In this document: positions 1 through 64,000 of the stretch, one piece after another
Numbering within the stretch: position 1 is the stretch's first letter
Layout: each line of letters begins with the position of its first letter
DNA from: an uncultured Bacilli bacterium
Lineage (GTDB): Bacteria; Bacillota_I; Bacilli_A; RF39; UBA660
NCBI GenBank assembly: GCA_934157235.1
Contig: CAKPHH010000006.1
Coordinates: 9,861-73,860, forward strand
Direction of reading: 5' to 3'
DNA length: 64,000 bases
The notes under the pieces: model-generated
Databases searched by the model: none
Told to the model about the DNA's origin: nothing
Seen by the model: only the letters and a program-made list of their open reading frames with translations
Made by a program: the position numbers and the translations under genes

Positions 1-1035
1 TATTTAGTGTATCGATTAATTTAGCAACATACTTTGAGTTATCTCCCATACGAAGCCACTCTTGTTCTCTTGCTTCTTCTGGAATATAACATAAATTACT
101 AGTGTAACATCTTGTAAAGACACCTTTTTCATAAGCTTCATTGAAAGCTTCTATACTTTTTTGTCCATCACTAAATAAAGCAAATGACGCTATTAAATAA
201 ATATTTTGGGCTCCTCTTTGTTTTAATTGTTCGGCCACTTCTAGCATAGATTGACCGGATGCTATCATATCATCTACAACAATAACATTTTTACCTTCTA
301 CTGATGTTCCTAAATATTCATGAGCGATTATAGGATTTTTACCATTTACTACTCTAGTCATATCTCTTCTTTTGTAGCAAAAGCCAAAGGGAGTATTTAG
401 CATTTCAGCGTAACATTTAGCTCTTTCTATAGCACCCATATCCGGACTGGCTACTAAAACATTAGAAAAATCAATAGGTTCATTTTCAATAAACTCCTTT
501 AAGATATTATAAGTTGGATAAATAGAGTCAAATGAACAACTATGTAGAGAATTTCTAATACTAGGGTCATGAGCATCAAAAGTTATAAATGAATCAACAC
601 CTAAGGATTCTAATTCTTGAAGCATTAAAGAACAATCTTTAGACTCCCTACCCTTTCTTTTATGTTGACGACCTTCATAAAGAAAAGGCATAATTACAGT
701 TAGTTTATCCTCAGCGCCATCCATGGCTGAAATAATTCTTTTTAAATCTTGATAATGGTCATCTGGACTTTTATGATTTAGATAACCATGCATTTCATAA
801 GTACAACTATGATTCATGACATCAGTTAAAATATAGGTTTCTTTTCCTCTAATGCTTTCTAGAATTTCTCCTTTTCCTTCACCTGATGCAAAGCGAGTTA
901 ATCTAGTTGGAACGATAAAAGTAGCATTAGGATTCATTACTCCACGCATTAATTTTAGATGAGTATCTACCTTTTGTCCAAATTCTTTAAAATTGTCCAT
1001 TACAAGTAGGCGTAAATTGTTTGCTTTAATTTCCA
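1..1035 (-). CDS. prs: ribose-phosphate pyrophosphokinase (PRPP synthetase), C-terminus runs off window start
   Basis: Own minus-strand translation from ATG at 1033-1035 gives MEIKANNLRLLVMDNF...RFASGEGKGEILESIRGKETYIL...TVIMPFLYEGRQHKRK...FDAHD...VVDDMIASGQSM, matching the PRPP synthetase motif pattern. No stop before position 1. Confidence 0.75.
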
Positions 1036-1508
1036 TTTTTCCTCCTTACAATAATAAAAAGAGAATGCAGTATTCCCTTTTTATCTTACATTAATATTAG
1101 TCGATGGATTTAGTATGTGGTTATCCCTTGTGTGAAACTTTATAAATAAATTGTTATTTATAAATAGTAACATACCTTATCCCTCATCTTTATTATAACA
1201 TTATTCAGGTAACATTTAAAAGTGTTTTTAAAATTTATTTAGATTAATATTGGTGACACCTTATAACTTATTGGCAATCAATCTATGTCTCTTTCCATCT
1301 CTTTTACAACCTATTGACAATTCATGTTGTTGGCAATTTAACTTATTTACAATTAACTAACAACTCATTATCAATCTTCCTTATTCTTTTATTCCATCAG
1401 ACAAGATAAATCCAAAACTAAAAAAACTACCTCAAACCATAATTTTTATATATACAACTATAAAACAAAAAAAACAACTCCTTTTCTTGAGTTATTTTTT
1501 TAGTATCT

Positions 1509-2615
1509 TTAATTACTTTGTAATGTTACTTTAGTTGTATGTTCTTTATTATCTCTTATATAGGTTATTTCGATAGTGTCTCCCGCTTGATGTTGATATA
1601 ATTCATATCTTAAGTAAGCATAGTTCTTTACATTATTACCATTAATTTTGGTAATTACATCACCTTTTTTGATACCAGCTTTTTCAGCTGCTGAGTCTTT
1701 TACAGCTTCAACAACAACTGTTCCGGAAGTTATTTTACTATTGACATTGATACCATATTGACGAAGAGTAGCAGTATCCGTAGTATTAGCCATTCTTATT
1801 CCTAATACTGGCCATTTTATAGCCTCACCCTTTTCTAGAGAGTCTGCATGGTTCATAGCATATTCTATTGGAATAGCAAATCCCATTCCTTCAATTTCAT
1901 CATCGACTAATTTCATAGAACAAATACCAATTACTTCACCATTAACATTTAATAATGGACCACCTGAATTACCAGGGTTGATAGAAGCATCTATTTGTAA
2001 TACACGCATTACCCAATCACTACTTCTAGTATTTGAAACATTTACAGATACCATTCTATCCTTACCAGATAAAATACCAGACGTTACACTACCACGATAA
2101 TCAACACCTAATGGAGATCCTACAGTAAATATGGAATCTCCAATACTTACTTTCTCACTGCTACCAATATTTGCGACCATAGTCACTTCTTCTTTAGGTA
2201 CACGTAAGACAGCTAAATCTAAGTATTCATCTCCACCAAGGATAGTTGTTTCTACTTCTTTATCATTAGTAAATAAAACGTTTACTTTACTAGCACTACT
2301 AACAACATGTTGGTTAGTTAAAATATAACCATACTTGTCATCTGTTTTGTAGACAAAACCAGTTCCAGTTGACGCTAGCTGATTATTGGCATATGATTGA
2401 ACAACTACAACTGCATCATATATTTTTTCAACAGAGGCTGCTAGAGAGCTTTTTTCATAAACTTGGGTACCATTTTTAGTTATAACTGTATTTCTATTTC
2501 CAATTATTTGATCTAAAATTGGAGTCCATTTTAAAATTGATAAAGTAACGATACCTCCAATTACAAAAGAAAAGATAATTAAAGGTACTAATTTAATATT
2601 TTCTTTATTCTTCAT
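1509..2615 (-). CDS. htrA: HtrA/DegP-family trypsin-like serine protease with N-terminal TM anchor and C-terminal PDZ domain
   Basis: 368-aa ORF with a GNSGGPLLN catalytic serine motif, an N-terminal hydrophobic segment and a PDZ-like C-terminus. Confidence 0.85.
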   Translation of the reverse strand: MKNKENIKLVPLIIFSFVIGGIVTLSILKWTPILDQIIGNRNTVITKNGTQVYEKSSLAASVEKIYDAVVVVQSYANNQLASTGTGFVYKTDDKYGYILTNQHVVSSASKVNVLFTNDKEVETTILGGDEYLDLAVLRVPKEEVTMVANIGSSEKVSIGDSIFTVGSPLGVDYRGSVTSGILSGKDRMVSVNVSNTRSSDWVMRVLQIDASINPGNSGGPLLNVNGEVIGICSMKLVDDEIEGMGFAIPIEYAMNHADSLEKGEAIKWPVLGIRMANTTDTATLRQYGINVNSKITSGTVVVEAVKDSAAEKAGIKKGDVITKINGNNVKNYAYLRYELYQHQAGDTIEITYIRDNKEHTTKVTLQSN

Positions 2616-3558
2616 TATACATTGGCCTTTCTATTTTTGATAATTCTTTCCAATTTAATGGAAAGCCCATTTGATTTAATATTTTATCTATTTTTATAAT
2701 GGTTAAATTATAATTTAGAGTTTCAACAACATTTTCTAATTCATAAATCATATTTTTAAAGTCTTCTGTTACTAACATTTGCTTCATAATAATTATTAAG
2801 GCAAATAAATCACATTTTCCATAGATATATCCTTCTTCATCTTTAGGAATATTTAATAGTTTATGATAAATAGTATCAGATATTGCCTTTTGAGTTCTAT
2901 TTTCATATAAGATATCTTCATGGGCACAAAGATTTCTATAATTAGCTAGAATTGGTAAATAACCAATAAAATCATCAGTATCAATACCATAAATATTACT
3001 AATATCACGTTGGTCTTCAGGCTTTAGAATAGATATCATTTCACTAACTACACCAAATGATAGAACTTTTACTAAGATCCATAAAGGAATATAACCATAA
3101 TGGGATACATAATGCGAAGTTGCGGAATGTTGAGATCCATTTATTCTAATTTGACGTTTCATTTTTTTGATAAGATCATTTACTTGACGTTGACGCTCAG
3201 GAATCTGGGTAAAATTCTTGGCTCTTAAATAATCTTTTTCCTTGTAGCCATACTTCTTAGATAATTGGTATGAAGTTATAGACTTTAAGTTATTTTCAAT
3301 TACTAAGATATACTTAAATAAGACATTTCGAAAAGAACGATCAAATAAAAATAAACTATATAGCTCTTCAAAAGTTGTTCCTGGTATAAAGACCTTCTCT
3401 GTTTGTGACTTATAAAATAGATGACGATAACCATTTAAAAAGAAATAATTTTCTCTTAATAGAATTTGTTTAGCATACTTTTCATCTTTTATGACTAAGC
3501 CTTTATGCTTAAATATTTCTATTTGTTCATCTAATGTTTTAAATTGTTTCTCTATCAT
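2605..3558 (-). CDS. Abi_2 (AbiD/AbiF-like) abortive infection family protein
   Basis: 317-aa ORF. The N-terminus KQFKTLDEQIEIFKHKGLVIKDEKYAKQILLRENYFFLNGYRHLF matches the conserved Abi_2 N-terminal signature recalled from AbiD/AbiF. The stop overlaps the htrA start by 11 bp. Confidence 0.6.
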   Translation of the reverse strand: MIEKQFKTLDEQIEIFKHKGLVIKDEKYAKQILLRENYFFLNGYRHLFYKSQTEKVFIPGTTFEELYSLFLFDRSFRNVLFKYILVIENNLKSITSYQLSKKYGYKEKDYLRAKNFTQIPERQRQVNDLIKKMKRQIRINGSQHSATSHYVSHYGYIPLWILVKVLSFGVVSEMISILKPEDQRDISNIYGIDTDDFIGYLPILANYRNLCAHEDILYENRTQKAISDTIYHKLLNIPKDEEGYIYGKCDLFALIIIMKQMLVTEDFKNMIYELENVVETLNYNLTIIKIDKILNQMGFPLNWKELSKIERPMYNEE

Positions 3559-3701
3559 AATCTCACCTATTATAGATTATACCATAACATTATTTGTAAA
3601 GTATGGTAAAAATATGAAAATTTTAAAAATTATGATATAATAATTAAGAATTTTTTAAGAAGAAATGAACTGTTATTTTATATGTTTGGGAGGAGTTATT
3701 T

Positions 3702-4673
3702 ATGCCAGCTACTGTTGTTCATGGGTATTTTGCACAAGATGTATGTGATATATTACCTAGTAATATAAAGGAAAAGTTAGATGTTGGACGATTAAGAATG
3801 TTTGGACAAAGTACAGATTCTTTAATGTTTTATAATTTATTTAGTTTGTTACCGGGAAAAGATATTAGAAAATTTCAAAAGTATTTTCATGAAAATAAGA
3901 CACAAGAATTTTTTGTTAACTTAATTAACTATATTAAAGAAAAGGATTATAGTGAAGATGTAGACGTTTGTTCATACTTAGTTGGGTGTATTTGTCATTA
4001 CGTATTAGATTCAATAGTACATCCTTATGTTTTTTATAAGACTGGTTATTTTAGAAAAGAAGAGAAAACAACATATAAATATAATAATATACATACATTT
4101 ATGGAAATTTTCTTAGATAATGATATGATTAAAAGAAGAGAGAGTATTAATCCTTATAAATTCAAAATACATAACTTTTGCTTTGATACTAGGAGTTTTT
4201 CAGATGAATTAGATGATACAATTAATCATACCTTTGAAATGACATTTGATATTAAAAATATGGATAAAATATATTATAAGTCGCTTAAACAGATGAAGAG
4301 TGCCATTAGAATATTTAGAGAAGATCCTATTGGTATAAAAAAATTCTTTTATAAATTAGTTGATACTTTTACAAGTAGAAGAACATTTAGATTTGAAGCA
4401 GTTAGTTATCATTATCCTTTAGTGGATAGACATAACTATTTAAATGAAAATCATAAATTATGGCGTAATCCAACAACTTATAATATTACAAGTACTGAGA
4501 GTTTTTTAGATTTATACCTAAAAGCTCTTAAATTAGCAAAAGTGATAGTATGTGCCAGTTTTGATTATTTAAATGGAAAAGATATTGAATTAGAAAAGGT
4601 ATTTACTAATATTAGTTATATTACAGGACTTGATTGTACATTAGAAAAAGAACTTAAATATTTTGAATTTTAA
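3702..4673 (+). CDS. hypothetical protein, zinc-dependent phospholipase C-like fold (HYxxD...HPY motif)
   Basis: 323-aa ORF with RBS GGGAGG upstream. CHYVLDSIVHPYVFY resembles the Zn-PLC HYFGDIDTPYHP metal-binding motif. The assignment is tentative. Confidence 0.4.
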   Translation: MPATVVHGYFAQDVCDILPSNIKEKLDVGRLRMFGQSTDSLMFYNLFSLLPGKDIRKFQKYFHENKTQEFFVNLINYIKEKDYSEDVDVCSYLVGCICHYVLDSIVHPYVFYKTGYFRKEEKTTYKYNNIHTFMEIFLDNDMIKRRESINPYKFKIHNFCFDTRSFSDELDDTINHTFEMTFDIKNMDKIYYKSLKQMKSAIRIFREDPIGIKKFFYKLVDTFTSRRTFRFEAVSYHYPLVDRHNYLNENHKLWRNPTTYNITSTESFLDLYLKALKLAKVIVCASFDYLNGKDIELEKVFTNISYITGLDCTLEKELKYFEF

Positions 4674-4727
4674 GTTCTTTTTTGTATATTTATAAATAAT
4701 AATTACATACTAATTTTAGGTGATATT

Positions 4728-5798
4728 ATGTTTTATAAATATGAGATTAGGAATAATGGCGTTGAAGATGTTTTATACTTATTTTTGACTATGAATTATG
4801 AGTTTTCTAAAGAGATTGGGTTTAATTCTTCAGATAAGGAGATTACAAGAAGGACTAAGAACTTTATTAATAATAATGGGATTGATTATGATGGAGATAA
4901 AGTTTATTTAGTTATTGATGGAATTGTTGTTAAGAGTTTAGATATTAGTAAGAATAAGAGTGATATAGAGGTTTTAAAGGAAAATTTATATTATTCTAAT
5001 GATTATTATATGGTTACTATAAAACTTGAGAATATGGCGACAATAGAGGTTAATTTAAGGGAATATTTAATGGGATGTTTAGCTAGTGTATATTATAAAG
5101 GGCTAGAGAAGGAGACTTTGAAGGCATTAGCGGTTTTATATCGAACTTATGCTTTTAAGGAGATGAGTGAAGCTAGGGTTATAATGGCATTTAATGATTT
5201 TGTTAATTATAGACCATTATCATATTATAAATTATCTTGGTTTAATAGTTATGATGAGAATGAAAAGATATTAGATGAGGCTATTAAGGAGACTGATTGT
5301 TTATTTCTTACTTATAATCATTATTATATTTTACCGTTTGTACATTTTTGTAATTATGGGAAGACTTTAGTTGATGATAAATATAATTACTTGAGTAGTG
5401 TTTCTAGTAGTTGGGATATGGCTTCTCCTTACTATGTTAATATAAAAGATTATTCATATGCAGAACTTGGGAGATTATTGAAGAGTAATATTAGTGAGAA
5501 TAGTGATATTATGGCAATAGAAGTTGATAGTAATGGATTTATTAATAAATTACAGATAGATAAAGCTATCTTTATTGGGAAAGATATTGTTAAGTTACTT
5601 AATTTAAAATCTAGAGCAATTAATATAATAGTTAATAAAGACTATGTTAGATTTATTTGTAGAGGGTTTGGGCACTTTTTAGGTTTTAGTATATTTGGAG
5701 CTAATGAGATTGCTAAGAATGGGTGTGACTATGCAAATATTTTAAAATACTATTTTCCTAAAGTTACTTTAAACAGATATATAAAAGAACTTTCATAA
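4728..5798 (+). CDS. SpoIID/LytB domain-containing protein
   Basis: 356-aa ORF. EYLMGCLASVYYKGLEKETLKALAVLYRTYAF matches the SpoIID core EYLKGVVPSEMP...EALKAQAVAARTYAL. Confidence 0.6.
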   Translation: MFYKYEIRNNGVEDVLYLFLTMNYEFSKEIGFNSSDKEITRRTKNFINNNGIDYDGDKVYLVIDGIVVKSLDISKNKSDIEVLKENLYYSNDYYMVTIKLENMATIEVNLREYLMGCLASVYYKGLEKETLKALAVLYRTYAFKEMSEARVIMAFNDFVNYRPLSYYKLSWFNSYDENEKILDEAIKETDCLFLTYNHYYILPFVHFCNYGKTLVDDKYNYLSSVSSSWDMASPYYVNIKDYSYAELGRLLKSNISENSDIMAIEVDSNGFINKLQIDKAIFIGKDIVKLLNLKSRAINIIVNKDYVRFICRGFGHFLGFSIFGANEIAKNGCDYANILKYYFPKVTLNRYIKELS

Positions 5799-5819
5799 TA
5801 ATGAAAGTTCTATTTTTTT
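5787..5819. terminator. bidirectional rho-independent terminator between convergent genes
   Basis: Perfect 10-bp inverted repeat GAACTTTCAT-aata-ATGAAAGTTC followed by a T-run. It overlaps the stop codons of both the 4728..5798 gene and the 5810..6022 gene. Confidence 0.6.
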
Positions 5820-6022
5820 GAATTGATTAAGCCTTGAAGAGCTTTATTAGCAGCTTCTTCTAGTTCTATAATACTATCAATATATTTAGCATAATTTTCT
5901 ACAACATCAACAAATTCAGCTAGTTGAGGAGCATCTTTTCCTTGAATTAAGTTTCTAATAATACCAGCACTTTCTCTTAACTCAGAGGCTATTTTATCAA
6001 TACCTATAGATTCATTAGTCAT
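5810..6022 (-). CDS. small helical hypothetical protein in the essC operon (possible T7SS substrate or accessory protein)
   Basis: 70-aa ORF overlapping the upstream ORF by 8 bp. Predicted helical hairpin, no signal peptide and no WXG motif. Confidence 0.4.
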   Translation of the reverse strand: MTNESIGIDKIASELRESAGIIRNLIQGKDAPQLAEFVDVVENYAKYIDSIIELEEAANKALQGLINSKK

Positions 6023-6221
6023 TGCCTAATTCCTCCATTCTTTGAGTAGTTACTTTTTTATTAGGATCAAAGAGATTAGCATTATTTATAACTATTTGTT
6101 TATATGTTTCTAAGTTGTCTAGATAATTAATATTATCTTGATCAGTCCAAACTTTTTTCATTGCTTCTAAGTAGCCATAAATTTTATTAACTGCTTGGAC
6201 ATATTGTTCATATTCAGACAT
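6015..6221 (-). CDS. small hypothetical protein in the essC operon
   Basis: 68-aa ORF lying 10 bp downstream of the YukD-like gene, in the same orientation. Confidence 0.4.
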   Translation of the reverse strand: MSEYEQYVQAVNKIYGYLEAMKKVWTDQDNINYLDNLETYKQIVINNANLFDPNKKVTTQRMEELGND

Positions 6222-6230
6222 AAGTACCTC

Positions 6231-6488
6231 CTATACAAGAATTATTCTTGATCCATTTTTTAGGTCTGTATCTTTAACTGTTTTATTAACATCATACACT
6301 TGACCTGTTTCTTTACTGTAAAAGTTTGTTTCAGGACTAATGATGTAATCATGTTCAGTTATTTCTAAAAGTCCTTCTTCGATTAGTCTTTTTATGGTGC
6401 CAATCTTTTTATTGATAGGAATGAACAAGTCATAAGACTTCTCTATTAGAGGAATATATAAACATATTAATATTTTATTTTTATTCAT
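6231..6488 (-). CDS. esaB: YukD/EsaB-like ubiquitin-fold T7SS protein
   Basis: 85-aa ORF immediately downstream of essC. Its size and position are typical of EsaB/YukD. Similarity is weak, so the call rests on context and size. Confidence 0.5.
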   Translation of the reverse strand: MNKNKILICLYIPLIEKSYDLFIPINKKIGTIKRLIEEGLLEITEHDYIISPETNFYSKETGQVYDVNKTVKDTDLKNGSRIILV

Positions 6489-6497
6489 AATTACCTC

Positions 6498-9400
6498 CTA
6501 CTCATCAGATAAGAATTTAACAACGTTGGCTTTACCTTTAGTGATAACATAACCAAAGTTTGGCTCTAACTCTGCTCTTAAAAGACGAGAATTTGTTGTT
6601 ACTTTAAATGTAAATTGATTACCAATACCATTACCTATCCAAATACCTTCTGATAAATCAATATTAGTTTTATACCAAGCTTCATAATTAAGAGACTTGA
6701 TATTATCAATTGTTTCTACAACAATAAACTTAATTGTACCTAATTTAGATGTTTCAGAGATAGCGGTTGTAAATGAAGCTTTCTTAGTAGAATCCAGTTT
6801 AGTTAATAAAGTATTTATGCCAGTTATAATAACAACAATAGGATCTTCACTATTATCCGTTTGTTTAGCAGTAATAGCATTTAAAACTTCTTCTATTCCA
6901 GTTTGACAATTTCCACTATCATAAATTGTATTTTGTGGTGGATTGTCAGATAAAATACTTAGAGCATCTAGAATTAGACATTTACTATTTTGAATTTTTA
7001 GAATCATTTTAGCTAAACCAGAAATAAATGGTTGAAGTGATGTAATATCCTCTCCTGTTATATTGTAAATAGTATTTTTTAGAGAAATTGTAGATATTTC
7101 TAGAGTTTCTTTTTCGATACCTACTGGTATTGATAAAATACCTCTTAGAGATTGGATAACATCATTTTCAGTTACTGTTTCTGGTAGAATTGGAATTTTC
7201 TTAGCCTTGTATTCACAAATTTGATTTAATTTATTACAAATTACCTTAACGTAGTCAACAATCTTTTCTTCTTTAAATGGATAAGCTGTTTGGAATTCGA
7301 AGATACCATCTAAATTTATTAGACCACGGCCAAAACCTTTTGATGGTTCTTTTTTACGAACTCCAGGTAAGACACTTGAATAGTCTGAAGGATCATTAAA
7401 TTGTAAAACAACGTTTTGGGCAAAGTTTTGACGAAGACGGTATCTAACAGTATTAGGTCCATTTGTACTTAGAATAAAGACAATACCATACTTTAGACAT
7501 TCTCTGGTTATTTGACCTAGGGCTTCTTCGTAATCTGGATACATTTCTAAGAAGCCTTCAATATTATTGATAACAACAACAATTAAAGGAATTTGTTTAC
7601 CACCATGATTAATATAGAAATCATAAGAACCATTATAGTCAACAAATACTTTCTTACGATCATCCATAATTTGATTAATCATCTTAAATAAATTAGCAAT
7701 CTTTTCATTTTCAGATGATAATAATACTTCTCCAACATGTGGAGCATTTCTAAACATTGTTAATGTTTCAGCACCAAAGTCTAGTAGATAGAAATTTACT
7801 TCACTAGAGTCATGAGTTGTTATAGTGGAATAAATGATTGTTTGTAACATTAACTCTTTTCCAGAACCAGCAGATCCAAAAATAATAGCGTTCCCGTTTG
7901 AAGACAATGGTAGGGTTAAAACGTTTTGTTTTTGGTTATCTGGATCATCATATTCACCAATAATTGGGTTAATATTATTGGTATTAATTTGATAAGAGTA
8001 TTTTTGTTTTAAATCTTCAACATATATATTATTTGGTATTCGATCTAGCCATAGTTGAGGAATGGAAACAGATTCTTGTTTAGCTTCTTCTACTATGTAT
8101 TTAATAATATTAGTGATTTCCTCACCTTTAGAGGCTACTTGAACTTCATTTTGTTTATTATCAAGACTTTTTATATTATTTCCAGTATCATCGATAAAGG
8201 TAATACTTTGATCGGTCTTTTTCTTTCTCTTTTCGGCCGGATAATACTGAGCTCCTGCCCAAGCGGCTTGTCCTTCTGCAAACAACTCGTTGTAGCCTAC
8301 TTGTAAGTAGAAACGCCCTGCATTTTTTAATGAAGCAGCATCTGGACATTTAATCATATCCATACTGTCTGATTTATCTTGAACTTTTAAACAGACACGG
8401 AATTTAGAGTTTGACCAAATTTGATCATTAACTACTCCGGCTGGTTTTTGGGTTGCTAGAATAAGATGGACACCTAAAGAACGACCGATACGAGCTGTAG
8501 AAATTAATTGTTCCATGAACTCTGGTCTTTGATCCTTTAATTCGGCAAACTCATCAGAGATAATAAATAGATGCGAAATTGGGTTATCTACTAGACCTTT
8601 ACGATAAAGGGCTTGATACTTATAAATATCAATAGTACTTTCATCCAATTTATCTCTGGCTTCATTAAACATTCTTTGACGTTTACGAAGTTCACTTTGA
8701 ATAGAAGCTAAGGAACGGTTCATTTCAACAGTATCTAGGTTGGTGATAGTTCCAGCTAGATGAGGTAATTTCATACCTGTCTCTTTATTTTGGAAAACTC
8801 CGGCTAGACCTCCACCTTTATAATCGATAAGAACGAAGGATACTTCGTATGGATGGTAGTTTAGAGCCATTGATAAAATATAAGTAATGATAAATTCAGA
8901 TTTACCAGAACCGGTCATACCAGCAATTAAACCATGTGGTCCATGAGCTTTTTCATGTAAATCTAGTTTGAATAATTCGCCGGACTTATCAACGCCAACT
9001 GCTGTTTGAAGACTTTTGGTAGGATCATTTGATTTCCATCTATTTAATATATTTAACTGTTCTACCATACCAACATTATACATTTCTAGGAAGGTTAAGC
9101 TTAATGGTAGCGTTTGGTTTGCTTTAGCAATATCGATTGGAATGTTGGCTAGTTGTTTGCAACATTCGTACATATTTAAGTTTAAGTCAAAGTCAGCATC
9201 AAATTCTTTTTGTTTATTTGAAACTAACTCATTTTCAAAAATACCAGACTTTTTATCACCAATACTAATAAATGTTTTACATTCATTTGGTAAATTTACT
9301 AATCTTGGACTGATGACAATTAAACTGAAACCAACGTTTACTTGCATATCAGAAACATCTTTTAATATTTCTAGATCACGAACTGTTTTATAATCATCCG

Positions 9401-11072
9401 TTATGATTACATAGTATGGCTTATATTTTTTATAATCAGCACTATTTAGTTCTCTAGTACCATTTACATCTTTATATTTTCTTGCTTGTAGTTCTTGTTC
9501 TAGGGCAAGAGATATTTCTTTGGCTTCATCTAGAGTATTGGCAAAATAACGGATACTGCGATCATTACTCCAACAGTGTGGACATATTTTTAAATATTCC
9601 CATTTACTAGAATTTTTTTCATTAGTCATTAGAACTATTTTCAAATCTTCATAACTATGATAAGCAATCATTTGAAGAATTAAGCCTTCAATGAATTGTT
9701 GTTTATTTTCAGCAGTACCGATAATTGCGGTAATATTTTTTTCCACAAAAGATGTGGAAATAGGAACATTTTCTAGTAATCTTGATTCAGCTCCTAGTTT
9801 ATAAACTTCTTGTAGAAGATTATCGGAATCAATAGAAAAGTGTTCTTGTGGGAAGTTTATACTACCGGCTAATTCAGTAGTACCAATTCCTAAACGTAGG
9901 TCAAGAAAGTCTGGTTGATCAATTTCTCTTTCCCATAAATTTCTTTTCTTACCAAAAATTATTTCTTTTGTTTCTTGAATTGGTAAGTAATTATCTACTA
10001 GTATTTGACGTTGAATTTTCATAGCGTTTTGAATTTCTGTTCTTTTAGAGTCAACATACTTTTTATACATAGCTTGACGAGTTTCTTCTTTTTTGCGGTT
10101 TTGCTTAGTTTGATATATTTTTGTTAAACTTGGCCATAAAATCATTGTAGATAACATTACTCCGGTTGTTATTAAGGATGGAGCAGCTGTTTTAAAATCC
10201 TTTGAACCATCGGCTAAGCCTTGTAAAGCGGTTATTCCGGTAGTTGCTGACATCATGGACATGGTAAGCATTGGACCAACAGTATATATTAGAGGTGTTT
10301 TATCTTCTTGTTGTTTACCAGGAGGTGTATCAATATTAACATTTATTGGTTCTATTTTAGTTTTAAATCTTGGAGCACGATAGAAGTAATCATCTTCTTT
10401 ATAAAATTCAATGTTTTCTTCATCAGGATTATCCATTTCTGTTTGATTTTGAATCCATGGATGATCTTCTTCAAGAACTCTTTGATCATAATTAACAATA
10501 TTACTGATTCGATTAAGGATTATAGAGTCTTTTAAAACTATTATTTTTAGACCCATGATAAAGATAATGTCTCCATACTCTAGTTGTTTAGAGGCAATAG
10601 CAACATTATTAGCATAAGTTCCATACTTACTATTTAAATCTTGAATTACCCAAATTCCTTTGTTGTATACTAATCTGGCTTGTTGTCTTGAGATTAAGGG
10701 ATAATTATAACAGATTGTTGAGGAAGGATCATTTCCAATAGTTATTTCGCAGTCTCCACGGACACGAAGACGATTTATATTAGGTTCGATTGAGGGAGAA
10801 CAATATAATATTACATATTCGTTATCGGTATTTATTTTTAAGAAGAAAAGGCTGTATTCACTTAAGATAGCTGATTCTATTTCATTTTCTCCTAACATTA
10901 TTTTTGTTTCAAAGTCACTCTTTATTTTCCAGTGACCGTCAAACTCTTCAACATTAATTAGATTTCTGGTATTTCCTAAGTAATCGTTATCCGTTATCCA
11001 ATAATTTCCGGCTATTTTAGTTGGTAGTGTGAAATTGTAAATTTTAGTTTTTTTGATAAGTCTAACTATCAC
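6498..11072 (-). CDS. essC: type VII secretion system ATPase EssC/YukB (FtsK/SpoIIIE family with N-terminal FHA domains)
   Basis: 1524-aa ORF with two FHA-like modules at the N-terminus, a TM segment (VGPMLTMSMMSATTGITAL), and multiple P-loop ATPase domains (GLIAGMTGSGKSE etc.). Confidence 0.85.
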   Translation of the reverse strand: MIVRLIKKTKIYNFTLPTKIAGNYWITDNDYLGNTRNLINVEEFDGHWKIKSDFETKIMLGENEIESAILSEYSLFFLKINTDNEYVILYCSPSIEPNINRLRVRGDCEITIGNDPSSTICYNYPLISRQQARLVYNKGIWVIQDLNSKYGTYANNVAIASKQLEYGDIIFIMGLKIIVLKDSIILNRISNIVNYDQRVLEEDHPWIQNQTEMDNPDEENIEFYKEDDYFYRAPRFKTKIEPINVNIDTPPGKQQEDKTPLIYTVGPMLTMSMMSATTGITALQGLADGSKDFKTAAPSLITTGVMLSTMILWPSLTKIYQTKQNRKKEETRQAMYKKYVDSKRTEIQNAMKIQRQILVDNYLPIQETKEIIFGKKRNLWEREIDQPDFLDLRLGIGTTELAGSINFPQEHFSIDSDNLLQEVYKLGAESRLLENVPISTSFVEKNITAIIGTAENKQQFIEGLILQMIAYHSYEDLKIVLMTNEKNSSKWEYLKICPHCWSNDRSIRYFANTLDEAKEISLALEQELQARKYKDVNGTRELNSADYKKYKPYYVIITDDYKTVRDLEILKDVSDMQVNVGFSLIVISPRLVNLPNECKTFISIGDKKSGIFENELVSNKQKEFDADFDLNLNMYECCKQLANIPIDIAKANQTLPLSLTFLEMYNVGMVEQLNILNRWKSNDPTKSLQTAVGVDKSGELFKLDLHEKAHGPHGLIAGMTGSGKSEFIITYILSMALNYHPYEVSFVLIDYKGGGLAGVFQNKETGMKLPHLAGTITNLDTVEMNRSLASIQSELRKRQRMFNEARDKLDESTIDIYKYQALYRKGLVDNPISHLFIISDEFAELKDQRPEFMEQLISTARIGRSLGVHLILATQKPAGVVNDQIWSNSKFRVCLKVQDKSDSMDMIKCPDAASLKNAGRFYLQVGYNELFAEGQAAWAGAQYYPAEKRKKKTDQSITFIDDTGNNIKSLDNKQNEVQVASKGEEITNIIKYIVEEAKQESVSIPQLWLDRIPNNIYVEDLKQKYSYQINTNNINPIIGEYDDPDNQKQNVLTLPLSSNGNAIIFGSAGSGKELMLQTIIYSTITTHDSSEVNFYLLDFGAETLTMFRNAPHVGEVLLSSENEKIANLFKMINQIMDDRKKVFVDYNGSYDFYINHGGKQIPLIVVVINNIEGFLEMYPDYEEALGQITRECLKYGIVFILSTNGPNTVRYRLRQNFAQNVVLQFNDPSDYSSVLPGVRKKEPSKGFGRGLINLDGIFEFQTAYPFKEEKIVDYVKVICNKLNQICEYKAKKIPILPETVTENDVIQSLRGILSIPVGIEKETLEISTISLKNTIYNITGEDITSLQPFISGLAKMILKIQNSKCLILDALSILSDNPPQNTIYDSGNCQTGIEEVLNAITAKQTDNSEDPIVVIITGINTLLTKLDSTKKASFTTAISETSKLGTIKFIVVETIDNIKSLNYEAWYKTNIDLSEGIWIGNGIGNQFTFKVTTNSRLLRAELEPNFGYVITKGKANVVKFLSDE

Positions 11073-11160
11073 TAGAAATCACCCTCTATTCTTTTACTCT
11101 ATGCTAATTATAGCTTTTTTTCTAGCTTTTTACAATAGATAATTAAATAATTAGTGTAGG

Positions 11161-11191
11161 AAAAAAACGTTTCTTTTTTAGAAACGTTTTT
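11161..11191 (-). terminator. rho-independent terminator of pilin-LRR paralog 1
   Basis: AAACGTTTC-ttttttta-GAAACGTTT hairpin flanked by A/T runs. The essC promoter region follows. Confidence 0.6.
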
Positions 11192-11192
11192 A

Positions 11193-13250
11193 CTATTTTG
11201 TTATAGTGATGTCGCCATACCAGTTTTCAACGACTCCTGTTTCGAAGGTTGCTTCACTTGGCCCATCAGTAATTGCTTTCCAGTCAAAGACTCTACCTGT
11301 TTTATTGACAATTTCGACTAAGTCGCCATTCATTAAAACCCAAGGATTATATTTCTGGAAGGCATTTCTTCCAATATAGGTTACAGTGGATGGAATTACA
11401 ACTTTACCAGTTAGATGACAAATCGTAAAGGCATTATCTCCTATTGTTTCAACACCTTCTGGAATGATTACAGATTTAATTTCACTATAGTGGAACGCAC
11501 TGTTTCCAATTGTTTTTATAGTTGAAGGTATTTGAACATTTTCTTTTTTAGCTCCAGAATAACCATACAAGTAAGTATTATCAACGGTTCCATCGGCTTT
11601 TCGACCATAAATGAAACCATCTGTTAGTACTCCATCGCCATTATCAACGCTTGTTAAATAACCAATTGTGAATATCGAAGTACCATCAAATTTTATTTTA
11701 GCAGGTAAAGTTAGTTTACCGGTTAGGCTAAGGAAGTTTAGAGCATTTCTGCCTAATGTTTTTAGAGTTACACCATTTTTCTCTGTAGGTACGGTGATAT
11801 TATTTCGATTTGCTCCAGAGTAACCAATTATTTTTTCATAGTTAATACCACTTTTAGTTCTTTCATAGATCCAAATTTCACCGGAGGTTACTTTATTTAC
11901 ATTAAAGGCTTGAATATCTATAGATGTTACAGATGATGGAATATGAAGTTCTTTTAAACGATTACTGTATAGGGCTGAGGAACCAATGGTTTCTAGACCA
12001 TCAGGTAGATTTATTTCACTGATACCATCATAAGCAAAGGCTAGACTTCCAAGGGTTTTCAAAGTACTTGGAAGAACAACTTTCCAGTCATAAAGAGACA
12101 TACTGGTAAAAGCACCATTTGCTATTGTAGTTAGTTTTACATTTTCTTTTTCAGCTGGAACTATGAATGTTTTATCACTAAATTCCTTTAAATCACCGAT
12201 ATAGCCGATTATAGTACTGTAGTCATATGAACTATCACTATTTCTCTTATATAAGAATGAAGAACTTGGTAAATTATTATTACAAAAAGCACAGGTTCCA
12301 ATAGTGGTGTTTGGTCCAGGAACTAAAGTTGATATATCTTCAGATATCTTATTGTATTTAAAGGCTCTTGCCCCAATCTTTACTAATTCTTTTTGTAAGT
12401 TAAGTTTGGTTATTTGATTATTTAAAAAAGCTTCCTCTCCTATTTCTTGAACATTTTTAGGAATAGTTACGGTTGTTAATTTATTGTAAGCAAAAGCTCT
12501 ATAACCGATTTTTTTAACTGTACTTGATATAACTACGCTTTCTAAGCCCATATTGGCAAAGGTGGCATTATATATTTCGATGATATCTCTATTTTCAATG
12601 CGATTTGGAATTATAACATTTGGTCCACAATTAGGATTATACCAAGTTAGTCTAGCAGTGGTATCACTTAAGTCTTGAAAACTAAAACACTTTTTAGCTT
12701 CAGTCCTACTCATTTCAGTATAAGGAGTTTTGGTTGTGTCTATATTGCCATTGGCATCATAAACAACTATTTTACTTCTTTTACCTATTGGTCGGTAGTC
12801 TACTGTTTTTCTTGTATCTTGAAAAACATCAGTTTTCTTTAGCTTAGTTTTTTCTTGTAGAGCTATTTTCCAACCGGCGATGTCAGCACCATTAAAATAG
12901 TAACTTAAGTTTACTTTATCATTGATTAAATCCATGGCTGTTACAACGTAGGCATCTCCCCAGGTAGCAAATCCACTCTTTCCTAAATTGGTACGATCAT
13001 CTACGAGATTAGCTATATGGATATAGTAAGTCGTATCTGGATCATCTATTTCAAAAGTAGAATTTAGAACTTCTTTTTCAGCTTCATTTATGAAAGTTAA
13101 GGCGCTATTGATAAAAATATCTTTTCTTGAATTTGTTATTACTAAACTGATTGATGGAATAGCAATAGCCATTAGAATACCCATGATGACAATCACCGCT
13201 AGTAACTCAATTAAAGTAAAACCTTTTTTATTAATGTTTCTCATAAGCAT
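11193..13250 (-). CDS. type IV prepilin-like N-terminus fused to BspA-type leucine-rich repeat protein (paralog 1 of 5)
   Basis: N-terminus KKGFTLIELLAVIVIMGILMAIAIPS is a class III signal with a G|FTLIE cleavage/methylation motif. It is followed by repeated IPxSVxxIGxxAF LRR_5-like units and a conserved C-terminus VNKTG..FDWKAITDGPSEATFETGVVENWYGDITITK. Confidence 0.8.
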   Translation of the reverse strand: MLMRNINKKGFTLIELLAVIVIMGILMAIAIPSISLVITNSRKDIFINSALTFINEAEKEVLNSTFEIDDPDTTYYIHIANLVDDRTNLGKSGFATWGDAYVVTAMDLINDKVNLSYYFNGADIAGWKIALQEKTKLKKTDVFQDTRKTVDYRPIGKRSKIVVYDANGNIDTTKTPYTEMSRTEAKKCFSFQDLSDTTARLTWYNPNCGPNVIIPNRIENRDIIEIYNATFANMGLESVVISSTVKKIGYRAFAYNKLTTVTIPKNVQEIGEEAFLNNQITKLNLQKELVKIGARAFKYNKISEDISTLVPGPNTTIGTCAFCNNNLPSSSFLYKRNSDSSYDYSTIIGYIGDLKEFSDKTFIVPAEKENVKLTTIANGAFTSMSLYDWKVVLPSTLKTLGSLAFAYDGISEINLPDGLETIGSSALYSNRLKELHIPSSVTSIDIQAFNVNKVTSGEIWIYERTKSGINYEKIIGYSGANRNNITVPTEKNGVTLKTLGRNALNFLSLTGKLTLPAKIKFDGTSIFTIGYLTSVDNGDGVLTDGFIYGRKADGTVDNTYLYGYSGAKKENVQIPSTIKTIGNSAFHYSEIKSVIIPEGVETIGDNAFTICHLTGKVVIPSTVTYIGRNAFQKYNPWVLMNGDLVEIVNKTGRVFDWKAITDGPSEATFETGVVENWYGDITITK

Positions 13251-13361
13251 TACTCCTATTATCTAGATTTTAACATAGATTAGTTGTTTTTTAAAGAGCT
13301 TGTTTTGTAATACTTGTCTTTACATTTTGACAAAGTAAAATGTTTCCTTTTAGAAATGTTT

Positions 13362-15422
13362 TTATTCATTAGTTACAGTAATGTCACCATACCAGTTTTC
13401 AACAACTCCTGTTTCAAAGGTTGCGGCACTTGGTCCTCCGGTGATAGCTTTCCAATCAAAGCTTTTTCCCGTTTTATTAACTATCGTTGCAAAGTCTTTA
13501 TTGTTGGTACTAGTTTTGTAAAATGACATTCTACCTATTGTTTTCATAGTTGATGGAATTGTTATATCTTTTAATTGACAAGTACAAAAGGCATATTCAC
13601 CGATTTCTTCCACTCCTTCTGGAATAATTACCGATCTTGTGTCGGTGTAATAGAAAGAAAAAGGACCAATGGTTTTGATAGTTGAAGGTATTTGAACATT
13701 TTGTGCTCCAGACCTGGCGTAACCATATAAATAGGTTTTATCAATACTACCATCCGATTTTCTACCATAAACAAAACCTTCTGTTAATACACCATCACCA
13801 TTATCAATACTTGTTAAGCGATTTAAATTAAACATGTCATTTCCTTCAAAAATTATCTTTTCTGGTAAAGTTAGGGTACCTGTCAGCGATAAAAATTTGA
13901 ATGTGGAAGCTCCTAGCGTTGTTAGTTTTACACCATTTTTCTCGCTAGGTATGATGATATTATTTCTATTGGCACCAGAATAACCTATTAATTTCTGATA
14001 ATTAATACCACTTTCTGTTCTCTCATAGATCCAAATATCCCCGGATGTAACGTAATTAACATTAAAAGCTAAGGCACTAATATGAGTTACAGATGATGGA
14101 ATATTTAATTTTTGGAGACGGTTATTATAGAAAGCGTAAGTTCCAATGTACTTTAAATTACTTGGCAAGTTAACCTCAGCAATTCCGGCGTGTTGAAAGG
14201 CGTAATCTGAAATTTTAGTTACGGTGTCTGGTATTACGACCTTCCAATTTTTGGCGGATAAACTTTGAAAAGCTGCCGTACCGATTGTTTTTAATGGAAT
14301 ATTTTCCTTCTCAGGAGGAAGTATCAAGGTTTGATTTGGAAATTCACTTAAGTCTCCAATGTAACCAATTATTGTTGAATAATCATAACTTCCATCAGAA
14401 TTTCTTTGATACATAAAGAAAGCACTATCTAATTTATTATCACAAAAAGCGCAATTGCCTATCTTTGTATTAGCCCCAGGAACTAATGATTCAATAGTAC
14501 CAGTTAATTGATTTTTTTTAAAAGCATTAGCACCAATCGTTTGAAGCGTGGTTGGGAGTGTTAGCTTGTTGATTTCGTTATTTGTAAAGGCTTGAGAATC
14601 TATTCTTGTTACACTGCTTGGAATAGTTACGGTTTTTAGTTTATTATCTTGAAAGGCTCTTGCCCCAATAGTCTTAACTGTTTCTGGAATTCTAACACTA
14701 GTTATACCCATATTTTTAAAAGTATCAGAATATATTTCGATGACAGTTCTATTTTCAATTCGATTAGGAATTATAATGTCTGTTCCACAATTAGGATTGT
14801 ACCAAGTTAGTCTTGTTGTTGTGGCATTTAGGTCTTGAAAACTATAACATTTCTTGGCTTCCGTCCTACTCATTTCAGTGTAAGGCATTTTAGAAATATC
14901 TTTATTGCCATTTTCATCATAAACGACTATTTTACTTCTTTTACCTATCGGTCTATAATCAACGGTCTTTTTAGAATCTTGAAAGACATCAGTCTTTTTT
15001 AGCTTAGTTTTTTCTTGAAGAGCTATTTTCCAACCGGCGATGTCAGCACCATTAAAATAGTAACTTAAGTTTACTTTATCATTGATTAAATCCATGGCTG
15101 TTACAACGTAGGCATCTCCCCAGGTAGCAAAGCCACTTTTCCCTAGATTGGTACGATCATCTACAAGATTTGCTATATGGATATAGTAAGTCGTATCTGG
15201 ATCATCTATTTCAAAAGTAGAATCTAGAACTTCTTTTTCCGCTTCATTTATAAAAGTTAGGACACTATTTATATAGATATCTTTTCTAGATTCAGTTATT
15301 ACTAAACTAATTGATGGAATCGCAACTGCCATTAATATTCCCATGATGACAATTACGGCTAGAAGTTCGATTAAGGTAAAACCCTTTTTACTCATTTTTC
15401 TCATATGAATTACTCCTATCAT
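13362..15422 (-). CDS. prepilin-like LRR protein, paralog 2
   Basis: Same architecture as paralog 1. The N-terminal ~190 aa are nearly identical to paralog 1 at the nucleotide level (approximately 12880-13250 vs 15040-15420). The true start is probably MSKKGFT rather than the upstream M. Confidence 0.8.
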   Translation of the reverse strand: MIGVIHMRKMSKKGFTLIELLAVIVIMGILMAVAIPSISLVITESRKDIYINSVLTFINEAEKEVLDSTFEIDDPDTTYYIHIANLVDDRTNLGKSGFATWGDAYVVTAMDLINDKVNLSYYFNGADIAGWKIALQEKTKLKKTDVFQDSKKTVDYRPIGKRSKIVVYDENGNKDISKMPYTEMSRTEAKKCYSFQDLNATTTRLTWYNPNCGTDIIIPNRIENRTVIEIYSDTFKNMGITSVRIPETVKTIGARAFQDNKLKTVTIPSSVTRIDSQAFTNNEINKLTLPTTLQTIGANAFKKNQLTGTIESLVPGANTKIGNCAFCDNKLDSAFFMYQRNSDGSYDYSTIIGYIGDLSEFPNQTLILPPEKENIPLKTIGTAAFQSLSAKNWKVVIPDTVTKISDYAFQHAGIAEVNLPSNLKYIGTYAFYNNRLQKLNIPSSVTHISALAFNVNYVTSGDIWIYERTESGINYQKLIGYSGANRNNIIIPSEKNGVKLTTLGASTFKFLSLTGTLTLPEKIIFEGNDMFNLNRLTSIDNGDGVLTEGFVYGRKSDGSIDKTYLYGYARSGAQNVQIPSTIKTIGPFSFYYTDTRSVIIPEGVEEIGEYAFCTCQLKDITIPSTMKTIGRMSFYKTSTNNKDFATIVNKTGKSFDWKAITGGPSAATFETGVVENWYGDITVTNE

Positions 15423-15521
15423 CTAGATTTTACCATGGATTGTATTTTTTTTAAAGAGCTAGTTTTGTAATACTTGTCTTTACATTTTGACAAAGTAAAA
15501 CGTTTCCTTTTAGAAACGTTT

Positions 15522-17597
15522 TTATTCATTAGTTACAGTAATGTCACCATACCAGTTTTCAACAACTCCTGTTTCAAAGGTTGCGGCACTTGGTCCTCCG
15601 GTTATCGATTGCCAATTAAAACTCTTTCCAGTTTTGTTAACTATTTTTGTTAGAGAGCCATTACGACTTACCCAAGATATTTCTTTATAGAAGGCTTTTG
15701 AACCGATTTGAGTTACATTTTTAGGTATTACGACTGTTCCTTCTAACTGGCAAAGGTCAAAGGCATTATTTTTGATAGCAGTTACACTATCTGGTATTGT
15801 TACTGATTTAATATAACTACGCGAAAAAGAATTTGGGCCAATTGTGACAATAGTATTTGGTATCATTACATTTTGAGTATTTATTCCACCATAGGCATAT
15901 AAGTATGTATTGTTGATGGTGCCATCAGAATTTCTTCCGTAGATGAAACCATCTGTTAAATTTCCATCGCCATTATCGACTTTTGTTAATCTGTTTTGTT
16001 CAAAAGTCATGGTGCCAGTATACTTTATCTTGGCTGGTAATTTTAAGGTTCCTTTTAAGGATAAATGACGAAAGGCACTTTCACCTAGAGTTGTTAGAGT
16101 TACACCATTTACTTGGGTTGGAACAGTTATATTATTTCTACTTGCTCCAGAGTAACCAATTATTGTTGAATAATCTATTCCAGATGTTGTCCTTTTATAA
16201 ATCCAGATATCTCCTGAAGTTACAGAGTTAACATTAAAGGCCATTGCTCCTATAGAGGTTACAGATGATGGAATTTGTAATTGCTTTAGTTTATTATTAT
16301 AGAAAGCTTCTTTACCAATTGTTTTGACATTATTAGTTAGGTTTACCTCACCTATTGAAGATGATGAAAAAGCACTATTTTCAATAGTCGTTACAGTATC
16401 CGGAATTATTACTTTCCAGTTTGATAAAGCCATACGTTCAAAAGCACCTGATCCAATAGTTTTTAAAGAATAAGTCTGATGGGTTTTACTATCTTCTTTG
16501 GTTGCAGGAATTTTAAATATTTTGTCTGGAAATTCTGATAAGTCACCTATATAACCAGTTACTTTAGTATAGTCATATTTTCCTGAGGCATCCCTGGCAT
16601 AGATAAATGAGGCATTAGGGATATTATTATTACAAAAAGCACAAGTTCCGATAGTTGTGGTTGGGCCTGGGACTAAGATTCCTAGTTCTTCACTTAATTT
16701 ATTATATTGAAAAGCTCTAGCACCGATCGATTGTAGTGTTTTTTCTAGACTTAGTTTAGAAATATTTTGATTTCTGAAAGCTTCGCCATCAATTGTTGTG
16801 ACACTGGCAGGAATAATTACAGTGGTTAGTTTGTTATAAGCAAAGGCTCTGTAGCCAATTGTTTTTACAGATGAAGGAATCATAATATTTGTTAGACCTT
16901 TGTTATTGAAGGCATAAGAGTATATTTCCTCAACTGTTCTTCCTTCTATTTTACTTGGTATAACAACATCTGTTCCACATTTAGTATTATAGAAAGTTAA
17001 CTTGGCAGTAGTAGCATTTTTATATTGGAAACTGAAGCATTGTTTAGCTTCTTCCTGACTCAGTTCAATTTCTGGTTCAACAGATATCTTAATACCACTT
17101 TTATCATAAACTACTACTTTACTTCTAGTACCGACTGGTCTAAAACTAACAGATTTTCGAGTATCCTGATAGACGTCTTTAGCTTTCATTTTGTCTCTTT
17201 CAACTAATGTTATTTTCCAACCTGCTCTATCGACGCCATTATAGTAGTAATTGGTATTAACCTTAGAATTAATTAAACTCATAGTAGCAACGACATATGA
17301 ATCACTCCACTCGGCAAAACCACTTTTGCCCCAGTTACCACGATTATCAACTAAGTTAGCTATATGAATATAGTATGTTGTATCAGGATCATCTATTTCA
17401 AAAGTAGAATTTAAAACTTCTTTTTCAGCTTCATTTATAAATGTTAGAGCACTATTTACATAAATGTCTTTTCTGGCATTAGTAATGACTAGTCCAATCG
17501 AAGGAATGGCAATAGCCATTAAAATACCCATGATAACTATTACGGCTAAAAGTTCAATTAAGGTAAATCCTTTTTTACTGCTAATTACATTTCTCAT
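15522..17597 (-). CDS. prepilin-like LRR protein, paralog 3
   Basis: N-terminus SSKKGFTLIELLAVIVIMGILMAIAIPS, a BspA-like LRR body, and C-terminus GGPSAATFETGVVENWYGDITVTNE. Confidence 0.8.
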   Translation of the reverse strand: MRNVISSKKGFTLIELLAVIVIMGILMAIAIPSIGLVITNARKDIYVNSALTFINEAEKEVLNSTFEIDDPDTTYYIHIANLVDNRGNWGKSGFAEWSDSYVVATMSLINSKVNTNYYYNGVDRAGWKITLVERDKMKAKDVYQDTRKSVSFRPVGTRSKVVVYDKSGIKISVEPEIELSQEEAKQCFSFQYKNATTAKLTFYNTKCGTDVVIPSKIEGRTVEEIYSYAFNNKGLTNIMIPSSVKTIGYRAFAYNKLTTVIIPASVTTIDGEAFRNQNISKLSLEKTLQSIGARAFQYNKLSEELGILVPGPTTTIGTCAFCNNNIPNASFIYARDASGKYDYTKVTGYIGDLSEFPDKIFKIPATKEDSKTHQTYSLKTIGSGAFERMALSNWKVIIPDTVTTIENSAFSSSSIGEVNLTNNVKTIGKEAFYNNKLKQLQIPSSVTSIGAMAFNVNSVTSGDIWIYKRTTSGIDYSTIIGYSGASRNNITVPTQVNGVTLTTLGESAFRHLSLKGTLKLPAKIKYTGTMTFEQNRLTKVDNGDGNLTDGFIYGRNSDGTINNTYLYAYGGINTQNVMIPNTIVTIGPNSFSRSYIKSVTIPDSVTAIKNNAFDLCQLEGTVVIPKNVTQIGSKAFYKEISWVSRNGSLTKIVNKTGKSFNWQSITGGPSAATFETGVVENWYGDITVTNE

Positions 17598-17730
17598 AAT
17601 ATGCTACTCCTCTTATTATGAGTTTATCATGATTTAAATTTTTTTGAAATAGCAATAGACAATTTTGTGATTAGTTAGATTACATTACATATAAAAACAC
17701 TTCTGCAATTAGAAGTGTTTGTTAGTTAGT

Positions 17731-19794
17731 TTAACCTTTTGTTACCGTTATATCGCCATACCAGTTTTCAATAGTACCTGTTTCAAAAGTGGCAGCACTT
17801 GGTCCTCCTGTGATTGTCTGCCAGTCAAAACTTCTTCCCGTTTTATTAACTATGGTTGTTAATTCACTATTAATGCCTGTCCAACTCATTTCTTTATGAA
17901 AGGCATTTCTTCCTATTTCCGTAACTGTTGAAGGGATTACAACAGTACCTTTTAAGTGACAAACATCAAAAGCAGTTTCTCCAATACTTGTTACGCCTTC
18001 TGGTATAGTTACTGAAGCGATTTCACTATAGAAGAATGCATTTGGACCGATTATCTTGACTGTATCAGGAACAGTGACGTTATAACGACCATTTCTACCA
18101 TAACCATATAAGTAAGTTTTATTGATACTTCCATCAGAATTTCTTCCATAGATGAAACCATCAGTTAAGATACCATCACCATTATCTACTTTAGTTAGTT
18201 TGCTTAAACTAAATACGGTACTACCGGTAAATTTAACTTTTGCTGGTAGGGTTAGTGTTCCTGTTAAATATACATAGCGAAACGCTCCATCGCCCAAGGT
18301 TTGTAAAGCTACACCATTTTTTGTAGTGGGTATTGTAAGATTATTTCTATTACCACCAGAATAACCAATTATTGTTGAATAATCTATACCAGATGTTGTT
18401 CTCTTATAAATCCAAAGTTCTCCCGATGTTACTTTATTGTTATTGAAAGCTAACATATCAATTCTAGTTACTGAGGTTGGTATTTGAAGAGTTTTTAGAT
18501 TATTAACATAGAAAGCTTGATAACCTATTGTCTTTAGATTAGTCAGTTTATCTAAATTGACAGATTTAATTCCGGCGAAAGCAAAGGCATCAGATTCAAT
18601 ACTAGTTACAGTGGTTGGTATTTCAACATCCCAGTTATCTAGTGTCATACGATTGAAGGCTCCATAGCCAATTGTTTTAAGTGCAACGCCTTCTTTTTGT
18701 GCAGGAATTACAAACTTATTGTTACTAAATTCCTTTAAATCACCAATATAGCCAGTTATTCTTGTATAATCCGTTGTACCATTGGAATTTCTTTTATATA
18801 GAAATGCAGAACTTGGAAGATTATTATTACAAAAAGCACAAGATCCAATTGCAGTGTTAGCACCTGGTACTAGGACCTCTATTGTATCTGATAATAAATT
18901 ATATTGAAAAGCTCTAGCACTTATTGTATTTAAGGATTCAGCTAAATTTATTTTAGTAAGACTATTTTTCATGAAAGCTTCTGTACCGATTGTTGTGACA
19001 CTTGAAGGAACAACTACAGTAGTTAATTTATTATAGGCAAATGCTCTACTACCAATTGTTTTTATGGTACTTGGAATTTTTACGTTTGTTAGACCTTTGT
19101 TGTTGAAAGTATAAGAATGGATTTCATCAACTGTTCTACCTTCAATTTTACTTGGTATTGTTACCTCTGTTCCACAATTAGTGTTATAGTATGTTACTTT
19201 GGCAGATGTTGCACTTTTATATTGAAAACTAAAACATTTCTTGGCCTCGCCTTCACTCATGATAAGTTCTGGTTCGACAGATGATTTTATACCATTTTTA
19301 TCATAAACGATTACTTTACTTCTACTACCGATTGGTCTAAAAGATATCTTTTTTTCAGAGTCTTGATAAATGTCATGCTTGTTTAACTTTTCTTTTTCGC
19401 GTAAAAGTATTTTCCAACCTGCTCTATCTACACCATTAAAATAGTATGTAATGTTAACTTTAGAATTAACTAAATCCATAGCGGCAACAACATAGGAATC
19501 TTTCCAAGCGGCAAAGCCACTTTTTCCCCAGTTTGTACGATCATCCACTAAATTAGCAATGTGAATATAGTATGTTGTGTCCGGATCATCTATTTCAAAA
19601 GTAGAATTTATTACTTCCTTTTCAGCCTCGCCAATAAAAGTTAAAACACTATTTATATAGATATCCTTTCTGGCCTCTGTAATGACTAGGCTAATAGATG
19701 GTATAGCAACAGCCATTAAGATACCCATGATTACGATTACTGCTAAAAGTTCAATTAGGGTAAAACCCTTTTTACTGCTAATTATTTTTTTCAT
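17731..19794 (-). CDS. prepilin-like LRR protein, paralog 4
   Basis: Same N- and C-terminal modules as the other paralogs with a divergent LRR core. Confidence 0.8.
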   Translation of the reverse strand: MKKIISSKKGFTLIELLAVIVIMGILMAVAIPSISLVITEARKDIYINSVLTFIGEAEKEVINSTFEIDDPDTTYYIHIANLVDDRTNWGKSGFAAWKDSYVVAAMDLVNSKVNITYYFNGVDRAGWKILLREKEKLNKHDIYQDSEKKISFRPIGSRSKVIVYDKNGIKSSVEPELIMSEGEAKKCFSFQYKSATSAKVTYYNTNCGTEVTIPSKIEGRTVDEIHSYTFNNKGLTNVKIPSTIKTIGSRAFAYNKLTTVVVPSSVTTIGTEAFMKNSLTKINLAESLNTISARAFQYNLLSDTIEVLVPGANTAIGSCAFCNNNLPSSAFLYKRNSNGTTDYTRITGYIGDLKEFSNNKFVIPAQKEGVALKTIGYGAFNRMTLDNWDVEIPTTVTSIESDAFAFAGIKSVNLDKLTNLKTIGYQAFYVNNLKTLQIPTSVTRIDMLAFNNNKVTSGELWIYKRTTSGIDYSTIIGYSGGNRNNLTIPTTKNGVALQTLGDGAFRYVYLTGTLTLPAKVKFTGSTVFSLSKLTKVDNGDGILTDGFIYGRNSDGSINKTYLYGYGRNGRYNVTVPDTVKIIGPNAFFYSEIASVTIPEGVTSIGETAFDVCHLKGTVVIPSTVTEIGRNAFHKEMSWTGINSELTTIVNKTGRSFDWQTITGGPSAATFETGTIENWYGDITVTKG

Positions 19795-19914
19795 AATACG
19801 CTACTCCTATTATCTAGATTTTAACATAGAATTTTATTTTTTTAAAGTGTTATTGTTGTGGAGGGTAACTTTTTGGTTTACAAAGAAAGAGACTTTCTAT
19901 AGTTAGAAGTCTCT

Positions 19915-21954
19915 TTAATTTTTGGTTATTTCGATATTTCCACTAGATGTTTTAACTGTACCTGCTTCAAAAGTGGCTTTTTCTGTTCCTCCAGTGATTA
20001 CTTTCCAATCAAAGCTTTTTCCTGTTTTATTTATAATTTTTGTTAAGTTAGGATTGGATGATGAACTTTTATAGAAAGCTTGGTTATCTATAGAAGTTAC
20101 TGTTGATGGAATTGTGATAGTACCTTTTAACTTACATGCATTGAAGGCAAATTTATTTATTTTTTGTACACCTTCAGGAATGGTTACTGATATAGTATTA
20201 CTATATTGGAAAGCTCCAGGGCCAATTATTTTTACTGTTGATGGAATAACTACATTTTCTTGATTTGTTCTAGCGTAGGCAAATAAATAATTCTTATTAA
20301 TGCTTCCGTCGGTGTTTCTGCCATAAACAAAACCATCCGTTAATGTTCCATCACCATTATCTATTTTAGGAATGTTTGCTCCTAAGAACATTGTTTCTCC
20401 TTTTAAAAGGACATTAGCTGGTATTTTTAAAGTTCCTGTTAAGCTTAAACTTCTAAATGAGGCATCAGCTATACTTTCAAGTTTTATACCATTAGTGGTA
20501 GAGGGAATTGTTATATCAGATTTGTTTGCTCCGGCATAACCAATTATTGTTTTATAGTTAATGCCATTACTGTTTCTGCCATATATCCAAATATCTCCAG
20601 AAGTAACTTCATTTAAGTTAAAAGCTAGTTGGCCTATTTTAGTAACAGAGCTTGGGATATGTAAGGTTTTAATCTTGTCTCTTTCAAAGGCATTGTTACC
20701 AATCGTTTTTAGGGTATTTGGGAATTCTACACCTGTTAGTCCTGTATAAGCAAAAGCTAATTCACCGATTGTTTCTAGACCATCTGGTAATACCAGAGTT
20801 CTTCCTGATAAATTCATACTCATGAAAGCTCTATTTGAGATATTCTTTAATGTTACACCTTTCTTGGTTCCTGGTATAGTAAATTTATCTTTAGGGATTT
20901 CGTTTGCGTCACCCATAAAACTTACTATTGTTGTATAATCCCAGCTACCATCAGTATTTCTCTTATATAAGAAAGATGCATTTGGTATTTTATTATTACA
21001 GAAAGCACATGATCCTATTACAGTTGATGACCCAGGGACAAGCGCTTCGATATCTTCAGTAATTTCATTTGATTTAAAGGCGCGCGCTCCGATTTTTTGA
21101 AGAGAAGCATCTAATTTTAACTTGTTTATTTTATTATTTACGAAGGCTTCGGTACCGATTGTCTTAACACTTTTGGGAATAGTTACAGAAGTTAGATTGT
21201 TTACCGCAAATGCTCTTTCGCCAATTGACTCTACCGTATCTGGTATTAGAACATTAACAAGTCCTTTACCTACAAATGCTGAGTTATCTATTTTTACAAC
21301 ATCCATTTCGCCGATTCTATTTGGGATAGTAACATCATTAATACAGGTTGGACTATATGCGGTAATACTTATTGTAGAAGCGGTTAGTTTTTTGTAAGTA
21401 TAACATTTCTTGGCCTCTTCTTCCTCTAATGAGAAGAAAGGAGATTTAGTTGTATCTTTTAGACCATTGACATCATAAACAATGATTTTAGTTCTATTAC
21501 CTACAGCTCTATACTCAACTTTTTTTCGGGATTGTTGGTAGATGTTACTTTTCTTCAATCTAGTTCTTTCAACTAATCTTATTTGCCAACCAGCTTGATC
21601 AACGCCATAAAAATAGTAATTATGTTCTTCTTTATTATTAATTAGATCCATAGTTGCGACTACATAAGCATCAGCCCAGGTAGCAAAACCGCTTTTACCT
21701 AAATTGGTAGGATCATCTACTAAGTTAGCTATATGAATATAATAAGTTGTATCTGGATCATCTATTTCAAAAGTAGAGTTTACAACTTCTTTTTCAGCCT
21801 CATTAATAAATGTTAAGACACTATTTAAATAAATATCTTTTCTAGCATCAGTAATTATTAATCCGATTGAAGGTATCGCAACAGCCATTAAGATACCTAT
21901 GATGACAATTACCGCTAATAACTCGATCAATGTAAATCCTTTTGCATTCTTCAT
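19915..21954 (-). CDS. prepilin-like LRR protein, paralog 5 (most divergent C-terminus)
   Basis: N-terminus MKNAKGFTLIELLAVIVIIGILMAVAIPS with an LRR body. The C-terminal module is related but diverged (GGTEKATFEAGTVKTSSGNIEITKN). Confidence 0.8.
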   Translation of the reverse strand: MKNAKGFTLIELLAVIVIIGILMAVAIPSIGLIITDARKDIYLNSVLTFINEAEKEVVNSTFEIDDPDTTYYIHIANLVDDPTNLGKSGFATWADAYVVATMDLINNKEEHNYYFYGVDQAGWQIRLVERTRLKKSNIYQQSRKKVEYRAVGNRTKIIVYDVNGLKDTTKSPFFSLEEEEAKKCYTYKKLTASTISITAYSPTCINDVTIPNRIGEMDVVKIDNSAFVGKGLVNVLIPDTVESIGERAFAVNNLTSVTIPKSVKTIGTEAFVNNKINKLKLDASLQKIGARAFKSNEITEDIEALVPGSSTVIGSCAFCNNKIPNASFLYKRNTDGSWDYTTIVSFMGDANEIPKDKFTIPGTKKGVTLKNISNRAFMSMNLSGRTLVLPDGLETIGELAFAYTGLTGVEFPNTLKTIGNNAFERDKIKTLHIPSSVTKIGQLAFNLNEVTSGDIWIYGRNSNGINYKTIIGYAGANKSDITIPSTTNGIKLESIADASFRSLSLTGTLKIPANVLLKGETMFLGANIPKIDNGDGTLTDGFVYGRNTDGSINKNYLFAYARTNQENVVIPSTVKIIGPGAFQYSNTISVTIPEGVQKINKFAFNACKLKGTITIPSTVTSIDNQAFYKSSSSNPNLTKIINKTGKSFDWKVITGGTEKATFEAGTVKTSSGNIEITKN

Positions 21955-22027
21955 AACATTCGCTCCTATTATAATAGTAGTTTATCATATTTTTGTTATT
22001 TTTTAAATGCAAACTATGGGTTATTCT

Positions 22028-22732
22028 TTAAAACTCATAGTTTTCTAATGGAGATTGCTTTTCAATTTCTTTTAAGTAGTCCTTTATGCCTTCGGTAATA
22101 GAATAAGCCAACTTTTCTTGATAATCTTTCGATTGGAGAAGTCCACGTTCATAAGGATTTGATAGAAAGCCTGTTTCTACTAGGACTCCTGGCGTTGTTG
22201 TGTTTTTATACATGTAGAGATTTGTTTTTTTGATGTTGCGTTTACTCTTCTGATTGGTTTTAAATTGTTCCATTATTTTCTCAGCTAATATTTTATTATT
22301 AGGATTGATTGTATTATATAAAACTTCTGCTCCTCTATGTTTAGAATTTTCATACCAATTAATGTGAATAGAAATGTATAAGTCACTTTTATTTTCTTTA
22401 ATTTTTAGAAGGCGTCGATATAAATCTCCCCTTTTCTTTTTTGAATCGTATATGGAAGATAAGTCGATATCGGAGTCTCTAATCATATAGACTATAGCGC
22501 CATTTTTTATTAGTTCCTCTTCTAATTTTTTGGATATTTCTAGATTTAAATCTTTTTCCTTTATAGTTCCATACATAGTTCCTGGATCTCTACCGCCATG
22601 GCCAGGATCAACAGTTACAATAACTCCAAGTAAGGGTAATCGTTGAGCTGAAATAAGATCAATAGATAAGAGAAGAATTGTTAGAGTAATAATGATTATT
22701 GCTTTAAGTTTATATTTTAACATAAGTTTCAC
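22028..22732 (-). CDS. N-acetylmuramoyl-L-alanine amidase (Amidase_3 family) with signal/TM anchor
   Basis: 234-aa ORF with a VDPGHGGRDPG motif and an N-terminal hydrophobic segment. Confidence 0.8.
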   Translation of the reverse strand: MKLMLKYKLKAIIIITLTILLLSIDLISAQRLPLLGVIVTVDPGHGGRDPGTMYGTIKEKDLNLEISKKLEEELIKNGAIVYMIRDSDIDLSSIYDSKKKRGDLYRRLLKIKENKSDLYISIHINWYENSKHRGAEVLYNTINPNNKILAEKIMEQFKTNQKSKRNIKKTNLYMYKNTTTPGVLVETGFLSNPYERGLLQSKDYQEKLAYSITEGIKDYLKEIEKQSPLENYEF

Positions 22733-22893
22733 CTATGTAAGTATATGATTGTCGTGATAAAGATAGAAAAGACACTTTTATAGTAGTTTTGATAATATGC
22801 GTAAAGAAAAAGAAGACATTACCTTCTTGTATTTAATACAGCGTTAACTCATTTCTGTTCAATTGTCAATATTTTACAAACTTTCCTATATAA

Positions 22894-22932
22894 AGCACAA
22901 TGTCTTCTTAGTGAAAACATTGTGCTTTTTTA
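22894..22932. terminator. stem-loop terminator
   Basis: AAGCACAATGT-loop-ACATTGTGCTT followed by T-run; downstream of the 22950..23495 gene. Confidence 0.5.
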
Positions 22933-22949
22933 TAATGTATAAGTTTATG

Positions 22950-23495
22950 TTAATGGAAAATTTTTATTGTTCCCTGAATCGCATTATAAGCCAGTGGATC
23001 TCTTATGGCAGTAAACGCCAATGCATAGTGTTGGTTAGTTTTCAATTCTTTAATTTGTATACAAGCAGCAGTTGGAACTCCGCCTGTTTCATAATACTTT
23101 ACAAACTTACCAGTACTGATATTGTATACACCTATATTCATTCTAGTTCCCTCAGTATTATAAGGCTTTATATTATAATCTAGATACATAATCCCATTAC
23201 TATTAGGTGCAAAATAATAATTAGTGTATAACCAATTTACTCTTACCTCAATCAAGTTTCCAGTGTATGGGTTGTTAGTCAAATTCCAGTATTTTGTTGG
23301 GACTGTTTTTGAACGCATAGTGCCATTTAAGACATCAGATGGATTCATATAAAAAGTATCAGGGGCACTACTCTGCATTGACTTACTTATTTTTATATTT
23401 TCATCTATCTCATAGCTTTCTTTGGCATTCGCACTGATTGTTCCCATAAGAAATAACATGATTATAAATACTATCATCGTTGCAAACTTTTTCAA
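22950..23495 (-). CDS. secreted hypothetical protein (signal peptide MKKFATMIVFIIMLFLMGTISANA)
   Basis: 181-aa ORF overlapping the upstream regulator gene by 4 bp. Beta-rich composition, no recognisable domain. Confidence 0.5.
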   Translation of the reverse strand: MKKFATMIVFIIMLFLMGTISANAKESYEIDENIKISKSMQSSAPDTFYMNPSDVLNGTMRSKTVPTKYWNLTNNPYTGNLIEVRVNWLYTNYYFAPNSNGIMYLDYNIKPYNTEGTRMNIGVYNISTGKFVKYYETGGVPTAACIQIKELKTNQHYALAFTAIRDPLAYNAIQGTIKIFH

Positions 23496-24202
23496 CTTCT
23501 TTCATCTCCTATCTTTTTACTTATATAGAATATCAATACACCTATTGTTATTCTTATCAATATATCATTTATATCAAAAATGCCAAGTAGAAATAACCAT
23601 TTTATAATTTCAAGAATTACATTTATTATGAGAGTTAGTTTAAAAAAGTTCTTACTATTTTTTATATAAAATAATAAACCAATGTTTATAAAAAATGAAA
23701 TAGCAGTATTAACAAGGATATTTTGGAGACAACTTATGATACTTTTATTTATTATTGCCGAGTAAATATTACTGAATGGTATTAATGAAATATTATTGAA
23801 TAGTTTAAAAATATAGCTATTGTCTAAGCCATAAAACCGAAAATTAAAATATACTATTGAGATTATTACTGATGTGAACAGTATAATTATCGATATTATA
23901 AGCGTTTTATTATATTTATTTTTCTCATTTATTTTTAACAAAGTTTGTAATAAAACATTTATATCTTTCTTTTCAGCCTGACTTTTTTCTTTAATATATT
24001 CACCGTTCAATAATTCTAATATTGATATATTTAAAACTTTTGATAATGGTTCTAATAAAGATATATCTGGGAAACCAATTCCTCTTTCCCAACGAGAGAC
24101 GGCCTTATTTGTTACATTAATTTTTGTAGCCAACTCATTTTGCGTGAGATTATTTTTTACTCTTAACTGATATATAAACTTGCCAACTTTTTCTGAATCC
24201 AT
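23492..24202 (-). CDS. XRE-family HTH regulator with C-terminal multi-pass membrane domain
   Basis: The N-terminus LTQNELATKINVTNKAVSRWERG is a typical XRE HTH. It is followed by 3-4 hydrophobic helices. Confidence 0.7.
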   Translation of the reverse strand: MDSEKVGKFIYQLRVKNNLTQNELATKINVTNKAVSRWERGIGFPDISLLEPLSKVLNISILELLNGEYIKEKSQAEKKDINVLLQTLLKINEKNKYNKTLIISIIILFTSVIISIVYFNFRFYGLDNSYIFKLFNNISLIPFSNIYSAIINKSIISCLQNILVNTAISFFINIGLLFYIKNSKNFFKLTLIINVILEIIKWLFLLGIFDINDILIRITIGVLIFYISKKIGDERS

Positions 24203-24425
24203 AATTTCTTTTCTCCTTTTTATTAATTATAAGATTTTTTCATAAATAAAAGCAATCGATGGAACATAGACTTGCTGAATTTTTAAGCCTATTTAGACTT
24301 TTTAATTAGATACTTGATTATCATAGAACTTCATTTACAGATGTTGTGTATACTTTGGTATTTAAGAATTGAAAAATATGTAAAGTTACTTTTTTTATGC
24401 TATTCTATAATAAAGAGGTGAATAT

Positions 24426-25289
24426 ATGGAAGAGAAGAAAGAAGTAAGTGTTAAAAATACTAAAAGTACGACATTAGTGATTGTGATGCTTATGATAGTA
24501 ATACTTGGGCTAGCTGGATTAGTTTTTTATCAAAATAAATTGTTAGATAAAGAAAGAGAAAAGGTGAATTCCAATAAAACGGATAACACTACTAGTGAAG
24601 TAGAGCAAAAAAGGTTTAGTGAAGAGGAATTAAATAACTATTTAAAAATGGTTCCTTATTTACAAGAATATAATTCTGATGCTGGTTATGAAGAAATGTA
24701 TGATTATAATGAAGATGCTTATACTGGCAAATTGGTAACGGCTAATGATTTGAATGTAAAACTATTATTAGCTCAGGCCTATAGATATGCTGAACGTACT
24801 AATGTACAGCATTCAATTAATCATCCCATTTGTGGTAATGATCTTTGTACAGCAGATATATATGTAGAGGAGAAGACATTTAAAGAAACTGTTAAAGATA
24901 TGTATAATATCGACACAATAAAAGTTGATGGTTTTAATACCGGAGAAGGGTATGTTAAGCTTTCTAAAGGCTATTACGCAGCAATTATGACTAGAGGAAG
25001 CACTCCGATACATAAGTATAATAAATTAATTAAATATGAGGTTAAAGATAATGATTTAATTATTTATGAAAAGGTTTTATTTACTGCTGGAGTATCTGCA
25101 GTAACGTACGTATTGAAAACTACTAATAGTGACCTTTCTACATCATTAATTCAACCTACATTAGGTAATTTTGATGAAGCTGAGAAATATGCTTTAAACA
25201 ATATTGATTCAGGAAATACTTATAAACATACATTTAAAGTAAATAATGAAGGTAATTATTATTGGTATAGTAGTGAATTAAGTAACTAG
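24426..25289 (+). CDS. membrane-anchored hypothetical protein
   Basis: 287-aa ORF with RBS AGAGGTG. Single N-terminal TM (TLVIVMLMIVILGLAGLVFY) followed by an extracytoplasmic domain. Its 3' end is duplicated at ~28945-29026. Confidence 0.5.
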   Translation: MEEKKEVSVKNTKSTTLVIVMLMIVILGLAGLVFYQNKLLDKEREKVNSNKTDNTTSEVEQKRFSEEELNNYLKMVPYLQEYNSDAGYEEMYDYNEDAYTGKLVTANDLNVKLLLAQAYRYAERTNVQHSINHPICGNDLCTADIYVEEKTFKETVKDMYNIDTIKVDGFNTGEGYVKLSKGYYAAIMTRGSTPIHKYNKLIKYEVKDNDLIIYEKVLFTAGVSAVTYVLKTTNSDLSTSLIQPTLGNFDEAEKYALNNIDSGNTYKHTFKVNNEGNYYWYSSELSN

Positions 25290-25305
25290 TATATAAAAGA
25301 AAAAA
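25224..25305. repeat. direct repeat copy A (3' end of the 24426..25289 gene)
   Basis: ATTATTGGTATAGTAGTGAATTAAGTAACTAGTATATAAAAGAAAAAAG is exact in both copies and embedded in a ~80-bp near-identical stretch. The other copy is at 28945-29026. Confidence 0.8.
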
Positions 25306-25385
25306 GTCATCGGAATAGTCCGGTGGCTTTTTTTGCTTTTGTAAAAGTATATGTTATACACATACTTCTTGTTTAAATTATTAAT

Positions 25386-27077
25386 TTAATTTTCCTTTGT
25401 CCAGTTGGCTTTATATATTAGGTCCCCTGTTGTTCCTATTGGAATTTTTACATCTAATTCTGGGGTAGTTCCATTACTTCCAGTCCAACCTATAAATACA
25501 TAACCATCTTTAGTTGGAGTCTTTAAAGTTACTTCTGAAATATTATAATATGAATTTATAATTGAACCTTGTCCTCCATCCAAATCTGTACTTATTTGAT
25601 ACTTTGTATGTCCTGTATATGGAATGGTTATATTGTAGCCTTCTGGATCTGTTTTTACTCCATCTACGATATAACAACTTAGTATTTGGACATCAGCGCT
25701 ATCTATTACTCCATCATTGTCTACATCGGCTAATTTCTTTTGAACATCAGTTAATTCAGTCATTCCATCTACGTATTGTATTATAAGTAGAGCATCTTTT
25801 GATTCTATTTTGCCATTTTGGTCAGCATCACCTAATAGTATCCAGTTTGCTTTATACGTTAGGTTTCCAGTTGTTTTTGATGATATTTTCACTTCTAATT
25901 CTGGAGTATCACCATTACTTCCTGTCCACCCTATAAATATATAGCCTTCTTTTTTTGGAGATTGTAGTGTTAATGTTGAAATATTATAATATGAATTTAT
26001 AGTTGTACCTTGTCCACCATCTAAATCCATACTTATTTTATATTTTGTATGGCCTGTATATGGTAGTGTTATATTGTAACCATCTGGATCTGTTTTTACT
26101 CCATCTACGATATAACAACTTAGTATTTGGACATCAGCGCTATCTATTACTCCATCATTGTCTACATCGGCTAATTTCTTTTGAACATCAGTTAATTCAG
26201 TCATTCCATCTACGTATTGTATTATAAGTAGAGCATCTTTTGATTCTATTTTGCCATTTTGGTCAGCATCACCTAATAGTATCCAGTTTGCTTTATACGT
26301 TAGGTCTCCAGTTGTTTTTGATGATATTTTCACTTCTAATTCTGGAGTATCACCATTACTTCCTGTCCAACCTATAAATACATAGCCTTCCTTTTTTGGA
26401 GATTGTAACGTTAATAACGAAATATTGTAATATGAATTTAAGATAGAGCCTTTTCCTCCATCTAGGTCCATACTTATTTGATACTTTGTATGTCCTGTAT
26501 ATGGAAAGGTTATATTGTATCCATTTGGATCTGTCTTTAAGCCATCTACGTAATAACAACTTAGTACTTGTGCATCGGCACTATCTATTACTCCATCATT
26601 ATCTACATCAGCTAGTTTCTTTTGTTCATCTGTTAACTCAACAGTTCCTTCAACATATTGCATTATAAGTAGAACGTCATTGGAATCTATCTTGCCATTT
26701 TGATCAACATCGCCGTATAGTATTGTTTCCTCATACTTTTTTGTGTCCTTATGAGTAATTTCTAATTCTGCTGGTAAAGTGACTTTATCACCAGTTAGAC
26801 CATTTATCCATATTCCTCTTGGAGTTTTATAGTAAATTATCATGTCTTCTAACTTATCACTTCCAATAGTTGTGGCACCTAGCATAATATGACTTGTTGT
26901 TAGAAGCATATCTTCAGTGAACATATGAGTTCCAATAACATAGGTGTTATTTGGTATGTCTGCAACTTGTGTTTTTTGTGCAAAGACATTAGTTGGATTT
27001 ATGATTATTGTTAAATAAAATATTGTAACTATTGTATAAAATAATTTCTTCATTCGTTTTTCCTCCTTAAACAACAT
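25386..27077 (-). CDS. secreted protein with three tandem dockerin-like Ca-binding repeats each followed by a Listeria-Bacteroides (Flg_new) repeat
   Basis: Signal peptide present. DQNGKIxSxDALLIIQYVDG...DVDNDGVIDSADVQILSCY dockerin type I-like pairs are each followed by EGYxFIGWTGSNG and KANW motifs. The unit is ~145 aa, repeated 3 times. Confidence 0.7.
   Translation of the reverse strand: MLFKEEKRMKKLFYTIVTIFYLTIIINPTNVFAQKTQVADIPNNTYVIGTHMFTEDMLLTTSHIMLGATTIGSDKLEDMIIYYKTPRGIWINGLTGDKVTLPAELEITHKDTKKYEETILYGDVDQNGKIDSNDVLLIMQYVEGTVELTDEQKKLADVDNDGVIDSADAQVLSCYYVDGLKTDPNGYNITFPYTGHTKYQISMDLDGGKGSILNSYYNISLLTLQSPKKEGYVFIGWTGSNGDTPELEVKISSKTTGDLTYKANWILLGDADQNGKIESKDALLIIQYVDGMTELTDVQKKLADVDNDGVIDSADVQILSCYIVDGVKTDPDGYNITLPYTGHTKYKISMDLDGGQGTTINSYYNISTLTLQSPKKEGYIFIGWTGSNGDTPELEVKISSKTTGNLTYKANWILLGDADQNGKIESKDALLIIQYVDGMTELTDVQKKLADVDNDGVIDSADVQILSCYIVDGVKTDPEGYNITIPYTGHTKYQISTDLDGGQGSIINSYYNISEVTLKTPTKDGYVFIGWTGSNGTTPELDVKIPIGTTGDLIYKANWTKEN
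25395..26715. repeat. ~441-bp intragenic tandem repeat x3 (copies 2 and 3 nearly identical)
   Basis: Antisense ORFs 25562..25786 and 26003..26227 are near-identical. The protein-level repeat is LGDADQNGKIESKD...KANWI. Confidence 0.7.
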
Positions 27078-28326
27078 AGGCGGTTACTTGTGTTCCATCT
27101 TGTAAAACCACAATAAATGTTGTTTCACCAGTAAGTGCATTTTTGTTTACGTTTGGATTGGTTCCTGAACATAAACGAGTTCCATCGCTATACCTTATTT
27201 CATTGACTGTTATTTGAGTTCCATTTTCATATACTGTTAATATTCTGGCTGGTGAATAGTCATCAACTATAGATATTTTTATTGTATATGATTTTTGATT
27301 CCATGTGGCAACAAGAGTTATGTTACCAGTTACAATTGAATTAAAATTATAGGCATTTCCATTTAGAGTCCAACCGGCAAAGGTATAACCTGTTCTTGTT
27401 GGGGCTGCTGGTTGTGTTACTTTATTTCCTTCTTCTACAATTTGATTTGCTACAGCAGTTCCACCATTGGAATTAAAAATTATCGTATATTTAGCCTTTT
27501 CTTTTTCGTTCCATTTTGCAACTAAAGTTATATTACTTTTGACTTGTGTATCAAAATTGTAGATATTTCCGTTTAGGGTCCACCCAACAAAAATATAACC
27601 ATTTCTAGTAGGATTTGCTGGTTTTGTGGCCTTACCATTTTCTTCAATTACTTGTTTTGAAACAGCACTACCACCATTTGAATTAAAAGTTACAGTATAT
27701 TTTTTTACTGATGGTTTATTATTGTTACTGCTTGAAGTATTGTTGTTATTGTTGTTACTTGATGAGTTTTGATTATTATTAGGTTGATTATTGTTATTCT
27801 GTTCTTTTTCAGGTTCCTTTTCCCATTTTGCCTTAAGTTCAATATTCTTATCAATTACTGTTTCAAAATCAAAAGTTTTACCATCTAATAACCAACCCTT
27901 AAATATATAACCTTCCTTAGTTGGATCTTTTGGTTTTGTAAGCTTGTTTCCTTTTTCAATAATTTGATTTGCTATTGTACTACCAGTATCAGTATCAAAT
28001 TTTACAACAAAAGTTTCAACATCTGCTTCAATTTTAGACCATTTGGCAGTTAAGACTAAATCTGAATTTACTTCTTTGCTAAAATCATAAGTTTTATTTT
28101 GATAAAGCCAGTCAACAAATAAGTAGCCATCCTTAATTGGGTCTTTAGGTTTAGTTGCTTGTTCTCCTTTATTGATTATTTGTGTCTCTATAGGTGTTCC
28201 TCCATCCGTTTCAAATGACACATTATAAGTTATTGTTTTTTTATTGCCTGTTAATAATAAGATAATACCTACTGCTATTATGACAGCAGATAAAATAAGA
28301 ATTATTAACAATTTCTTTTTATTCAT
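27067..28326 (-). CDS. membrane-anchored protein with four Listeria-Bacteroides (Flg_new) repeats and an N/S-rich linker
   Basis: GYLFVDW, GYIFKGW, GYIFVGWTLNG and GYTFAGWTLNG units each end in AKW/ATW. There is an N-terminal TM helix, and the 3' end overlaps the start of the downstream (dockerin-like) gene by 11 bp. Confidence 0.75.
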   Translation of the reverse strand: MNKKKLLIILILSAVIIAVGIILLLTGNKKTITYNVSFETDGGTPIETQIINKGEQATKPKDPIKDGYLFVDWLYQNKTYDFSKEVNSDLVLTAKWSKIEADVETFVVKFDTDTGSTIANQIIEKGNKLTKPKDPTKEGYIFKGWLLDGKTFDFETVIDKNIELKAKWEKEPEKEQNNNNQPNNNQNSSSNNNNNNTSSSNNNKPSVKKYTVTFNSNGGSAVSKQVIEENGKATKPANPTRNGYIFVGWTLNGNIYNFDTQVKSNITLVAKWNEKEKAKYTIIFNSNGGTAVANQIVEEGNKVTQPAAPTRTGYTFAGWTLNGNAYNFNSIVTGNITLVATWNQKSYTIKISIVDDYSPARILTVYENGTQITVNEIRYSDGTRLCSGTNPNVNKNALTGETTFIVVLQDGTQVTAYVV

Positions 28327-28538
28327 TTTTCTCCTCCTTTTTATTTTATTAAAAGGTAAATATAGCTTACTTCTTAATTATTTATGATATGAATTAAGTT
28401 GTTTTTTCAAGTATACTTCCCAATGGCATTATAACATAATTTTTACAAAATGACACTATTTGTAGAACTTTTTTATATTATATGTATATAAATAAAATCT
28501 ATTATAAATGACAAAATATATATAGGTGGTGATATTAA

Positions 28539-28829
28539 ATGAAGTTTAGTCCGGCAGATGATCGATATATATATGAAGTGGTAAGTAAAAATATTAAATA
28601 CTATAGGTTACACAATAATAGTAAATTTAGTAAATATGGGAAGATGACTCAAGAGAAATTGGCTGAGTGTTGTGATTTAAGTCATAGTTTAATTAGCAAT
28701 ATAGAATCATCAAGGGTTCAGCAGTCATTTAGTTTAGCCGTTCTTTATAGGATTTCTAAAGTCTTGGAAATTGACATTGGAAAGCTTTTTGAGGAAAGAG
28801 ATGAAAACGGACAATTAAGTAGTTCATAA
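28539..28829 (+). CDS. small XRE-like HTH regulator
   Basis: 96-aa ORF. QEKLAECCDLSHSLISNIESSR resembles an XRE HTH. It is divergent from the Flg_new gene pair. Confidence 0.45.
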   Translation: MKFSPADDRYIYEVVSKNIKYYRLHNNSKFSKYGKMTQEKLAECCDLSHSLISNIESSRVQQSFSLAVLYRISKVLEIDIGKLFEERDENGQLSSS

Positions 28830-28944
28830 ACATACTGACTAACAACTTTTTAGAAAAATTTATATTCCAACTTTTAGTATGATGGTTGTCTTTTAAGGTC
28901 TTTTCTATTATGTGTATATTAAAAAAGTCTTTATTTAGGCAATA

Positions 28945-29026
28945 TGCATTAAAGTAAATAGTGAAAGTCAGTATTATTGGTATAGTAGTGAATTAAGTAA
29001 CTAGTATATAAAAGAAAAAAGAGAAA
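28945..29026. repeat. direct repeat copy B (orphan duplicate of the gene 3' end), followed by a GAGAAAAT-tag-ATTTTCTC terminator hairpin
   Basis: Same sequence as 25224-25305 with 4-5 mismatches. This copy is not attached to an intact ORF. Confidence 0.8.
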
Positions 29027-29036
29027 ATTAGATTTT

Positions 29037-29434
29037 CTCCTTTTGTTTGGAATATTAATTTATAGCTTTTCCATTTACATATAATTTATAACCATTAAAA
29101 TCAATATTAGAATAACTTTCATCGGCATCTTCTAAACTTGTTACATAGGAGTCTCCTGTTAATTTTATTTTAGAGGCTTTATCTAAAGTTACTTTTATTG
29201 ACTTGGCTGTATTATCTGTATTTATGGTGCCTTCATAAATTGATTTATTCTTTAGATTTATTTCTAGCGTCGAGATGAATCAACTACAATATTTCCTTTT
29301 ACTTGTTGATTTTTCATATCAAGAGTTACTTCTCCACCATCTACACAGATATTAACAGTATATTTTTCTTTTACTAGGTGATCTTTTATAATATCAGCTA
29401 AATTGTATTCATCTTCAACAATTAATATTTTCAT
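29037..29434 (-). pseudogene. truncated OmpR-type response regulator receiver fragment joined out of frame to the 3' remnant of another gene
   Basis: Translation from ATG 29432-29434 gives MKILIVEDEYNLADIIKDHLVKEKYTVNICVDGGEVTLDMKNQQVKGNIVVD then a stop after 56 aa, which is a receiver N-terminus. A different frame continues as STLEINLKNKS...NGKAIN to the stop at 29037. Confidence 0.4.
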
Positions 29435-29531
29435 ATTATCATCCCTCAATATAATTGTAGTTACATTTATTAAATAAGAATTAAATATATTATAACATAA
29501 GTTAGAAAAATAAAAGAAATAGTTGATTAGA

Positions 29532-30479
29532 CTATTTCTTAGTAACTCTTTTTTTAATACTTTGAGCAAAGTATTGATAGACTTCTTTTCTTTGTTTTTT
29601 ATCAGGCATGTAATTTAAGTAAAGATTTGGATCTAAAAGCTCTACTTCCATTATTTCATAATTTGATTCATTTTTAATTATGTCAATACGCATAAATAAA
29701 TAATCTTTATAATTAGATATCTCATGAGTATTGGTAGCAAGAGAAAGAACTTCTTTAGGAATGTCTTCTTCTTTAATGTATTTTACAGAGTTACTATTCA
29801 TAAAGACATCATTATATTTTAAAACTACATTTACGAGCTTGTTATCAATATAAATTAGGGAGTATTCTCCTTTATCAATATCTTTTATATAGGGTTGAAC
29901 TAGTATTTTCTCATGTTTAAATTTAGGGAGACATTCTTCTAACTCTTTTTTACTTGATACTTTATAAGTATTATAACCACTTTCGGAAATGGCTGGTTTT
30001 AGGACGATTGTTTGATATTTCTTTAGAAAGCCTTCTATTTTATTTAGAGATGTTTCATCATTCATGATAAATAAAGTGTCAATATGTTTAATATTATGTT
30101 TATCTAGAATGGTAAATTGTTTTTCTTTATCAAAATTATCTTTTATTATATTCAAAGGGTTTAAAACAGTTATTTTATTCTTTTCTAAATAGTCTAGCCA
30201 GTTATTCCAAGTAGATAATTTTTTATGAAAGCCCCACGTTGATTTAATTAGAATTGTTTCATCAGTTAGAGAAGATAAGTCTTCCCAAGGCATTATTTTA
30301 GCATTAATACCTTCTTTATTTAGGGCATCTTTTAGGAAGAAATCTTCCCTTAACTTATTGGACCAAGTGCTAGAGGAGGCAATTATTACATTGTTTTTTA
30401 ATTTACCTTTATGAAAGAAAACATAGATAGAGTTTATTAATTTTAGTAAGTGAAATTTTAAACTTCTTAGTTTTTTCAT
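29532..30479 (-). CDS. ATP-grasp family protein (RimK/D-Ala-D-Ala ligase-like)
   Basis: 315-aa ORF with VLKPAISESGYNTYKV and ILVQPYIKD motifs resembling ATP-grasp nucleotide-binding elements. It overlaps the upstream gene by 4 bp. Confidence 0.55.
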   Translation of the reverse strand: MKKLRSLKFHLLKLINSIYVFFHKGKLKNNVIIASSSTWSNKLREDFFLKDALNKEGINAKIMPWEDLSSLTDETILIKSTWGFHKKLSTWNNWLDYLEKNKITVLNPLNIIKDNFDKEKQFTILDKHNIKHIDTLFIMNDETSLNKIEGFLKKYQTIVLKPAISESGYNTYKVSSKKELEECLPKFKHEKILVQPYIKDIDKGEYSLIYIDNKLVNVVLKYNDVFMNSNSVKYIKEEDIPKEVLSLATNTHEISNYKDYLFMRIDIIKNESNYEIMEVELLDPNLYLNYMPDKKQRKEVYQYFAQSIKKRVTKK

Positions 30480-32101
30480 TGTAATTCTCTCACCGCCTTA
30501 TTAATTAAATATAAATTATGAATTAAATCTTTCTTATCGATAGCAAAGTTTATTCTAGCAACTATTTCATCTTCGTTAGGCCAAGAGAAACTTAGACCAA
30601 TTAAAAAGTTGATTTTTGTTTTTAGATAAATATATTTTACTAAATCTTCATCATTGTTTATAACCATATCTTTATATTTTTTACCTTTTAATTCAGTAAA
30701 GTCTCCAACGATAAAGAAACCTGCCTCTGGATAAGTATGAGCTCTTATTTTTAAGCCCGGAGTACCGGCAGTAATTAATTTTATTTTGGCTGGATCATTT
30801 GTGTATTTTTTGATGTCTTTCATTATTTTTTTGCGGTTACTAGAACATTTTTCATAATCTATTCCGTATATTAAGGCTTCAATTAGATTCAATTGATAAT
30901 GATACTTCTTCATTAGAGTTTTAAAATATTTCTTAGCTTTTTTATAACGTCTAGTTGTACCATTAAAAGCTCCGGCTAGAGCAGCAGATTGAATTTGAGA
31001 AAAACCATCTACTTCATGAGATAATTGAGCAGATAAATCATTACAGATTGGAATAGGGGCAATGATCGCTCCAGCTCTTACTTGAGCTAGACCATATGAT
31101 TTAGATAGACCAATTAAAGTAATTGTATTATTAAAGTATTTAGGAATACTTGCTAAAAAGAAAGCTTTATCTTCTTGATCAAAGCCAATATCACGATAAA
31201 TTAAATCATCTATTATGAAGACACCTTTTTCTAGGCAGATATCACCAAGTTCTTCTAGGAGATCCTTCTTTTTACGATTTAAGACTTTACCTAGTGGATT
31301 ATGAGGATTCATATTTAAAAAAGCAACAACGTGTGGAATATAATCATCTTTAGCATGTTCTTTTTTTAATTGGGCATTTATTTCATCAATTCTTTTTCCT
31401 AATAATTTAGGATTAATATAGAAGTCATCTTCTTCTCGTAAAGGTACTACTTCAAGGCGAGCATTATCTATTTCAGTAAAGGAAGCAAAGATACCATAGT
31501 TTGGACCAGTCATTAGAATTACATCACCAGGTCTAGCAATAGCATTTACAATCATGTTGTAGGCATGAGAAGTAGAATATGTAAATACAATATTTTCAAT
31601 ACCTAGACCATCATAATTAGCGGTTTTATTGATTTGGAAGCCTTCCTTTTCAAGATAATTAACAACACTAGCACGACAAGTTGATTCTCCTTGAACAGAA
31701 GTTGGATATATATATAAATGACGACTAAAGATTGACTTTAACATATATTCACGGCATAAAGGAAATGGTTTATGTCTAATTGGGTTGCCATTACGTACTG
31801 AGAACCATTCATTGATTGGAGGAATATCCTTATCATTGTACTCTTCTATGTCACGATATAAAAGATTATAAGCTTTATCAATCTTTTTTATTTCTGGATA
31901 AAACTCTTTATTATCTTTTCTTTTACCTAGACTTCTAAATGAAGATAAGTTCTCAGGATCTTTTTTAGCAAAGTCTTTTAAAGCTTTAGAAAAGTTCTTT
32001 TCATCAAAAGTTGAATGAACCATAGTGTTTTCATAATGAAGAATGCCATGTAGTTTTCTTTTAATAGTTTTTTTATCTAATGCCATGTTGTTATTACCCA
32101 C
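30476..32101 (-). CDS. PLP-dependent aminotransferase class I/II with ~150-aa N-terminal extension
   Basis: NPHNPLG, GLSKSYGLAQVRAG (PLP-lysine motif) and FIIDDLIY are typical of fold-type I aminotransferases. Confidence 0.75.
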   Translation of the reverse strand: MGNNNMALDKKTIKRKLHGILHYENTMVHSTFDEKNFSKALKDFAKKDPENLSSFRSLGKRKDNKEFYPEIKKIDKAYNLLYRDIEEYNDKDIPPINEWFSVRNGNPIRHKPFPLCREYMLKSIFSRHLYIYPTSVQGESTCRASVVNYLEKEGFQINKTANYDGLGIENIVFTYSTSHAYNMIVNAIARPGDVILMTGPNYGIFASFTEIDNARLEVVPLREEDDFYINPKLLGKRIDEINAQLKKEHAKDDYIPHVVAFLNMNPHNPLGKVLNRKKKDLLEELGDICLEKGVFIIDDLIYRDIGFDQEDKAFFLASIPKYFNNTITLIGLSKSYGLAQVRAGAIIAPIPICNDLSAQLSHEVDGFSQIQSAALAGAFNGTTRRYKKAKKYFKTLMKKYHYQLNLIEALIYGIDYEKCSSNRKKIMKDIKKYTNDPAKIKLITAGTPGLKIRAHTYPEAGFFIVGDFTELKGKKYKDMVINNDEDLVKYIYLKTKINFLIGLSFSWPNEDEIVARINFAIDKKDLIHNLYLINKAVRELQ

Positions 32102-32248
32102 CTTTTTTATATATTATAATTACCATTATGCTTATATTTTATAATAATTATAGGGTTTTTACAATACTTTGTCTTACTTTGGTAATAGGAAAAAGAACCT
32201 TATTTGGTTTCTTGCCCAAACGTTTTTTTAATAAAAACATAATTTATA

Positions 32249-33061
32249 ATGGTGAGTATAATGTTTAATATTTTTTCAGAGCTTTCTCCAGTTTTTCAAG
32301 CAATGATTGCTGCTATATTTACTTGGAGTGTGACAATGCTTGGTGCGGCTATAGTTTTCTTTTTTAAAGAAGTTAAAAAAAGTATTATGGATGCGTTGTT
32401 GGGATTTTCGGCTGGTGTTATGATTTCGGCATCTTTTTGGTCTTTACTTAATCCTTCAATAGAGATGGCTGATAATTTGGGAATGAATTCTTGGCTAGTA
32501 GCATTTGTAGGTTTTTTAGCTGGTGGATTACTGCTATTTATCGGAGATAAAGTATTTAATTACTTTTCCCCTAAAAGCAATAATTCTAATAATGACAAAT
32601 TAAAAAGAAGTTTAATGTTGATATTTTCAATAACACTTCATAATATTCCAGAGGGTTTGGTTATAGGTGTGGCATTTGGTTCTTTAGCTTATGGAATTGA
32701 AGGAGCTACTTTAGCTTCGGCCATTACTTTGGCAATTGGAATTGGACTTCAAAACTTTCCTGAGGGAAGTGCAATTAGTTTACCTTTGCGAAGGGATGGT
32801 ATGAGTAGAAAAAAAGCTTTTTTTATAGGACAGTTAAGTGGTATAGTAGAACCTATTTCGGCTGTTATTGGAGCTTTCTTAGTACTTAAAATTCAAACTT
32901 TATTACCATTTTTATTAGCATTTGCTGCTGGAGCAATGATTTATGTGGTAGTTGAAGAGTTAATTCCAGAAAGTCAGTCTAATGCGAGAAAAGACTTAAT
33001 GGCCTTATTTACTTTAATTGGTTTTTCAATAATGATGATTTTAGATGTAGCATTAGGATAA
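32249..33061 (+). CDS. ZIP family metal (zinc) transporter, ZupT/GufA-like
   Basis: HNIPEGLVIGVAF and QNFPEGSAISLPL motifs with multiple TM helices. Confidence 0.85.
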   Translation: MVSIMFNIFSELSPVFQAMIAAIFTWSVTMLGAAIVFFFKEVKKSIMDALLGFSAGVMISASFWSLLNPSIEMADNLGMNSWLVAFVGFLAGGLLLFIGDKVFNYFSPKSNNSNNDKLKRSLMLIFSITLHNIPEGLVIGVAFGSLAYGIEGATLASAITLAIGIGLQNFPEGSAISLPLRRDGMSRKKAFFIGQLSGIVEPISAVIGAFLVLKIQTLLPFLLAFAAGAMIYVVVEELIPESQSNARKDLMALFTLIGFSIMMILDVALG

Positions 33062-33062
33062 A

Positions 33063-33097
33063 ATAAAGACCATTTCAATTGATGAAATGGTCTTTTA
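33063..33097. terminator. bidirectional terminator
   Basis: AAAGACCATTTCAattgaTGAAATGGTCTTT perfect inverted repeat between convergent genes. Confidence 0.6.
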
Positions 33098-33742
33098 TTA
33101 TTTGATGTATACCTTTTGTCCAGCCTTTAGATAAATTCCATATAAATCACTTTTTGGACAAGTAAATATAGGTGTTAATTCTTCTGTTGTTGGTTTAGTT
33201 GGTTCTTTGCTTGGAGTTGTTGGTACTTCTTCTGTAATTCGTTTGAAATTATAATTATAATCATTAATTATGTTTACTGATTTGTCTAGCCAGAGACATT
33301 CTTCGGGCTTTTTAGGATTGTTAATTGAGTAATAACCTTGATTATTTTTATGCCATCCAGTACCAGTGAATTTACCTTTTCCACATTCTATATGGCAATG
33401 ATTTCCTGTTGCGAAGCCTTTGGTTCCTTCACTATAGAATTCTTCATTCTGTGCTATTTTTTTGCCTACAAATAAATCACTTACATCATTGGCATGGGCA
33501 AACATCATAGTTAGATAATCTTTAGTACCATCGGGATATTCTACTTTATCTATACTTTCTAGCCATACTTCATTGGCATCATCTGTGTATATCTTTTTTA
33601 TTATTCCGGTAAATGGGGCTCTTAGTTTGCTTATTTCTGTATCTTTGCCAGCATCATCTATGGCATAACTATCTGCATGTGTTCCTTCGCCATATCCTTG
33701 TGTTATACGCATGTTGTAACAAGGATATAGAGGTCTTTCCAT
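33098..33742 (-). CDS. M23 family metallopeptidase (lysostaphin/LytM-like) without signal peptide, Pro/Thr linker and C-terminal small domain
   Basis: GTHADSYAIDD (HxxxD) and GNHCHIE (HxH) motifs. No N-terminal signal sequence. Linker PTTPSKEPTKPTTEELTP. Confidence 0.6.
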   Translation of the reverse strand: MERPLYPCYNMRITQGYGEGTHADSYAIDDAGKDTEISKLRAPFTGIIKKIYTDDANEVWLESIDKVEYPDGTKDYLTMMFAHANDVSDLFVGKKIAQNEEFYSEGTKGFATGNHCHIECGKGKFTGTGWHKNNQGYYSINNPKKPEECLWLDKSVNIINDYNYNFKRITEEVPTTPSKEPTKPTTEELTPIFTCPKSDLYGIYLKAGQKVYIK

Positions 33743-34083
33743 TAGATTCCCTCCTCCTTATTAATTAAATTATCTTTTGATATATATAAACCTTTTTGTT
33801 TGGTTATATCTGTATACGATGACACTTTCCCTTCTAAAGTTTTGTAGATAGTGTCAGCTCCAAGGAAGGAAAACATTCCGATCCATAGACTGTTTGGAAA
33901 ATCAATGTTAGTAAATGTCATACAAAAGACTATTCCAACAAATATATTAACAAATAGTGAATATATTGCTAGATATTTACTACTATGGAAACAACATTTA
34001 GTTTTTTGAACAAAGGCACAAGTTATTGTGCTTAAGGCTACTGCTATTACTAAAGATTCTCTTAAATATTCTAATTTTAGCAT
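33742..34083 (-). CDS. holin-like small membrane protein (3 predicted TM helices)
   Basis: ATG at 34081-34083 with GGAGG 7 nt upstream. 113 aa with 3 hydrophobic helices and a charged C-terminus. The stop overlaps the M23 gene start by 1 bp. The track ORF 33742..34200 over-extends into rpsI. Confidence 0.45.
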   Translation of the reverse strand: MLKLEYLRESLVIAVALSTITCAFVQKTKCCFHSSKYLAIYSLFVNIFVGIVFCMTFTNIDFPNSLWIGMFSFLGADTIYKTLEGKVSSYTDITKQKGLYISKDNLINKEEGI

Positions 34084-34174
34084 TCTTACCTCCTCTATGG
34101 TATTATATGCTAAAGAAGAATTTTTGTCACAAAAAGAAAACCTTGGATATTGTCCAAGGTTTGAAACTGTATAA

Positions 34175-34600
34175 TTAACGTTTTGAGAATTGTGGTGCAC
34201 GACGTGCTTTCTTTAATCCTGGTTTCTTACGTTCTTTCTTACGAGGATCTCTTGTAATGAATCCTGCAGCTTTTAGAACTTTTCTATAGCTGTTTTCAGA
34301 ATCAGCTGGAGTAGTTTTATCATAATCTAATAAAGCTCTTGTAATTCCTAAACGGATTGCTCCTGTTTGTCCTTGGAATCCTCCACCTTTTACTTTAGCA
34401 TCTACATCGAACATTTCTCTAGTGTTTGTAATATCTAATGGTTGACATAAATCCATTACTAATACTTCGAAAGGTAAGTAGTCATGTACATCTTGACCAT
34501 TGATTGTAATTTTTCCTTTTCCTGGAGTTAATGTAACACGAGCTACACTTGTCTTTCTATGTCCAGTTCCAGTATAAATATTTTTCTTTTCTTTTGCCAT
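34175..34600 (-). CDS. rpsI: 30S ribosomal protein S9
   Basis: 141-aa ORF ending ...RRAPQFSKR, the typical S9 C-terminus. Confidence 0.9.
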
Positions 34601-34616
34601 AAACCTAATCCCTTTC

Positions 34617-35048
34617 CTACTTAACTTCTAGCACTTCTGGTTTTTGTGCCATTTGTTTGTGCTCATTTCCTGCATAAACGAATAATTTCTTAGCCATTTC
34701 TCTACCTAATCTGTTATGTGGAAGCATTCCTTTTACAGCTCTTTCCATCATTTCAACTGGGTATTGTTCTCTCATGACTTTTGCAGTTCTTTCTCTTAAT
34801 CCACCAACATATTGTGAGTGATTATAATACATTTTGTTCTCTAACTTATTACCAGTTAAATTAACTTTTTCTGCATTAATAATAATTATGTTATCACCAC
34901 AATCAATATGTGGAGTATAAGTTGGTTTGTGTTTACCACGTAGATATGTAGCAGCTAATGAAGCAACTCTACCTAAAGATTTACCTTCAGCATCAATTAC
35001 ATACCATTTACGATTTACAGTTTCTTTTTTTTGCATATAACTTGTCAT
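34617..35048 (-). CDS. rplM: 50S ribosomal protein L13
   Basis: 143 aa, conserved L13 sequence ([17 protein letters not shown]...). Confidence 0.9.
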
Positions 35049-35334
35049 ATTTTTTCTCCTTTTACTTAAATCGAGTTTTCCCAGGACTCAATTTATGTGG
35101 GGATATTCGAATGTACCGATTATGATTATACTAAAAAAAGTATTAAAAATCAATACTTTTTTTGTTATTATAGTTCAATATTTATTGTGTTATTGTTTAT
35201 ATAAGAATTTTTATCCACAAAATTTAGTGATTTGAAAGAATTAATAAATATTTTATATGAAATAACTTCATTTTGTGGCAATCATAACATATCATTTGTA
35301 TATTTAATTAATATCAAAAAATAATGCTACCACT

Positions 35335-36042
35335 TTATTTTGCTGGCACTTTGGCCTCTTCTTTTTCAAAAAGTAAATCAATAAAGTCTGTTTTTACATC
35401 ACAATGTGCTTTGATTGCTTTTACATTATCATCGTTTAGATACCTTTCTGCTAAATATACCCTTTGTAGATTCTTCATACTTTGTAAAAATTCTAGATTT
35501 TCTCCTAAATCAGTTCCAAGCACAAATAAGGAACTACAATGAGCTTTATTTCCTAGGTAACTACAATTGTTTAGTATGCAATAGTTTAGGACTAATGTTT
35601 CTACACTTTCCGGGATGAGTTTACAATCGATTTCTCCCTCATCATATGGATTACTAAATTCTATTTTTTTCGCACTGTGATTTGAAGTAAGAATGCTGTC
35701 ATAGTCCTCTATTAGGCATCCTTGAAAACAAATTTCTGATATTGCGTTTTCTGGAATTGTAAGACCCTTTCCTATTAAACATCTTCTAAATGTTAGACTT
35801 TTACAATCTGTTCTAAATAGTTCATCAATATCTCTTTGGGATAATTCATAATTTTCAACAAAAATGTTGTTACCATCAGTTAAAGATTTTAAAACATCAA
35901 AATCACCATCGTGATCTTCTGAACAGCACTTAAAAGGATAGTTTTTTATTGTTTTTAACTCTTCATAACTAATATTTTCAATTTTCTTTCCCAATACATT
36001 TTCTAAATAATCCCTTAGCATACGATTTTTTATTTCTACCAT
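35335..36042 (-). CDS. putative immunity protein for the upstream LXG toxin (Cys-rich, LRR-like periodicity)
   Basis: 235-aa ORF 11 bp downstream of the toxin gene in the same orientation. No signal peptide. The call is from position only. Confidence 0.4.
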   Translation of the reverse strand: MVEIKNRMLRDYLENVLGKKIENISYEELKTIKNYPFKCCSEDHDGDFDVLKSLTDGNNIFVENYELSQRDIDELFRTDCKSLTFRRCLIGKGLTIPENAISEICFQGCLIEDYDSILTSNHSAKKIEFSNPYDEGEIDCKLIPESVETLVLNYCILNNCSYLGNKAHCSSLFVLGTDLGENLEFLQSMKNLQRVYLAERYLNDDNVKAIKAHCDVKTDFIDLLFEKEEAKVPAK

Positions 36043-36053
36043 ATTTTCTTCTC

Positions 36054-39000
36054 CTATAATTTTCTTAAGTAATCCATTATAAACTCTTTTGGCATACTAT
36101 CCATAATTGTTCTATAATCGTGATCTCTTGTAATTACTTGACTATTGCCACTTAGGTACGCTTTAAGTGTCGCTATTTTATTATATCTAGTACCATATTT
36201 TGAAGTCATGTAGTCTCCTATTGTATCTAACATTCTGTGACTTGATTGTATATCATTTTGGACAAGGTATGTTAAAATATCTTCTCTTGTCATTGAAGCT
36301 ATTTCCGTTCTACAACCATCAGTTCTTGTAATCTGGTTTATATCACCGGTTTCATAAAATCTTTTTATTCTCTTCAAACCTTCTCCCTGACCAAATTTAT
36401 AGTTCATAATAGATATTGCTTTATCTATCGTTTCTTTGCTCTTAATTACACTTGCATCTATTTCACTAGCATTAGGCAAATAATCTCTATATACTTCATC
36501 AGCATCTGCTACATGTTCCATTGCAAATTTTTTACTACGTCCAAAATAATCTGCACCTGGATTACCTGATTTCCATGTACAATCAACAGGTATTGCATTA
36601 CCGTTGTCATCAAATACTACATTCCATGCGTGTGTTTCTCCTCTGGATTTACCTCTAATGTAATCGCATGGTACATTACACATATCACATAAGTTCTTAT
36701 ATACTTGAGCGTAGCCAGCACATACAATACCAGGTTTACCTAGAATATTATTAGATGTAATTCCCTTTAGACTTGCAACTACCGAATGATGGCCTCCATA
36801 ATCATGGCAGTAACTAAATTCTTTAGCAACCATTTCATATATTTGCTTTGCTCTTTCAACCCTTGGTAATGACATATCAACTCTTGCTCTTAATTCCTCA
36901 AGTTTTGACATGATTGAAATAGCTTCACTTAAGTTAAAGTTAGTTCTTACTGCATAACGAGTCTTAGTGTATTTTGATTTGTATTGACCATCCATGCCTC
37001 TAAACGCACTATCAATAATAACATTACACTTTGAAGGATCTGCATTATCTCTAATATATCTTAATGCATCACTAGAAAATCTGGCATTATTTCCATTTAG
37101 CCTAACTGCTTCTCCAGCATTTATTTTAGCACAAACTTTGTTAGCTATTTCTAATTCTTGTTGTGTTAGTGAATATCTTCTCTCATAATTATAATCTGCT
37201 GCTATATCTTCTTTAAATGATTTTACTAATTTCTCATTTTCTTGACTTCCAACTTTTCTGTGAATCTCTCCATCTATATTATTTTCGTGTGGAAATACGT
37301 TTTCAGCTTTGATTCTTGCTTCTTCTTCAGCTTTTATTCTTGCCTCTTCTTCGGCTTTTACTCTTGCTTCTTCCTCGGCTTTTACTCTTGCCTCTTCTTC
37401 AGCTTTTACTCTTGCTTCTTCTTCGGCTTTTATTCTTGCTTCTTCCTCGGCTTTTACTCTAGCCTCTTCTTCAGCTTTTATTCTTGCTTCCTCTTCAGCT
37501 TTTACTCTTGCTTCTTCTTCAGCTTTTACTCTTGCTTCTTCCTCAGTCTTGATTCTTGCTTCTTCCTCGGCTTTTACTCTAGCCTCTTCTTCAGCTTTTA
37601 CTCTAGCCTCTTCTTCAGCTTTTACTCTAGCCTCTTCTTCAGCTTTTACTCTAGCCTCTTCTTCAGCTTTTACTCTTGCTTCTTCCTCGGCTTTTACTCT
37701 TGCCTCTTCTTCAGCTTTTACTCTTGCTTCTTCCTCGACTTTGACTCTGGCATCCTCTTCTGCATTGATTCTTGTTTTTTCAACACTTGCATTTTTTGTA
37801 TCTTCTTGAACTTTGAATCTTTCATTTTGGGCTGATAAATCTTTTACCTTTTCATTAGAAATGGATTTAATTTCTTCTGATGATACTCTCTTTGACTCTT
37901 CTATTTTTTGTGATTTTATTTCTTTTTCATACGCTGCGATTTGTTCTTTATTTTGGGCGATCATTTCATCGATTTGTCTTACTGCTTCATCATGGCCTCG
38001 TACGTTTTCTCTTTTTGCCCCATCTTCTTTGATTAATAATTCTTTCTCTTCTATGTTTGCTTTTCTGTCAGCCATTAAGCTTTCATTTTCTGCTTTTAAA
38101 GATTCTATTTGTTCTTTTTGTACTACTTTTAATTCTTCTACAGCTTTTTCGAATATTTCATCTGCTTGGGCTCTTGTTAGTTTTCCTTCTTCTACAGCTT
38201 TATCTAACTTTTTAGCCATATCGCCTATTGTATCATTTTCTGTTATTCCATAGTCTCTATAGTTTCCTGATGTTTCACTTGGAGTTTTCTCTATCATTTG
38301 AACTTTCTCGTCTGGTGCGGCTTTTACACTTCCATCTTCTTGCGCAGGTTTTGTGATTAGTTCTGGGGTTTGTTCAACTGGTTTTACTTCTCTTGGAGTA
38401 CTTTCTGGACTTGGTGTTGATACTTCTTTTTCATATGCTGCGATTTGTTCTTTATTTTGGGCGATCATTTCGTCGATTTGTCTTACTGCTTCATCATGGC
38501 CTCGTACGTTTTCTCTTTTTGCCCCATCTTCTTTGATTAGTAATTCTTTTTCTTCTATATTCGCTTTTCTATCTGCCATTAAGCTTTCATTTTCTGCTTT
38601 TAAAGATTCTATTTGTTCTTTTTGTACTACTTTTAATTCTTCTCCAGCTTTTTCGTACATTTCATCTGCTTGTGCTCTTGTTAGTTTTCCTTCTTCTACG
38701 GCTTTATCTAACTTTTTAGCCATATCTCCTATTGTATCGTTTTCTGTTATTCCATAATCTCTATAATTTCCAGATGGTTCACTTGGAGATGATTTTTCTA
38801 TTGTTGGAACTTTCTCATCTTGTACTGCCTTTACATTTACTTCTTCTTGTGTTGAATGATTTATGTTGTTGTTTTGTGAATCTATTTTTTGAGAAGTGGC
38901 TAAGTCATCTTGTACAATTTGGTCTTTTCGTAAATGATATTCGCTTTCTTTATAATTCAATACATCTTGATTACCAGTTAACATTTGATCTACTTCTTTT

Positions 39001-42000
39001 GTCATTGCGGCATTTTGTTTTGGATCATATTCTCCTATGTTTTTACGTGCTGCCGCTATTTCAGCATCTGTCATCTTTTTGTATGAGTTCCCTGTTAGAT
39101 TTTCTTCTGGTCTTACATAATGATATTCATTTTGTGAATTAACATCATAAGTTTTCTTTGCTAAATCATCTTGTACGACTTGATCTTTCCGTAAATGATA
39201 TTCGCCTTCTTTATAATTATGTACACCAATGTTTTCTATTATTGGATCTACTTGTTTTCCTTCTTCTGCTAATCTTTTTGGTTGATATCCAGCTTCATCT
39301 ACTGCTTTTGCACTTGAGTCTACTCGCTTACCTTCTTCTGCTAGTCTTCTTGGTTGATATCCACTTTCATCTACTGCTTTTGCACTTGGGTCTACTCGCT
39401 TACCTTCTTCTGCTAATCTTCTTGGCTGATATCCAGTTTCATCCACTGCTTTTGCACTTGGGTCTACTCTCTTACCTTCTTCTGCTAGTCTTCTTGGTTG
39501 ATATCCACTTTCATCTACTGCTTTTGCACTTGAGTCTACTCGCTTACCTTCTTCTGCTAGTCTTCTTGGTTGATATCCACTTTCATCTACTGCTTTTGCA
39601 CTTGGGTCTACTCGCTTACCTTCTTCTTGTGTAGGTTTTGTGATTACTTCTGGTGTTTGTTCAACTGGTTTTACTTCTCTTGGAGTAGTTTCTGAACTTG
39701 GTGTTGATACTTCTTTTTCATATGCTGCGATTTGTTCTTTATTTTGGGCGATCATTTCATCGATTTGTCTTACTGCTTCATCATGTCCTCGAACGTTTTC
39801 TCTTTTAGCTCCATCTTCTTTGATTAATAATTCTTTCTCTTCTATGTTTGCTTTTCTGTCGGCCATTAAGCTTTCATTTTCTGCTTTTAAAGATTCTATT
39901 TGTTCTTTTTGTACTACTTTTAATTCTTCTCCAGCTTTTTCGTACATTTCATCTGCTTGAGCTCTTGTTAGTTTTCCTTCTTCTACGGCTTTATCTAACT
40001 TTTTGGCCATATCGCCTATTGTATCATTTTCTGTTATTCCGTAATCTCTATAGTTTCCAGATGGCTCACTTGGAGTTTTCTCTATCATTTGAACTTTCTT
40101 GTCTGCTGCGGCTTTTGCGCTTACATCTTCTTGCGCTGGAGCATTTTTCTTGTAGTTTAAGTCGTTTGCGGTTTTGGTATTTATATCTGCCAATTTAGCA
40201 TCAACTGCTGGTGTTACTACTTTTGTATCTTCTACTAAATTGTTTAGTTTATAGTTTCCATAGTCTGCGGATACTTTTCCATTTTTATATAACTCAACAG
40301 TACTAATCACAGGAGTTGCGGCGGTAGTTGCAGTTACTACATTCGCCATTGCTGGATTTTGACCAGTTGTTGATATTTCAACATTATTTTTAACCGATTT
40401 AGAATTTCCTGTTATATTTGTTTCTGATTTCATATCAGATGATACACTTACTGTTTTTGTCTTATTTCCTATGCTATCTTGAACAATTTGATCTTTTTGC
40501 AAACGATATTCACTAGTATTATAATTTGGTGTATCTACTTTTTGTGGGTTTGTATTGGTATTTTTACCTGCCGTTGTTTGTGTCGCAGTTTTAGTTTCTG
40601 TTTGTGCAGGTTTTCCTGAATTATAGCTTGAATTACTTGCAGTTTTTGTATTAGTTTCTACCTTTTGTCCACTTGTTGCTGGTGTTGTAGTTTTTGTTTC
40701 TGTTTTTGTTGTTTTTTCTGGTTTGTAGCTTGAATCACTAGCTGTTTTTGTATTAGTCTCTATCTTTTGTCCACTTGCTGCTGGTGTTGTAGCTTTAGTT
40801 TCTGTTTGCGCAGGTTTTCCTGAATTATAACTTGGATCACTTGCTGCTTTTGTATTAGTCTCTATCTTTTGTCCACTTGCTGCTGGTGTTGCGGTTTTTG
40901 TTTCTGTTTTTGTTGTTTTTTCTGCTTTGTAATTTGGATCACTAGCTGTTTTTGTATTTGTTTCAATCTTTTTACCAGCAGCTGCTTGTGTGGCAAGTTT
41001 TGATGAACTCTCAACATCGGTTGATAATTTTTCTATTTCTACATCAGTTTTCGTTTTACTTTTACTTTCTATTTTGGCATCGGTTTCCTTACTTTTTAAC
41101 AGTTTTCTAGCATCCATTCTTTCTCCAGCACTGGACATTAATCCACCAAGCGATGCTTGTGTTAGAACATTTTTCCATCCACCTGACGTTTCGAAAGCTT
41201 TGTTATACTTTTCAGCAAAAGTTTCTCCTTCGTAGTCTTTATATATCATAGTTAAAGCTGGTTGAACGAATCCCTCTAGTCCAGAATCAACGGTATCTAG
41301 CCCTATACGAGTTAAAGACCCTTTGCCAGCACTTTTTAATACATTAGTGGCAATTTTATCTCCCCAGCCACCTATTTGTCCTATTTTAGCTCCGATTGCC
41401 CATTGAGCACTTTCCCAAGCACCATTTGCCAAACCATACACCAAACCTTCGCCAAGTGTTGCTCCGTCTGCCCAAGCTTCTTCTGAGCCACTGGAAATTG
41501 CCATTACACCTGCTGTCGCTGCTAATTGTCCTACTCCGACACTTCCAGCTGATAATATACCTGCTCCGGAAGCTAGTCCACCTGTAAAGACATTAAGTGC
41601 TATTATACCGGCACTATAACCAATGCCTTTTCCAATACTTCTTACCGTTTCAAAACCATAGGCATTATTTTTGATTGCTTGACCCAATTCTGTTTCATTA
41701 TAAAAACGATTGAAAGCACTTTCAACCTTTTTTTCTGAAACTCTAGCTTTAGTCTCCTCCCACATTTTTTCTGTTGTATTTTCACCGGTAATTACATCAT
41801 ATCCTAAAGTAAAAACAGAAAATATGGCAGTTGCTCCCATATCAAGCAAATCGGCTCCTGTTTCTAAAAATTCCCCAACACCTTCTACTACACCTAGTCC
41901 AGCAGCACCTACATCTGCTAAAATTCCAGATGCAAATAGTTTGGCTTTTCTGCCAAATGAAATGTAGTCATCAATAGCTGATAAATCAAGGTTTTTATAG

Positions 42001-42308
42001 TCAAGCCTATCCAAGGTGTCTAGAAAGGCATTAATTTCATTCTTATCTTGGCTGAATGCAAGAACTTTTATTTGCATTTCTCTAACATTTTGCACTAATT
42101 GATCAATTAGACTTTTGCAATCAGTCGTATATCCTTTGAAAGTATCGCCGGTGATTCCGCCAATATATTCATTAAACCCTTTAGCGGATACTATTTTTGT
42201 AGTTGAACGTTTGATAGTGTCTGATAATGTTTCAAACTCATTGCTGACTTTGATTATATTTTCAACAGCAAAATTAATTTTTTTACCATCATAATTTAAA
42301 GATGCCAT
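36054..42308 (-). CDS. giant LXG-like T7SS polymorphic toxin with repetitive central region and C-terminal transglutaminase-like (papain-fold Cys-His-Asp) domain
   Basis: 2084 aa with no signal peptide. An N-terminal ~130-aa helical domain is followed by Gly-rich GILADVGAAGLGVVEGVGEFLETGADLLDMGATAIFSV, as in LXG toxins. There are multiple tandem repeats. The C-terminus IVCAGYAQVYKNLCDMCNVPCDYIRG...GETHAWNVVFDDNGNAIPVDCTW matches the transglutaminase core (Cys...His-x-W...Asp). Confidence 0.65.
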   Translation of the reverse strand: MASLNYDGKKINFAVENIIKVSNEFETLSDTIKRSTTKIVSAKGFNEYIGGITGDTFKGYTTDCKSLIDQLVQNVREMQIKVLAFSQDKNEINAFLDTLDRLDYKNLDLSAIDDYISFGRKAKLFASGILADVGAAGLGVVEGVGEFLETGADLLDMGATAIFSVFTLGYDVITGENTTEKMWEETKARVSEKKVESAFNRFYNETELGQAIKNNAYGFETVRSIGKGIGYSAGIIALNVFTGGLASGAGILSAGSVGVGQLAATAGVMAISSGSEEAWADGATLGEGLVYGLANGAWESAQWAIGAKIGQIGGWGDKIATNVLKSAGKGSLTRIGLDTVDSGLEGFVQPALTMIYKDYEGETFAEKYNKAFETSGGWKNVLTQASLGGLMSSAGERMDARKLLKSKETDAKIESKSKTKTDVEIEKLSTDVESSSKLATQAAAGKKIETNTKTASDPNYKAEKTTKTETKTATPAASGQKIETNTKAASDPSYNSGKPAQTETKATTPAASGQKIETNTKTASDSSYKPEKTTKTETKTTTPATSGQKVETNTKTASNSSYNSGKPAQTETKTATQTTAGKNTNTNPQKVDTPNYNTSEYRLQKDQIVQDSIGNKTKTVSVSSDMKSETNITGNSKSVKNNVEISTTGQNPAMANVVTATTAATPVISTVELYKNGKVSADYGNYKLNNLVEDTKVVTPAVDAKLADINTKTANDLNYKKNAPAQEDVSAKAAADKKVQMIEKTPSEPSGNYRDYGITENDTIGDMAKKLDKAVEEGKLTRAQADEMYEKAGEELKVVQKEQIESLKAENESLMADRKANIEEKELLIKEDGAKRENVRGHDEAVRQIDEMIAQNKEQIAAYEKEVSTPSSETTPREVKPVEQTPEVITKPTQEEGKRVDPSAKAVDESGYQPRRLAEEGKRVDSSAKAVDESGYQPRRLAEEGKRVDPSAKAVDETGYQPRRLAEEGKRVDPSAKAVDESGYQPRRLAEEGKRVDSSAKAVDEAGYQPKRLAEEGKQVDPIIENIGVHNYKEGEYHLRKDQVVQDDLAKKTYDVNSQNEYHYVRPEENLTGNSYKKMTDAEIAAARKNIGEYDPKQNAAMTKEVDQMLTGNQDVLNYKESEYHLRKDQIVQDDLATSQKIDSQNNNINHSTQEEVNVKAVQDEKVPTIEKSSPSEPSGNYRDYGITENDTIGDMAKKLDKAVEEGKLTRAQADEMYEKAGEELKVVQKEQIESLKAENESLMADRKANIEEKELLIKEDGAKRENVRGHDEAVRQIDEMIAQNKEQIAAYEKEVSTPSPESTPREVKPVEQTPELITKPAQEDGSVKAAPDEKVQMIEKTPSETSGNYRDYGITENDTIGDMAKKLDKAVEEGKLTRAQADEIFEKAVEELKVVQKEQIESLKAENESLMADRKANIEEKELLIKEDGAKRENVRGHDEAVRQIDEMIAQNKEQIAAYEKEIKSQKIEESKRVSSEEIKSISNEKVKDLSAQNERFKVQEDTKNASVEKTRINAEEDARVKVEEEARVKAEEEARVKAEEEARVKAEEEARVKAEEEARVKAEEEARVKAEEEARVKAEEEARIKTEEEARVKAEEEARVKAEEEARIKAEEEARVKAEEEARIKAEEEARVKAEEEARVKAEEEARVKAEEEARIKAEEEARIKAENVFPHENNIDGEIHRKVGSQENEKLVKSFKEDIAADYNYERRYSLTQQELEIANKVCAKINAGEAVRLNGNNARFSSDALRYIRDNADPSKCNVIIDSAFRGMDGQYKSKYTKTRYAVRTNFNLSEAISIMSKLEELRARVDMSLPRVERAKQIYEMVAKEFSYCHDYGGHHSVVASLKGITSNNILGKPGIVCAGYAQVYKNLCDMCNVPCDYIRGKSRGETHAWNVVFDDNGNAIPVDCTWKSGNPGADYFGRSKKFAMEHVADADEVYRDYLPNASEIDASVIKSKETIDKAISIMNYKFGQGEGLKRIKRFYETGDINQITRTDGCRTEIASMTREDILTYLVQNDIQSSHRMLDTIGDYMTSKYGTRYNKIATLKAYLSGNSQVITRDHDYRTIMDSMPKEFIMDYLRKL
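37296..37790. repeat. 24-bp coding tandem repeat x ~21 (EEEARVKA/EEEARIKA)
   Basis: Period-24 repeat GCTTCTTCTTCAGCTTTTACTCTT visible directly. Antisense ORFs 37242..37835 and 37309..37809 are artefacts of it. Confidence 0.9.
37850..40110. repeat. three dispersed ~450-bp coding repeats (approximately 37850-38330, 38390-38830, 39680-40110) plus five 72-bp tandem repeats (~39230-39620)
   Basis: The protein repeats PSEPSGNYRDYGITENDTIGDMAKKLDKAVEEGKLTRAQADEM...AAYEKEVSTPS (x3) and EEGKRVDPSAKAVDESGYQPRRLA (x5). Near-identical antisense ORFs 37813..38253, 38353..38757 and 39640..39960 reflect the same repeats. Confidence 0.85.
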
Positions 42309-42586
42309 TATTTTGCCGCCTTTAGACTACTTGCTAGTACACTTCTAAACTTTTTATCTTCATCATCTGAATATCCAACACTTACTACTTTCTCAATTTG
42401 ATCTTTATTAAACAATAAATTTTTCTCACTTGAAACCATTCCAATGGGATAGGCACAACCTATATAGTCCCACATTTTCTTGCTTCCTTCTTCCATTCCT
42501 GCAAAACCTATAATAACAATCTTTCTAGTAGCTTCTTTTAATAAAACTACTGATCCAATTGGTAAAAATTCATCATTTTCCTTCAT
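42308..42586 (-). CDS. DUF4176-like small protein (LXG-toxin export accessory factor family)
   Basis: 92 aa. The N-terminus EFLPIGSVVLLKEATRKIVIIGF...DYIGCAYPIG resembles the DUF4176 signature as I recall it. Its stop overlaps the toxin start codon. Confidence 0.5.
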   Translation of the reverse strand: MKENDEFLPIGSVVLLKEATRKIVIIGFAGMEEGSKKMWDYIGCAYPIGMVSSEKNLLFNKDQIEKVVSVGYSDDEDKKFRSVLASSLKAAK

Positions 42587-42598
42587 ACTTATACCTCT

Positions 42599-42988
42599 CT
42601 ATCCTTTACTTTGACTATTCTTTTGTGCTTGTATAGCTCTATCCCTTGCTTTAGCATTTTCATTGTATTGGCTTTGAATTTGATTATATATATCTTCTGT
42701 TACTTGTCGTATATAATCTGTCGCATCTAAAATAGCTTTTCTTCTTTCTTCTATTCCAGCGCTGCACTCATCTACATTTTCCTCCATTGTTTTATTATCT
42801 ATTGATAAAGATGTTTTATCAATTCTTGCAGCTTCACTTTTAAATAAGTTTGCTAAACGTGAAATTTCGTTCGCATCATTATCAACGGCATTACAACCTT
42901 TAATTATGGCTGTTGCATCTATTTTAGTACTGGCAGATGTTGCGGTTACATATTTTCCTACATATTGTCGCATTAATCCCATAAACAT
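42599..42988 (-). CDS. small helical protein, candidate LXG-associated (Lap/WXG100-like) targeting factor
   Basis: ~125 aa, all-helical composition, immediately upstream of the DUF4176-like gene in the same orientation. Confidence 0.35.
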   Translation of the reverse strand: MFMGLMRQYVGKYVTATSASTKIDATAIIKGCNAVDNDANEISRLANLFKSEAARIDKTSLSIDNKTMEENVDECSAGIEERRKAILDATDYIRQVTEDIYNQIQSQYNENAKARDRAIQAQKNSQSKG

Positions 42989-43078
42989 ACACCTACTTTT
43001 ACTTTCCTATTATCTACTATTTATAGGATATCATAAAAAAAAAGCAAGTACAATACTTACCCTTCCTAATCTATTTAC

Positions 43079-43435
43079 TTATAAAGTTTTTATTAGTTGT
43101 TTATTTTTCTCTATAGTATTTTCGTCTGGTGCATCAATTAAGTCTTCTAGCGATACTTCGGCAGATAACTTTTCGATATCTTCATCACTTAATCCGGCAA
43201 GAATAGATAGTTCTTCATCAGTCGTGTAACTCATGTATTTTGCGGCATTGGCTAGAGTAGCCCTTTCAGAGATACCTTGAATAGTTACGGCTGCTGCTGT
43301 TACAGCTGTTCCTATTGCTAAAGTACGTGCTTTCTTTTCATCACTCATATTACTAGTAAAGTATAGATAAGATGTTCCTCCGGCTGTTGATGTTGTAACT
43401 CCCACTGCAGTAGTGGCTGCTGGTTTTATTATCAT
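43079..43435 (-). CDS. hypothetical small protein (Ala/Thr-rich N-terminus, acidic C-terminus)
   Basis: 118-aa ORF overlapping the upstream gene by 4 bp. No recognisable domain. Confidence 0.35.
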   Translation of the reverse strand: MIIKPAATTAVGVTTSTAGGTSYLYFTSNMSDEKKARTLAIGTAVTAAAVTIQGISERATLANAAKYMSYTTDEELSILAGLSDEDIEKLSAEVSLEDLIDAPDENTIEKNKQLIKTL

Positions 43436-44229
43436 TTTGCATTTCCCCCTTCTTTATTTTGGCTAAAACCTCTTTGAATTTGTCTTTCTCTTATTTCTCG
43501 TTGAGCCATGGCTCTAAGTTGTAATAATTGTTCTTTTGATTTTGCTCCATTTATTATTTCTGTTACTGTTGGTAAAGCAGTTGGTGTTATAGTTTTTTCT
43601 TTTTCTTGCATAGCTTCAGCAATAACCTTTATTGCTTCGCCACAGTTTTCTTCTTCTTTTTTCTGTTTTCTTTCAGCAATCTTTTTTAGTTGTGTTTCAT
43701 TTTGTTTAAAGCGATAAATATTATAATCTTGAATGTTAATACACTCAAAATTTATAAAAGCTGAGAGTGTTTCTATCGCTACAAATGGCAGCACTATTGG
43801 AAAACCAGCAACTGCTACACCAACTAGGATTGGTAAGACTATTAAGTCTGTTATTAGTCCTTCTTGATGAACTCTTTTATTCCATTTCAAGTAACCTAAT
43901 GTTTCTTTAGGATTTTTCATATCCAGATGATAGTTTCTATTTTGTTCTCTATTTAGTTCTTTTCCAAACATAAGCTTTTGTTCGCGAAAGTTAGCTATTA
44001 TCATACGCTTTTCCGATTCAGTTTTAGCCTTTCTCAAAGCTTTTTTACATTTTCTGTCACATGATTTTTCATATTTTTCTTTAGCGTTTGGAAAATAGTT
44101 TTTTAGAACTTTGAATTTTAACTTTTCTACTTTGAATACAATCTGTTGAAACCATTCAGCACCTAGTCTTTTACAGCGATTAATTTTCTTTTGATATTCT
44201 TCTTTCGTTAATTCACTTTCCATAACCAA
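43432..44229 (-). CDS. hypothetical membrane protein (two adjacent TM helices, highly charged K/E-rich flanks)
   Basis: 265-aa ORF with a central LIVLPILVGVAVAGFPIVLPFVAIETLSAFI segment. It is the first gene of the inserted block after truA. Confidence 0.45.
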   Translation of the reverse strand: MVMESELTKEEYQKKINRCKRLGAEWFQQIVFKVEKLKFKVLKNYFPNAKEKYEKSCDRKCKKALRKAKTESEKRMIIANFREQKLMFGKELNREQNRNYHLDMKNPKETLGYLKWNKRVHQEGLITDLIVLPILVGVAVAGFPIVLPFVAIETLSAFINFECINIQDYNIYRFKQNETQLKKIAERKQKKEEENCGEAIKVIAEAMQEKEKTITPTALPTVTEIINGAKSKEQLLQLRAMAQREIRERQIQRGFSQNKEGGNAK

Positions 44230-44282
44230 ATCCCCTTTTATCTAGTTATTCCTTTTTGAATGGTTCTTATTATAACATAAAA

Positions 44283-44316
44283 GCAAGCAAAAAGCAATCC
44301 AAACTTATTTTTGAGA
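44283..44316 (-). terminator. putative terminator of truA
   Basis: AAGCAATC-loop-GATTGCTT inverted repeat followed by a short T-run. Confidence 0.4.
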
Positions 44317-44328
44317 TTGCTTTAGCTA

Positions 44329-45078
44329 TTAATATTCAACACCTGTTAAATATAGGCCTACGGCTGGAGCTGTTTTTCCAGACTTTGTGCGGTCTTTGCT
44401 TTCTAAAATTTTTTCAACAGTTTCTGGGGATATTTTATTTTCTCCTACTCTAATTAAAATACCGACCATGTTGCGAACCTGATATCTTAAAAAACCATTG
44501 CCATGGAAAGTTATAATTAACTTATTAGAATTTTGTTCAATTGATGCTTTATCGATAGTTCTATTACAATTTTCTTTTTCTTTATTTTCAGTTACAAAGG
44601 CCCTATAATCATGAGTGCCAATAAAATATTTTATAGCTTTAGACATATTTTCTATATTTAGTTCATGATTATACTGAAAAACATAATTTCTTTCAAGAGG
44701 ATTATATTCTCCTAGATTAATATAATACTTGTACTCTTTTCCTTTTACATTATATCTAGCGTGAAAATTATTATCCACAACTTCTGTGGAAATTATATGA
44801 ATATCGTCTGGTAAATTACTATTTAGGGCTCTTTTTAGTTTTGCTTCAGTTATATCTATTGATAAATCAGTATGGGCACATTGGCATAGAGCGTGAACGC
44901 CTTTATCTGTTCTACCAGTTGCACAGATAGTTGTCTTTTGTCCGTTATTGACTTTTTCTAGAGCATTTTCTAGTTGCTGTTGGATGGTGTTTAGGCCTGG
45001 TTGACTTTGGAAGCCTGAATAGTTTGTTCCATCATAGGAAAATTTTAAAAGAAAGCGCATTTCTACCTCCTTATACAT
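44329..45078 (-). CDS. truA: tRNA pseudouridine(38-40) synthase TruA
   Basis: 249 aa with DGTNYSGFQSQ and GRTDKGVHA catalytic motifs. Confidence 0.9.
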   Translation of the reverse strand: MYKEVEMRFLLKFSYDGTNYSGFQSQPGLNTIQQQLENALEKVNNGQKTTICATGRTDKGVHALCQCAHTDLSIDITEAKLKRALNSNLPDDIHIISTEVVDNNFHARYNVKGKEYKYYINLGEYNPLERNYVFQYNHELNIENMSKAIKYFIGTHDYRAFVTENKEKENCNRTIDKASIEQNSNKLIITFHGNGFLRYQVRNMVGILIRVGENKISPETVEKILESKDRTKSGKTAPAVGLYLTGVEY

Positions 45079-45847
45079 GTTTGTATATATCTTTTATTAA
45101 GTCTCTAATATCTTTATGATAAATTATTTTGGTACCTTTGTTTTTCCTGGCTAAATAAGTGAGTTTAATAATACTTGGAACAGAAAAACGATGCTTACTT
45201 AAGAAATCCACTCTGGTATAAGCCTCTGTTGTAGGAGCTTCTAGAATGACTTCATTATTCTTTATAAATATCATTTTATTGGTATGTCTATATAACTTAT
45301 CACAGTTATCATCAATGATGACAATAGTTTTATGAAATTGTTCTTTTAATCTTAGAAGAAGTTGCATTAGTCTTTTTTCCTGTTGAAGATCGATATAAGT
45401 GAAAGAATTAACGAAGATTAAAATATTGGGATTTGATAATAGGGCAATAGCAACTTGAACTAGAAATTTTTCTGAAGAAGAAAGTGTTATTAACTCTCTA
45501 TTTAGATAGGTTGTCTCTAGACCTACTATTCTTAAGGAATCTTCCTTCTTTTTAGATGGATTTTTGATGTTTAGTAAATCTTTCTTGATGATATAATTCA
45601 TGTAATCTTCAATTGTTCTTAGAAATGGTAATTGATTTAATTCGGAGATTACACTTATTTCTCTTTTTATTTTTTCTTTTTCTTCAGCTGTTTGTTTAAT
45701 ATTATTTATGTATAGTTCTACTTTATCTGAATTTTCTAAGGATAATACTTCTATGGTTTCATCTTTGTTTGTTGTTGCGATGCCAGTTATTTTGGTGTTA
45801 TCTAGGGAGAAGTTTAATTTTTCAGTTACTTCATATTTTATTTCCAT
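45071..45847 (-). CDS. degenerate ABC-ATPase-like protein at the ecfA2 position (Walker A/B not conserved)
   Basis: LSSSEKFLVQVAIALLSNPNILIF resembles the ABC signature and Q-loop region. There is no GxxGxGKS/T P-loop and no DE in Walker B. Confidence 0.5.
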   Translation of the reverse strand: MEIKYEVTEKLNFSLDNTKITGIATTNKDETIEVLSLENSDKVELYINNIKQTAEEKEKIKREISVISELNQLPFLRTIEDYMNYIIKKDLLNIKNPSKKKEDSLRIVGLETTYLNRELITLSSSEKFLVQVAIALLSNPNILIFVNSFTYIDLQQEKRLMQLLLRLKEQFHKTIVIIDDNCDKLYRHTNKMIFIKNNEVILEAPTTEAYTRVDFLSKHRFSVPSIIKLTYLARKNKGTKIIYHKDIRDLIKDIYKHV

Positions 45848-46641
45848 AAGATATTCACCATCCTATCCATGTCTGTTTCTATGGTTGTTAGGAGTTCGTA
45901 GTCTCTTAGTTTTACGGATAAGTCTATCATAAAAGGTAATTCTAGGCCTACTTTATTGATTATATTATCATTTTCTAGGACTTCAAGTGGTTTTCCTTCT
46001 AAGATAATTTGGCTATCTTTTATTACATATAGGTAGTCTCCATATAAACTATCATCTAAGTTTGAACAGGTCATAATGATAGATATTTTGTTTTCTTCAC
46101 GATAAGTGTTAAGATAAGTCATTATTTCTGTTTTTTCAGAAGGTGTTAACTTGGCTAAAATATTATCTAGGAGTAATAATTCTGGTCTTTGAATAAGGTC
46201 AAGACATAAAGCTAATTTTAACCTATGAAAATAGTCTAGTGAGTTAGGATTACTCTTTTGATATTTAGTTAACTTACTTTGTTTTAAAGTTTCTTTAATA
46301 GCTGTTTTCTTAATGTTTGAAAAGCGTTTATTTAGGGTTGTTGCGACTTCTTGCTCGACAGTTTTGGTAGAAAAGTAATATTCATCGGGAATTATAGTTT
46401 TAACTTTTAGAGCTATATCGGTTATTTGGTAATGTTCTAAGCCTACTGTTCCTAAAAAAATATTATTTTTAGTCTTTATTTGGCCGTCTAAAGTTCTTAT
46501 TAATGTTGTTTTCCCACAATTATTTGGACCTGATACTATTGAAAGTTTATTTTTTGAAAAAGTAATAGAAAATTCCTTAAAGGCGTATGGTAGAGTTAGA
46601 TTATTTATCTCAATTATATTATCATGCATTTTTACCACCAA
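45838..46641 (-). CDS. ABC-ATPase-like protein at the ecfA1 position (Walker A present, signature and Walker B degenerate)
   Basis: SGPNNCGKTTLIRTL P-loop. The LSGGQ signature is replaced by LDYFHRLKLALCLDL, and LLLLDN lacks the catalytic Glu. Confidence 0.55.
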   Translation of the reverse strand: MVVKMHDNIIEINNLTLPYAFKEFSITFSKNKLSIVSGPNNCGKTTLIRTLDGQIKTKNNIFLGTVGLEHYQITDIALKVKTIIPDEYYFSTKTVEQEVATTLNKRFSNIKKTAIKETLKQSKLTKYQKSNPNSLDYFHRLKLALCLDLIQRPELLLLDNILAKLTPSEKTEIMTYLNTYREENKISIIMTCSNLDDSLYGDYLYVIKDSQIILEGKPLEVLENDNIINKVGLELPFMIDLSVKLRDYELLTTIETDMDRMVNILWK

Positions 46642-46685
46642 CTTTGCTTATTTATTATATAATATAAAGAAAGAAAAGCCAATAA

Positions 46686-47438
46686 TTAGTTGACTTTTTT
46701 CTTTTGTATACGATAGGTAATTCTTAATAAGAATTTATCTGATAAGAAACGACTAAAGAATTTTGCACATTTCATTTTGAATCCGGGTATTATTAGCATC
46801 TTTTCTTTCAACATTTGATCAATAGCGTATTTAGCTACATAAGGGCTTGATAATGGTTTTACGCCAAATTTCACACCTGCTACATTATTAAAATTAGTAT
46901 TAACAGGGCCTGGGCAAAGGACTGAAATATGAACATTAGTCTTTTTCTTCTTTTGTTCATAATTGATTGCCTCAGTTAATTGATAGACATAGGACTTAGT
47001 GGCGTAGTATGTTGCCATTAAAGGTCCTGGTTGGAAAGCCGCAGATGAAGCTACGTTTAATATATAACCAGAGTTTCTCTTTTCCATATCTTTTAAAAAT
47101 GATTTAGTTAAGACATGGACAGCTTTTATATTAGTATCAATCATAGATAACTCTTTATTTAGATCTGTTTCGGTGAAATAACCAAAGTCTCCAAAGCCAG
47201 CATTATTTATTAAAATATCAATGTTTTCTTTAGCTGTTAAAACATATAACTCTTTTACTTTTTGAAGGTTTGCTAGATCTGCTACAATGATTGTTACTTT
47301 AGTTGGAAGGGTTTCTTGGAGTTCTTCTAATTTTCCTTTATCACGTCCAACTAAAATTAGCTCATATTTTTTACTGGCTAAATATCTAGCCATATCTCTT
47401 CCAATACCAGATGAAGCTCCAGTTATTAAGGCTTTCAT
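46686..47438 (-). CDS. SDR-family short-chain dehydrogenase/reductase
   Basis: TGASSGIGRDMA Rossmann motif, NNAG, and YxxxK (YYATKSY). Confidence 0.85.
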   Translation of the reverse strand: MKALITGASSGIGRDMARYLASKKYELILVGRDKGKLEELQETLPTKVTIIVADLANLQKVKELYVLTAKENIDILINNAGFGDFGYFTETDLNKELSMIDTNIKAVHVLTKSFLKDMEKRNSGYILNVASSAAFQPGPLMATYYATKSYVYQLTEAINYEQKKKKTNVHISVLCPGPVNTNFNNVAGVKFGVKPLSSPYVAKYAIDQMLKEKMLIIPGFKMKCAKFFSRFLSDKFLLRITYRIQKKKVN

Positions 47439-47487
47439 ACAATCCCTCCTTGATACTTTTCTATATATAATTATACATTACTATTTC

Positions 47488-47516
47488 TTTTTTTTACAGA
47501 AAAAAAAACACTATTT
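47488..47516 (-). terminator. rho-independent terminator after rplQ
   Basis: ACACTA-tttc-TAGTGT hairpin followed by T9 on the minus strand. Confidence 0.55.
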
Positions 47517-47529
47517 CTAGTGTTCTCTA

Positions 47530-47940
47530 TTATTTTTCTTCTTTTGTTGCTTTCTTAGAAGTTTTCTTTTCTTTTTTTTCTTCGCTTGGTTTAGCTTCAT
47601 CAACTAATTTTAAAATAACCATTAACGCATCATCTCCGCGTCTTTCAGTTAGTTTTAAGATTTGAGTGTATCCACCATTACGATTTTCATAGCGTTTTGC
47701 TAAGTCATTGAATATTTTATCAATAACAGCTTTATCGTTGTGTAAGAATGCTAAAGCTTTACGACGAGAAACTAAGTCACCTTTCTTACCATACGTAATC
47801 ATTTTTTCAACGAATTTACGTACTTCTTTGGCTCTAGTTTCAGTAGTAGTGATACTTTCGTTTAATACTACTTGCTTAGTCATAGTAGCTAACATACTTC
47901 TTCTATGTTTGTTATCTCTTCCTAATTTTCTATATGCCAT
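47530..47940 (-). CDS. rplQ: 50S ribosomal protein L17
   Basis: 136 aa starting [18 protein letters not shown]. Confidence 0.9.
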
Positions 47941-47960
47941 AGTTAAATCCTCCTTACTTA

Positions 47961-48911
47961 TTAATCATCATCACGTAATACTAGACCCATATCTCTAATT
48001 TTGTCTAATACTTCTTTTAAAGATTTCTTACCTAAATTACGTATTTTCATCATATCAGATTCACTTTTGTTAACAAGGTCTTGTAAAGTATGAATTCCAG
48101 CTCTCTTTAAGCAGTTATATGCTCTTACAGAGAAGTCTAAATCTTCAATTGATGTTTCTAATGCTTTTACTTTTGGATCTTCTGTTTTTTCAATCATCAT
48201 TCCACTTACGTCAGCAATTGCTGAAAGGTCTGTTAAAATAGTGAAATGTTCAATTAAAATACGTGAAGCTAAAGCAATTGCTTCTTCTGGTTTTATTGAA
48301 CCATTTGTCCAAACATCTAGGATTAATTTATCATAACTTTCATCTTGTCCAACACGAGCGCTTCCTACTTCGTAAGAAACTCTTTCGATAGGAGAATATA
48401 ATGAGTCAATAGCGATAACTCCAGCTTTTTTGATATCATATAATTTCTTGTTTACTTCACTCTTAACATAACCACGACCATTTGTAACAGTCATTTCCAT
48501 GTTTAGTGAACCACCTTTTGATAAAGTAGCAATTACTTTATCTTGATTGATTACTTCGATATCAGCATCGTGCTCAATATCAGCAGCAGTTACTTCTCCT
48601 TCTTTTGTAGCATGTATACGAACTACTTTTGGTTCATTTGAATGATTTTTGAATACTACACCTTTTAAGTTTAAGATAATAGTAGTTACATCTTCATAGA
48701 CACCATCAATTGTTTGGAATTCATGTAAAACTCCATCTATCTTGATACTACTAATAGCGCTTCCTGGTAATGATGATAACATTACTCTTCTTAAAGCATT
48801 ACCAATTGTTGTACCAAAACCTCTTTCTAATGGTTCTAATTCAAATCTTCCGTAAAAATTACTCTCTATAGAATCTGTTATTTTATATATTGGTTTTTCA
48901 AATTGTAACAT
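47961..48911 (-). CDS. rpoA: DNA-directed RNA polymerase alpha subunit
   Basis: 316 aa starting MLQFEKP...[20 protein letters not shown]. Confidence 0.9.
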
Positions 48912-48953
48912 GAAACTAACCTCCTCTTTTTTGCCACTATTTAATCTCTTTTA

Positions 48954-49337
48954 CTATCCACGTGGACGTTTTGGTGGACGGCATCCATTATGTGGAATTG
49001 GTGTAACATCAGCGATTGCTGTTACTTCCAATCCTGCAGTTTGTAATGAACGAATTGCTGTTTCACGTCCTGGTCCTAAACCTTTAACGCGAACTTCAAC
49101 CTTACGCATTCCCATGTCGTAAGCAGCTTTTCCTGCAGCTTCTGCAGCCATTCCTGCAGCGAATGGAGTTGATTTTTTACTTCCTTTAAAACCAATAGCA
49201 CCAGATGATGCCCAACTAATTACATTACCATCTTTATCAGTTAGTGTTGTAATTGTATTGTTAAAAGTTGAGTGAATATGTGCTATTCCTTCTGGAACAT
49301 TCTTTTTAACTTTTTTCTTTCTAGTTTTATAAGCCAT
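48954..49337 (-). CDS. rpsK: 30S ribosomal protein S11
   Basis: 127 aa, conserved S11 sequence. Confidence 0.9.
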
Positions 49338-49373
49338 AAGTCTTACCTCCTTTTTTTATTTTTACCCTTTTAA

Positions 49374-49742
49374 CTAAACTTTCTTCTTATTTGCAACAAC
49401 TTTTCCTTTACCCTTACGAGTACGAGCGTTACGATTAGTTCTTTGTCCTCTTACAGGTAATCCTTTTTTATGACGGCTTCCTTGGTAAGAATTTATTTCC
49501 ATCTTAGTTTTAATATTCATGCTAACTTCACGACGTAAGTCTCCTTCAGTTAGATGCTTATTGATTTCATCACGGATTTTAACTAAATCTTCTTGAGATA
49601 AATCCTTTGTTTTTGTTGCTGGATCAATATTTACTTCTTTAAGAATTTGTTTTGCTAGATTTCTTCCGATACCATAAATGTAAGTTAATGATATACAAAT
49701 ATGCTTATCGTTTGGAATATCTACACCCTTAATACGTGCCAT
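49374..49742 (-). CDS. rpsM: 30S ribosomal protein S13
   Basis: 122 aa starting [10 protein letters not shown]. Confidence 0.9.
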
Positions 49743-49761
49743 TTAATACACCTCCTATTAT

Positions 49762-49875
49762 TATCCTTGAACTTGTTTGTGCTTTGGATTTTCACAAATA
49801 ATTCTTATTTTACCTTTGCGTTTTACAACTTTACATTTTTCGCAAATTGGTTTTACTGATGCTTTTACTTTCATA
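49762..49875 (-). CDS. rpmJ: 50S ribosomal protein L36
   Basis: Own translation [37 protein letters not shown] (37 aa). It is below the ORF-track length cutoff. Confidence 0.85.
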
Positions 49876-49887
49876 ATATCCCTCCTA

Positions 49888-50103
49888 TTATTTACGATAG
49901 GTAATACGCCCACGTGTTAGGTCATAAGGCGATAGTTCTATCATTACGGTATCTCCTGCTAAGATACGAATATAGTTCATTCGTATTTTACCAGAAACGT
50001 GGGCTTCCACAATGTGTCCATTTTCTAGTTGAACTTTGAATTTCCCTCCTGGGATAATTTCAAGAACTTTACCCTCTATTTCAATTGTATCTTCCTTAGC
50101 CAT
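49888..50103 (-). CDS. infA: translation initiation factor IF-1
   Basis: 71 aa starting [13 protein letters not shown]. Confidence 0.9.
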
Positions 50104-50107
50104 CTTT

Positions 50108-50854
50108 TCACTCTCCTGTCAATATTTTATATCCATCGGCAGTAACAACTACTGTATGTTCAAAGTGGGCTGATGGACTTCCGTCTTGTGTATCTATTGT
50201 CCAATCATTATCATGAACAAAGATTCTAGGGCTTCCTAATGTTAGCATTGGTTCTACTGCAATAACCATTCCTTCTTTTAGTCTTGGTCCAGTATTTGGT
50301 GTTCCATAATTTGGAACTTCTGGATCTTCATGAACTGAAGTTCCAACACCATGTCCACATAATTCTCTAACAACACCTAATTTGTGTTCTTTGGCATATG
50401 TTTCAATGGCATGTCCTATATCACCAATTCTATTTCCTGGCTTTACTTGTTCTAATCCGACAAATAAAGATTTCTCAGTATGTTCTAATAAATAGTCTAT
50501 TTCTTTTGAAACATTCCCAACTTTATAGGTCCATGCAGAATCACCATGATAACCTTTGTAGCATGCTCCGATATCTAAAGATATTATATCTCCGTTTTTC
50601 AGAGCATATTCACTTGGAAAACCATGTACTACTTCTGAATTAACACTTATACATAAAGCGGTTGGAAACCCTTCATATCCTTTAAAAGAAGGTGTTGCAC
50701 CTTGGCTTCTAATAAAAGCCTCAGCTAATCTATCTAATTCTTTTGTTTTAATTCCTTCTTTTATATATGGTTTTATGTATTGGTGTGTCCTATAGACAAT
50801 GTTACCAGCTACTTGGAGTAGTTCTATTTCACGTTTACTTTTAATTGTAATCAT
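50108..50854 (-). CDS. map: methionine aminopeptidase type I
   Basis: 248 aa, conserved MetAP metal-binding residues. Confidence 0.9.
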
Positions 50855-50867
50855 TTAATCATCTCCA

Positions 50868-51524
50868 TTAATTATTGCTAATAATTTTGTCTATACTCTT
50901 GAATACATTTTCAACAGTGTCTTCACCATTGACTTCATATAATACACCTTGTTTTTTATAATGCTCAATAATTGGTTCTGTTTTTTCTTGATACATTTTG
51001 TATCGAGTTTGGAAAGCTTCTAAATTATCATCATTACGTTGATATAACTTTCCGCCACAATTATCACAAACAGATTCTATTTGTGGAGCACTATTAGGTT
51101 CGTTTATGTTGAAGATTGTTTTACAGTCTTCACATACTCTTCTACCTGTTATTCTTTTTTCTAATGTTTTTTCATTGATGTTTATATAAATTACATTACC
51201 TATTTGATAACCTAGATTGGCAAGTATTTTATCGTACTCAACTGCTTGGTCTAAGTTTCTTGGAAAACCATCAATTATAAATCCATTTTTGCAATCGTCT
51301 TTTGCTAATCTATCTTCAATTAATTGATAAGTAATTTCATCTTTTACTAATTTTCCAGCTGCTAGTGTTTCAAATACATAGTGTCCTAATTCACTATCTT
51401 CTTTAGCAATTTCTCTTAAGATATCGCCTGTTGAGATATGAGGAATATGATATTTTTCAACTACTAGTTCAGCTTGAGTCCCTTTTCCTGCAGCAGGTGG
51501 GGCTATAAACATTATATTTTTCAT
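50868..51524 (-). CDS. adk: adenylate kinase (with Zn-finger lid, Gram-positive type)
   Basis: P-loop APPAAGKGTQ. LID domain CEDCK...CDNCGG. Confidence 0.9.
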   Translation of the reverse strand: MKNIMFIAPPAAGKGTQAELVVEKYHIPHISTGDILREIAKEDSELGHYVFETLAAGKLVKDEITYQLIEDRLAKDDCKNGFIIDGFPRNLDQAVEYDKILANLGYQIGNVIYININEKTLEKRITGRRVCEDCKTIFNINEPNSAPQIESVCDNCGGKLYQRNDDNLEAFQTRYKMYQEKTEPIIEHYKKQGVLYEVNGEDTVENVFKSIDKIISNN

Positions 51525-51528
51525 TACT

Positions 51529-52803
51529 TTACCTTCTACTATATCCTCTTTTATAGCTTCTACTTAATAAACTTCCTTCTAATTGTTTATACGTTTCTAG
51601 AGCAACACCGACAACGATTAATAATCCTGTACCACCAATTGTTACTGATGTTGGTAGGCTTGTAAACTTAGAGAAAATTATTGGTAAGCCTGAGATAACT
51701 ACTAAGAATGAAGCACCTAATACTGTTAATCTTGATAACACTTTATCAAGATATTTCTTTGTTTCTTCACCAGGTCTAATTCCAGGTATATAGCCACCGT
51801 TTTCTTGTAAGTTCTTAGCAAATTCTTCCGGTTTCATTTGAATGAATGTATAGAAATATGCAAAAAAGAAAATTAATACTATATATATTAGGAATCCTAC
51901 TGGAGTTGTATAGTTTAAATACTTTTGTACAAAGACAGCAAATGATTCATTTTTAATTACTTGTGCAATTATACTTGGTATTGATAATAAACTGGAAGCA
52001 AAGATTACTGGAATAACGTTTGCTGAGTTTAGTTTAATTGGCATAAAGCTTTGTGCGGCACTACCAAATGCTGATGTTGATTTGTTTGCATATTGAATTG
52101 GAATTCTACGTTCAGATTCTTGAATGAAGATAACTCCAATAACGATTGCAAAATAGATAATTACAAAAATTAGGAATTTAATTATACCTAAAGTAATTAC
52201 TTGAGTTGTTCCTTCAAAAGTAATTAAACTCTTGAAAGCATCAATAAACATTTGTGGAAGTGTTGCGATAATACCAGCCATGATTATTAAACTCATTCCA
52301 TTGCCAATACCTTTTTGAGTAATTTGATCGCCTAACCATAATAGAAAGGCAGTTCCGGCAGTTAGAACAGTTGAAATATACATATATTCCATTGGAGTAC
52401 CTGTTTTACCAATGAAGGCAAATGCAAAGGCATAACCTTCGATAAAGGCAAATACAATACCCATATATCTTGTTATTTGATTTATTTTTTGTCTACCTGT
52501 TGGACCTTGTTTACTCAATTCTGAAAAATAAGGAATAATGTCCATTTGTAATAATTGCATAATAATTGAAGCAGTAATGTATGGCATTACACCTAGGGCG
52601 AATATTGAGAAGTTCTTCAAAGCTCCTCCACCCATTGTATTAATTAACTCTAAAAATCCTAAATTACTTGTAAGATCTTTAGTTCCAGGAACTCTGATTG
52701 ATATTCCTAATATGAATATTATTAAGGCTCCTAGAGTGAAGTAAATTCTATGTCTTAAATCTTTATTTGTCGCTGTGAATAATTGCTTCATAGACTTAAA
52801 CAT
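51529..52803 (-). CDS. secY: preprotein translocase subunit SecY
   Basis: 424 aa, 10 TM helices, conserved SecY sequence. Confidence 0.9.
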   Translation of the reverse strand: MFKSMKQLFTATNKDLRHRIYFTLGALIIFILGISIRVPGTKDLTSNLGFLELINTMGGGALKNFSIFALGVMPYITASIIMQLLQMDIIPYFSELSKQGPTGRQKINQITRYMGIVFAFIEGYAFAFAFIGKTGTPMEYMYISTVLTAGTAFLLWLGDQITQKGIGNGMSLIIMAGIIATLPQMFIDAFKSLITFEGTTQVITLGIIKFLIFVIIYFAIVIGVIFIQESERRIPIQYANKSTSAFGSAAQSFMPIKLNSANVIPVIFASSLLSIPSIIAQVIKNESFAVFVQKYLNYTTPVGFLIYIVLIFFFAYFYTFIQMKPEEFAKNLQENGGYIPGIRPGEETKKYLDKVLSRLTVLGASFLVVISGLPIIFSKFTSLPTSVTIGGTGLLIVVGVALETYKQLEGSLLSRSYKRGYSRR

Positions 52804-52804
52804 A

Positions 52805-53248
52805 TTAGATCACCTCAGCTTTGCTACCTGACTCTTTAATCTTTTCTAATGCACTTGCTGAGAATTTATTAGCTTGGATTGTAAGTTTCTTTTCTAATGT
52901 TCCATTACCTAAAACTTTTACTCCATCTAATTGATTTTTGATTATTCCAGTTTCTTTTAATAAAGCTGGTGTAACAACTGTTCCTTCATCAAATCTATTT
53001 AGATTATCTAAATTGATTACAGCGTATCTTGTTCTAAAGTTATAATTTTTGAATCCTCTTTTTGGAATTCTTCTAAACAATGGTAATTGTCCACCCTCGA
53101 AAACTGGATTGATACTACCACCAGAACGTGCTTTTTGTCCTTTTTGACCCTTTCCTGAAGTTTTTCCTAAACCAGAACCTGATCCACGTCCAACACGTTT
53201 TTTTGCATGAGTAGCACCGATATTTTTTTCTAATTCATGTAATTTCAT
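52805..53248 (-). CDS. rplO: 50S ribosomal protein L15
   Basis: 147 aa. Confidence 0.9.
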
Positions 53249-53757
53249 TATCCTAATATCTCCTCTACTGTCTTGCCACGAAGCTCTGCTACTTGCTCTG
53301 GAGTCTTAATTGACTTTAAAGCATTTAGGGCAGCTGTAGCCATATTTAATTTAGTTCTTGCTCCTAATGATTTAGAAACAACATCACGAATTCCTGCTAA
53401 ATCTAAGATAGCACGAACAGATCCACCAGCAATGATACCAGTACCAGCAGCAGCAGGTTTAATTATAACTCTAGCAGCTCCAGCAGTTCCGATTGCTTCA
53501 TGTGCAACTGTTCTTCCATCAATTAGAGGTATTGTGATTAAATTTTTATTAGCATCTTGAATTGCTTTTTTGATTGCATCAGGTACTTCGTTAGCTTTTC
53601 CGATTCCTAAACCAACTTTACCTTTACGATCTCCGACAACTACGATAGCAGAATATCTTCTTTGACGTCCACCTTTGTTAACTTTAACAACGCTTTTAAC
53701 ATCAATTACTAATTCTTCTAAAAGTTTGTCTTTAGTCTCACGAGATTTCTTTTGCAT
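53248..53757 (-). CDS. rpsE: 30S ribosomal protein S5
   Basis: 169 aa. Directly abuts rplO with no L30 gene between them. Confidence 0.9.
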
Positions 53758-53769
53758 AATACCCTCCTA

Positions 53770-54132
53770 TTAGAATTCTAATCCATTTTCACGTGCTGCT
53801 TCAGCTAAAGCTTGTACACGTCCGTGATAAAGGTATCCACCTCTATCAAATACTACTTTTGTAATTTTTGCTTGTTTTGCTTTTTCAGCAATTGCTTTTC
53901 CAACAACCTTTGCTGCTTCTACATTACTTCCGTTTTCAATCTTTAAATCTTTATCTAATGAGGAAGCAGATACTAGAGTAGTATTAGCTGTATCATCGAT
54001 TATTTGTGCATAAATGTCTTTGTTTGAACGGAATACACATAATCTAGGTACTGCACTTGTTCCCATAAGTGTTTTACGAATTCTTTCATGACGATTAATA
54101 CGCATACTATTACGAGATTCTTTTTTTATCAT
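53770..54132 (-). CDS. rplR: 50S ribosomal protein L18
   Basis: 120 aa. Confidence 0.9.
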
Positions 54133-54154
54133 TTTTATTTCTCCTTCCTACCTA

Positions 54155-54685
54155 TTAAGCAGCTTTCTTTCCTTCTTTACGACGAATATGTTCATCTTTG
54201 TAACGAATACCTTTACCTTTATATGGTTCAGGTTGTCTTACTTTTCTAACATTAGCAGCAAATTCACCAACTAATACTTTATCAATACCTTTAATAGCTA
54301 TTTCAGTATTACCATTTGCTTCTACTGTTAATCCAGCTGGAACTTTCATTTCTACTGGATGTGAATATCCAGCACTAATTACTAATTTATCACCTTGAAC
54401 ATTGAAACGGTAACCTACACCAATGATTTCTAATGATTTTGAATATCCATTAGTTACACCAGTAATCATGTTATTGATTAAGGCATTCATTGTACCATGC
54501 ATTGCTTTAGCACTTTCATTTAAACGTTCTAAAATAATTGTGTTACCTTCTTGTTTCATTGTAATATCTTTTAACATTGGTTGTGTTAGAGTACCCTTAG
54601 GTCCTTTTACAGTGACAACATTATCGATATTTTCAACAGTAACTCCCTCTGGAACTGTAATTATACGATTTCCAATACGGCTCAT
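54155..54685 (-). CDS. rplF: 50S ribosomal protein L6
   Basis: 176 aa. Confidence 0.9.
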   Translation of the reverse strand: MSRIGNRIITVPEGVTVENIDNVVTVKGPKGTLTQPMLKDITMKQEGNTIILERLNESAKAMHGTMNALINNMITGVTNGYSKSLEIIGVGYRFNVQGDKLVISAGYSHPVEMKVPAGLTVEANGNTEIAIKGIDKVLVGEFAANVRKVRQPEPYKGKGIRYKDEHIRRKEGKKAA

Positions 54686-54712
54686 ATTGACACCTCCTTA
54701 TATTTTATTCAA

Positions 54713-55111
54713 TTACCAAATATAAGCTAGAACTTCCCCACCTATATTTTCTTTACGAGCTTGTTTATCAGTCATAATTCCTTTTGATGTAGAAATAATT
54801 GCTATTCCTAAACCATTTAATACTTTAGGTACTTCATCGTTTTTAACGTAAACACGAAGTCCTGGCTTGGAAATTCTTTTTAGCCCAGTGATAACTCTTT
54901 CTTTCTTGTTATATTTTAATGTTAAAACAATTGTTCCTTGAGCATCATCTTTAACTATTTTATAATCTTTAATAAATCCTTCTTCTTTTAAAATCTTAGC
55001 GATTTCTTTCTTTATTGTAGAAGCAGGAACGCTTACTTCTTCATAACGCATTTGGTTAGCATTACGAATACGTGTTAACATATCTGCAATTGTATCTGTT
55101 ACTACTGCCAT
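54713..55111 (-). CDS. rpsH: 30S ribosomal protein S8
   Basis: 132 aa. Confidence 0.9.
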
Positions 55112-55130
55112 TTTGACTCCTCCTTTCCAA

Positions 55131-55316
55131 TTACCAACTTGATTTTTTAATTCCTGGTATTTGTCCTTTATAAGCTAATTCACGGAAGCAAATACGGCAG
55201 ATTCCGAACTTGCTTAAAACTGCGTGTGGACGACCACAACGACTACATCTTGTATACTCACGTACTTTGTACTTTTGTGGGCGATTAGCTTTTATAATCA
55301 TACTTTTCTTTGCCAT
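55131..55316 (-). CDS. rpsN: 30S ribosomal protein S14 type Z (zinc-binding)
   Basis: 61 aa from [16 protein letters not shown]... with a CSRCGRP...CRIC zinc ribbon. The track ORF is over-extended at the 5' end. Confidence 0.85.
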
Positions 55317-55329
55317 AATATTCCTCCCA

Positions 55330-55869
55330 TTACTTTTTAAAAGGAATTCCAAGTCCATTTAATAAGTCAAATGATTCTTCATTAGATTTAGCTGTTGTTA
55401 CGAATACGATATCCATACCTCTTACTTTAACAACATCATCATAATCTATTTCAGAAAAGATTAATTGTTCTTTAATTCCCATAGTGTAGTTTCCTCTACC
55501 ATCAAAAGCTTTTGCACTAACACCACGGAAGTCTCTTACACGTGGAAGTGAAATTGAAATTAACTTATCCATAAAGTTATACATATTTTCTCCTCTTAGT
55601 GTAACTTTGCAACCAATTGGTTGACCTTCTCTTACTTTAAATCCAGCAATTGACTTTTTAGCTTTTGTAACTACTGGTTTTTGTCCTGATAATTTAGCAA
55701 GGTCTGCTACAGCAGCATCTAATAATTTAGAATTTGATGTTGCATCACCTACTCCAATATTGATAACAATTTTTTCTAACTTTGGAACTTCCATTTTTGA
55801 CTTATAATTATATTTCTCCATTAAACTTGGAACAACTTCATTTAAGTATTTCTCTTTTAGGCGGTTCAT
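55330..55869 (-). CDS. rplE: 50S ribosomal protein L5
   Basis: 179 aa. Confidence 0.9.
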
Positions 55870-55886
55870 AGTTACCCTCCTTCCAA

Positions 55887-56198
55887 TTAATCAAGCTTCT
55901 CGTTTGATTTTTTTGCTATTCTTATTTTTTTACCTGTTTTTGTATCTGTTGTATGTCCTATTCTAGTTCTTTTTTTAGTTTTAGGATCAATTATCATAAC
56001 ATTTGATGCATTGATTGGTGCTTCTATTTCTAAGATTCCACCAGATTCTTGTCCTGTAGGTTTTTGATGTTTTTTAACAACGTGAACACCTTCAACAATA
56101 ACTTTATTTTCAGCTCTTAATGTTTTAATTATTTTTCCTTTTTTACCTTTATCAGAACCAGCGATAACTACAACTTCATCTCCTACTTTAAAGTTCAT
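55887..56198 (-). CDS. rplX: 50S ribosomal protein L24
   Basis: 103 aa. Confidence 0.9.
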
Positions 56199-56211
56199 AT
56201 TTATCCTCCTC

Positions 56212-56580
56212 TTATAGTACTTCTTTTGCTAAAGATACGATTTTCATGTAATCTTTATCACGAAGTTCTCTTGCTACTGGTCCAAAAATACGAGTACCTA
56301 CTGGACTCTTGTCATCACGAATGATAACACAAGCATTGTCATCGAACTTAATATAACTTCCATCTTCACGACGAACGCCTTGACGACTACGAACGATAAC
56401 TGCTTTTACAACTTTTCCTTTTGGAATTGGTGAATTTGGAATGGCATTTTTTACTGTTCCAACTACTACATCACCAATGTTACCTGTTTTAACTTTACTT
56501 CCACCTAGAACACGAATTACTAATAATTCACGAGCTCCAGAGTTGTCAGCAACCTTCATACGGCTTTCTTGTTGTAACAT
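56212..56580 (-). CDS. rplN: 50S ribosomal protein L14
   Basis: 122 aa. Confidence 0.9.
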
Positions 56581-56607
56581 AGATTATTCCTCCTTCTCAT
56601 CTAAGCG

Positions 56608-56868
56608 TTAAATAATAACTGCTTCTTTTACGATTTCTTTTAAATAGAAATGCTTAGTTTTTGATAATGGTCTAGTTTCTACTATTCTAACTATATCTCC
56701 AACTTTTGCTATATTCTTTTCATCATGTACACAATATTTCTTAGAGCTTTTAACTCTTTTGTGATATAACGGATGGTTTTTATAAGTTTCAACTAATACG
56801 CTGATTGTCTTATCATTAGTTGCGTTAACTACTTTACCAACTAATTCTTTACTAACTTTCTTTTCCAC
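56608..56868 (-). CDS. rpsQ: 30S ribosomal protein S17
   Basis: 86 aa. Confidence 0.9.
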
Positions 56869-56879
56869 TTTATACCCTC

Positions 56880-57083
56880 CTATTCGCTAATCTCACGTTC
56901 TCTTAGAACGGTTTTATATCTTGCAACGGTGTGTCTTAGTTCTCTAATTCTAGAAGGTTTTTCTAGGTTACCTGTTGCTTGTTGGAAACGTAAATTAAAT
57001 AATTCTTCTTTAGCTTCAACTAATTTTTTGTTGATTTCTTCAGTTGATAGCTCTCTAACTTCTTTAACCTTCATTTGATTCAC
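56880..57083 (-). CDS. rpmC: 50S ribosomal protein L29
   Basis: 67 aa. Confidence 0.85.
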
Positions 57084-57495
57084 CTTTGCTTTCTCTCATT
57101 ACGAATTTTGTTGCTACTGGTAATTTATGAGAGGCAAGACGTAATGCTTCACGAGCTACTTCTTCAGTTACTCCAGAAATTTCAAACATGATTTTTCCTT
57201 CTTTAACTACAGCAACCCATCCTTCAACATTACCTTTACCTTTACCTTGTCTTGTACCAATAGGCTTTTTAGTTAATGGCATGTGTGGGAATATGTTTAT
57301 CCATACTTTACCACCACGTTTCATATAACGTGTCATAGCAATACGAGCAGCCTCGATTTGATTAGCAGTAATCCAAGCTCCTTCTTTTGCTTGTAGACCA
57401 TAATCTCCGAAGTGTAATTCTCTGTTTCCACGAGATCTACCTTCATAAGGTAATCTATGTACACGACGATATTTAGTTCTTGACGGTATTAACAT
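57064..57495 (-). CDS. rplP: 50S ribosomal protein L16
   Basis: 143 aa. Confidence 0.9.
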
Positions 57496-57496
57496 A

Positions 57497-58147
57497 TTAA
57501 TTACCTCCTTTAGCCTTTTTATTTAGGATTTCTCCCTTATAGATCCAAACCTTTACACCAATCTTACCAAATGTTGTATCTGCTTCTGATGTAGCATAAT
57601 CAATATCCGCTCTTAATGTATGTAGAGGAATAGTTCCTTCAGTGTATCCTTCGCTACGTGCCATATCAGCACCACCTAAACGTCCAGATACGCTTGTTTT
57701 AATTCCCTTAGCTCCTGCTTTCATTGCATTTTTGATTGCACGTTTTTGAGCCATACGGAATGATGCTCTATTAGTTATTTGATTAGCGATTGAATCAGCA
57801 ACTAATTGAGCGTTTAAATCTGCTTTTTTAATATCAACGATTGTGATTTGAACATTTTCATCAGCAACCTTTGATAGTTGTTTTCTTAATTTATCCATTT
57901 CTTCTCCACCGTGTCCAATAATAACACCAGGTTTTGAAGAGTGAATTACAACTTCGCATCTTTTTGCATTTCTTTCGATTTCAACTTTAGCAACACCAGC
58001 GTTTTTTAGATTCTTTGTAATATAATCACGAATCTTAACGTCTTTTGCTAAAAACTTAGCGAAATCTTTATTATTAGCATACCATTTTGCTTCCCAATCC
58101 TTGTTAATGCCAAGTCTTAGTCCATTAGGATTTACCTTTTGTCCCAT
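57497..58147 (-). CDS. rpsC: 30S ribosomal protein S3
   Basis: 216 aa. Confidence 0.9.
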
Positions 58148-58162
58148 TTTGTAACCTCCTTA

Positions 58163-58498
58163 TTAGTTTCTTGTAGCCACTACTATAACGATGTGACTAG
58201 TTCTATGATCTCTATGTCCAATATGAGAACGTGAATCGAAGAAATGACGTTTCATAACAGGACCAGCATCTACTCTTGCTTCTTTAACATAAAGTGTTGC
58301 AGCATCTGCACCATTATTATTAACAGCGTTAGCAATAGCAGAGTCTAATACTTTTTTTGTAAGTCTTGCTGACTTATTATTAACATTATTTAATATGGTT
58401 AATGCTTCTTGAACGCTTTTACCACGAATCATGTCTGCTACTAAGCGAGCTCTAATAGGTGATAATCTTAATCCTTTAGCAATTGCTTTTGCTTCCAT
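58163..58498 (-). CDS. rplV: 50S ribosomal protein L22
   Basis: 111 aa. Confidence 0.9.
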   Translation of the reverse strand: MEAKAIAKGLRLSPIRARLVADMIRGKSVQEALTILNNVNNKSARLTKKVLDSAIANAVNNNGADAATLYVKEARVDAGPVMKRHFFDSRSHIGHRDHRTSHIVIVVATRN

Positions 58499-58522
58499 AT
58501 ATTTACCCTCCTAGTCATTTTT

Positions 58523-58792
58523 TTATTTCTTTTTGTCTGAACCATGTCCACCAAATTTACGTGTTAAAGCAAATTCTCCTAATTTGTGTCCAACCATATC
58601 TTCAGTAACGTATACTGGTATAAATTCTTTACCATTGTGTACTGCGAATGTATGTCCTATGAAATCAGGAAAAATAGTGGAACGGCGTGACCAAGTTTTA
58701 ATGACTTCTTTTTTTCCAGTCTTATTTAATTCTTGAACCTTCTTTAGTAATCTATCAAAAACATAAGGTCCTTTTTTTAAACTTCTTGCCAT
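58523..58792 (-). CDS. rpsS: 30S ribosomal protein S19
   Basis: 89 aa. Confidence 0.9.
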
Positions 58793-58809
58793 TTTTTAAT
58801 CATCCTTTC

Positions 58810-59640
58810 CTATTTACTATTGCGACGACGTACTATGAACTTGTCAGATTGTTTTTTCTTACGTGTCTTTAATCCAAGTGCAGGCTTACCCCATGGAGTC
58901 ATTGGTGCTTTACGTCCTACTGGAGCACGTCCTTCACCACCACCATGTGGATGGTCATTAGGGTTCATAACAGAACCACGAACTGTTGGTCTAATACCCA
59001 TATGACGTTTACGTCCTGCTTTTCCTACTTTAACTAGTGAAGAGTCTTCGTTACCAACTACTCCAACTGTTGCCATACATGATTCTAAAACTTTTCTTTG
59101 TTCACCAGATGATAAACGAACCATTACATAGTTTCCTTCACGACCAAGAATTTGCGCAGATGCTCCAGCACTTCTTGCTAGTTCTCCACCTTTTCCTGGA
59201 CGAAGTTCAATGTTATGAATCATTGTACCTACTGGGATGTTAATTATTGGTAATGCATTACCAACTTTAATATCAGCGTCTGCTCCTGCTACTATTGTCA
59301 TACCAACAGTTAATCCTTTTGGAGCAATTATATATCTTTTTTCTCCATCTGCATAATTGATTAATGCAATGTTTGCAGTTCTATTTGGATCGTATTCAAT
59401 ACTTGCTACTGTTCCAGGTACGTTTAATTTATTTCTTTTGAAATCAATGATACGATATTTTCTCTTTGCACCGCCACCTTGATGACGAACCGTTATCTTA
59501 CCTTGATTGTTACGTCCACTATTTTTCTTAATTGGAGTAACAAGTGATTTCTCTGGTGTACTAGTTGTAATTTCATCATTTACTAAAGTACTCATTTTTC
59601 TACGTCCTGGTGTAGTAGGTTTATAATTTCTGATTGCCAT
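58810..59640 (-). CDS. rplB: 50S ribosomal protein L2
   Basis: 276 aa. Confidence 0.9.
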
Positions 59641-59654
59641 AATTTTTCTCCTCC

Positions 59655-59939
59655 TTAACCAAGATCAATTGTTTGTCCTTCAGCAAGAGTAACAATTGCT
59701 TTTTTTGAACGATTTGTTAATCCTGTGTAACGACCAACTCTTCTTTTCTTAGGTTTTACATTCATTGTTCTTACTGATGTAACCTTTACTTTAAAGATTT
59801 TTTCAATTGCATCTTTAATTTCTAACTTTGTAGCATTTGGAGCAACTTTGAAAGTATATTTTCCTTCTGCTTTTGCAATTTGTGATTTTTCAGTAATAAC
59901 TGGTGCTTTGATTATTTCTAAATACTTAGTGTCTTTCAT
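59655..59939 (-). CDS. rplW: 50S ribosomal protein L23
   Basis: 94 aa. Confidence 0.9.
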
Positions 59940-60565
59940 TATTTAAGCACCTCCTCAACTGTTTTTAATGCTTCTTCTGTAATTACCATAACGTCTGTGC
60001 TAACTAAGTCTAATACATTGATTTCTTCAGCAGCTATTAATACAACGTTTTGTAAGTTTCTAGAAGCTAAGATTAAGTTGTCATCAAATTCTTTAACAAC
60101 TAGTAATACTTTTTTATCAGCAACTTTTAATGCTTCTAATAAACTAAGCATTTCTTTTGTTTTTGGAGTTGATAAACTGATGTTTTCAACAACCATGATT
60201 GCTTTTTCTAAAGCCTTATCACTTAATGCTGATTTTAAAGCTAATCTTCTTTCTTTTCTGTTTTGTTTTTTACTATAATCTCTAGGTACTGGAGTTCCAT
60301 AATTTCCTCCACCTACCCATTGAACAGCTCTAATTGAACCTTGACGAGCACGTCCTGTTCCTTTTTGTCTCCATGGTTTTCTTCCTCCACCAGACACTTC
60401 TGAGCGGTTTTTAGTTTTATGTGTTCCTTGTCTTAATGATGCCATTGTTAAGATTATTGCATCGTTTAAAACAGCTTTGTTTGGGGTAATTCCAAATATT
60501 TCTTCGTTTAAATTAATGTCCTTTACTTTTTCACCTTTTAGATTTAAAAGTTCTACTTTTTTCAT
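59939..60565 (-). CDS. rplD: 50S ribosomal protein L4
   Basis: 208 aa. Confidence 0.9.
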
Positions 60566-60631
60566 CTACGATTCCTCCTTTCATCACTTATATTATTGAA
60601 TTTTCTTTCTTTATTATATAGCGTGATGATT

Positions 60632-61369
60632 TTATTCAGCTGATGTTTCTGTATTTTCTTCAGTTACTGTCTCTTCAACAACTTCTTCTACAGTTACTGG
60701 TGCAGCATAAGTTATTAAGTCAGCAGCTGCTAATTTAACATTAGGTTTCTTTACTGCAGTACGAATCATAACAAATGATTTCTTTGGACCTGGAACATTA
60801 CCTTTAACTAAAATTACATTGTTTTCAGTATCTACTGAAATTACCTCTAAGTTTTGAACTGTTCTTTGAACATTACCCATTTGTCCAGGCATCTTCTTAC
60901 CTTTTAATACGTGCATTGGTAATAATGTACCTAGTGAACCAACACCTCTATGGTATTGAGAACCGTGTCCCATTGGACCTCTTGTTTGGTTATAACGTTT
61001 AATAACGCCTTGGAAACCTTTACCTTTACTTGTTCCTGTAACATCAACCATTTCCCCAGCTTCAAAAACGTCAACGTTAACTGTTTGTCCTAATGTATAG
61101 TCATTAACGTTTACTCCTCTAATTTCTTTTAAGAAGCGCTTAGGTGTTGTGTTAGCTTTGTTTGTATGACCCATTTTTGGTTTGTTGCTTAAGTTTTCTC
61201 TTACAGTATCTGTTGCAAGTTGAATAGCATCATAACCATCTTTTTCAACTGTTTTGATTTGAGTAACTACATTTGGTTCTACTTCAATAACAGTAACCGG
61301 AATTAACTTACCATCTTTAGTAAATTTTTGAGTCATTCCGATTTTTTTACCTAAGATTCCTTTCATCAC
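60632..61369 (-). CDS. rplC: 50S ribosomal protein L3 (with acidic C-terminal extension)
   Basis: 245 aa. Confidence 0.9.
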
Positions 61370-61381
61370 TATTTCCTCCTA

Positions 61382-61693
61382 TTATTTTGTTGTGATTTGA
61401 ATATCTACTCCGCTTGGTAAATCTAAGTGAGCTAATGCCTCAATAGTTTCCTTGCTAGGATTTTTGATATCAATAAGTCTTTTGTGTGTACGTCTTTCAA
61501 ATTGTTCACGTGAATCCTTGTATTTGTGTACAGCACGTAAAATTGTGATTTTTTCGATTTCAGTTGGTAATGGTACTGGACCAGAAATTACTCCACCTGA
61601 TCTTTTTGCAGTTTCAACAATTTTCTTAGCAGCATTATCAAGTACTCTGTGATCGTACGCTTTAATTCTGATGCGAATTTTTTCTGTTGACAT
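61382..61693 (-). CDS. rpsJ: 30S ribosomal protein S10
   Basis: 103 aa starting [19 protein letters not shown]. Confidence 0.9.
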
Positions 61694-61816
61694 TTTAAAT
61701 CCTCCCTTCGCCTATATCTAGTATAGACTTGCTCCGTGCAAATAACCCAATAGCCAATTAACAACTTAACCTGGCGTATCAGCAACCTCGCACATCTAAG
61801 CAGTCACACAAAGTTA

Positions 61817-61845
61817 ATTATAGCAGCAGTATGTTGATTTTGCAA
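61817..61845 (-). promoter_or_regulatory. sigma-A type promoter of the S10 operon
   Basis: On the minus strand, TTGCAA followed by a 17-bp spacer and TATAAT (-35 at 61840-61845, -10 at 61817-61822). A leader of ~120 nt lies before rpsJ. Confidence 0.6.
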
Positions 61846-61895
61846 GACTTTTTTTGATAATTTCTTTATTTTTCAATATAAAAAGAACGTTGTAA

Positions 61896-63122
61896 TTATT
61901 TTTTTTCTAATCTTTCACGTTCTTTTTTATTATTTGTTATTAATTTTATCGAAGCTGGAGCTATTAAGGACTTTCCAAATTTCTCGTTAATATTGTCCAA
62001 AGTCTTTTGAATATCAGTATCATCAGTACTTTTTTCTTCTTCAAATAAAGAAAGTTGATAATCATTATTATTTGTTAAATCGGCTAACCTTAAACCAATT
62101 AAACGAATAGCATCCTTCTTGTAACTCTTTTCGAATATTTCAATAGCTAATTTATAGATATCTTTTGTATTATTGCTGGGCTTTTTTAATTTTTCTTGAG
62201 CGGAATAATGCTCAAAGTCATTGTTTTTATAAAAGACAGCAACTGTAGTTGCATATTGCTTTTTATGTCTTAAATCACGAGTTGTTTTTTCCACAAAAGT
62301 AAGAAGTGTTTCTTTTAATTTATCTTCATTAGTACAATCGTAAGGAAGTGTTTCTGAAATGCTAATACTTTTGGTCTTACTACTTCTAGCAGCTACTTTA
62401 GAGTCATCAATACCATAGGCAGCATTATGCAAATATTCTCCCTGACTTTTAAAGTGCCTATTTAAAACTTTTACATCTGTCTTTGCTAGTTGCTCAACTG
62501 TATAGATATTTAATTTATTTAATTCCTCTTTTGTTCTTTTTCCGACCATTAGTAAATCTCCTACATCTAAGGGCCATAATTTTTGAACTATTTCATTTTT
62601 AAATAAGGTATGTACTTTATCTGGCTTTTCAAAATCAGAAGCCATTTTGGCACAGAGTTTGTTATTACCTATTCCGATATTTACAGTGTAGCCAAATCTT
62701 TGCTTTATATCATCTTTTATAAAATGGGCTAGTTCTAGATAATCTTTATATAAATAATTTGTTCCGGTCATATCAATAAAACATTCATCTATAGAAAACT
62801 GTTCCATGGTCGGTGAATATCTTGATAAGTAGGTAAATAATTCTTTAGATTTTTGACTATACCATTTATAGTCAGGAGTAAATACTTTAAGAGTGGGACA
62901 TTTTCTTCTTGCTTGATAAAGAGTTTCGGCTGTTACTATGTGAAATTTTTTGGCAATAGGAGACTTGGCTAAAACAATTCCTCTTCGCTCTTTTTCGTCT
63001 CCAGCTATGACAGAGGCAATAGTACGAATATCTTCTTTATAGCCCTCGTTTAAAAGTTTAACGGCACTCCATGATAAAAAAGCATTATTAACATCTATGT
63101 GAAAAACAATTCTTTCTTTCAT
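61896..63122 (-). CDS. Y-family DNA polymerase, UmuC-like subfamily
   Basis: 408 aa. HIDVNNAFLSWSAV (compare UmuC DVNAFYAS) and SIDECFIDMTG catalytic motifs. Confidence 0.8.
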   Translation of the reverse strand: MKERIVFHIDVNNAFLSWSAVKLLNEGYKEDIRTIASVIAGDEKERRGIVLAKSPIAKKFHIVTAETLYQARRKCPTLKVFTPDYKWYSQKSKELFTYLSRYSPTMEQFSIDECFIDMTGTNYLYKDYLELAHFIKDDIKQRFGYTVNIGIGNNKLCAKMASDFEKPDKVHTLFKNEIVQKLWPLDVGDLLMVGKRTKEELNKLNIYTVEQLAKTDVKVLNRHFKSQGEYLHNAAYGIDDSKVAARSSKTKSISISETLPYDCTNEDKLKETLLTFVEKTTRDLRHKKQYATTVAVFYKNNDFEHYSAQEKLKKPSNNTKDIYKLAIEIFEKSYKKDAIRLIGLRLADLTNNNDYQLSLFEEEKSTDDTDIQKTLDNINEKFGKSLIAPASIKLITNNKKERERLEKK

Positions 63123-63254
63123 TGTATCCCTCCATGTACATTATAGAACATTTTTTCGGTGCATTCAATCGAACAATAGCACATTTTGTTGTAAAGGCTT
63201 AGTTTACATATTTTTCAACTCATTTGGTACATACTAAATTTAGTTGGTGATATT

Positions 63255-63506
63255 ATGAATAAATACGAAGTAAATATTTATGAACAGATAGCTCTTAACA
63301 TCAAAAAGTATAGAAAAATGGCTGGTATTACCCAAGCTGTTTTAGCTGAAAAAGTTGGCGTTTCGCATGAGTTTATTAGAAGAATTGAATCAAAGAAAGG
63401 TATAAAGACTTTTTCTATAGATACAATTTGGAAAATTTCTTTGGCTTTGGATGTTGATCCAGGAAAACTTTTTGAGATTGATATTGATGGGGTTGTTAAT
63501 TCGTAA
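63255..63506 (+). CDS. small XRE-family HTH transcriptional regulator
   Basis: 83 aa. ITQAVLAEKVGVSHEFIRRIES is an HTH motif. It is divergent from the Y-family polymerase gene. Confidence 0.7.
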   Translation: MNKYEVNIYEQIALNIKKYRKMAGITQAVLAEKVGVSHEFIRRIESKKGIKTFSIDTIWKISLALDVDPGKLFEIDIDGVVNS

Positions 63507-63514
63507 ATAAAAAA

Positions 63515-63548
63515 TAGGTAAAAATTTAATTTACCTATCTTTTTTTAT
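63515..63548. terminator. bidirectional terminator
   Basis: AATAGGTAAA-aatttaa-TTTACCTATCT inverted repeat followed by a T-run, between convergent genes. Confidence 0.55.
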
Positions 63549-64000
63549 CTATTTTGTTTTCTTTAGGTAATAATGCTTTATTGGCTTTAGATTTTCATCT
63601 AATTCATAGCAGATTGGATTACCTGTTTCTATTTCTAATTGCATTATTTCTTCATCAGACATATTATCTAAATATTTAATTAAGCCTCTTAAACTATTCC
63701 CGTGAGCAACTATTATAACTTTCTTATTTTCTAGAAGGTCTTTTTTTATGTCACTATTCCAATATTTTATAACTCTTTCAACTGTGTCTATTAAGTTTTC
63801 AGTAGTTGGAATATCTTCTTTGGCTAAATCCTTGTACTTTGGATCATTACCTGGATAACGTTTGTCAGTTATTTCTAAGGCTGGTGGTCTTACATCAGCA
63901 CTACGTCTCCATAGACGAACTTGCTCTTCGCCATATTTTTTTCTAGTATCATCTTTATTAAGGCCTTGTAGGGCACCATAGTGTCTTTCGTTTAGACGCC
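63549..64000 (-). CDS. gpmA: 2,3-bisphosphoglycerate-dependent phosphoglycerate mutase, N-terminus outside window
   Basis: Own minus-strand translation ...[33 protein letters not shown]...[55 protein letters not shown] closely parallels the GpmA C-terminal half. Confidence 0.8.

Follow-up and report, generated by a model that had tools for sequence, protein, structure and literature searches.

The window analyzed here is a stretch of 64,000 nucleotides from a 66.7-kb metagenome contig of an uncultured Bacilli bacterium, in which four minus-strand genes form an operon in the order essC, p85, p68, p70. The first, essC (TsxC; 6498-11072), begins at a GTG codon and encodes 1524 aa. It is followed by p85 (TsxB; 6231-6488), encoding an 85-aa protein of predicted EsaB/YukD-like ubiquitin fold, by p68 (TsxA-like; 6015-6221), encoding a 68-aa truncated WXG100-family protein, and by p70 (5810-6022), encoding its 70-aa partner, a second truncated member of that family. 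The original prediction had located these four ORFs, including the 8-bp overlap of p68 and p70, correctly. A GGAGG-type ribosome-binding site precedes each of the three small ORFs. Upstream of essC, a promoter-like site matching the consensus (TTGTAA-17-TATAAT, 11107-11135, minus strand; putative in function) lies 35 nt from the GTG start, with the ribosome-binding site AGAGGGTGA between the two. A terminator-like hairpin with a T-run (11163-11191, minus strand; a hairpin scan reported it on the plus strand) lies just past the last of the neighboring pilin-LRR genes and on the minus strand reads AAAAACGTTTC-loop-GAAACGTTTTTTT. Together, the upstream hairpin and T-run and the promoter-like site suggest that the essC operon is its own transcription unit. 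The operon ends at a hairpin at 5786-5811, assigned to neither strand, which forms a bidirectional terminator common to the operon and a convergent gene with a SpoIID/LytB domain.

Among uncultured gut Bacilli, both the four-gene order and its chromosomal site were constant in ~76 species-level genomes. The three small ORFs were found in order at 76 of 80 related loci, and contig ends or the ORF filter account for those missing at the others. All four genes are under strong purifying selection, with dN/dS values against close relatives of 0.03-0.06 for p85, 0.06-0.15 for p68, 0.13-0.34 for p70 and 0.06-0.08 for EssC, and the small ORFs are real genes. The pilin-LRR genes were named as upstream context in the original prediction and are present, inserted between an amidase gene and essC, but they carry no meaning as context: they are absent from all 80 relatives and represent a strain-specific insertion outside the system. 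We rejected them as a part of it on that count (0/80) and because the terminator-like hairpin and the promoter-like site intervene.

Identification of the 1524-aa protein as an EssC of the FtsK/SpoIIIE type held up. It scored 1026.8 bits against TIGR03928 (T7_EssCb_Firm; equivalog cutoff 778.4), Pfam assigned it FHA and FtsK_SpoIIIE domains, and its nearest solved relative in a PDB sequence search was B. subtilis YukB (9qks_G, 419 bits); as judged by sequence, the ATPase is a bona fide EssC. The earlier plural "FHA modules" did not hold, as Pfam recognizes a single FHA domain (residues 110-170) rather than two. The FHA region is followed by two hydrophobic segments (~262-320), a DUF/stalk region, and the ATPase domains D1, D2, and D3. 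Each position of the D1 Walker A motif (GMTGSGKS) is at least 99% conserved in the related EssC set, and D2 carries the Walker A-like sequence GSAGSGKE. No Walker A-like match was found in D3, which is degenerate and the most variable region of EssC. The p-distances of D3, p68, and p70 are 0.56-0.59, as opposed to 0.10 for D1, and D3 ranked first in partial correlation with p68 and with p70, in a co-variation analysis that is crude and confounded by phylogeny. Within the FHA domain, the phosphothreonine-binding Arg of the G-R motif is replaced by N, T or S in 76/76 sequences, and Tyr takes the place of Asn in the S-x-N-G motif in the same proportion (76/76). FHA domains of T7SSb lack the phosphothreonine-binding consensus (PMC11217815), and from its residues the EssC domain is of this phospho-independent type. 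The conservation profile also showed residues 1-100 to be highly conserved, and in B. subtilis the FHA region of YukB also contacts EssB/YukC (PMC12637312); retention of the FHA domain and conservation of these first 100 residues thus leave room for an unseen EssC partner.

For p85, the proposed likeness to YukD was borne out at the level of predicted fold. The model is ubiquitin-like at modest confidence (pLDDT 63.5), its top structural match is YukD, and its C-terminus lacks Gly-Gly, as in proteins of the EsaB/YukD type. Neither the single p85 proteins nor the family consensus matched any Pfam or NCBIfam family, YukD included, and a search of the p85 profile against PDB sequences returned nothing relevant; p85 may be called YukD-like, with modest confidence, on the basis of its modeled structure.

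The proposal that the 68- and 70-aa proteins are divergent WXG100-like proteins also stood. Searched against a library of 1.84 billion, the p68 family profile gave five matches (E 1.5e-6 to 6.9e-4), all five of which exceed the Pfam WXG100 (PF06013) cutoff, and the p70 profile matched the second genes of tandem WXG100 pairs (37.5, 32.9, and 18.1 bits), the first genes of which match p68. Weak matches to NCBIfam ESAT6_2 occurred in 31 of 43 p70 members (best E 5.8e-5), and PF06013 was absent from the common matches of these 43. The PF06013 gathering threshold was reached by neither p68 nor p70, nor by their family consensus sequences. Both profiles retrieved nothing relevant from PDB sequences, and hhalign detected no relation between the two families (probability 1.4%). 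The AF2 model of p68 (pLDDT 80.5) is the helical hairpin expected of a WXG100-like protein, with helices at residues 3-24 and 28-49, a Trp (W25) at the turn, and a disordered tail of variable length; the fold search with p68 gave a non-specific result. W25 is kept in 63 of 72 members and the WxG glycine in 1 of 72, and the copy in the window reads W-T-D at the W-x-G position. The earlier statement that no obvious WXG-motif protein is encoded here is therefore literally correct but misleading. By its profile matches p68 is a truncated WXG100 homologue that has lost the WxG glycine, and the combined comparisons support placing p68 and p70 among divergent WXG100-family proteins. Relative to its WXG100 counterparts in the tandem pairs, p70 is missing ~27 residues at the hairpin tip; its Y44 is invariant, and position 59 is a conserved acidic residue (D in 69/72; N in the window copy). 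A bipartite export signal, WxG + PhixxxD, has been described (PMC13355648), and the conserved Trp at the p68 turn together with the p70 acidic residue fits such a signal. A full-length WXG100 protein (~100-aa EsxA, with WxG) was found neither in the operon nor among the scanned ORFs of the window. We set aside the conserved p68 tail "MEELG" as a secretion signal, since its codons ATGGAGGAA contain the p70 ribosome-binding site.

A candidate T7SS cargo island, which the original prediction did not mention, lies at 35.3-43.4 kb, ~25 kb from the essC operon in the same window. Its genes are all on the minus strand and include a 92-aa DUF4176 (Ltc-type) chaperone (42308-42586; Pfam PF13780, E 1.5e-28; PDB 9dcs, E 2.9e-6), of a family specific to T7SSb toxin loci (PMC12478183), and a candidate T7SS effector of 2084 aa (36054-42308), polymorphic, the start of which overlaps the DUF4176 stop. 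The candidate effector has a helical N-terminal domain and long repeats, and no signal peptide is evident by eye. Its C-terminus resembles Transglut_core weakly (E 1.3e-4; 22.6 bits, below the cutoff of 23). Twenty homologues of its N-terminal 420 aa were recovered, 240-719 aa long. In three contexts that we examined these homologues come after a DUF4176 gene, and Transglut_core is on record in none of the three. The N-terminus matched neither Pfam LXG nor anything in the PDB. On either side of this pair, by position, are a putative Lap-type targeting factor of 129 aa (p129; 42599-42988), homologues of which occupy the same position in loci L082 and L083, and a more speculative candidate immunity protein of 235 aa (p235; 35335-36042), the next gene after the effector. 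No family or PDB match, Lap included, was found for p129, with its family also searched against the PDB; p235 had no Pfam match and no homologue in the related loci. At a second, distant locus with essC and a p85 homologue (L085, 40% identity), a module homologous to the DUF4176-effector pair abuts these two genes. From the sequence of the DUF4176 and effector island, we infer that the machine probably exports large toxins, beyond the two small proteins.

EssC, the first product of the operon, is a membrane ATPase/channel; the others are a ubiquitin-fold protein resembling YukD and a pair of shortened WXG100-family members. With EssC, the ubiquitin-like p85, and the WXG100 pair, all three near-universal parts of a T7SS are present, and the four genes very probably constitute a working T7SS core. 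The locus is genuinely a T7SS core operon, non-canonical in its arrangement and probably a new variant, which may be an undescribed, stripped-down form of T7SS. We lean toward reading it as a core operon of T7SSb lineage, in a streamlined and undescribed arrangement, that belongs to the core genome of a large clade of uncultured gut Bacilli. The further claim that these four genes are the sole dedicated machinery, with EssB, EsaA, and EssA truly absent from these genomes, seems to us evenly balanced between true and false. Literature searches returned neither an account of T7SS from this clade nor any subtype past T7SSj.

In the T7SSb of B. subtilis, the Yuk locus, the gene order is YukE-YukD-YukC-YukB-YueB-YueC, and the S. 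aureus counterpart is Ess. The system described here shares with T7SSb an EssC-type ATPase with an N-terminal FHA region devoid of the phosphothreonine-binding Arg, a ubiquitin-fold protein of YukD/EsaB type alongside small WXG100-family proteins, candidate polymorphic cargo with a DUF4176 chaperone, and a variable EssC C-terminus adjoining substrate genes. It departs from T7SSb in that essB/yukC, esaA/yueB, and essA/yueC were not found beside essC in ~80 genomes and in that the ubiquitin-like gene comes after essC rather than before it. It also has two non-identical WXG100 proteins of ~68/70 aa in place of a single ~100-aa EsxA, one without the WxG glycine and the other with its hairpin tip deleted, and the N-terminal domain of its cargo has no Pfam LXG match.

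Two other subtypes are also comparable. T7SSg, described from Acetivibrio and Paenibacillus (PMC11217815; Garrett, Higginson & Palmer 2024), likewise has a very small gene set, made up of an ATPase, a ubiquitin-like protein, and a pair of non-identical WXG100 proteins, with no EssB-, EsaA- or EssA-like component. Its ATPase TsgC has no FHA domains, however, and it includes the DUF5050 beta-propeller protein TsgL and is always flanked by Tad pilus genes (PMC11217815), neither of which occurred in the scanned window ORFs or the sampled neighbors. T7SSf, which occurs in low-GC anaerobes, resembles the present system in having an FHA-bearing ATPase near the T7SSb branch together with YukD-like and WXG100 proteins, whereas its PPM phosphatase TsfF, DUF6382+FHA membrane protein TsfJ, and TadZ-like AAA+ protein TsfV (PMC11217815) were all absent, by Pfam, from the scanned window ORFs and the sampled flank clusters.

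The chief competitor to a streamlined core operon is a canonical T7SSb whose locus is split, so that EssB, EsaA, and EssA are encoded at another chromosomal site and nothing is unusual beyond the order of the genes and the short WXG100 pair; we regard this as doubtful, though quite possible. As originally predicted, no member of the EssB, EsaA, and EssA families turned up in the ORFs of the 64-kb window that we scanned, and essB/esaA/essA-like genes were likewise not found within ~10 kb of essC in ~80 related loci, each representing a species, where ten gene clusters sampled from the flanks of 80 loci were scanned with Pfam. The L085 locus also has no recognizable essB, esaA or essA downstream. 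Core genes are contiguous in well-studied T7SSb loci (PMC11217815, PMC12637312), which further argues against a split, as does the precedent of T7SSg, already known to have no EssB-, EsaA- or EssA-like component (PMC11217815). The inspected sequence amounted to ~24 kb per genome, however, and several T7SSb features favor a split locus: EssC passes the T7SSb EssC equivalog model with YukB as nearest solved relative, its FHA domain is retained, conserved, and of the phospho-independent T7SSb type, the FHA domains of B. subtilis YukB bind YukC (PMC12637312), and cargo of the DUF4176 type is typical of T7SSb (PMC12478183). If the partners do sit elsewhere, what remains is a locus unusual for being split and for its atypical WXG100 pair.

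Much less probable is that the EssC module, instead of secreting toxins, has taken on a new role in housekeeping or in the cell envelope, such as small-protein export for wall remodeling or sporulation-like development. The operon has a fixed core-genome position near ribosomal-protein and ecf genes (44-64 kb of the window is a ribosomal-protein operon, read by eye), and cell-wall enzymes are among its neighbors, an Amidase_3 gene directly upstream of essC in many relatives and the convergent SpoIID/LytB-domain gene. Roles of T7SSs in sporulation are also reported elsewhere (PMC11406982). These neighbors are not universal, however: the amidase gene is missing upstream in many loci and the SpoIID/LytB-domain gene from ~19. 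The latter had been described as SpoIID-like; a gene is indeed present downstream, but it reaches the SpoIID/LytB domain level and scores below the SpoIID equivalog cutoff. A link to sporulation through SpoIID is weakened by this domain-level match, by the convergent orientation, and by the absence from those loci. The DUF4176 and effector island and the module that follows essC and p85 at L085 point instead to toxin export, and the fast evolution of D3, p68, and p70 is more like an arms race over substrate specificity than like housekeeping. The idea that the operon is what is left of a decaying T7SSb locus, non-working after the loss of its membrane partners, would suit the local absence of canonical partner genes and the truncated WXG100 proteins with their degenerate WxG, but it is strongly disfavored and highly improbable given four ORFs intact in ~76 species, dN/dS of 0.03-0.34, the conserved D1 Walker A motif, the retention of coupled ribosome-binding sites and the terminator, and truncations that are family-wide rather than sporadic lesions.

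Building on the streamlined core operon, a bolder proposal, which we consider slightly more apt to be wrong than right, is a self-sufficient four-gene T7SS in which EssC, with its FHA region, is the single membrane protein and suffices, together with a helper of YukD type and a miniature WXG100 heterodimer with one composite signal, to export giant polymorphic toxins, EssB, EsaA, and EssA having been lost across an order-level clade of reduced-genome, uncultured gut Bacilli. This would be the eleventh subtype and the smallest so far known. The mechanism that we propose with the core-operon reading is the following. By analogy with YukD and YukB, p85 would bind the FHA/DUF region of EssC and stabilize the EssC oligomer. 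The predicted p68-p70 complex is an antiparallel heterodimer of helical hairpins, in which the p68 hairpin would have lost its termini end and the p70 hairpin its turn end; antiparallel packing would bring the two losses together at one end of the bundle, so that one composite export signal would be kept. That signal would consist of the p68 turn Trp beside the acidic residue conserved toward the C-terminus of p70. The dimer is predicted to be recognized by the fast-evolving C-terminal D3 and would be exported by ATP hydrolysis at the invariant D1 site, and its export may license secretion of large polymorphic toxins, as EsxA does in T7SSb. The DUF4176-chaperoned 2084-aa protein, 25 kb away, would be one such candidate toxin.

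Some T7SSb components may be mechanistically essential and others adaptations to a thick cell wall. A natural system of EssC, a YukD-like protein, and short WXG100 proteins, if working, would define a minimal machine and, if the proposal is true, be compact enough to reconstitute and to study structurally. With both truncations at the same predicted end of the bundle, nature would have carried out a deletion experiment on the bipartite WxG + PhixxxD signal. The clade, none of whose members is cultured, occurs widely in the guts of humans, ruminants, rabbits, and mice, and its conserved T7SS, together with variable giant effectors, suggests contact-dependent competition by bacteria of reduced genome size. 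Either way the operon is useful for annotation, as its three small proteins currently go unrecognized by Pfam and NCBIfam (p70 having a weak ESAT6_2 match at most).

The p68-p70 pair also recalls EsxA-EsxB (ESAT-6/CFP-10) of T7SSa, in which adjacent, tightly spaced genes encode non-identical WXG100-family hairpins and a turn Trp combines with an acidic residue near the partner's C-terminus, like the composite signal proposed here. Unlike EsxA-EsxB, p68 and p70 are ~30% shorter, only one has the Trp turn, their machinery is of T7SSb lineage, and their heterodimer is a prediction. The closest full-length relatives of p68 and p70 adjoin effector-like genes of ~400 aa. These proteins, encoded after the related WXG100 pairs, were considered as a hidden EssB and rejected, because they lack transmembrane segments and resemble soluble effectors. 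With such neighbors beside its full-length relatives, the p68-p70 pair could be Lap-type adaptors rather than equivalents of EsxA.

The four open reading frames (ORFs) of the essC operon lie on the minus strand with the coordinates and overlap originally predicted: essC at 6498–11072 (1524 aa, GTG start), p85 at 6231–6488, p68 at 6015–6221, and p70 at 5810–6022, the last two overlapping by 8 bp. A GGAGG-type ribosome-binding site (RBS) precedes each of the small ORFs p85, p68, and p70. We conclude that the four genes form a separate transcription unit because a hairpin with a T-run directly follows the last of the upstream pilin-LRR genes (pilin-like leucine-rich repeat proteins), a TTGTAA-17-TATAAT site and then an RBS lie downstream of that hairpin and ahead of the essC start, the small genes have RBSs of their own, and a bidirectional terminator (5786–5811, both strands) ends the operon, facing a convergent SpoIID/LytB-domain gene.

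The window belongs to a gut metagenome contig of 66.7 kb (ENA ERZ27286979). Scanning one genome per GTDB species gave 122 stretches encoding EssC relatives, of which 80 loci were kept, with EssC identities of 56–91%; their sources are human, sheep, goat, yak, rabbit, and mouse guts. They are labeled “Mycoplasma sp. CAG:877,” “Bacilli bacterium,” “Candidatus Faecimonas intestinavium,” or [quoted passage not shown] and presumably resemble RFN20/RF39-type reduced-genome Bacilli. The order essC, 84–88 aa, 58–186 aa, and 68–85 aa is maintained in 76 of the 80; outside this count, three loci are cut by contig ends, and L043 and L075 reflect an effect of the ORF filter. The operon occupies a fixed chromosomal site, which reads rpoA-rplQ-ecf-truA-rplM-rpsI, two small genes, a ZIP transporter gene (opposite strand), [Amidase_3], and the essC operon, followed by SpoIID/LytB and Zn-phospholipase-C-like genes (both opposite strand), Abi_2, and HtrA, with the identities of the flanking clusters inferred from their sizes and from reading the window translations. 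Values of dN/dS against close relatives were 0.06–0.08 for EssC, 0.03–0.06 for p85, 0.06–0.15 for p68, and 0.13–0.34 for p70, and all four are functional genes.

The ATPase had been called EssC from its architecture, and it scored 1026.8 bits against TIGR03928 (T7_EssCb_Firm; cutoff 778.4), which bears the call out. Pfam recovered FHA (residues 110–170) and FtsK_SpoIIIE domains, and the closest solved structure is Bacillus subtilis YukB (9qks_G, 419 bits over residues 204–1009), compared with 198 bits for actinobacterial EccC. In the first ATPase domain (D1), every position of the Walker A sequence GMTGSGKS is at least 99% conserved across 76 sequences; the corresponding D2 sequence is GSAGSGKE, and no Walker A-like match was found in D3 (about residues 1330–1524), the most variable part of EssC (conservation 0.32–0.34). 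The phosphothreonine-binding Arg of the FHA domain is replaced by Asn, Thr, or Ser in 76/76 EssC sequences, the state described as T7SSb-type and phospho-independent (PMC11217815).

The 85-aa protein, p85, matched nothing in Pfam or NCBIfam. Its AlphaFold2 model (58 sequences; order beta-beta-alpha-beta-beta-beta) is of modest confidence (pLDDT 63.5); the Foldseek matches were overwhelmingly ubiquitin-like proteins, including the ubiquitin-like domain of ESX-5 EccD, and YukD gave the highest TM-score (0.61), in line with the YukD-like character first proposed for it. The C-terminus (...IILV) lacks Gly-Gly. With 1750 clusters at E ≤ 0.001, this is a large family, and in a more distant locus, L085, where EssC is 40% identical, an 88-aa protein matches the p85 HMM (E 6.6e-20 in a small local database). 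One database protein, P0393 (156 aa), carries p85-like ubiquitin-fold and p68-like sequences within a single ORF; this may be a genuine gene fusion or else the product of read-through or misassembly, and if real it would support a functional link between p85 and p68.

The two smallest proteins had been proposed as divergent WXG100-like candidates, and profile comparisons now place both in that family. The AlphaFold2 model of p68 (65 sequences, pLDDT 80.5) has a helix at 3–24, a turn at W25, helices at 28–49, and a disordered tail; a fold search added no information, which is to be expected of a hairpin. The p68 profile, run against 1.84 billion representative proteins, returned just 152 matches, so the family is narrow. 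Its weakest tier includes five proteins of 98–104 aa with a true W-x-G (P0370, P0376, P0377, P0389, and P0406; library-wide E 1.5e-6 to 6.9e-4), all five of which exceed the Pfam WXG100 gathering threshold (30–47 bits vs. 27.3). Joint alignment gave a common Y..VNKIY..IE.MK..W.G.DN..YI..VEEYK, with about 21 N-terminal residues missing from p68 and its second helix shortened; the Trp is kept in 63 of 72 members and the Gly of W-x-G in one. These WXG100 relatives always occur in tightly spaced tandem pairs, and the p70 profile matched the second gene in three of the four pairs tested (37.5, 32.9, and 18.1 bits; no match in the fourth), as against at most 8 bits for the first genes. Aligned with the second gene of a pair, p70 matches at both ends and lacks about 27 residues across the hairpin tip, including the partner’s W-x-G. 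Pfam gave no match to p70; 31 of 43 family members weakly matched NCBIfam NF035934 (“pore-forming ESAT-6 family”; best E 5.8e-5, consensus sequence 7.6e-4). Within the family Y44 is invariant (72/72), Asp59 is present in 69/72 (Asn59 in the window’s own copy), and position 55 holds Asn in 46 members and Tyr in 11.

WXG100 dimers pack antiparallel. p68 would lack the termini end of the hairpin and p70 the turn end, so that in an antiparallel p68/p70 dimer both losses would fall on one and the same side of the helical bundle. The predicted product is a heterodimer of reduced length that would retain exactly one composite signal, p68 W25 plus p70 D59. A family-wide M-E-E-L-G at the p68 C-terminus is encoded by codons (ATGGAGGAATTAGGC, window 6023–6040) that contain the p70 Shine-Dalgarno sequence; it may be conserved as nucleotide sequence rather than as a protein motif, and it was therefore not used as a secretion signal. 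D3, p68, and p70 diverge equally fast (mean p-distance 0.56–0.59), compared with about 0.3 for the FHA, DUF, D2, and p85 regions and 0.10 for D1. After regression on D1 distance, a crude control for phylogeny, partial correlations with p68 (0.57) and p70 (0.53) were highest for D3, and p85 correlated best with the TM-DUF region (0.49). The rate data agree with substrate recognition by D3 and DUF binding by p85, roles that, given the crude phylogenetic control, are only suggestive.

The operon thus holds the ATPase, WXG100 protein, and YukD-like protein that are near-universal parts of T7SSs (PMC11217815), plus a second WXG100 protein, and is very probably a real, functional T7SS core operon. 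Measured against types T7SSa–j, defined from RefSeq by Garrett, Higginson, and Palmer (PMC11217815), it differs from T7SSb in missing EssB, EsaA, and EssA locally, and from T7SSc–j in lacking their defining kinases, phosphatases, FHA proteins, AAA+ proteins, and beta-propellers. In a cryo-EM study of YukB/YukC/YukD, EssB/YukC is counted in the conserved T7SSb core (PMC12637312). T7SSg comes nearest in simplicity, although, unlike EssC here, its ATPase is devoid of an FHA domain; T7SSf has FHA domains as here, plus three further components. We found no paper in the literature on T7SS in this clade or on a subtype beyond T7SSj. To our knowledge, organisms of the clade are known solely from metagenome-assembled genomes, and a survey built on RefSeq probably under-represents such genomes. 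The operon arrangement and the miniaturized WXG100 pair are both undescribed.

A self-sufficient minimal machine is a reading that we hold tentatively. A split T7SSb, with EssB, EsaA, and EssA encoded elsewhere in the genome, is a somewhat doubtful alternative. The original prediction that the window encodes none of the three stands: no member of these families was found among the ORFs scanned from 1 to 44 kb, and 44–64 kb reads as the S10/spc/alpha ribosomal-protein operon. Nor did any appear when Pfam was applied to a sample of ten flanking gene clusters of the 80 related loci, a search covering about 10 kb on either side of essC, or in recognizable form downstream of the distant L084/L085 essC.

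Between truA and rplM lies a putative T7SS cargo island (35335–43435, minus) comprising the small proteins p118 and p129, a DUF4176 chaperone, a 2084-aa effector, and a 235-aa candidate immunity gene. The DUF4176 protein (42308–42586, minus; E 1.5e-28, with a match to PDB 9dcs) belongs to a group described as Ltc chaperones, which stabilize T7SSb LXG toxins (PMC12478183), and its stop overlaps the start of the candidate polymorphic effector (36054–42308, minus). Inspection by eye showed no signal peptide in this effector, whose N-terminus is helical and which contains long repeats; at its C-terminus, a weak transglutaminase-core match falls just under the Pfam cutoff. Its repeats include many tandem EEARVKA-type heptads, three units of ∼100 aa (GNYRDYGITENDTIGDMAKKLDKAVEEGK...), and AEEGKRVDxSAKAVDESGYQPRRL repeats, and they account for many spurious opposite-strand ORFs in this interval. 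The N-terminal 420 aa have 20 homologues (240–719 aa), which follow a DUF4176 gene in all three other contexts examined, with a p129-like protein also upstream in two; no Transglut_core match is on record in those three. An N-terminal domain shared by proteins of differing length, with no Transglut_core on record in those contexts, is the pattern of a putative polymorphic toxin. Pfam LXG did not match the N-terminus, and “LXG-like” is therefore an analogy and not family membership. Nothing similar to the island occurs within ∼24 kb around essC in the 80 relatives, as expected for variable toxin cargo. In L085 the DUF4176-effector module is directly 3′ of essC and the p85 homologue, and the DUF4176-effector locus L082 also encodes a 92-aa protein with a W-E-G motif seen by eye. 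L084:9246-9789 and L085 represent a second, distant essC/p85-like lineage (EssC 40% identical) in which the ubiquitin-like gene is immediately followed by a DUF4176 gene and an effector. Two small ORFs (101 and 81 aa) that lie farther downstream share an 8-bp overlap, as p68 and p70 do. The locus also encodes a 470-aa protein with an HExxH motif.

Several other genes around the operon were recorded. Five tandem pilin-LRR paralogues (11193–21954, minus; ∼680–690 aa) combine a prepilin-type N-terminal methylation motif with BspA-type leucine-rich repeats; none of the 80 related loci carries them, and they represent an insertion specific to this strain, placed between the amidase gene and essC. 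A 1374-aa N_methyl protein lies a few genes upstream of the DUF4176-effector module in another locus (L083). Downstream of rpsI, with the ZIP transporter gene between it and the essC operon, is a conserved pair (33098–34200, minus; clusters c12/c15, in 32–40 related loci) encoding a small holin-like protein (113–152 aa, several hydrophobic segments) and a ∼214-aa protein without a Pfam match; counting Amidase_3 and SpoIID/LytB as well, the operon thus has cell-wall-related flanking genes in many genomes. Of two adjacent surface-type proteins (25386–28326, minus), one (563 aa) combines a type I dockerin with Listeria-Bacteroides repeats and the other (419 aa) has four Listeria-Bacteroides repeats; a dockerin would not be expected in a reduced-genome Bacilli lineage. 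At 1509–3558 (minus), the first 11 bp of an HtrA-type protease gene are shared with an Abi_2 (abortive-infection-like) gene; the Abi_2 gene is conserved at 68–91% identity in 68 related loci, unusually stable for a defense-type gene.

Follow-up and report, generated by a model that had tools for sequence, protein, structure and literature searches.

What is the function of five consecutive genes that couple a prepilin-type N-terminus to a leucine-rich repeat (LRR) body and that lie next to essC, a gene of type VII secretion (T7SS), rather than next to genes for pilus assembly? In the 64-kb window (the whole stretch of DNA analysed, from an uncultured bacterium of the human gut with a small genome), the list of open reading frames contains five tandem minus-strand ORFs of 685, 686, 691, 687 and 679 aa (c1 to c5) at the predicted positions, in agreement with a preliminary description of five consecutive minus-strand paralogs of ~685 aa (observed range 679-691 aa). 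All five copies follow the same plan, in which a prepilin-type N-terminus leads into a pilin-like head, a BspA/LRR_5 solenoid comes next, and the C-terminal module is specific to the family. Because the spacing of the ribosome-binding site is conserved and because of the gene calls of other strains, we revised the likely starts of c1 and c2, after which the leaders are 6-10 residues long in all copies. The genes, in the order of the array, are as follows.

c5, 19915..21954, minus strand: first gene of the array, adjoining the amidase gene; 679 aa; leader MKNAKG, then FTLIE; alpha1 at residues 7-58, globular part of the pilin 59-172, Cys-Cys junction 173-206, LRR 207-633, C-terminal module 634-679; N_methyl 34.1 bits, LRR_5 E 2e-56
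c4, 17731..19794, minus strand: 687 aa; leader MKKIISSKKG; alpha1 11-62, globular part 63-175, junction 176-209, LRR 210-641, C-terminal module 642-687
c3, 15522..17597, minus strand: 691 aa; leader MRNVISSKKG; alpha1 11-62, globular part 63-175, junction 176-209 (C187, C207), LRR 210-645, C-terminal module 646-691; the copy chosen for structure prediction
c2, 13362..15422, minus strand: ORF of 686 aa; from its probable start at 15404, 680 aa with the leader MRKMSKKG
c1, 11193..13250, minus strand: ORF of 685 aa; from its probable start at 13244, 683 aa with the leader MRNINKKG; last gene of the array, adjoining essC

The N-termini have the features of a class III signal peptide, i.e. a short basic leader with Gly as its last residue, a hydrophobic stretch of ~21 residues and Glu at +5. 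The N_methyl profile PF07963 scored 31.1-34.1 bits (gathering threshold 21.2 bits) and TIGR02532 (IV_pilin_GFxxxE) 29-33 bits (cutoff 16.3) in 5/5 copies, confirming the canonical class III prepilin N-terminus that had been proposed. Mature Phe1 and Glu5 (F11 and E15) do not vary among 109 family members, and Gly-1 hardly does; similarly, the 95 sequences of the head family all have Phe1, Glu5 and Pro22, and nearly all have Gly-1 and Gly14. These residues are canonical determinants of pilin processing and assembly. The suggestion of a pilin-like head was supported by AlphaFold2, which gave confident models (pLDDT 91.9 and 87.6) with an alpha1 helix 50 residues long and a sheet of four strands, corresponding to the lollipop fold in which an alpha1 of ~50 residues is packed on an antiparallel beta-sheet. 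Specifically, the full-length model of c3 (pLDDT 91.9, pTM 0.79) has a helix at residues 13-62 and strands within 73-133, and the predicted pilin module extends to residue ~175, followed by the junction and then by a separate LRR solenoid, as expected for a modular pilin. A profile search of the PDB matched pilins, through alpha1.

For the central part, the assignment to BspA/LRR_5-type repeats was substantiated by PF13306, which scored 174-209 bits (cutoff 27.7 bits; E 1e-51 to 3e-62) over three stretches per copy in 5/5 copies. The modeled LRR body resembles the solved LRR_5 structures 4fs7, 4gt6, 4cp6, 4h09 and 6mlx (Foldseek, E 1e-8 to 1e-3), with the pneumococcal surface protein PcpA among the solved BspA/LRR_5 matches, and both the profile score and the beta-solenoid fold place the proteins among the BspA-type LRR surface proteins. 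We also compared the repeats with the LRR adhesin HupY/LrrG (NCBIfam NF047961, an equivalog), and rejected this assignment; the scores of 107-143 bits fall far below the curated cutoff of 1250 and only the repeat type is in common. The junction cysteines C187 and C207 (c3 numbering) are invariant. The C-terminal module, which had been recognized as conserved, was present only in the LRR-pilin family among the proteins retrieved.

Pilins joined to unrelated domains have been defined as modular pilins by Raynaud et al. 2021 (PMC8179133), and each of the five copies combines IPR012902 (N_methyl) with a domain not specific to pilus biology, here IPR026906, the BspA-type LRR. Contrary to the preliminary description, which regarded the architecture as not described, Dataset S1 of that study already lists the combination IPR012902-IPR026906 in 18 proteins, making it the seventh most common, and a two-copy version in 6 proteins (PMC8179133). 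Nor is the architecture rare, because the best-scoring 120 clusters (90% identity) are nearly all full-length family members and close homologues; they come from uncultured RF39-type gut and rumen Bacilli, and the database name of the family proteins is only "leucine-rich repeat protein". This LRR_5-solenoid type has been catalogued and never studied. The modular pilins that have been studied are Streptococcus sanguinis PilB (pilin and vWA) and PilC (pilin and lectin) (PMC8179133; Shahin et al. 2023, PMC9934059), and the vWA module grafted onto PilB mediates adhesion (PMC8179133). The array proteins resemble PilB and PilC in that the host is monoderm, the signal peptide is of class III and has Glu5, and a small N-terminal pilin module is followed by a bulky C-terminal binding module; they differ in having an LRR_5 solenoid of ~430 residues and the family-specific C-terminal module, in that their assembly into a filament is putative, and in forming 2-5 tandem paralogs far from any pil locus, whereas PilB and PilC are single genes within the pil operon.

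Comparisons with three other groups help to delimit the family. BspA-type LRR proteins (Tannerella BspA, pneumococcal PcpA, Treponema TpLRR, and the structural-genomics entries 4fs7, 4gt6 and 4h09) have the same PF13306 repeats and solenoid fold. They are generally surface-exposed and implicated in adhesion, and have ordinary signal peptides and are anchored by choline-binding repeats, a lipid or a C-terminal sorting domain, whereas the N-terminus of the array proteins is a prepilin signal and a pilin domain. The bulky Gram-negative tip minor pilins ETEC CofB, T2SS GspK and Thermus ComZ carry extra domains unrelated to those of the array and, unlike the array, are encoded by single-copy genes within the operon of their system; moreover, GspK lacks Glu5, which is invariant in the array family. 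Finally, uncultured RF39-type Bacilli encode stand-alone pilins of ~190-215 aa, e.g. P0016 (named 'type II secretion system protein [Bacilli bacterium]' by NCBI), in which alpha1 and the globular head are homologous to those of the array (34-48% identity over ~130 residues) and which lack the LRR body and the C-terminal module. They also occur in tandem paralog arrays away from the machinery (five copies in locus L111), and are plausibly shaft subunits rather than adhesin carriers.

We favor, with moderate confidence, the reading that the array proteins are minor pilins through which a type IV or Com-type filament displays alternative LRR adhesins, thereby retaining the earlier proposal of a putative repertoire of pilus-displayed adhesins. 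A possible, if somewhat unlikely, alternative is that the prepilin-type N-terminus is only an export and anchoring device, so that the LRR would be exposed on the cell surface with no long pilus involved, either by proteins cut by prepilin peptidase and tethered by alpha1 or by short wall-spanning stubs; archaeal sugar-binding proteins with class III signal peptides offer a likeness. As had been noted, no PilB, PilC or PilD is encoded in the 64-kb window. Genes for a prepilin peptidase, an assembly ATPase or a platform protein were likewise absent from the window and from ~2.1 Mb of related loci fetched; we found no Walker-box GPTGSGK(S/T) ATPase in those 2.1 Mb, no assembly genes beside family members in the other-species contexts examined, and no candidate major pilin in the same species, the close head-only matches there being broken LRR-pilins. 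That pilin-module genes are scattered or in arrays and never beside assembly genes in the contexts examined fits the anchoring alternative. So does the joining of the module to many kinds of surface domain, as would be expected for a general display scaffold; elsewhere in the lineage, the same pilin module is fused to dockerin and to short LRR_5, which also fits the reading as modular minor pilins. RF39 genomes are small (~1.4 Mb), and economical reuse of one export route is therefore plausible. On the other hand, Glu5, Gly14 and Pro22, which matter for filament assembly and are dispensable for cleavage or anchoring, are conserved family-wide, and purifying selection maintains the globular pilin domain (dN/dS 0.16) although a simple anchor would need no such domain.

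To place the array in its genomic setting, we consider the elements between the genes, which are as follows.

21979..22009, minus strand: promoter-like block of c5 (promoter scan, aligned spacers)
19882..19914, minus strand: terminator-like hairpin and U-rich tail, 3' of the c5 stop codon (aligned spacers, RNA fold)
19818..19847, minus strand: promoter-like block of c4 (promoter scan, spacer and strain conservation)
17693..17720, minus strand: terminator-like hairpin, 10-bp stem and U5, 3' of the c4 stop codon (terminator scan, aligned spacers, RNA fold)
17621..17651, minus strand: promoter-like block of c3, a weaker match (aligned spacers)
15497..15521, minus strand: terminator-like hairpin, 9-bp stem and U-run, 3' of the c3 stop codon (terminator scan, aligned spacers, z = -3.09)
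15427..15456, minus strand: promoter-like block of c2 (promoter scan, spacer and strain conservation)
13337..13361, minus strand: weak hairpin and U-run, 3' of the c2 stop codon (aligned spacers)
13267..13296, minus strand: promoter-like block of c1, TTTAAA, 17 nt, TG-n-TAAAAT, with AGGAG next
11161..11191, minus strand: terminator-like hairpin, 12-bp stem then U7, in the gap from the c1 stop codon to the essC start (terminator scan, RNA fold)

The hairpin at the essC end has a fold of -24.2 kcal/mol (z = -3.66; 0/200 shuffles fold as well) and that of c2 folds no better than shuffled sequence (z = 0.07); none was found between the amidase gene and c5. The promoter-like block of c1 has 9/12 matches and an extended TG in the promoter scan, and is conserved among spacers and strains. 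As judged from these sequence elements, each copy is its own cassette, with a promoter-like block and a terminator-like hairpin.

The preliminary description also placed the array directly upstream of the essC operon. The position stands, the gene directly downstream being a true EssC (TIGR03928, 1027 bits; cutoff 778), and the array adjoins essC, on the same strand, in 13/13 same-species loci reaching both. These observations would suit a model in which the array acts with the adjacent T7SS genes (essC, a ubiquitin-like 85-aa gene and two small helical proteins), as substrates or accessory surface parts, yet we consider such a role very improbable. In relatives compared in detail, the amidase gene adjoins essC without the array in 14/17 (the other three have no amidase match), and the array is present in 0/17; a head, LRR or C-terminal-module match lies within 10 kb of essC in 0/80 species-representative loci; and in other species the family arrays are at unrelated sites with essC not nearby. 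Also, the strong terminator-like hairpin, together with a separate promoter-like site, lies between c1 and essC. T7SS substrates are signal-less helical proteins, whereas the array proteins have a membrane-insertion signal, and no WXG100- or LXG-type substrate domain was matched in them in Pfam or NCBIfam. Because related species have the amidase gene beside essC without the array, and because the strong hairpin separates c1 from essC, we conclude that the position beside essC is incidental and that the array is no part of the T7SS genes; a functional tie is not supported. The array itself is, by these comparisons, a lineage-specific insertion.

The copies are collinear with the first copy at 56-71% identity, distributed as 82-94% in alpha1, 60-91% in the head, 50-63% in the LRR body and 53-82% in the C-terminal module; c2 and c1, for instance, are 91% identical in the head and only 60% in the LRR body. 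The central parts, described earlier as divergent, are by these regional identities indeed the most variable, yet not highly divergent. With dN/dS of 0.06-0.23 in every region and dS > 1, the alignments indicate that all regions are under purifying selection and that the cassettes are old. Comparison of array content across strains revealed 2, 3, 4 or 5 cassettes per same-species locus, with orthologues 93-100% identical between strains. Specifically, c5 is kept in every same-species locus reaching the amidase end of the array (97-100% identity) and c4 orthologues are 93-100% identical in other strains; c3 is missing from the 3-copy and 2-copy strains; c2 was seen only in the window and in locus L014; and c1 has orthologues of 96-98% identity in 3-copy and 4-copy strains but none in the 2-copy strain L019. 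That the copies are duplicates in decay or without function, or that they arose from misassembly of a repeated region, is hardly credible, for although c4 is frameshifted at a coding A7 tract in one strain (L007) and broken family fragments are many in metagenome assemblies, the reading frames are intact in 5/5 copies, dN/dS is well below 1 throughout, and the same cassettes were recovered at 93-100% identity from 18 independent assemblies, among them contigs of 113-850 kb.

For array proteins acting as minor pilins on a filament, we suggest the following sequence of events. The class III signal peptide, evident as a motif, would direct membrane insertion via the hydrophobic alpha1, and a prepilin peptidase, its gene presumably at another site of the genome, would cut after Gly-1. 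The N-terminal pilin module of ~165 residues would then let a type IV or Com-type filament machine take up the subunit, most likely at or near the filament tip by analogy with S. sanguinis PilB, because a 50-kDa LRR solenoid would be too bulky for packing along the shaft. The solenoid, closed by the C-terminal module, may bind a ligand presented by host mucus, host cells or partner microbes, as the roles of BspA-family proteins suggest. Because the content of these old, well-separated cassettes is strain-dependent, the array would serve as a repertoire of alternative adhesins that varies from strain to strain.

No new type of machine emerges from the locus; its protein architecture had been catalogued before, and its proximity to T7SS is a positional coincidence. 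What is new here is the lineage-specific insertion of old cassettes that are under purifying selection and number 2-5 per strain. More speculatively, and with little confidence, the pilin module may be a general surface-display scaffold of RF39-type gut Bacilli for LRR, dockerin and other modules, with the LRR-pilin arrays setting the target of attachment. If so, the strain-variable arrays would choose the host surface or partner microbe, and the genes would be central to a dependent lifestyle, in parallel to the small-genome CPR bacteria, which make heavy use of modular pilins. RF39, an order common in the human gut, is uncultured and has a reduced genome; one of its lineages encodes, in strain-variable cassettes, a large and so far uncharacterised pilin family whose members carry LRR adhesin modules. 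If displayed on pili, these proteins would be candidate determinants of strain-level colonisation and immune recognition, and would offer the modular-pilin field a natural multi-allele system.

The five minus-strand open reading frames of the preliminary description, which had been made from the sequence alone, were recovered at exactly the positions it gave; the feature is real and was correctly described. Each gene encodes an LRR-pilin, i.e. a prepilin N-terminus (alpha1 and a globular head) followed by a BspA/LRR_5 body and a C-terminal module:

11193-13250, minus strand: c1 (copy 1), LRR-pilin gene adjoining essC
13362-15422, minus strand: c2 (copy 2), LRR-pilin gene
15522-17597, minus strand: c3, LRR-pilin gene
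17731-19794, minus strand: c4, LRR-pilin gene
19915-21954, minus strand: c5, LRR-pilin gene adjoining the amidase gene

All five proteins scored past the Pfam curated thresholds for the prepilin motif PF07963 (31.1-34.1 bits; threshold 21.2) and for the BspA-type LRR PF13306 (E 1e-51 to 3e-62, three stretches per copy), and TIGR02532 corroborated the GFxxxE prepilin domain. Judging from the conserved spacing of the ribosome-binding sites and from how the genes are called in other strains, copies 1 and 2 probably start at 13244 and 15404, respectively; with the starts corrected in this way, the leaders comprise 6-10 residues. The leader of the array pilins ends in ...KG and the mature protein begins with FTLIELLAVIVIMGILMA(I/V)AIPS. 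In the alignments of both the family and the head family, Phe1 and Glu5 are invariant and Gly-1 is nearly so, while the head-family alignment additionally has an invariant Pro22 and a nearly invariant Gly14. Judged from these alignments, the residues important for processing and assembly are well conserved in the LRR-pilin family. In a few family members from other metagenomes (P0300, P0330 and P0347), Ala replaces Gly at -1 (...KAFTLIELL...), to our knowledge the sole substitution reported as tolerated by prepilin peptidases.

An AlphaFold2 model of the full-length protein, built on a 109-sequence family alignment, was confident (pLDDT 91.9, pTM 0.79), and predicts a helix at residues 13-62 and strands at 73-78, 96-109, 112-123 and 127-133. 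The junction is marked by two cysteines, C187 and C207, that are invariant throughout the family alignment, and beyond it the model has a long beta-solenoid and then a small C-terminal element. In Foldseek searches, the solenoid matched the LRR_5 surface proteins 4fs7, 4gt6, PcpA 4cp6, 4h09 and TpLRR 6mlx (E 1e-8 to 1e-3), and the pilin head had no significant match in the PDB. Of note, small N_methyl genes of relatives are closely preceded by a gene for a conserved, thioredoxin-like-domain membrane protein of ~395-400 aa (L005 4207-5409; L112 8217-9404; L113 4913-6100), in a region that also contains radC where the contig extends that far. Given the invariant cysteine pairs of the pilin family, there could conceivably be a dedicated disulfide oxidoreductase.

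The preliminary description had regarded this architecture as new, a claim that does not hold. Modular pilins were defined by Raynaud et al. 2021 (PMC8179133), who demonstrated that S. sanguinis PilB mediates adhesion through its vWA module, and in their Dataset S1 the combination IPR012902-IPR026906, in which IPR026906 is the BspA-type LRR region, is the seventh most common architecture with 18 proteins, a two-copy form accounting for 6 more. The pairing of N_methyl with BspA-type LRRs is therefore already catalogued, though uncharacterised, and the array proteins belong to a known class, the modular type IV pilins. In a full-length search, the best 120 clusters at 90% identity were almost all collinear with the array proteins, ~670-700 aa long and of the same architecture at 42-68% identity; in longer variants (845-1088 aa) the LRR body is duplicated internally. 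Public databases name these proteins only "leucine-rich repeat protein [Bacilli bacterium]" (e.g. MBO5121316.1). Among the proteins retrieved, the C-terminal module is confined to pilin-fused members, being carried by none of 133 giant non-pilin LRR proteins, and as far as we found this family-specific module has apparently not been reported so far. The head, in turn, is homologous to a large set of stand-alone pilins of ~190-215 aa in the same kind of metagenome-assembled genome (MAG); one search gave 760 matches, and another, with the stand-alone pilin P0016 as query, gave 1,644. Some stand-alone pilins also occur in tandem arrays (five in locus L111), and some head homologues carry a different module, e.g. 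dockerin or a short LRR_5.

The best-supported reading is that the array proteins are minor modular pilins. In the main rival reading, export and anchoring are the sole functions of the prepilin signal and no long filament is formed, which is consistent with our finding no linked pilus machinery. The 64-kb window contains no pilus assembly genes, and its remaining genes are housekeeping genes or unrelated to pilus assembly; the reading frames at 25386-28326, PilB/PilC-like in size, actually encode dockerin and Listeria-Bacteroides-repeat surface proteins. A motif scan detected neither a PilB/ComGA-type ATPase nor an A24 peptidase in 2.1 Mb of fetched loci, and the unannotated neighbours of stand-alone pilins in L005 and L112 encode thioredoxin-fold membrane proteins and other non-pilus proteins. 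As candidate major pilins we considered the head-only proteins P0001-P0008, but P0001 and P0003 are LRR-pilins split by frameshifts, and the members of 161-162 aa look like assembly breaks. A literature search on pili in RF39 or CAG-877 yielded nothing relevant; a TANB77 pilin paper concerns the Tad-type pilus of another clade. However, the conservation of both the assembly-specific residues and the globular pilin domain argues against a role in export and anchoring only.

It is very unlikely that the array copies are non-functional. The paralogs can be aligned over their full length with few gaps (56-71% identity to the first copy); identity and dN/dS by region are as follows.

Identity and dN/dS by region among c1-c5
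alpha1: identity 82-94%, dN/dS 0.06
Globular head: identity 60-91%, dN/dS 0.16
LRR body: identity 50-63%, dN/dS 0.23
C-terminal module: identity 53-82%, dN/dS 0.21

Because synonymous divergence among the paralogs is saturated (dS >1) and dN/dS is low, the copies are old and under purifying selection; by these estimates they are neither recent duplicates nor decaying genes, and the value for the LRR body rules out gene-wide positive selection on it. In c1 and c2, the heads (12621-13250 versus 14781-15422) are 91% identical but the LRR bodies only 60%, and the lowest head dS (0.56) is well under the lowest LRR dS (1.16). This contrast points to recombination or gene conversion within the 5' portion, and fits gene conversion or a recombinant origin of c2, which was seen solely in the five-copy arrangement.

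We also considered the association with essC and type VII secretion (T7SS) that adjacency might suggest. Downstream of the array on the same strand lies a Firmicute-type EssC gene (TIGR03928, 1027 bits versus 778), followed by reading frames of 85, 68 and 70 aa without significant family matches; upstream lie genes for an Amidase_3 cell-wall hydrolase, a 181-aa secreted protein and an HTH membrane protein. Species-representative genomes searched with the paralog alignment yielded no relatives, and none of 80 EssC-centred species-representative loci matched paralog-derived HMMs for the head, the LRR or the C-terminal module. In 17 relatives compared in detail, gene order around the site is otherwise largely kept and the array is absent from every one; the amidase gene adjoins essC in 14, the remaining three having no amidase match. 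The array is thus a lineage-specific insertion. In other species, family arrays occupy unrelated positions, e.g. three copies and a 352-aa N_methyl protein between Peptidase_M13 and HI0933-like genes, or a single copy at another locus, and neither essC nor pilus genes were found near these loci. Within the array, the spacers share a layout of a hairpin with a U-run directly after the stop codon, a conserved promoter-like block (consensus TTTAAA, 17 nt, TG-n-TAAAAT), AGGAG and ATG, and the strongest hairpin (12-bp stem, U7, z = -3.66) separates copy 1 from essC. These elements are consensus matches and fold predictions with only predicted function, and on this basis every copy looks like a separate transcription unit. 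Together with the essC loci of relatives that lack the array, they argue against a working T7SS link, and a T7SS role of the array is very unlikely. Phase variation was rejected, promoter A-tract lengths being constant for each orthologue across strains and a coding-tract frameshift occurring in one case only: in L007 (14409-16471), the loss of one A from a coding A7 (GAG AAAAAAA TAT) splits c4 into reading frames of 160 and 509 aa, which may be either a genuine off-variant or an error of assembly.

The essC gene and the 85-, 68- and 70-aa reading frames themselves form a compact minus-strand cluster (5810-11072; compared with L027-L106), the order of which is constant in the 17 RF39-type relatives compared in detail, one lacking a match to the 70-aa frame. 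The small frames have no Pfam or NCBIfam matches except a weak ESAT-6-like match of the 70-aa frame (E 0.05), and EssA, EssB and EsaA genes were not recognised among the neighbours of essC; the cluster may represent a minimal or divergent type VII system.

As for the organism, 489 collection blocks, human-gut metagenome contigs included, contain the exact L13 protein encoded in the window, and the EssC of the window is 90-91% identical to those of "Mycoplasma sp. CAG:877" and a Hadza gut MAG. The GTDB genus CAG-877 is Candidatus Faecimonas (order RF39, family CAG-611), described genomes of which are ~1.4 Mb with 28% GC (Gilroy et al. 2021, PMC8035907); the window has ~31% GC. Other segments near the array vary as well. 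The array is neighboured by a second variable island, as the stretch preceding the 236-aa HTH gene (~24400-29500) differs among strains (compare L007-L012 and L015-L016). In the window it contains dockerin/Flg_new genes together with a small HTH gene; in other strains its place is taken by a resolvase, an SLFN/AlbA_2 gene, a LysR gene and a cluster of sigma-70-like type, and in further strains the ATP-grasp and aminotransferase genes follow directly. The dockerin type I and Listeria-Bacteroides-repeat proteins are encoded at 25386-28326 on the minus strand; a related MAG encodes a cohesin protein (L005 20006-20648) and dockerin occurs on the pilin-module proteins P0120 and P0470, a hint that RF39-type Bacilli may form surface assemblies of the cohesin-dockerin kind. 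In the truA-rplM interval, a 2084-aa reading frame (36054-42308, minus strand) with a very A-rich coding strand, Cornifin-like low-complexity repeats and a weak transglutaminase-core match has counterparts of 1973 and 2212 aa in other strains, while further strains have different genes in its place (compare L001 and L003 with L002 and L004). Yet another defence island that varies between strains lies near the locus: ~8 kb past htrA, a Cas9 gene is present in some (L018 19199-20258; L023 19084-20258) and restriction-modification or amidase genes in others.

Finally, exact matches to two neighbouring proteins gave 20 loci of the same species, in which each copy was assigned to c1-c5. The array is carried, for instance, by NODE_1 (849,564 bp) of ENA assembly ERZ15609990; scaffold_2 of ERZ28575482 is a further contig of this species, and carriers occur in the Hadza and Nepal cohorts.

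Array content, read from the amidase gene to essC
Five copies, c5-c4-c3-c2-c1: the window; L014 identical over the extent it reaches
Four copies, c5-c4-c3-c1: L007, L008, L020, L024, L026
Three copies, c5-c4-c1: ten loci
Two copies, c5-c4: L019

Because orthologues are 93-100% identical between strains whereas paralogs are 50-70% identical, this variation represents the presence or absence of whole, old cassettes; an exact-sequence look-up of c3 had no matches in the collection. As far as we found, strain-variable cassette content of a lineage-specific tandem array has apparently not been reported so far. Our working hypothesis for the minor modular pilins is that a prepilin peptidase encoded elsewhere would cut the LRR-pilins, that the pilin module would let the subunit join a type IV or Com-type filament, probably at its tip or close to it, and that the incorporated subunit would present its LRR adhesin. 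The array would then be a supply of alternative adhesins, of which strains, as observed, hold different sets.

Follow-up and report, generated by a model that had tools for sequence, protein, structure and literature searches.

The array of five tandem paralogous genes in the window, a 64-kb stretch of DNA from an uncultured gut bacterium whose lineage is labeled Mycoplasmatota/Tenericutes, raises the question of how neighboring genes came to combine near-identical segments with dissimilar ones, and whether this pattern reflects the switching of surface antigens. All features described here lie on the minus strand, and coordinates are those of the window. The first gene of the array, g5 (19915 to 21954; 679 amino acids [aa]), is followed by g4 (17731 to 19794; 687 aa), g3 (15522 to 17597; 691 aa), g2 (13362 to 15404; 680 aa), and g1 (11193 to 13244; 683 aa), the last with a mechanically called open reading frame from 13250 and a likelier ATG start at 13244, preceded by AGGAG. 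Each of the five copies is full-length, with a start codon, a ribosome-binding site, a signal peptide, and a terminator. The flanks of the array are constant across strains, with an amidase gene on one side and essC (6498 to 11072), encoding a type VII secretion ATPase (TIGR03928, 1026.8 bits against a cutoff of 778.4), on the other; in all strains of this species, essC directly adjoins the downstream end of the array. The window was compared with five related strain contigs, all sequences being short-read metagenome assemblies, in which repeats are the hardest part to assemble.

Genes g1 to g5 encode modular proteins that join a type IV pilin-like part to leucine-rich repeat (LRR) modules of the BspA type. 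In each, a class III signal peptide is followed by the hydrophobic alpha1 helix, a small pilin head, and then an LRR solenoid of the BspA type that spans ~450 aa. Their basic leaders, ending in Gly (MRNINKKG, MRKMSKKG, MRNVISSKKG, MKKIISSKKG, and MKNAKG), are in each case followed by FTLIELLAVIVIMGIL, which provides Phe or Met at +1, Glu at +5, and a hydrophobic stretch of ~20 residues; among 39 relatives, E13 (E+5) is invariant and G8/F9 (G-1/F+1) are at least 90% conserved. The Pfam N_methyl motif scored above the cutoff in all five proteins (1.9e-08 for g1), TIGR02532 was matched at 31.8 (cutoff, 16.3), and LRR_5 (PF13306) was detected in three stretches per protein, with E values of 1.3e-51 (g1) to 2.6e-62. 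The AF2 model of the g2 product (pLDDT 90.4) comprises an alpha1 helix (residues 11 to 60), strands (71 to 131), and then the LRR solenoid, and thus a predicted pilin fold in which a long alpha1 lies on an antiparallel beta-sheet; the alpha1N segment agrees with that of solved pilins. Foldseek matches, which are dominated by the LRR part, were BspA-like LRR cell surface proteins (4gt6, 4fs7, 4h09, PcpA, and TpLRR). The match to the NCBIfam adhesin HupY/LrrG was below the cutoff, and a C-terminal LPXTG motif is absent from these proteins. Each protein combines N_methyl with LRR_5, that is, the IPR012902 motif of modular pilins with an extra domain which is not pilus specific, and IPR026906 was confirmed to be the BspA-type LRR region. 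The architecture IPR012902-IPR026906 is already catalogued among the modular pilins (Raynaud et al. 2021, PMC8179133) but uncharacterized; that paper describes neither tandem arrays nor recombination. The proteins are predicted to be adhesins that are either displayed on type IV filaments or anchored in the manner of their subunits, a prediction for and against which we give equal weight. Neither type IV pilus machinery nor a prepilin peptidase is encoded within the 64-kb window. A T2SSE ATPase is encoded beside small pilin genes in a distantly related Erysipelotrichia metagenome-assembled genome, which indicates no more than that such machinery can occur in the wider group.

A preliminary description of the locus had held the first ~370 nucleotides (nt) of g1 and g2 to be almost base-for-base identical. 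Over 12880 to 13250 versus 15040 to 15420, identity is 87.1% (332/381); the claim stands for a tract of ~250 nt but not for the coding start, as the first ~140 nt are 80.9% identical, no higher than in other pairs of paralogs. This tract (tract A) spans 12815 to 13068 in g1 (nt 177 to 430 of the gene) and 14975 to 15228 in g2 and encodes the head of the conserved pilin module (approximately aa 59 to 143), outside the LRR. It includes an exact run of 113 nt (12859 to 12971 and 15019 to 15131), which contains the stretch formerly quoted as an example. Along the g1/g2 diagonal, at an offset of 2160 nt, identity is 96 to 100% over 12848 to 13098, and a repeat search returned 90 to 93% for g1 and g2 in tract A versus 62 to 80% for the other paralogs. 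The g1-g2 fragment was significant in a GENECONV-like permutation of polymorphic sites (p<=0.0005), and the proportion of synonymous differences is 0.26 to 0.28 in the tract versus 0.5 to 0.8 elsewhere and in all other pairs. Outside the tracts, synonymous sites have reached saturation in every comparison among the five paralogs; the genes are thus old, and the tracts recent.

Comparison with alleles from other strains pointed to the same exchange. According to the site table, g1 departs from other g1 alleles by 11 to 12% across nt 177 to 590 (12655 to 13068) and by 1 to 2% in the flanks; the alleles L002_c, L005_d, and L004_b each differ from it by ~11% in the tract, with flanks that are 98 to 99% identical. 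Between nt 141 and 400, g1 agrees with g2 but not with its own orthologs at 23 sites, the reverse pattern occurring at 2, whereas the counts are 14 and 14 between nt 1001 and 2052. Six derived states are common only to g1, its close allele L087_d, and g2. Relationships accordingly depend on the segment: in the 5′ 700 nt, g1 and g2 are mutually closest, the last 60 nt group g2 with g3, and the LRR core of g2 is as far from g1 as from any other paralog. Divergence along the genes is not uniform but broken by identity blocks that include synonymous sites, and g1 leaves its orthologs precisely in the tract, where it takes the states of its paralog. Gene conversion between paralogs, as first suggested from the window, is thus borne out for g1 and g2 by the tract test, the synonymous site profile, and the ortholog comparison alike, and the exchange in tract A homogenizes rather than diversifies. 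The donor was probably a g2-type sequence which was copied into g1. The L087 array carries tract A in its g1 allele yet has no g2, which implies either a loss of g2 from that strain or a transfer in the opposite direction, with g1 as the donor. The paralog g2 is rare: no g2 ortholog was found among the related proteins and strains searched, and the nearest relatives of its LRR core among 5.8 billion proteins share at most 59% aa identity.

A second tract (tract B) forms direct repeats on either side of g2. Each copy takes in the last ~87 nt of a gene, its terminator, and the distal part of the next spacer: for copy 1 (13298 to 13448), the end of g2 and the spacer before g1, and for copy 2 (15458 to 15608), the end of g3 and the spacer before g2. 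The two copies are 96 to 98% identical, without a single difference (100% identity) between the final 60 nt of g2 and those of g3, and the g2-g3 3′ fragment was likewise significant by permutation (p<=0.0005). The intergenic regions 13251 to 13361 and 15423 to 15521, formerly described as near-identical, reach 81% as a whole; the description fits the ~70 nt on the terminator side (~96%), while the promoter-proximal part differs. The terminator hairpin is, as had been reported, perfect after g3 (15497 to 15522; dG -11.6, z -3.9) and carries two central mismatches after g2 (13337 to 13362; dG -2.5, z 0.05), where ACGT has become ACAT in both arms (RNA strand) at a position that reads CG in all other strains and junctions. 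By these folding values, the g2 hairpin is effectively destroyed. An intact terminator of the same hairpin family follows g1 (11163 to 11191; dG -12.0, z -5.6). The promoter/terminator cassette thought to be conserved is shared by g1 and g2 but does not extend to all five genes, since the terminators of g4 and g5 and the promoter region of g3 are different. Promoter-like sites, identified by consensus match only, are located upstream of g1 (13267 to 13295; TTTAAA, 17 nt, and TAAAAT with TG), at a position conserved upstream of g1 in all strains, and of g2 (15427 to 15455; same type), and TG-extended -10 sites are present upstream of g1, g2, and g4. The overall promoter scan gave no enrichment over shuffles of this AT-rich DNA. 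The independent promoters formerly proposed are thus represented by consensus matches upstream of three genes, and some transcription probably continues past the broken g2 terminator into g1.

Recombination was also evident from the arrays of other strains, which contain three (L002), four (L005), or, as in the window, five (L087) copies and differ in content, the differences in copy number being consistent across several samples. The g3>g1 junction of L087 consists of the left half of the g3>g2 junction of the window (tract B copy 2) and the right half of its g2>g1 junction (copy 1). In the window itself, the body of g1 matches the allele L087_d, while its last ~70 nt (11193 to 11262) and the spacer that follows correspond to the 3′ end of g0 (L087_e), a sixth type of paralog. 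Such swapping of 3′ ends among paralogs was also seen in the g4′ genes of L002 and L005, which are 95 to 100% identical except that the former ends in g1-type and the latter in g2/g3-type sequence. L004_b carries the 5′ 900 nt and the 3′ end of a g1-type gene around a foreign LRR core; such shuffled cores and ends, together with the block identity profile, uphold the mosaic of conserved ends and variable middles that had been described. On a larger scale, a divergent haplotype block (8672 to 19344) extends from approximately nt 450 of g4, the site of an interstrain crossover, to approximately nt 2100 to 2400 of essC. Across this block, L002 and L005 are 4 to 9% diverged from the window, their flanks being 99 to 100% identical to it (g5, 99.3 to 99.5%), whereas L087 is 97 to 100% identical across the block and differs in the flanks; g3 alleles are 92 to 100% identical in L087 and 81 to 95% identical in L005. 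The 5′ 2.1 to 2.4 kb of essC travels with the block. Purifying selection on the alleles is strong for every paralog (allelic dN/dS, 0.06 to 0.12).

It is likely that recombination accounts for the similarity of g1 and g2, the copy number differences, and the junctions. We propose that short, patchy, nonreciprocal homologous recombination (ectopic gene conversion), presumably of the RecA type, took place between neighbors misaligned by one 2160-nt unit. Two tracts would have arisen in this way, one of ~250 nt in the pilin head-coding region, which continues more weakly and patchily for another ~160 nt, and one of ~150 nt that takes in the 3′ end, the terminator, and the distal spacer. Whole genes would be gained or lost when the repeated ends undergo unequal crossover; the repeats flanking g2 would excise g2, and g1 of the window probably owes its 3′ end to a sixth paralog that has since been deleted. 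Through allelic recombination, strains would further exchange either individual LRR cores or the block in its entirety. The outcome would be pilin modules and gene ends that evolve in concert, with distinct LRR modules held by purifying selection.

Three other explanations for the g1/g2 similarity were weighed against this proposal. A metagenome assembly artefact, whereby a chimeric join between paralogs or coexisting strains placed a g2-like patch in g1, deserves attention because every contig is a short-read assembly (k141 MEGAHIT or SPAdes names) and tandem paralogs are error-prone in such assemblies. It is nevertheless quite improbable, given that the exact g1 and g2 proteins each occur on three contigs with the same neighbors, that the g1 allele of the independent strain contig L087 has the same tract, that the copy numbers agree over several samples, and that identical runs reach at most 113 nt, below the final k-mer length of 141, while an internal patch would require two graph switches. 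Recent tandem duplication of the whole g1/g2 unit, after which the LRR core would have diverged rapidly and the 5′ end been kept by purifying selection, would explain why the two genes are closest to each other in their 5′ 700 nt and have an upstream spacer cassette in common. We consider it highly improbable, as the saturation of synonymous sites outside the tract includes the first 150 nt of the coding sequence, the g2 core is no nearer to that of g1 than to those of other paralogs and has only distant relatives (at most 59%) among the 5.8 billion proteins, and g1 leaves its orthologs exactly where it matches g2. The conservation of tract A in all five paralogs (75 to 80% in a part of it) might instead suggest that the tract is kept by a function of the DNA or RNA, such as an internal regulatory element, without recombination; this is extremely improbable in view of the ~11% by which other g1 alleles deviate there between near-identical flanks and of the mere 62 to 80% identity of g3, g4, and g5.

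Programmed antigenic or phase variation, in which one expressed gene draws at high frequency within a clone on a reservoir of donor copies (as in pilE/pilS or Mycoplasma vlhA/MgPa), would be in keeping with tandem surface protein genes with conserved ends and variable middles, with a Mycoplasmatota/Tenericutes host, and with frequent recombination between strains. The array resembles the Neisseria system in consisting of pilin genes with a conserved 5′ part subject to nonreciprocal transfer between paralogs, presumably of the RecA type. The pilS donors are, however, silent and 5′ truncated, and conversion affects the C-terminal part, which is variable, and depends on a G4 element. An expression locus with silent truncated donors was not recognized here: all five copies have a signal peptide, a ribosome-binding site, a promoter-like site, and a terminator, and truncated or promoterless cassettes are absent. 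Nor do the tracts fall in a variable, exposed part under diversifying selection, tract A lying in the pilin head, tract B at the 3′ end and terminator, and neither in the LRR, with the low dN/dS noted above. No G-quadruplex initiator (G3+N1-7 x4) was found on either strand of the window, and alleles are stable, one g1-type protein sequence being present on 112 contigs. Programmed variation is, on these grounds, very improbable, and the signature of antigenic or specificity variation that had been read into the locus is not supported.

The proposed recombination has a closer counterpart in the inlGC2DE/inlGHE loci of Listeria monocytogenes, likewise tandem LRR surface protein paralogs whose copy number varies between strains through recombination of neighbors. 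There, inlH derives its 5′ end from inlC2 and its 3′ end from inlD (PMC3977354), the same kind of chimera as the g1 body with a g0 end. Internalins possess a Sec signal, an N-terminal cap, 22-residue LRRs, and an LPXTG, GW, or WxL anchor, whereas g1 to g5 encode a prepilin signal and BspA-type LRR_5 repeats and no C-terminal LPXTG; there is no homology beyond the general LRR fold, and membership in the internalin family was rejected in favor of analogy in evolutionary behavior only. The BspA-type proteins which provided the best structural matches (Tannerella BspA, pneumococcal PcpA, and Treponema TpLRR; 4gt6, 4fs7, and 4h09) have LRR_5 in common with g1 to g5 but rely on Sec or lipoprotein signals, choline-binding domains, or other anchors, in place of a type IV pilin module. 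PilB (von Willebrand factor A module) and PilC (lectin module) of Streptococcus sanguinis are modular type IV pilins, as are the g1 to g5 products (PMC8179133). They are encoded by single genes inside a pilus operon, have been shown in filaments, and bind host ligands, in contrast to five tandem, separately terminated copies beside essC, within 64 kb that encode no pilus machinery.

The array is clearly a recombining surface protein family of an ordinary kind and not a system of programmed antigen switching. It is conceivable, though doubtful, that it serves at the population level as a cassette-like adhesin repertoire borne on a pilus or pilin anchor, with at least six interchangeable LRR modules (g0 to g5), three fixed joints, pilin modules made uniform by conversion, and a possible tie to essC. 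If so, the joints would be the pilin module, the boundary between this module and the LRR (approximately nt 700 to 900), and the last ~70 to 130 nt with the terminator. Conversion would then keep the pilin modules uniform, such that every module would fit one assembly machinery, and the constant linkage to a lone essC could mean a functional tie between pilin-like proteins and type VII secretion.

The reading of the tandem pilin-LRR genes as a recombining family, put forward in the preliminary description, is correct and is now much better supported; the extent of sequence identity stated for it is not. The five genes are arranged head to tail on the minus strand between positions 11193 and 21954 (G+C content, 31-33%), namely, g1 (11193-13244), g2 (13362-15404), g3 (15522-17597), g4 (17731-19794), and g5 (19915-21954), and specify products of 679-691 aa. 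The start of g1 is placed at 13244 rather than at the longest-ORF ATG at 13250, which overlaps the AGGAG ribosome-binding site; that of g2 is placed at 15404, being confirmed by an exact database match, and its longest-ORF ATG at 15422 likewise overlaps AGGAG and returned no match when the product counted from it was looked up exactly. The g1 protein is found in exact form on three contigs from metagenomes or MAGs, and so is the g2 protein; a close g1 allele is named [quoted passage not shown] by NCBI.

One flank of the array is formed by an N-acetylmuramoyl-L-alanine amidase gene (22028-22732) and the other by a single copy of essC (6498-11072), whose 1524-aa FHA-FtsK product represents the type VII secretion ATPase EssC (NCBIfam TIGR03928, 1026.8 bits against a cutoff of 778.4). 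Three small ORFs (85, 68, and 70 aa) without a family match lie beyond essC at 5800-6497, and no EssA, EssB, or EsaA genes are visible near it. The linkage of array and essC is specific to this species group, as the two-copy arrays of more distant species (contigs L007 and L009) do not adjoin essC. Two more predicted surface proteins are encoded just past the array (25386-28326), one of 563 aa with type I dockerin repeats, which are unexpected for a lineage labeled Mycoplasmatota, and Listeria-Bacteroides (Flg_new) repeats, and one of 419 aa with four Flg_new repeats. Farther along, a 2084-aa ORF (36054-42308) adjoining ribosomal protein genes combines a weak transglutaminase-core match with a proline-rich (cornifin-like) stretch.

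Each of the five products carries a prokaryotic N-terminal methylation motif followed by three BspA-type LRR_5 stretches (E values of 1e-51 to 1e-62). The leader is in every case a basic segment of 6-10 residues with a final Gly, followed by FTLIELLAVIVIMGIL; the Glu at +5 is invariant among 39 relatives, and the N terminus agrees with the alpha1N of solved pilins. An AlphaFold model built on the alignment of relatives (pLDDT 90.4) comprises a helix (residues 11-60), a small sheet (71-131), and an LRR solenoid, with top PDB matches to BspA-like LRR cell surface proteins of gut bacteria, pneumococcal PcpA, and Treponema TpLRR. The proteins thus follow the "modular pilin" design of Raynaud et al. 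(2021, PMC8179133), in which the combination IPR012902+IPR026906 is among the 15 most frequent architectures and IPR026906 is given as a domain of no clear function; this entry denotes the BspA-type LRR region. Genes for pilus machinery are lacking from the 64-kb window, and the proteins may be processed and displayed on filaments or may simply be anchored by alpha1N. Among relatives, a T2SSE ATPase is present in a distant MAG (L048), whereas the search for such machinery in L027, a related Hadza-gut Bacilli MAG, yielded only a further tandem modular-pilin pair (9995-12914; N_methyl plus DUF6273, 457 and 452 aa) next to genes for polysaccharide synthesis; both are uninformative for the genome of the window. 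Several MAGs possess multiple loci in which the same pilin N terminus is joined to differing C-terminal modules, and tandem modular pilins thus seem to be commonplace in this lineage.

Identity along the diagonal at offset 2160, profiled per 50 nt, is about 80-88% across 12548-12848, 96-100% across 12848-13098, 80-84% across 13098-13298, and 96-98% across 13298-13448, beyond which it is 50-60%. The profile thus resolves two tracts, a picture also returned by a repeat search of the window. Tract A (12815-13068 versus 14975-15228) lies within the coding sequences of both genes and contains an exact run of 113 nt (12859-12971 and 15019-15131), while tract B (13298-13448 versus 15458-15608) comprises the final ~87 nt of g2 or g3, whichever gene lies upstream, together with its terminator and two-thirds of the spacer on the distal side. 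The shared stretch quoted in the preliminary description is real and falls inside the 113-nt run, but the claimed near-identity of the first ~370 nt does not hold, as 12880-13250 and 15040-15420 are only 87.1% identical. The first ~140 nt of the two coding sequences share 80.9% identity, a level matched by other paralog pairs, since the 5' ends of all pairs are kept similarly alike by conservation of the signal peptide and alpha1 helix as protein. The spacers, likewise described as near-identical, are so only in their tract B part (96-98%); as a whole they reach 81%, because the promoter-proximal ~45 nt differ.

Statistical assessment yielded a concordant outcome, in that blocks of raised identity were found and divergence is not uniform along the gene. 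In a GENECONV-like permutation of the codon alignment (1165 polymorphic sites), for which pairwise P values were used because the g1-g2 pair dominates the null maxima and renders global values uninformative, significant fragments were obtained for g1-g2 (columns 92-680; P ≤ 0.0005) and for the 3' end of g2-g3 (P ≤ 0.0005), with a weaker g3-g4 fragment (P = 0.02). The proportion of synonymous differences is 0.5-0.8 along the whole gene in all ten pairs (0.57 in the first 150 nt of g1/g2), with the exceptions of g1-g2 at columns 150-450 (0.26-0.28) and the last 130 nt of g2-g3 (0.31). This indicates that the paralogs are old, that their ends are conserved as protein, and that recent common ancestry at the DNA level is confined to the tracts.

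The same locus was identified in five other assemblies (contigs L002, L003, L004, L005, and L087), in each case between the amidase gene and essC, and g1 alleles from these strains bear upon the origin of tract A. The g1 gene of the window is 98-99% identical to the L002 and L005 alleles but only 87-92% identical in nt ~150-750. Within nt 141-400, it shares the state of g2, and not that of the two orthologs, at 23 sites, with the reverse at 2, as opposed to 14 and 14 sites within nt 1001-2052. A sharply bounded segment (nt 177-590) departs from three other g1 alleles by 11-12%, versus 1-2% in its flanks, and in nt 177-430 nearly all differences represent the g2 state.

A conversion from g2 to g1 after divergence from L002 and L005 would account for this pattern, but such a scenario is weakened by L087_d, a g1 allele (97-100% identical to that of the window) which bears tract A in a strain lacking g2. 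The exchange is, therefore, older than the split between the window and L087 lineages, and either L087 subsequently lost g2 or the transfer proceeded from g1 to g2. Six derived states are common only to g1, L087_d, and g2. We consider a g2-type donor probable, as 22 of the 28 states in the tract are those of other paralogs, which point mutation would not be expected to produce in a g1 allele. A database search for an ortholog of g2, or for a donor of its LRR core, returned nothing above 59% amino acid identity, and the direction is accordingly not proven. Window g1 has no private sites inside tract A, matching g2 wherever it is unlike L087_d, while L087_d displays g2 states at nt 141 and 145 that window g1 does not; these mutual differences in g2 states suggest more than one event or patchy repair.

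Gene order further differs between strains, being g5-g4-g1 in L002, g5-g4-g3-g1 in L005, g5-g4-g3-g2-g1 in the window, and g5-g4-g3-g1-g0 in L087, where g0 denotes a sixth paralog type; the partial L004 contig ends in g1-g0*, and the more distant L003 holds at least three copies. This presence/absence polymorphism agrees with the cluster sizes of 119 (g4), 101 (g5), 89 (g1), 18 (g3), and 1 (g2) sequences; a single g1 allele is represented on 112 contigs. The L087 g3>g1 junction consists of the left part of the window g3>g2 junction and the right part of its g2>g1 junction; g2 is thus situated between direct repeats (tract B, running on into the g1-type 5' module), and recombination between them would insert or delete the gene. 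Similarly, window g1 is identical to L087_d until ~70 nt before the stop codon, from where the sequence is identical to the 3' end of L087_e (g0) through the spacer to essC, marking window g1 as a chimera left by a g1/g0 crossover in which g0 was removed. Module exchange is also apparent in L004_b, in which the 5' 900 nt and 3' end are 97-99% g1-type and the core is 64-83% g1-type, 80-89% L003_c-type, and 91-97% L087_e-type. In L002 and L005, g4 alleles that share 95-100% identity carry different 3' ends, of g1 type (L002) and of g2/g3 type (L005). In the end-anchored ungapped comparison of 3' ends, which is partly out of register for g1-type genes, the values for the last 60 nt alone were used.

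At a larger scale, the window is 99-100% identical to L002 and L005 in the HTH gene, orf181, the amidase gene, g5, the small ORFs after essC, and SpoIID, as opposed to 91-92% in g3 and g4, 95% in g1, and about 93% over the 5' 2400 nt of essC. The comparison with L087 gives the opposite pattern, and the genome of the window therefore represents an L002-like backbone with an L087-like array block. The crossovers are located near nt 450 of g4 (about 19344) and at nt 2100-2400 of essC (about 8700-9000), such that the pilin-LRR haplotype block takes in the 5' 2.1-2.4 kb of essC; this part is ~7% diverged from L002/L005, mostly at synonymous sites, and the remainder of the gene <1%. In L005, a mobile element (1-7767; Mob_Pre, HTH genes, and a 533-aa large serine recombinase) lies directly upstream of the amidase gene, whose product is shorter there (200 versus 231 aa).

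Folding energies bear out the earlier observation that the terminator is perfect in one copy and carries two central mismatches in the other (-11.6 kcal/mol, z = -3.9, after g3; -2.5 kcal/mol, z = 0.05, after g2). A stable hairpin with a T run behind it is found at the end of four of the five genes, and the broken hairpin of g2 predicts read-through into g1. In the latter (13337-13362), both arms carry C-to-T changes (plus strand) at the CpG of ACGT, while the CG is intact in every other strain and junction bearing the cassette; the change, which yields two A-C mismatches on the mRNA strand and would yield G-T wobbles on the opposite one, could be due to deamination at a methylated site or to relaxed selection on the terminator. 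Independent promoters had also been claimed, and TG-extended -10 sites (TTTAAA, 17 nt, TAAAAT) do occur 20-25 nt upstream of the g1, g2, and g4 ribosome-binding sites at positions conserved across strains. The scan as a whole gave no more sites than shuffled sequence, so that their role as promoters is plausible but not demonstrated. A candidate site for regulator binding is an imperfect inverted repeat, TTGTCAAAATGTAAAGACAA (13308-13333 and 15468-15493, minus strand), which directly precedes the -35 region and is conserved in front of g1-type genes in all strains and of g2 in the window. Runs of eight T on the plus strand, read as A8 in the coding orientation, occur within the g2 coding sequence (14512-14519) and in its promoter-like -35 region (15445-15452); the run equivalent to the second has 6 A upstream of g1 and 7 A upstream of g4, and for any one gene no strain-to-strain difference in run length was observed.

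While recombination within the family is borne out by tract statistics, ortholog sites, junctions, and copy number, the further proposal of antigenic or specificity variation is not supported. Tract A corresponds to residues ~59-143, i.e., the pilin head, and conversion consequently homogenizes the carrier module rather than the part presumed to bind ligands. Allele comparisons within a paralog give dN/dS values of 0.06-0.12 for the pilin and LRR parts alike; the alleles are under purifying selection, and no diversifying or positive selection was found in these values. A pilE/pilS-type system is rejected on the same grounds, the array differing from it in the location of its tracts in conserved parts and in having neither silent cassettes nor a G4 motif. 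The closest analogue in behavior is the Listeria inlGC2DE/inlGHE cluster, in which inlH is a recombinant of inlC2 and inlD (PMC3977354).

As the recombination mechanism is textbook, the value of these findings is descriptive rather than conceptual. They provide a worked, strain-checked example of surface repertoire variation in an abundant uncultured gut lineage (its MAG records being assigned to Mycoplasmatota or Bacilli), with entire LRR modules being acquired, lost, or exchanged and the pilin anchor staying uniform. Proteins of the N_methyl plus LRR_5 family are very numerous in metagenomes, relatives of ~680 aa running into the thousands; our homologue search in gut metagenomes retrieved 4689 family matches, most of about this length and built from the same two domains. 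Natural variants for tying LRR modules to hosts or ligands are offered by g0, g2, and g3, which are present in some strains and absent from others.

What the first reader, a model, noticed from the sequence alone, without database searches (positions are those of the whole stretch)
25224..29026. 3.7-kb segment carrying dockerin/Flg_new surface-protein genes and an XRE regulator is bracketed by ~80-bp direct repeats
The last ~30 coding nt plus ~50 nt downstream of the 24426..25289 gene are repeated at 28945-29026 with only a few mismatches. The shared stretch is ttaaagtaaata.tgaa.gt...tattattggtatagtagtgaattaagtaactagtatataaaagaaaaaag.

Between the copies lie the dockerin-like/Flg_new gene, the Flg_new repeat gene and a small divergently transcribed XRE-like gene. 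Just beyond the second copy is a truncated response-regulator remnant.

The pattern fits insertion of a cassette by recombination with duplication of the target gene end, or deletion and fusion events that left an orphan gene 3' end.
Basis: seen in the sequence. Interest (0 to 1): 0.5.

Follow-up and report, generated by a model that had tools for sequence, protein, structure and literature searches.

The report
Recombination scar flanking a surface-protein cassette
A three-gene surface-protein cassette in an uncultured gut bacterium is flanked by two copies of the tail of a neighbouring gene, the scar left when the cassette was spliced in by recombination; this is ordinary genome plasticity, but the scar can be traced unusually clearly.

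Summary
The repeat is real. It is 73 nt, at 25234-25306 and 28949-29021, with 69/73 identical and the last 50 nt identical. Copy A is the last 56 nt of a 287-aa membrane-protein gene ('orfX') plus 17 nt. Copy B is an orphan.

- Conspecific strains and a sister species carry "empty sites". In these, one orfX sits directly next to the right-hand flank, without the dockerin/Flg_new/XRE trio.
- In the sister species the occupied site has a cleaner duplication of about 140 nt: the orfX tail, its terminator, and the stop of the convergent gene. The window's 73 nt is a trimmed version of it.
- The cassette junctions match in both species, so the structure arose once.
- The cassette is far less diverged between the two species (dS 0.24-0.39) than its flanks (0.9-2.0). 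It has therefore been exchanged since they split.

No recombinase, transposase or terminal inverted repeats were found.

The amidase-to-ATP-grasp interval is a mosaic hot spot. It holds other modules bounded by orphan gene pieces of 281 nt, 282 nt and about 1 kb, and each orphan is the right-hand part of a resident gene. The best model is left-anchored, homology-facilitated illegitimate recombination (sequential displacement). This is a known kind of event, so interest is modest.

The parts
24426..25289 (+). orfX: a 287-aa protein with an N-terminal membrane anchor and no Pfam family. Its tail is the repeated sequence.
   Evidence: ORF. No significant Pfam hit. Only 14 homologues were found in 5.8 billion proteins. 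The C-terminal motif NTYKHTFK..G.YYWYSSE is invariant, and it also ends 270-390-aa proteins of other uncultured Bacilli and Clostridia.
25234..25306 (+). Repeat copy A: the last 56 nt of orfX plus 17 nt downstream.
25299..25334 (.). Strong bidirectional terminator hairpin after copy A. It replaces the native orfX terminator and is found only in cassette-bearing strains of this species.
   Evidence: 16-pair stem. (-19.7 kcal/mol, z = -7.0). Unique in the window and present only next to the cassette in related loci. The sister species keeps the native terminator at this position.
25380..25388 (.). ATTAATTTA at the stop of the dockerin gene. This is the distal edge of the ancestral duplication of about 140 nt (A side), and it is microhomology with the end of the beta-helix gene.
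   Evidence: Alignments.
25386..27077 (-). Cassette gene 1: a secreted protein with three units of dockerin + Flg_new, encoded by three tandem 441-nt repeats.
   Evidence: Pfam Dockerin_1 at 1.5e-33 and Flg_new at 2e-20. Tandem repeats.
27067..28326 (-). Cassette gene 2: a membrane-anchored protein with four Flg_new repeats.
   Evidence: Pfam Flg_new at 6.8e-63.
28539..28829 (+). Cassette gene 3: a small XRE/HTH_3 regulator, divergent from gene 2.
   Evidence: Pfam HTH_3 at 7.8e-07. The same trio (XRE, Flg_new, second surface protein) occurs in two further species.
28830..28948 (.). Spacer belonging to the cassette's right end. It is unrelated to orfX or to the region upstream of orfX.
   Evidence: Shuffle tests. 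It is homologous to the spacer in sister-species locus L015.
28949..29021 (+). Repeat copy B: the orphan orfX tail left by the resident gene.
   Evidence: The frame upstream of it is closed by stop codons.
29021..29048 (.). The native orfX terminator region: a weak AT-rich hairpin plus a T-run. It follows orfX directly in strains with an empty site.
   Evidence: -5.8 to -7.6 kcal/mol, z = -0.9. The same sequence follows orfX in L018, L023 and L033.
29054..29062 (.). ATTAATTTA at the stop of the beta-helix remnant: the distal edge of the ancestral duplication (B side).
29056..29424 (-). Pseudogene fusing the beta-helix C-terminus to the response-regulator N-terminus. It comes from a separate deletion of beta-helix, histidine kinase and response regulator, and it is frameshifted here.
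   Evidence: Three-frame translation, and the intact 126-aa fusion ORF in L006. The three genes are intact in L015 and L033. 90% nt identity to the beta-helix 3' end.

Best explanation
The two 73-nt copies are the trimmed remains of a duplication of about 140 nt. That duplication formed when the three-gene cassette M4 (dockerin/Flg_new protein, Flg_new protein, XRE regulator) was spliced in next to orfX. The splice was made by recombination, not by a cassette-encoded enzyme.

**Most likely course (inferred).**
1. DNA arrived from a related cell carrying orfX, its terminator and M4.
2. It paired homologously on its left side, in orfX or further left.
3. Its right end joined illegitimately inside the resident orfX, about 75 nt before the stop codon.
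4. The incoming orfX, which supplies copy A, became the working gene.
5. The resident gene's tail and terminator, which supply copy B, were pushed downstream as an orphan.

**After the first event.** The composite could move between strains, and between two species, by ordinary homologous recombination in the flanks. It could be lost again either by recombination between copies A and B or by replacement with an empty allele. This would account for the presence/absence polymorphism.

**Later changes in the window's lineage.**
- The terminator after copy A was replaced by a stronger hairpin.
- Copy B lost about 12 nt at its 5' edge.
- Beta-helix, HK and RR were deleted to a fused stub.

**Present role.** Copy B has no coding function. 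The native terminator hairpin next to it sits where transcription of the XRE gene would end. Copy B also provides 50 nt of perfect homology through which the cassette could be deleted.
For: **Shown directly.**
- The repeat is far beyond chance.
- Empty sites exist. Conspecific L023 and L032 (98% identical flanks) have orfX, the native terminator and the remnant with no cassette. Sister-species L033 has orfX followed directly by beta-helix, HK, RR and ATP-grasp.
- Aligning L033 with L015 copies A and B defines the duplication. It runs from AATACTTATAAAC, about 75 nt before the stop, through the terminator to TTAATTTA. Both edges are sharp.
- The cassette junctions in the window and in L015 are homologous, so the structure arose once.
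- There is no orfX-like sequence upstream of copy B, in either the window or L015.
- Synonymous divergence between the two species is 0.24 for the dockerin gene and 0.39 for Flg_new. The flanks give 0.90 (orfX), 0.99 (aminotransferase), 1.09 (ATP-grasp), 1.32 (Zip) and 1.99 (amidase). The sliding identity profile agrees.
- No recombinase or transposase lies in the cassette or among its neighbours (precomputed Pfam). No inverted repeats mark the cassette ends.

**Pattern supporting left-anchored illegitimate joins.** Every orphan fragment at this locus is the right-hand part of a resident gene, and the lengths differ.
- orfX tail of 73 or about 140 nt.
- orfX from window position 25009, 281 nt, to the right of a polysaccharide module.
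- Amidase 5' head, 282 nt, to the right of an 8-gene module.
- A whole orfX of about 1 kb in L018.

**Further support.**
- The dockerin and beta-helix gene ends share ATTAATTT(A) at the left junction, which is possible microhomology.
- A published model of the same logic exists for T6SS effector-immunity arrays and Rhs orphan arrays (PMC5361080).
Against: - The donor structure the model requires has not been observed. That structure is orfX, terminator and cassette, without copy B.
- The microhomology argument assumes that the dockerin gene's ancestral 3' context resembled the one in the third species, L067.
- Natural transformation, or any other DNA-uptake route, is unproven for this uncultured organism.
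- A third species has amidase, cassette and beta-helix with no orfX. The cassette may therefore be an old resident of this neighbourhood, and more than one illegitimate event may be needed.
- Campbell-type integration of a circular DNA carrying about 140 nt of homology would give the same end product.
- The low dS of the dockerin gene could be partly an alignment effect of its internal repeats. The XRE gene gives dS 0.72 on only 96 codons.
Confidence: 0.62

Rival explanations
1. Site-specific integration. The orfX tail plus terminator would be an attachment site. The cassette would be a non-autonomous, att-flanked element, or the decayed stump of an integrative element, moved in trans by a recombinase encoded elsewhere. 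The module array would have grown by accretion at that site.
For: - The duplication is precise and includes a gene's 3' end.
- The same site is occupied in two species, and empty sites exist.
- Several modules lie in tandem, each separated by pieces of orfX.
- A partial resolvase-domain ORF sits inside the array in one strain, L019.
- The cassette trio occurs in an unrelated genomic context in a fourth species.
Against: - No recombinase lies in the cassette, in the ORFs scanned in the window, or within 10 kb in any cassette-bearing contig.
- Different inserts at the locus use different junctions. The 8-gene module joins 17 nt upstream of the cassette's left junction. The other orphans start at 25009 in orfX or inside the amidase gene. 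There is therefore no common core.
- The L019 resolvase ORF is truncated, is absent from the sibling strain L020, and is not adjacent to this cassette.
Confidence: 0.12
2. Decay of a tandem paralog. The ancestor would have carried two full orfX genes in tandem, as strain L018 does. The cassette, or a deletion, then removed all but the last 73-140 nt of the right-hand copy. On this reading copy B is a deletion remnant and not a duplication made by the insertion.
For: - L018 has an intact second orfX (84% aa identity) exactly where copy B lies, followed by the same terminator and flank.
- The locus clearly undergoes deletions, as the beta-helix/RR fusion shows.
Against: - L018's second orfX comes with its own upstream region and an orphan amidase head. 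It looks like the resident gene displaced by a different incoming block, not an old tandem copy.
- The sister species' empty allele has one orfX, and its sequence is colinear with both edges of the duplication.
- There is no residual similarity upstream of copy B in either species.
- This rival largely merges with the displacement model: a resident orfX truncated by an incoming block.
Confidence: 0.15
3. Campbell-type integration. A circular DNA carrying the cassette and about 140 nt homologous to the orfX tail and terminator would integrate by one homologous crossover. An example is a circle excised from another genome by recombination between copies A and B. This duplicates the homologous segment.
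For: - The product has exactly the expected shape: insert flanked by two copies of the homology.
- Once the repeats exist, excision and re-integration through them is mechanistically simple.
- It explains presence/absence at one and the same site in two species.
Against: - It explains how the cassette spreads but not how the first duplication arose.
- It does not predict the consistent right-hand polarity or the variable lengths of the other orphan fragments at the locus.
- Linear DNA taken up by transformation would not integrate in this way.
Confidence: 0.1

Closest known systems
Sequential displacement arrays: T6SS effector-immunity arrays in Vibrio cholerae (Kirchberger et al. 2017, PMC5361080, read) and Rhs C-terminal displacement (cited in that paper)
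   Same: - A conserved anchor sequence is retained next to the newest module.
- Older material is shifted downstream.
- Partial orphan copies mark each past event.
- No dedicated recombinase is involved.
- The proposed mechanism is homology-facilitated illegitimate recombination, followed by spread of the finished array through ordinary homologous recombination.
   Different: - The anchor here is the 3' tail and terminator of a small membrane-protein gene, or the head of an amidase gene. It is not the conserved core of a toxin gene.
- The cargo is surface proteins with a regulator, a polysaccharide cluster and an 8-gene block, not toxin and immunity pairs.
- The host is an uncultured small-genome gut member of the Bacilli.
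Integrative elements at gene 3' ends, and their recombinase-less derivatives (cis-mobilizable elements, CIMEs; accretion of ICE/IME at one att site). Stated from my own knowledge. Reviews were listed (PMC5704250, PMC7563491) but not read.
   Same: - Direct repeats that include the target gene's 3' end bracket the insert.
- The gene stays intact.
- Empty sites exist in relatives.
- Several inserts can stack at one site.
   Different: - No integrase in cis, and none was found nearby.
- The repeat is long (about 140 nt).
- Other inserts at the locus use other junctions, so there is no fixed core.
Tycheposon-type islands in Prochlorococcus, with arrays of partial tRNA repeats separating cargo modules. 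Stated from my own knowledge. The preprint 10.1101/2020.12.28.424599 was listed but not read.
   Same: A hot spot in a small, streamlined genome where cargo modules are separated by partial copies of the target gene's 3' end.
   Different: - Tycheposons carry tyrosine recombinases and target tRNA or tmRNA genes.
- Here the target is a protein-coding gene and no recombinase was found.
Flexible genomic islands, or replacement hot spots, between conserved flanking genes. O-antigen and capsule loci are examples (established knowledge).
   Same: - The amidase-to-ATP-grasp interval ranges from about 0.2 kb to about 24 kb among conspecific strains.
- Its cargo includes surface-protein and polysaccharide modules.
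- Modules are exchanged across strain and species boundaries.
   Different: Classical replacement islands swap by double crossover in the flanks and leave no internal duplications. Here the illegitimate joins left readable scars.

Membership tests
Integrative element bounded by attL/attR at a gene 3' end (ICE / IME / CIME / island) | A site-specific recombinase is encoded in the element. For a CIME, one is supplied in trans. | tested here: not met
   The cassette's three proteins hit only Dockerin_1, Flg_new and HTH_3. No recombinase domain appears among neighbours within 10 kb in any related contig or in the other window ORFs scanned. Supply in trans cannot be excluded.
Integrative element bounded by attL/attR at a gene 3' end (ICE / IME / CIME / island) | Direct repeats at both ends include the target gene's 3' end, and an empty site with one copy exists in relatives. 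| tested here: met
   Repeats. Empty sites in L023 and L032 and in L033.
Integrative element bounded by attL/attR at a gene 3' end (ICE / IME / CIME / island) | One constant crossover core is used by all inserts at the site. | tested here: not met
   The 8-gene module joins 17 nt before the cassette's left junction. Other orphans begin at 25009 in orfX or at 22599 in the amidase gene.
Integrative element bounded by attL/attR at a gene 3' end (ICE / IME / CIME / island) | An excised circular form exists. | not testable with these tools
   This needs raw reads or outward-facing PCR.
Transposon or insertion sequence with target-site duplication | A transposase gene, terminal inverted repeats, and a short target duplication (2-15 bp). 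| tested here: not met
   No transposase domain. No inverted repeats at 25307 or 28948. The duplication is 73 nt here and about 140 nt in L015.
Homology-facilitated illegitimate recombination / sequential displacement array | A conserved anchor is kept intact next to the newest insert, and orphan partial copies of variable length lie downstream of displaced material. | tested here: met
   Orphans of 73 or about 140 nt, 281 nt, 282 nt (amidase head) and about 1 kb. One scaffold carries orfX, the 281-nt orphan and copy B in the same orientation.
Homology-facilitated illegitimate recombination / sequential displacement array | Consistent polarity: the homologous anchor on one side and the illegitimate join on the other. 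| tested here: met
   All orphan pieces are the right-hand portion of the resident gene in window orientation. That is the orfX 3' tail on the plus strand and the amidase 5' head on the minus strand.
Homology-facilitated illegitimate recombination / sequential displacement array | Microhomology at the illegitimate junction. | tested here: inconclusive
   ATTAATTT(A) is shared by the dockerin and beta-helix gene ends at the left junction. The donor sequence for the right junction is unknown.
Homology-facilitated illegitimate recombination / sequential displacement array | A DNA-uptake route (natural transformation or similar) exists in the host. | not testable with these tools
   The organism is uncultured. 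The pilin-like N_methyl proteins in the window are not evidence of competence.
Flexible genomic island (replacement hot spot) | Conserved flanks enclose different gene content among conspecific strains. | tested here: met
   At least five arrangements occur between the amidase and ATP-grasp genes, with flanks 94-99% identical.
Decayed tandem paralog | Residual similarity to the gene body lies upstream of the orphan tail. | tested here: not met
   Local alignment scores do not exceed those of shuffles in the window or in L015. tblastn finds only residues 271-287.

The most novel reading that the evidence does not exclude
The orfX tail with its terminator, and the amidase head next to it, could act as a dedicated landing pad in these small-genome uncultured gut Bacilli. 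Surface, polysaccharide and possibly defence modules would be stacked there by repeated displacement, or by an unrecognised recombinase acting in trans. The cassettes would circulate between species. This would be a cassette-array system anchored on a gene tail, comparable to Rhs/T6SS orphan arrays or tycheposon islands, but for cell-surface variation.
Probability: 0.12. Interest if true: 0.55.

Novelty: new member of a known kind. Interest (0 to 1): 0.3.

Why it matters
This is a clear, junction-level example of how accessory gene modules are gained, stacked and lost without any mobile-element enzyme. The host is an uncultured, small-genome gut bacterium for which there are no genetic tools.

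The variable interval carries cell-surface proteins and a polysaccharide cluster, which points to surface variation between strains. The locus also documents recent exchange of a surface-protein cassette between two co-resident species.

For annotation, it explains three things as scars of separate events: an orphan gene tail, a fused response-regulator/beta-helix pseudogene, and contig breaks in metagenome assemblies. It does not reveal a new mechanism.

Tried and rejected
- **Chance or assembly artefact: rejected.** No chance matches are expected. Both copies occur in more than 10 independent assemblies. The contig breaks in the source sample lie in the 441-nt dockerin repeats, not in the 73-nt repeat.
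- **Copy B as the end of an intact or decaying paralog in the window: rejected.** Stop codons close the frame. There is no similarity above shuffles upstream of it.
- **Spacer 28830-28948 as a remnant of the orfX promoter region or of the XRE/beta-helix intergenic region of the third species: no support**.
- **The strong hairpin after copy A as a dispersed small repeat or MITE: rejected.** It is unique in the window and is seen only next to the cassette.
- **High similarity of copy A between species as a sign of transfer: rejected.** The orfX tail is just as conserved in empty alleles, and it encodes the family's invariant C-terminal motif.
- **High similarity of the beta-helix stub as a sign of transfer: rejected.** It is also 90.8% identical to the empty-site strain L033.
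- **Short C-terminal matches in 20 other genomes as further orphan tails: rejected.** They are the ends of full-length genes of 270-390 aa.
- **The window's own species in the GTDB scan: not found.** The best hit was the sister species at 58%.
- **Ancestral or derived state of the empty alleles in the window's species:** I could not decide this. Their orfX tail is a distinct allele (...ELVNS*).


Full report
**1. The observation**

The window has 31% G+C. It holds a 73-nt direct repeat at 25234-25306 (copy A) and 28949-29021 (copy B). 69 of 73 positions are identical. The four mismatches all lie in the first 23 nt, and the last 50 nt are identical. A 50-nt probe allowing up to 3 mismatches finds only these two sites, and none are expected by chance.

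Copy A is the last 56 nt of a 287-aa ORF at 24426-25289, called orfX here, plus 17 nt downstream. Copy B is an orphan: its frame is closed by stop codons just upstream, and tblastn matches only orfX residues 271-287.

Past the repeat the two copies diverge into different hairpins. After A there is a strong bidirectional terminator at 25299-25334 (-19.7 kcal/mol, z = -7). After B there is a weak AT-rich hairpin at 29021-29039.

Between the copies lie three genes:
- a dockerin/Flg_new protein gene at 25386-27077, minus strand
- a four-repeat Flg_new protein gene at 27067-28326, minus strand
- a divergent HTH_3/XRE gene at 28539-28829, plus strand

I call this trio M4.

**2. What lies to the right of copy B**

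The "response-regulator remnant" is a fusion. About 40 N-terminal codons of a response regulator are joined to about 80 C-terminal codons of a beta-helix protein.
- It is an intact 126-aa ORF in strain L006 and is frameshifted in the window.
- In a sister species the three genes are complete between M4 and the ATP-grasp gene: beta-helix (639 aa), histidine kinase and response regulator.
- This is a separate deletion and is not part of the repeat structure.

**3. Related loci**

Exact-protein look-ups and a GTDB scan brought in 71 loci. All are uncultured gut "Bacilli" or "Tenericutes" MAGs and metagenome contigs.

Every M4-bearing contig of the window's species has both copies, with copy B essentially invariant. 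The interval between the amidase gene (22028-22732) and the ATP-grasp gene (29532-30479) is nevertheless highly variable, while its flanks stay 94-99% identical.

| Loci | Gene order between the flanks |
|---|---|
| L023, L032 | amidase, HTH, orfX, native terminator, remnant. No M4: an empty site. |
| window, L006, L021 | orfX, M4, copy B |
| L018 | orfX, a different 8-gene block, then a second intact orfX (84% aa identity) where copy B lies |
| L005, L007-L009, L012 | polysaccharide cluster, then an orfX fragment starting at window position 25009 (281 nt), then M4 and copy B |
| L024, L027, L028, L030, L031 | amidase, polysaccharide cluster, the same 281-nt fragment, remnant. No M4. |
| L026 + L007 (one scaffold) | all modules: orfX, the 281-nt orphan and copy B in one orientation across about 24 kb |

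**4. The sister species gives the cleanest picture**

L033 is the GTDB representative of the sister species. There orfX is followed directly by beta-helix, HK, RR and ATP-grasp. L015 to L017 have M4 inserted at that point.

Aligning L033 with both ends of the L015 insert shows a direct duplication of about 140 nt (106 nt ungapped). It runs from AATACTTATAAAC, about 75 nt before the orfX stop, through the terminator to TTAATTTA, which is the stop of the convergent gene. Both edges are sharp.

The window's junctions are homologous to those in L015, so the composite arose once.
- The native terminator after copy A was replaced by a unique strong hairpin.
- Copy B lost about 12 nt at its 5' edge.

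The distal edge survives as ATTAATTTA at 25380-25388 and 29054-29062.

**5. Has the cassette been exchanged?**

Synonymous divergence between the window and the sister species is listed below.

| Gene | dS |
|---|---|
| dockerin (M4) | 0.24 |
| Flg_new (M4) | 0.39 |
| XRE (M4, only 96 codons) | 0.72 |
| orfX | 0.90 |
| aminotransferase | 0.99 |
| ATP-grasp | 1.09 |
| Zip | 1.32 |
| amidase | 1.99 |

- The Flg_new/XRE intergenic region is 96-97% identical, whereas flanking coding sequence is 66-80% identical.
- Against a third species the M4 proteins are more diverged than the flanks (61-65% versus 66-80% aa). Slow evolution therefore does not explain the similarity. M4 has moved between the two species since they split.
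- Two apparent transfer signals are not evidence. The conserved orfX tail encodes the family's invariant C-terminal motif and is just as conserved in empty alleles. The beta-helix stub is 90% identical to the empty strain as well.

**6. Mechanism**

Several classes of mobile element are ruled out for M4.
- M4 carries no recombinase or transposase, and none lies nearby (precomputed Pfam).
- There are no terminal inverted repeats.
- The duplication is far longer than a transposon target duplication.
- Other inserts at the locus use other junctions. The 8-gene block joins 17 nt before M4's left junction. The polysaccharide block abuts orfX at 25009. The 8-gene block's right end abuts an orphan amidase 5' head (22599-22897, a 282-nt repeat at 97%). 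There is therefore no constant att core.

Every orphan fragment is the right-hand part of a resident gene, and the lengths are arbitrary. This is what left-anchored, homology-facilitated illegitimate recombination would produce. Incoming DNA pairs through homology on its left. Its right end joins illegitimately. When that join lands inside a gene that the incoming DNA also carries, the resident's remainder is displaced downstream as an orphan.

The dockerin and beta-helix gene ends share ATTAATTT(A) at M4's left junction, which may be microhomology. The same logic has been proposed for T6SS effector-immunity arrays and Rhs orphan arrays (PMC5361080).

Steps that are shown:
- the duplication
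- the empty sites
- the single origin
- exchange between species
- the absence of cassette-encoded enzymes
- the polarity of the orphan fragments

Steps that are inferred:
- the order of events
- the nature of the donor
- the route of DNA entry

**7. A complication**

A third species (L067) has amidase, dockerin, Flg_new, XRE and beta-helix in the same neighbourhood with no orfX at all. A fourth (L069 to L071) has the XRE/Flg_new/second-protein trio in an unrelated context.

M4 is thus an old, conserved functional trio that may once have been resident here. The composite probably needed two illegitimate events between alternative alleles and not one simple insertion. Campbell-type integration of a circle, or trans-acting site-specific recombination, cannot be formally excluded.

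**8. Verdict**

The feature is a recombination scar in a mosaic hot spot. It is a new, well-resolved example of a known kind of event and not a new system. Interest is modest at 0.3. It would rise only if the orfX tail proved to be a dedicated landing site served by an unrecognised recombinase.

Noticed in passing
window 25400-26722 (inside the dockerin gene 25386-27077): Three tandem 441-nt repeats (81-84% identical), each encoding one dockerin + Flg_new unit. Copy number differs between strains: four in L015 (702 aa), and shorter or collapsed genes of 214 aa in L007 and L009. Metagenome contigs of the source sample break inside this array.
   Followed up: partly
window 11193-21954: Five tandem paralogous genes of 679-691 aa, each with a type IV pilin-like N_methyl leader and LRR_5 repeats. 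Related strains carry two to five copies, and one strain has a disrupted copy (L030).
   Followed up: no
window 29056-29424 (minus strand): A pseudogene fusing a response-regulator N-terminus to a beta-helix protein C-terminus, left by deletion of three genes that are intact in the sister species. It is an intact 126-aa ORF in L006 and is frameshifted in the window. Strains L023 and L032 carry a larger deletion (a 51-aa stub).
   Followed up: yes
window 24426-25289, and loci L033-L066: orfX belongs to an uncharacterised family of membrane-anchored proteins of 270-390 aa in uncultured Bacilli and Clostridia. They share an invariant C-terminal motif, (N)TYKHTFK-x4-G-x-YYWYSSE. No Pfam family covers it.
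   Followed up: partly
copy A position 25295 and copy B position 29010 (the T in TATATAAAAG), across loci L005-L014: A T/G polymorphism at the same repeat position is concordant between copies A and B in 6 of 7 strains where both are seen. The window is T/T, L006 is G/G and only L007 is T/G. This may reflect gene conversion between the copies or simply shared ancestry.
   Followed up: no
L019 19170-19874; L018 2010-9534 (8-gene block): The alternative 8-gene block includes a Sigma70_r4 protein, a LysR regulator and a SLFN_AlbA_2 protein. In L019 only, a truncated resolvase-domain ORF lies between this block and the polysaccharide cluster.
   Followed up: partly
window 36054-42308: A 2084-aa ORF with no clear Pfam family. 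Its length varies widely between strains (1980, 2244 and several truncated calls). Many spurious opposite-strand ORFs overlap it, which suggests a repetitive or low-complexity giant surface protein.
   Followed up: no
window 2605-3558 and 6498-11072: An Abi_2 (abortive-infection-like) gene, and a 1524-aa FHA + FtsK/SpoIIIE protein followed by three small ORFs. The second is an EssC-like arrangement conserved across all related species.
   Followed up: no
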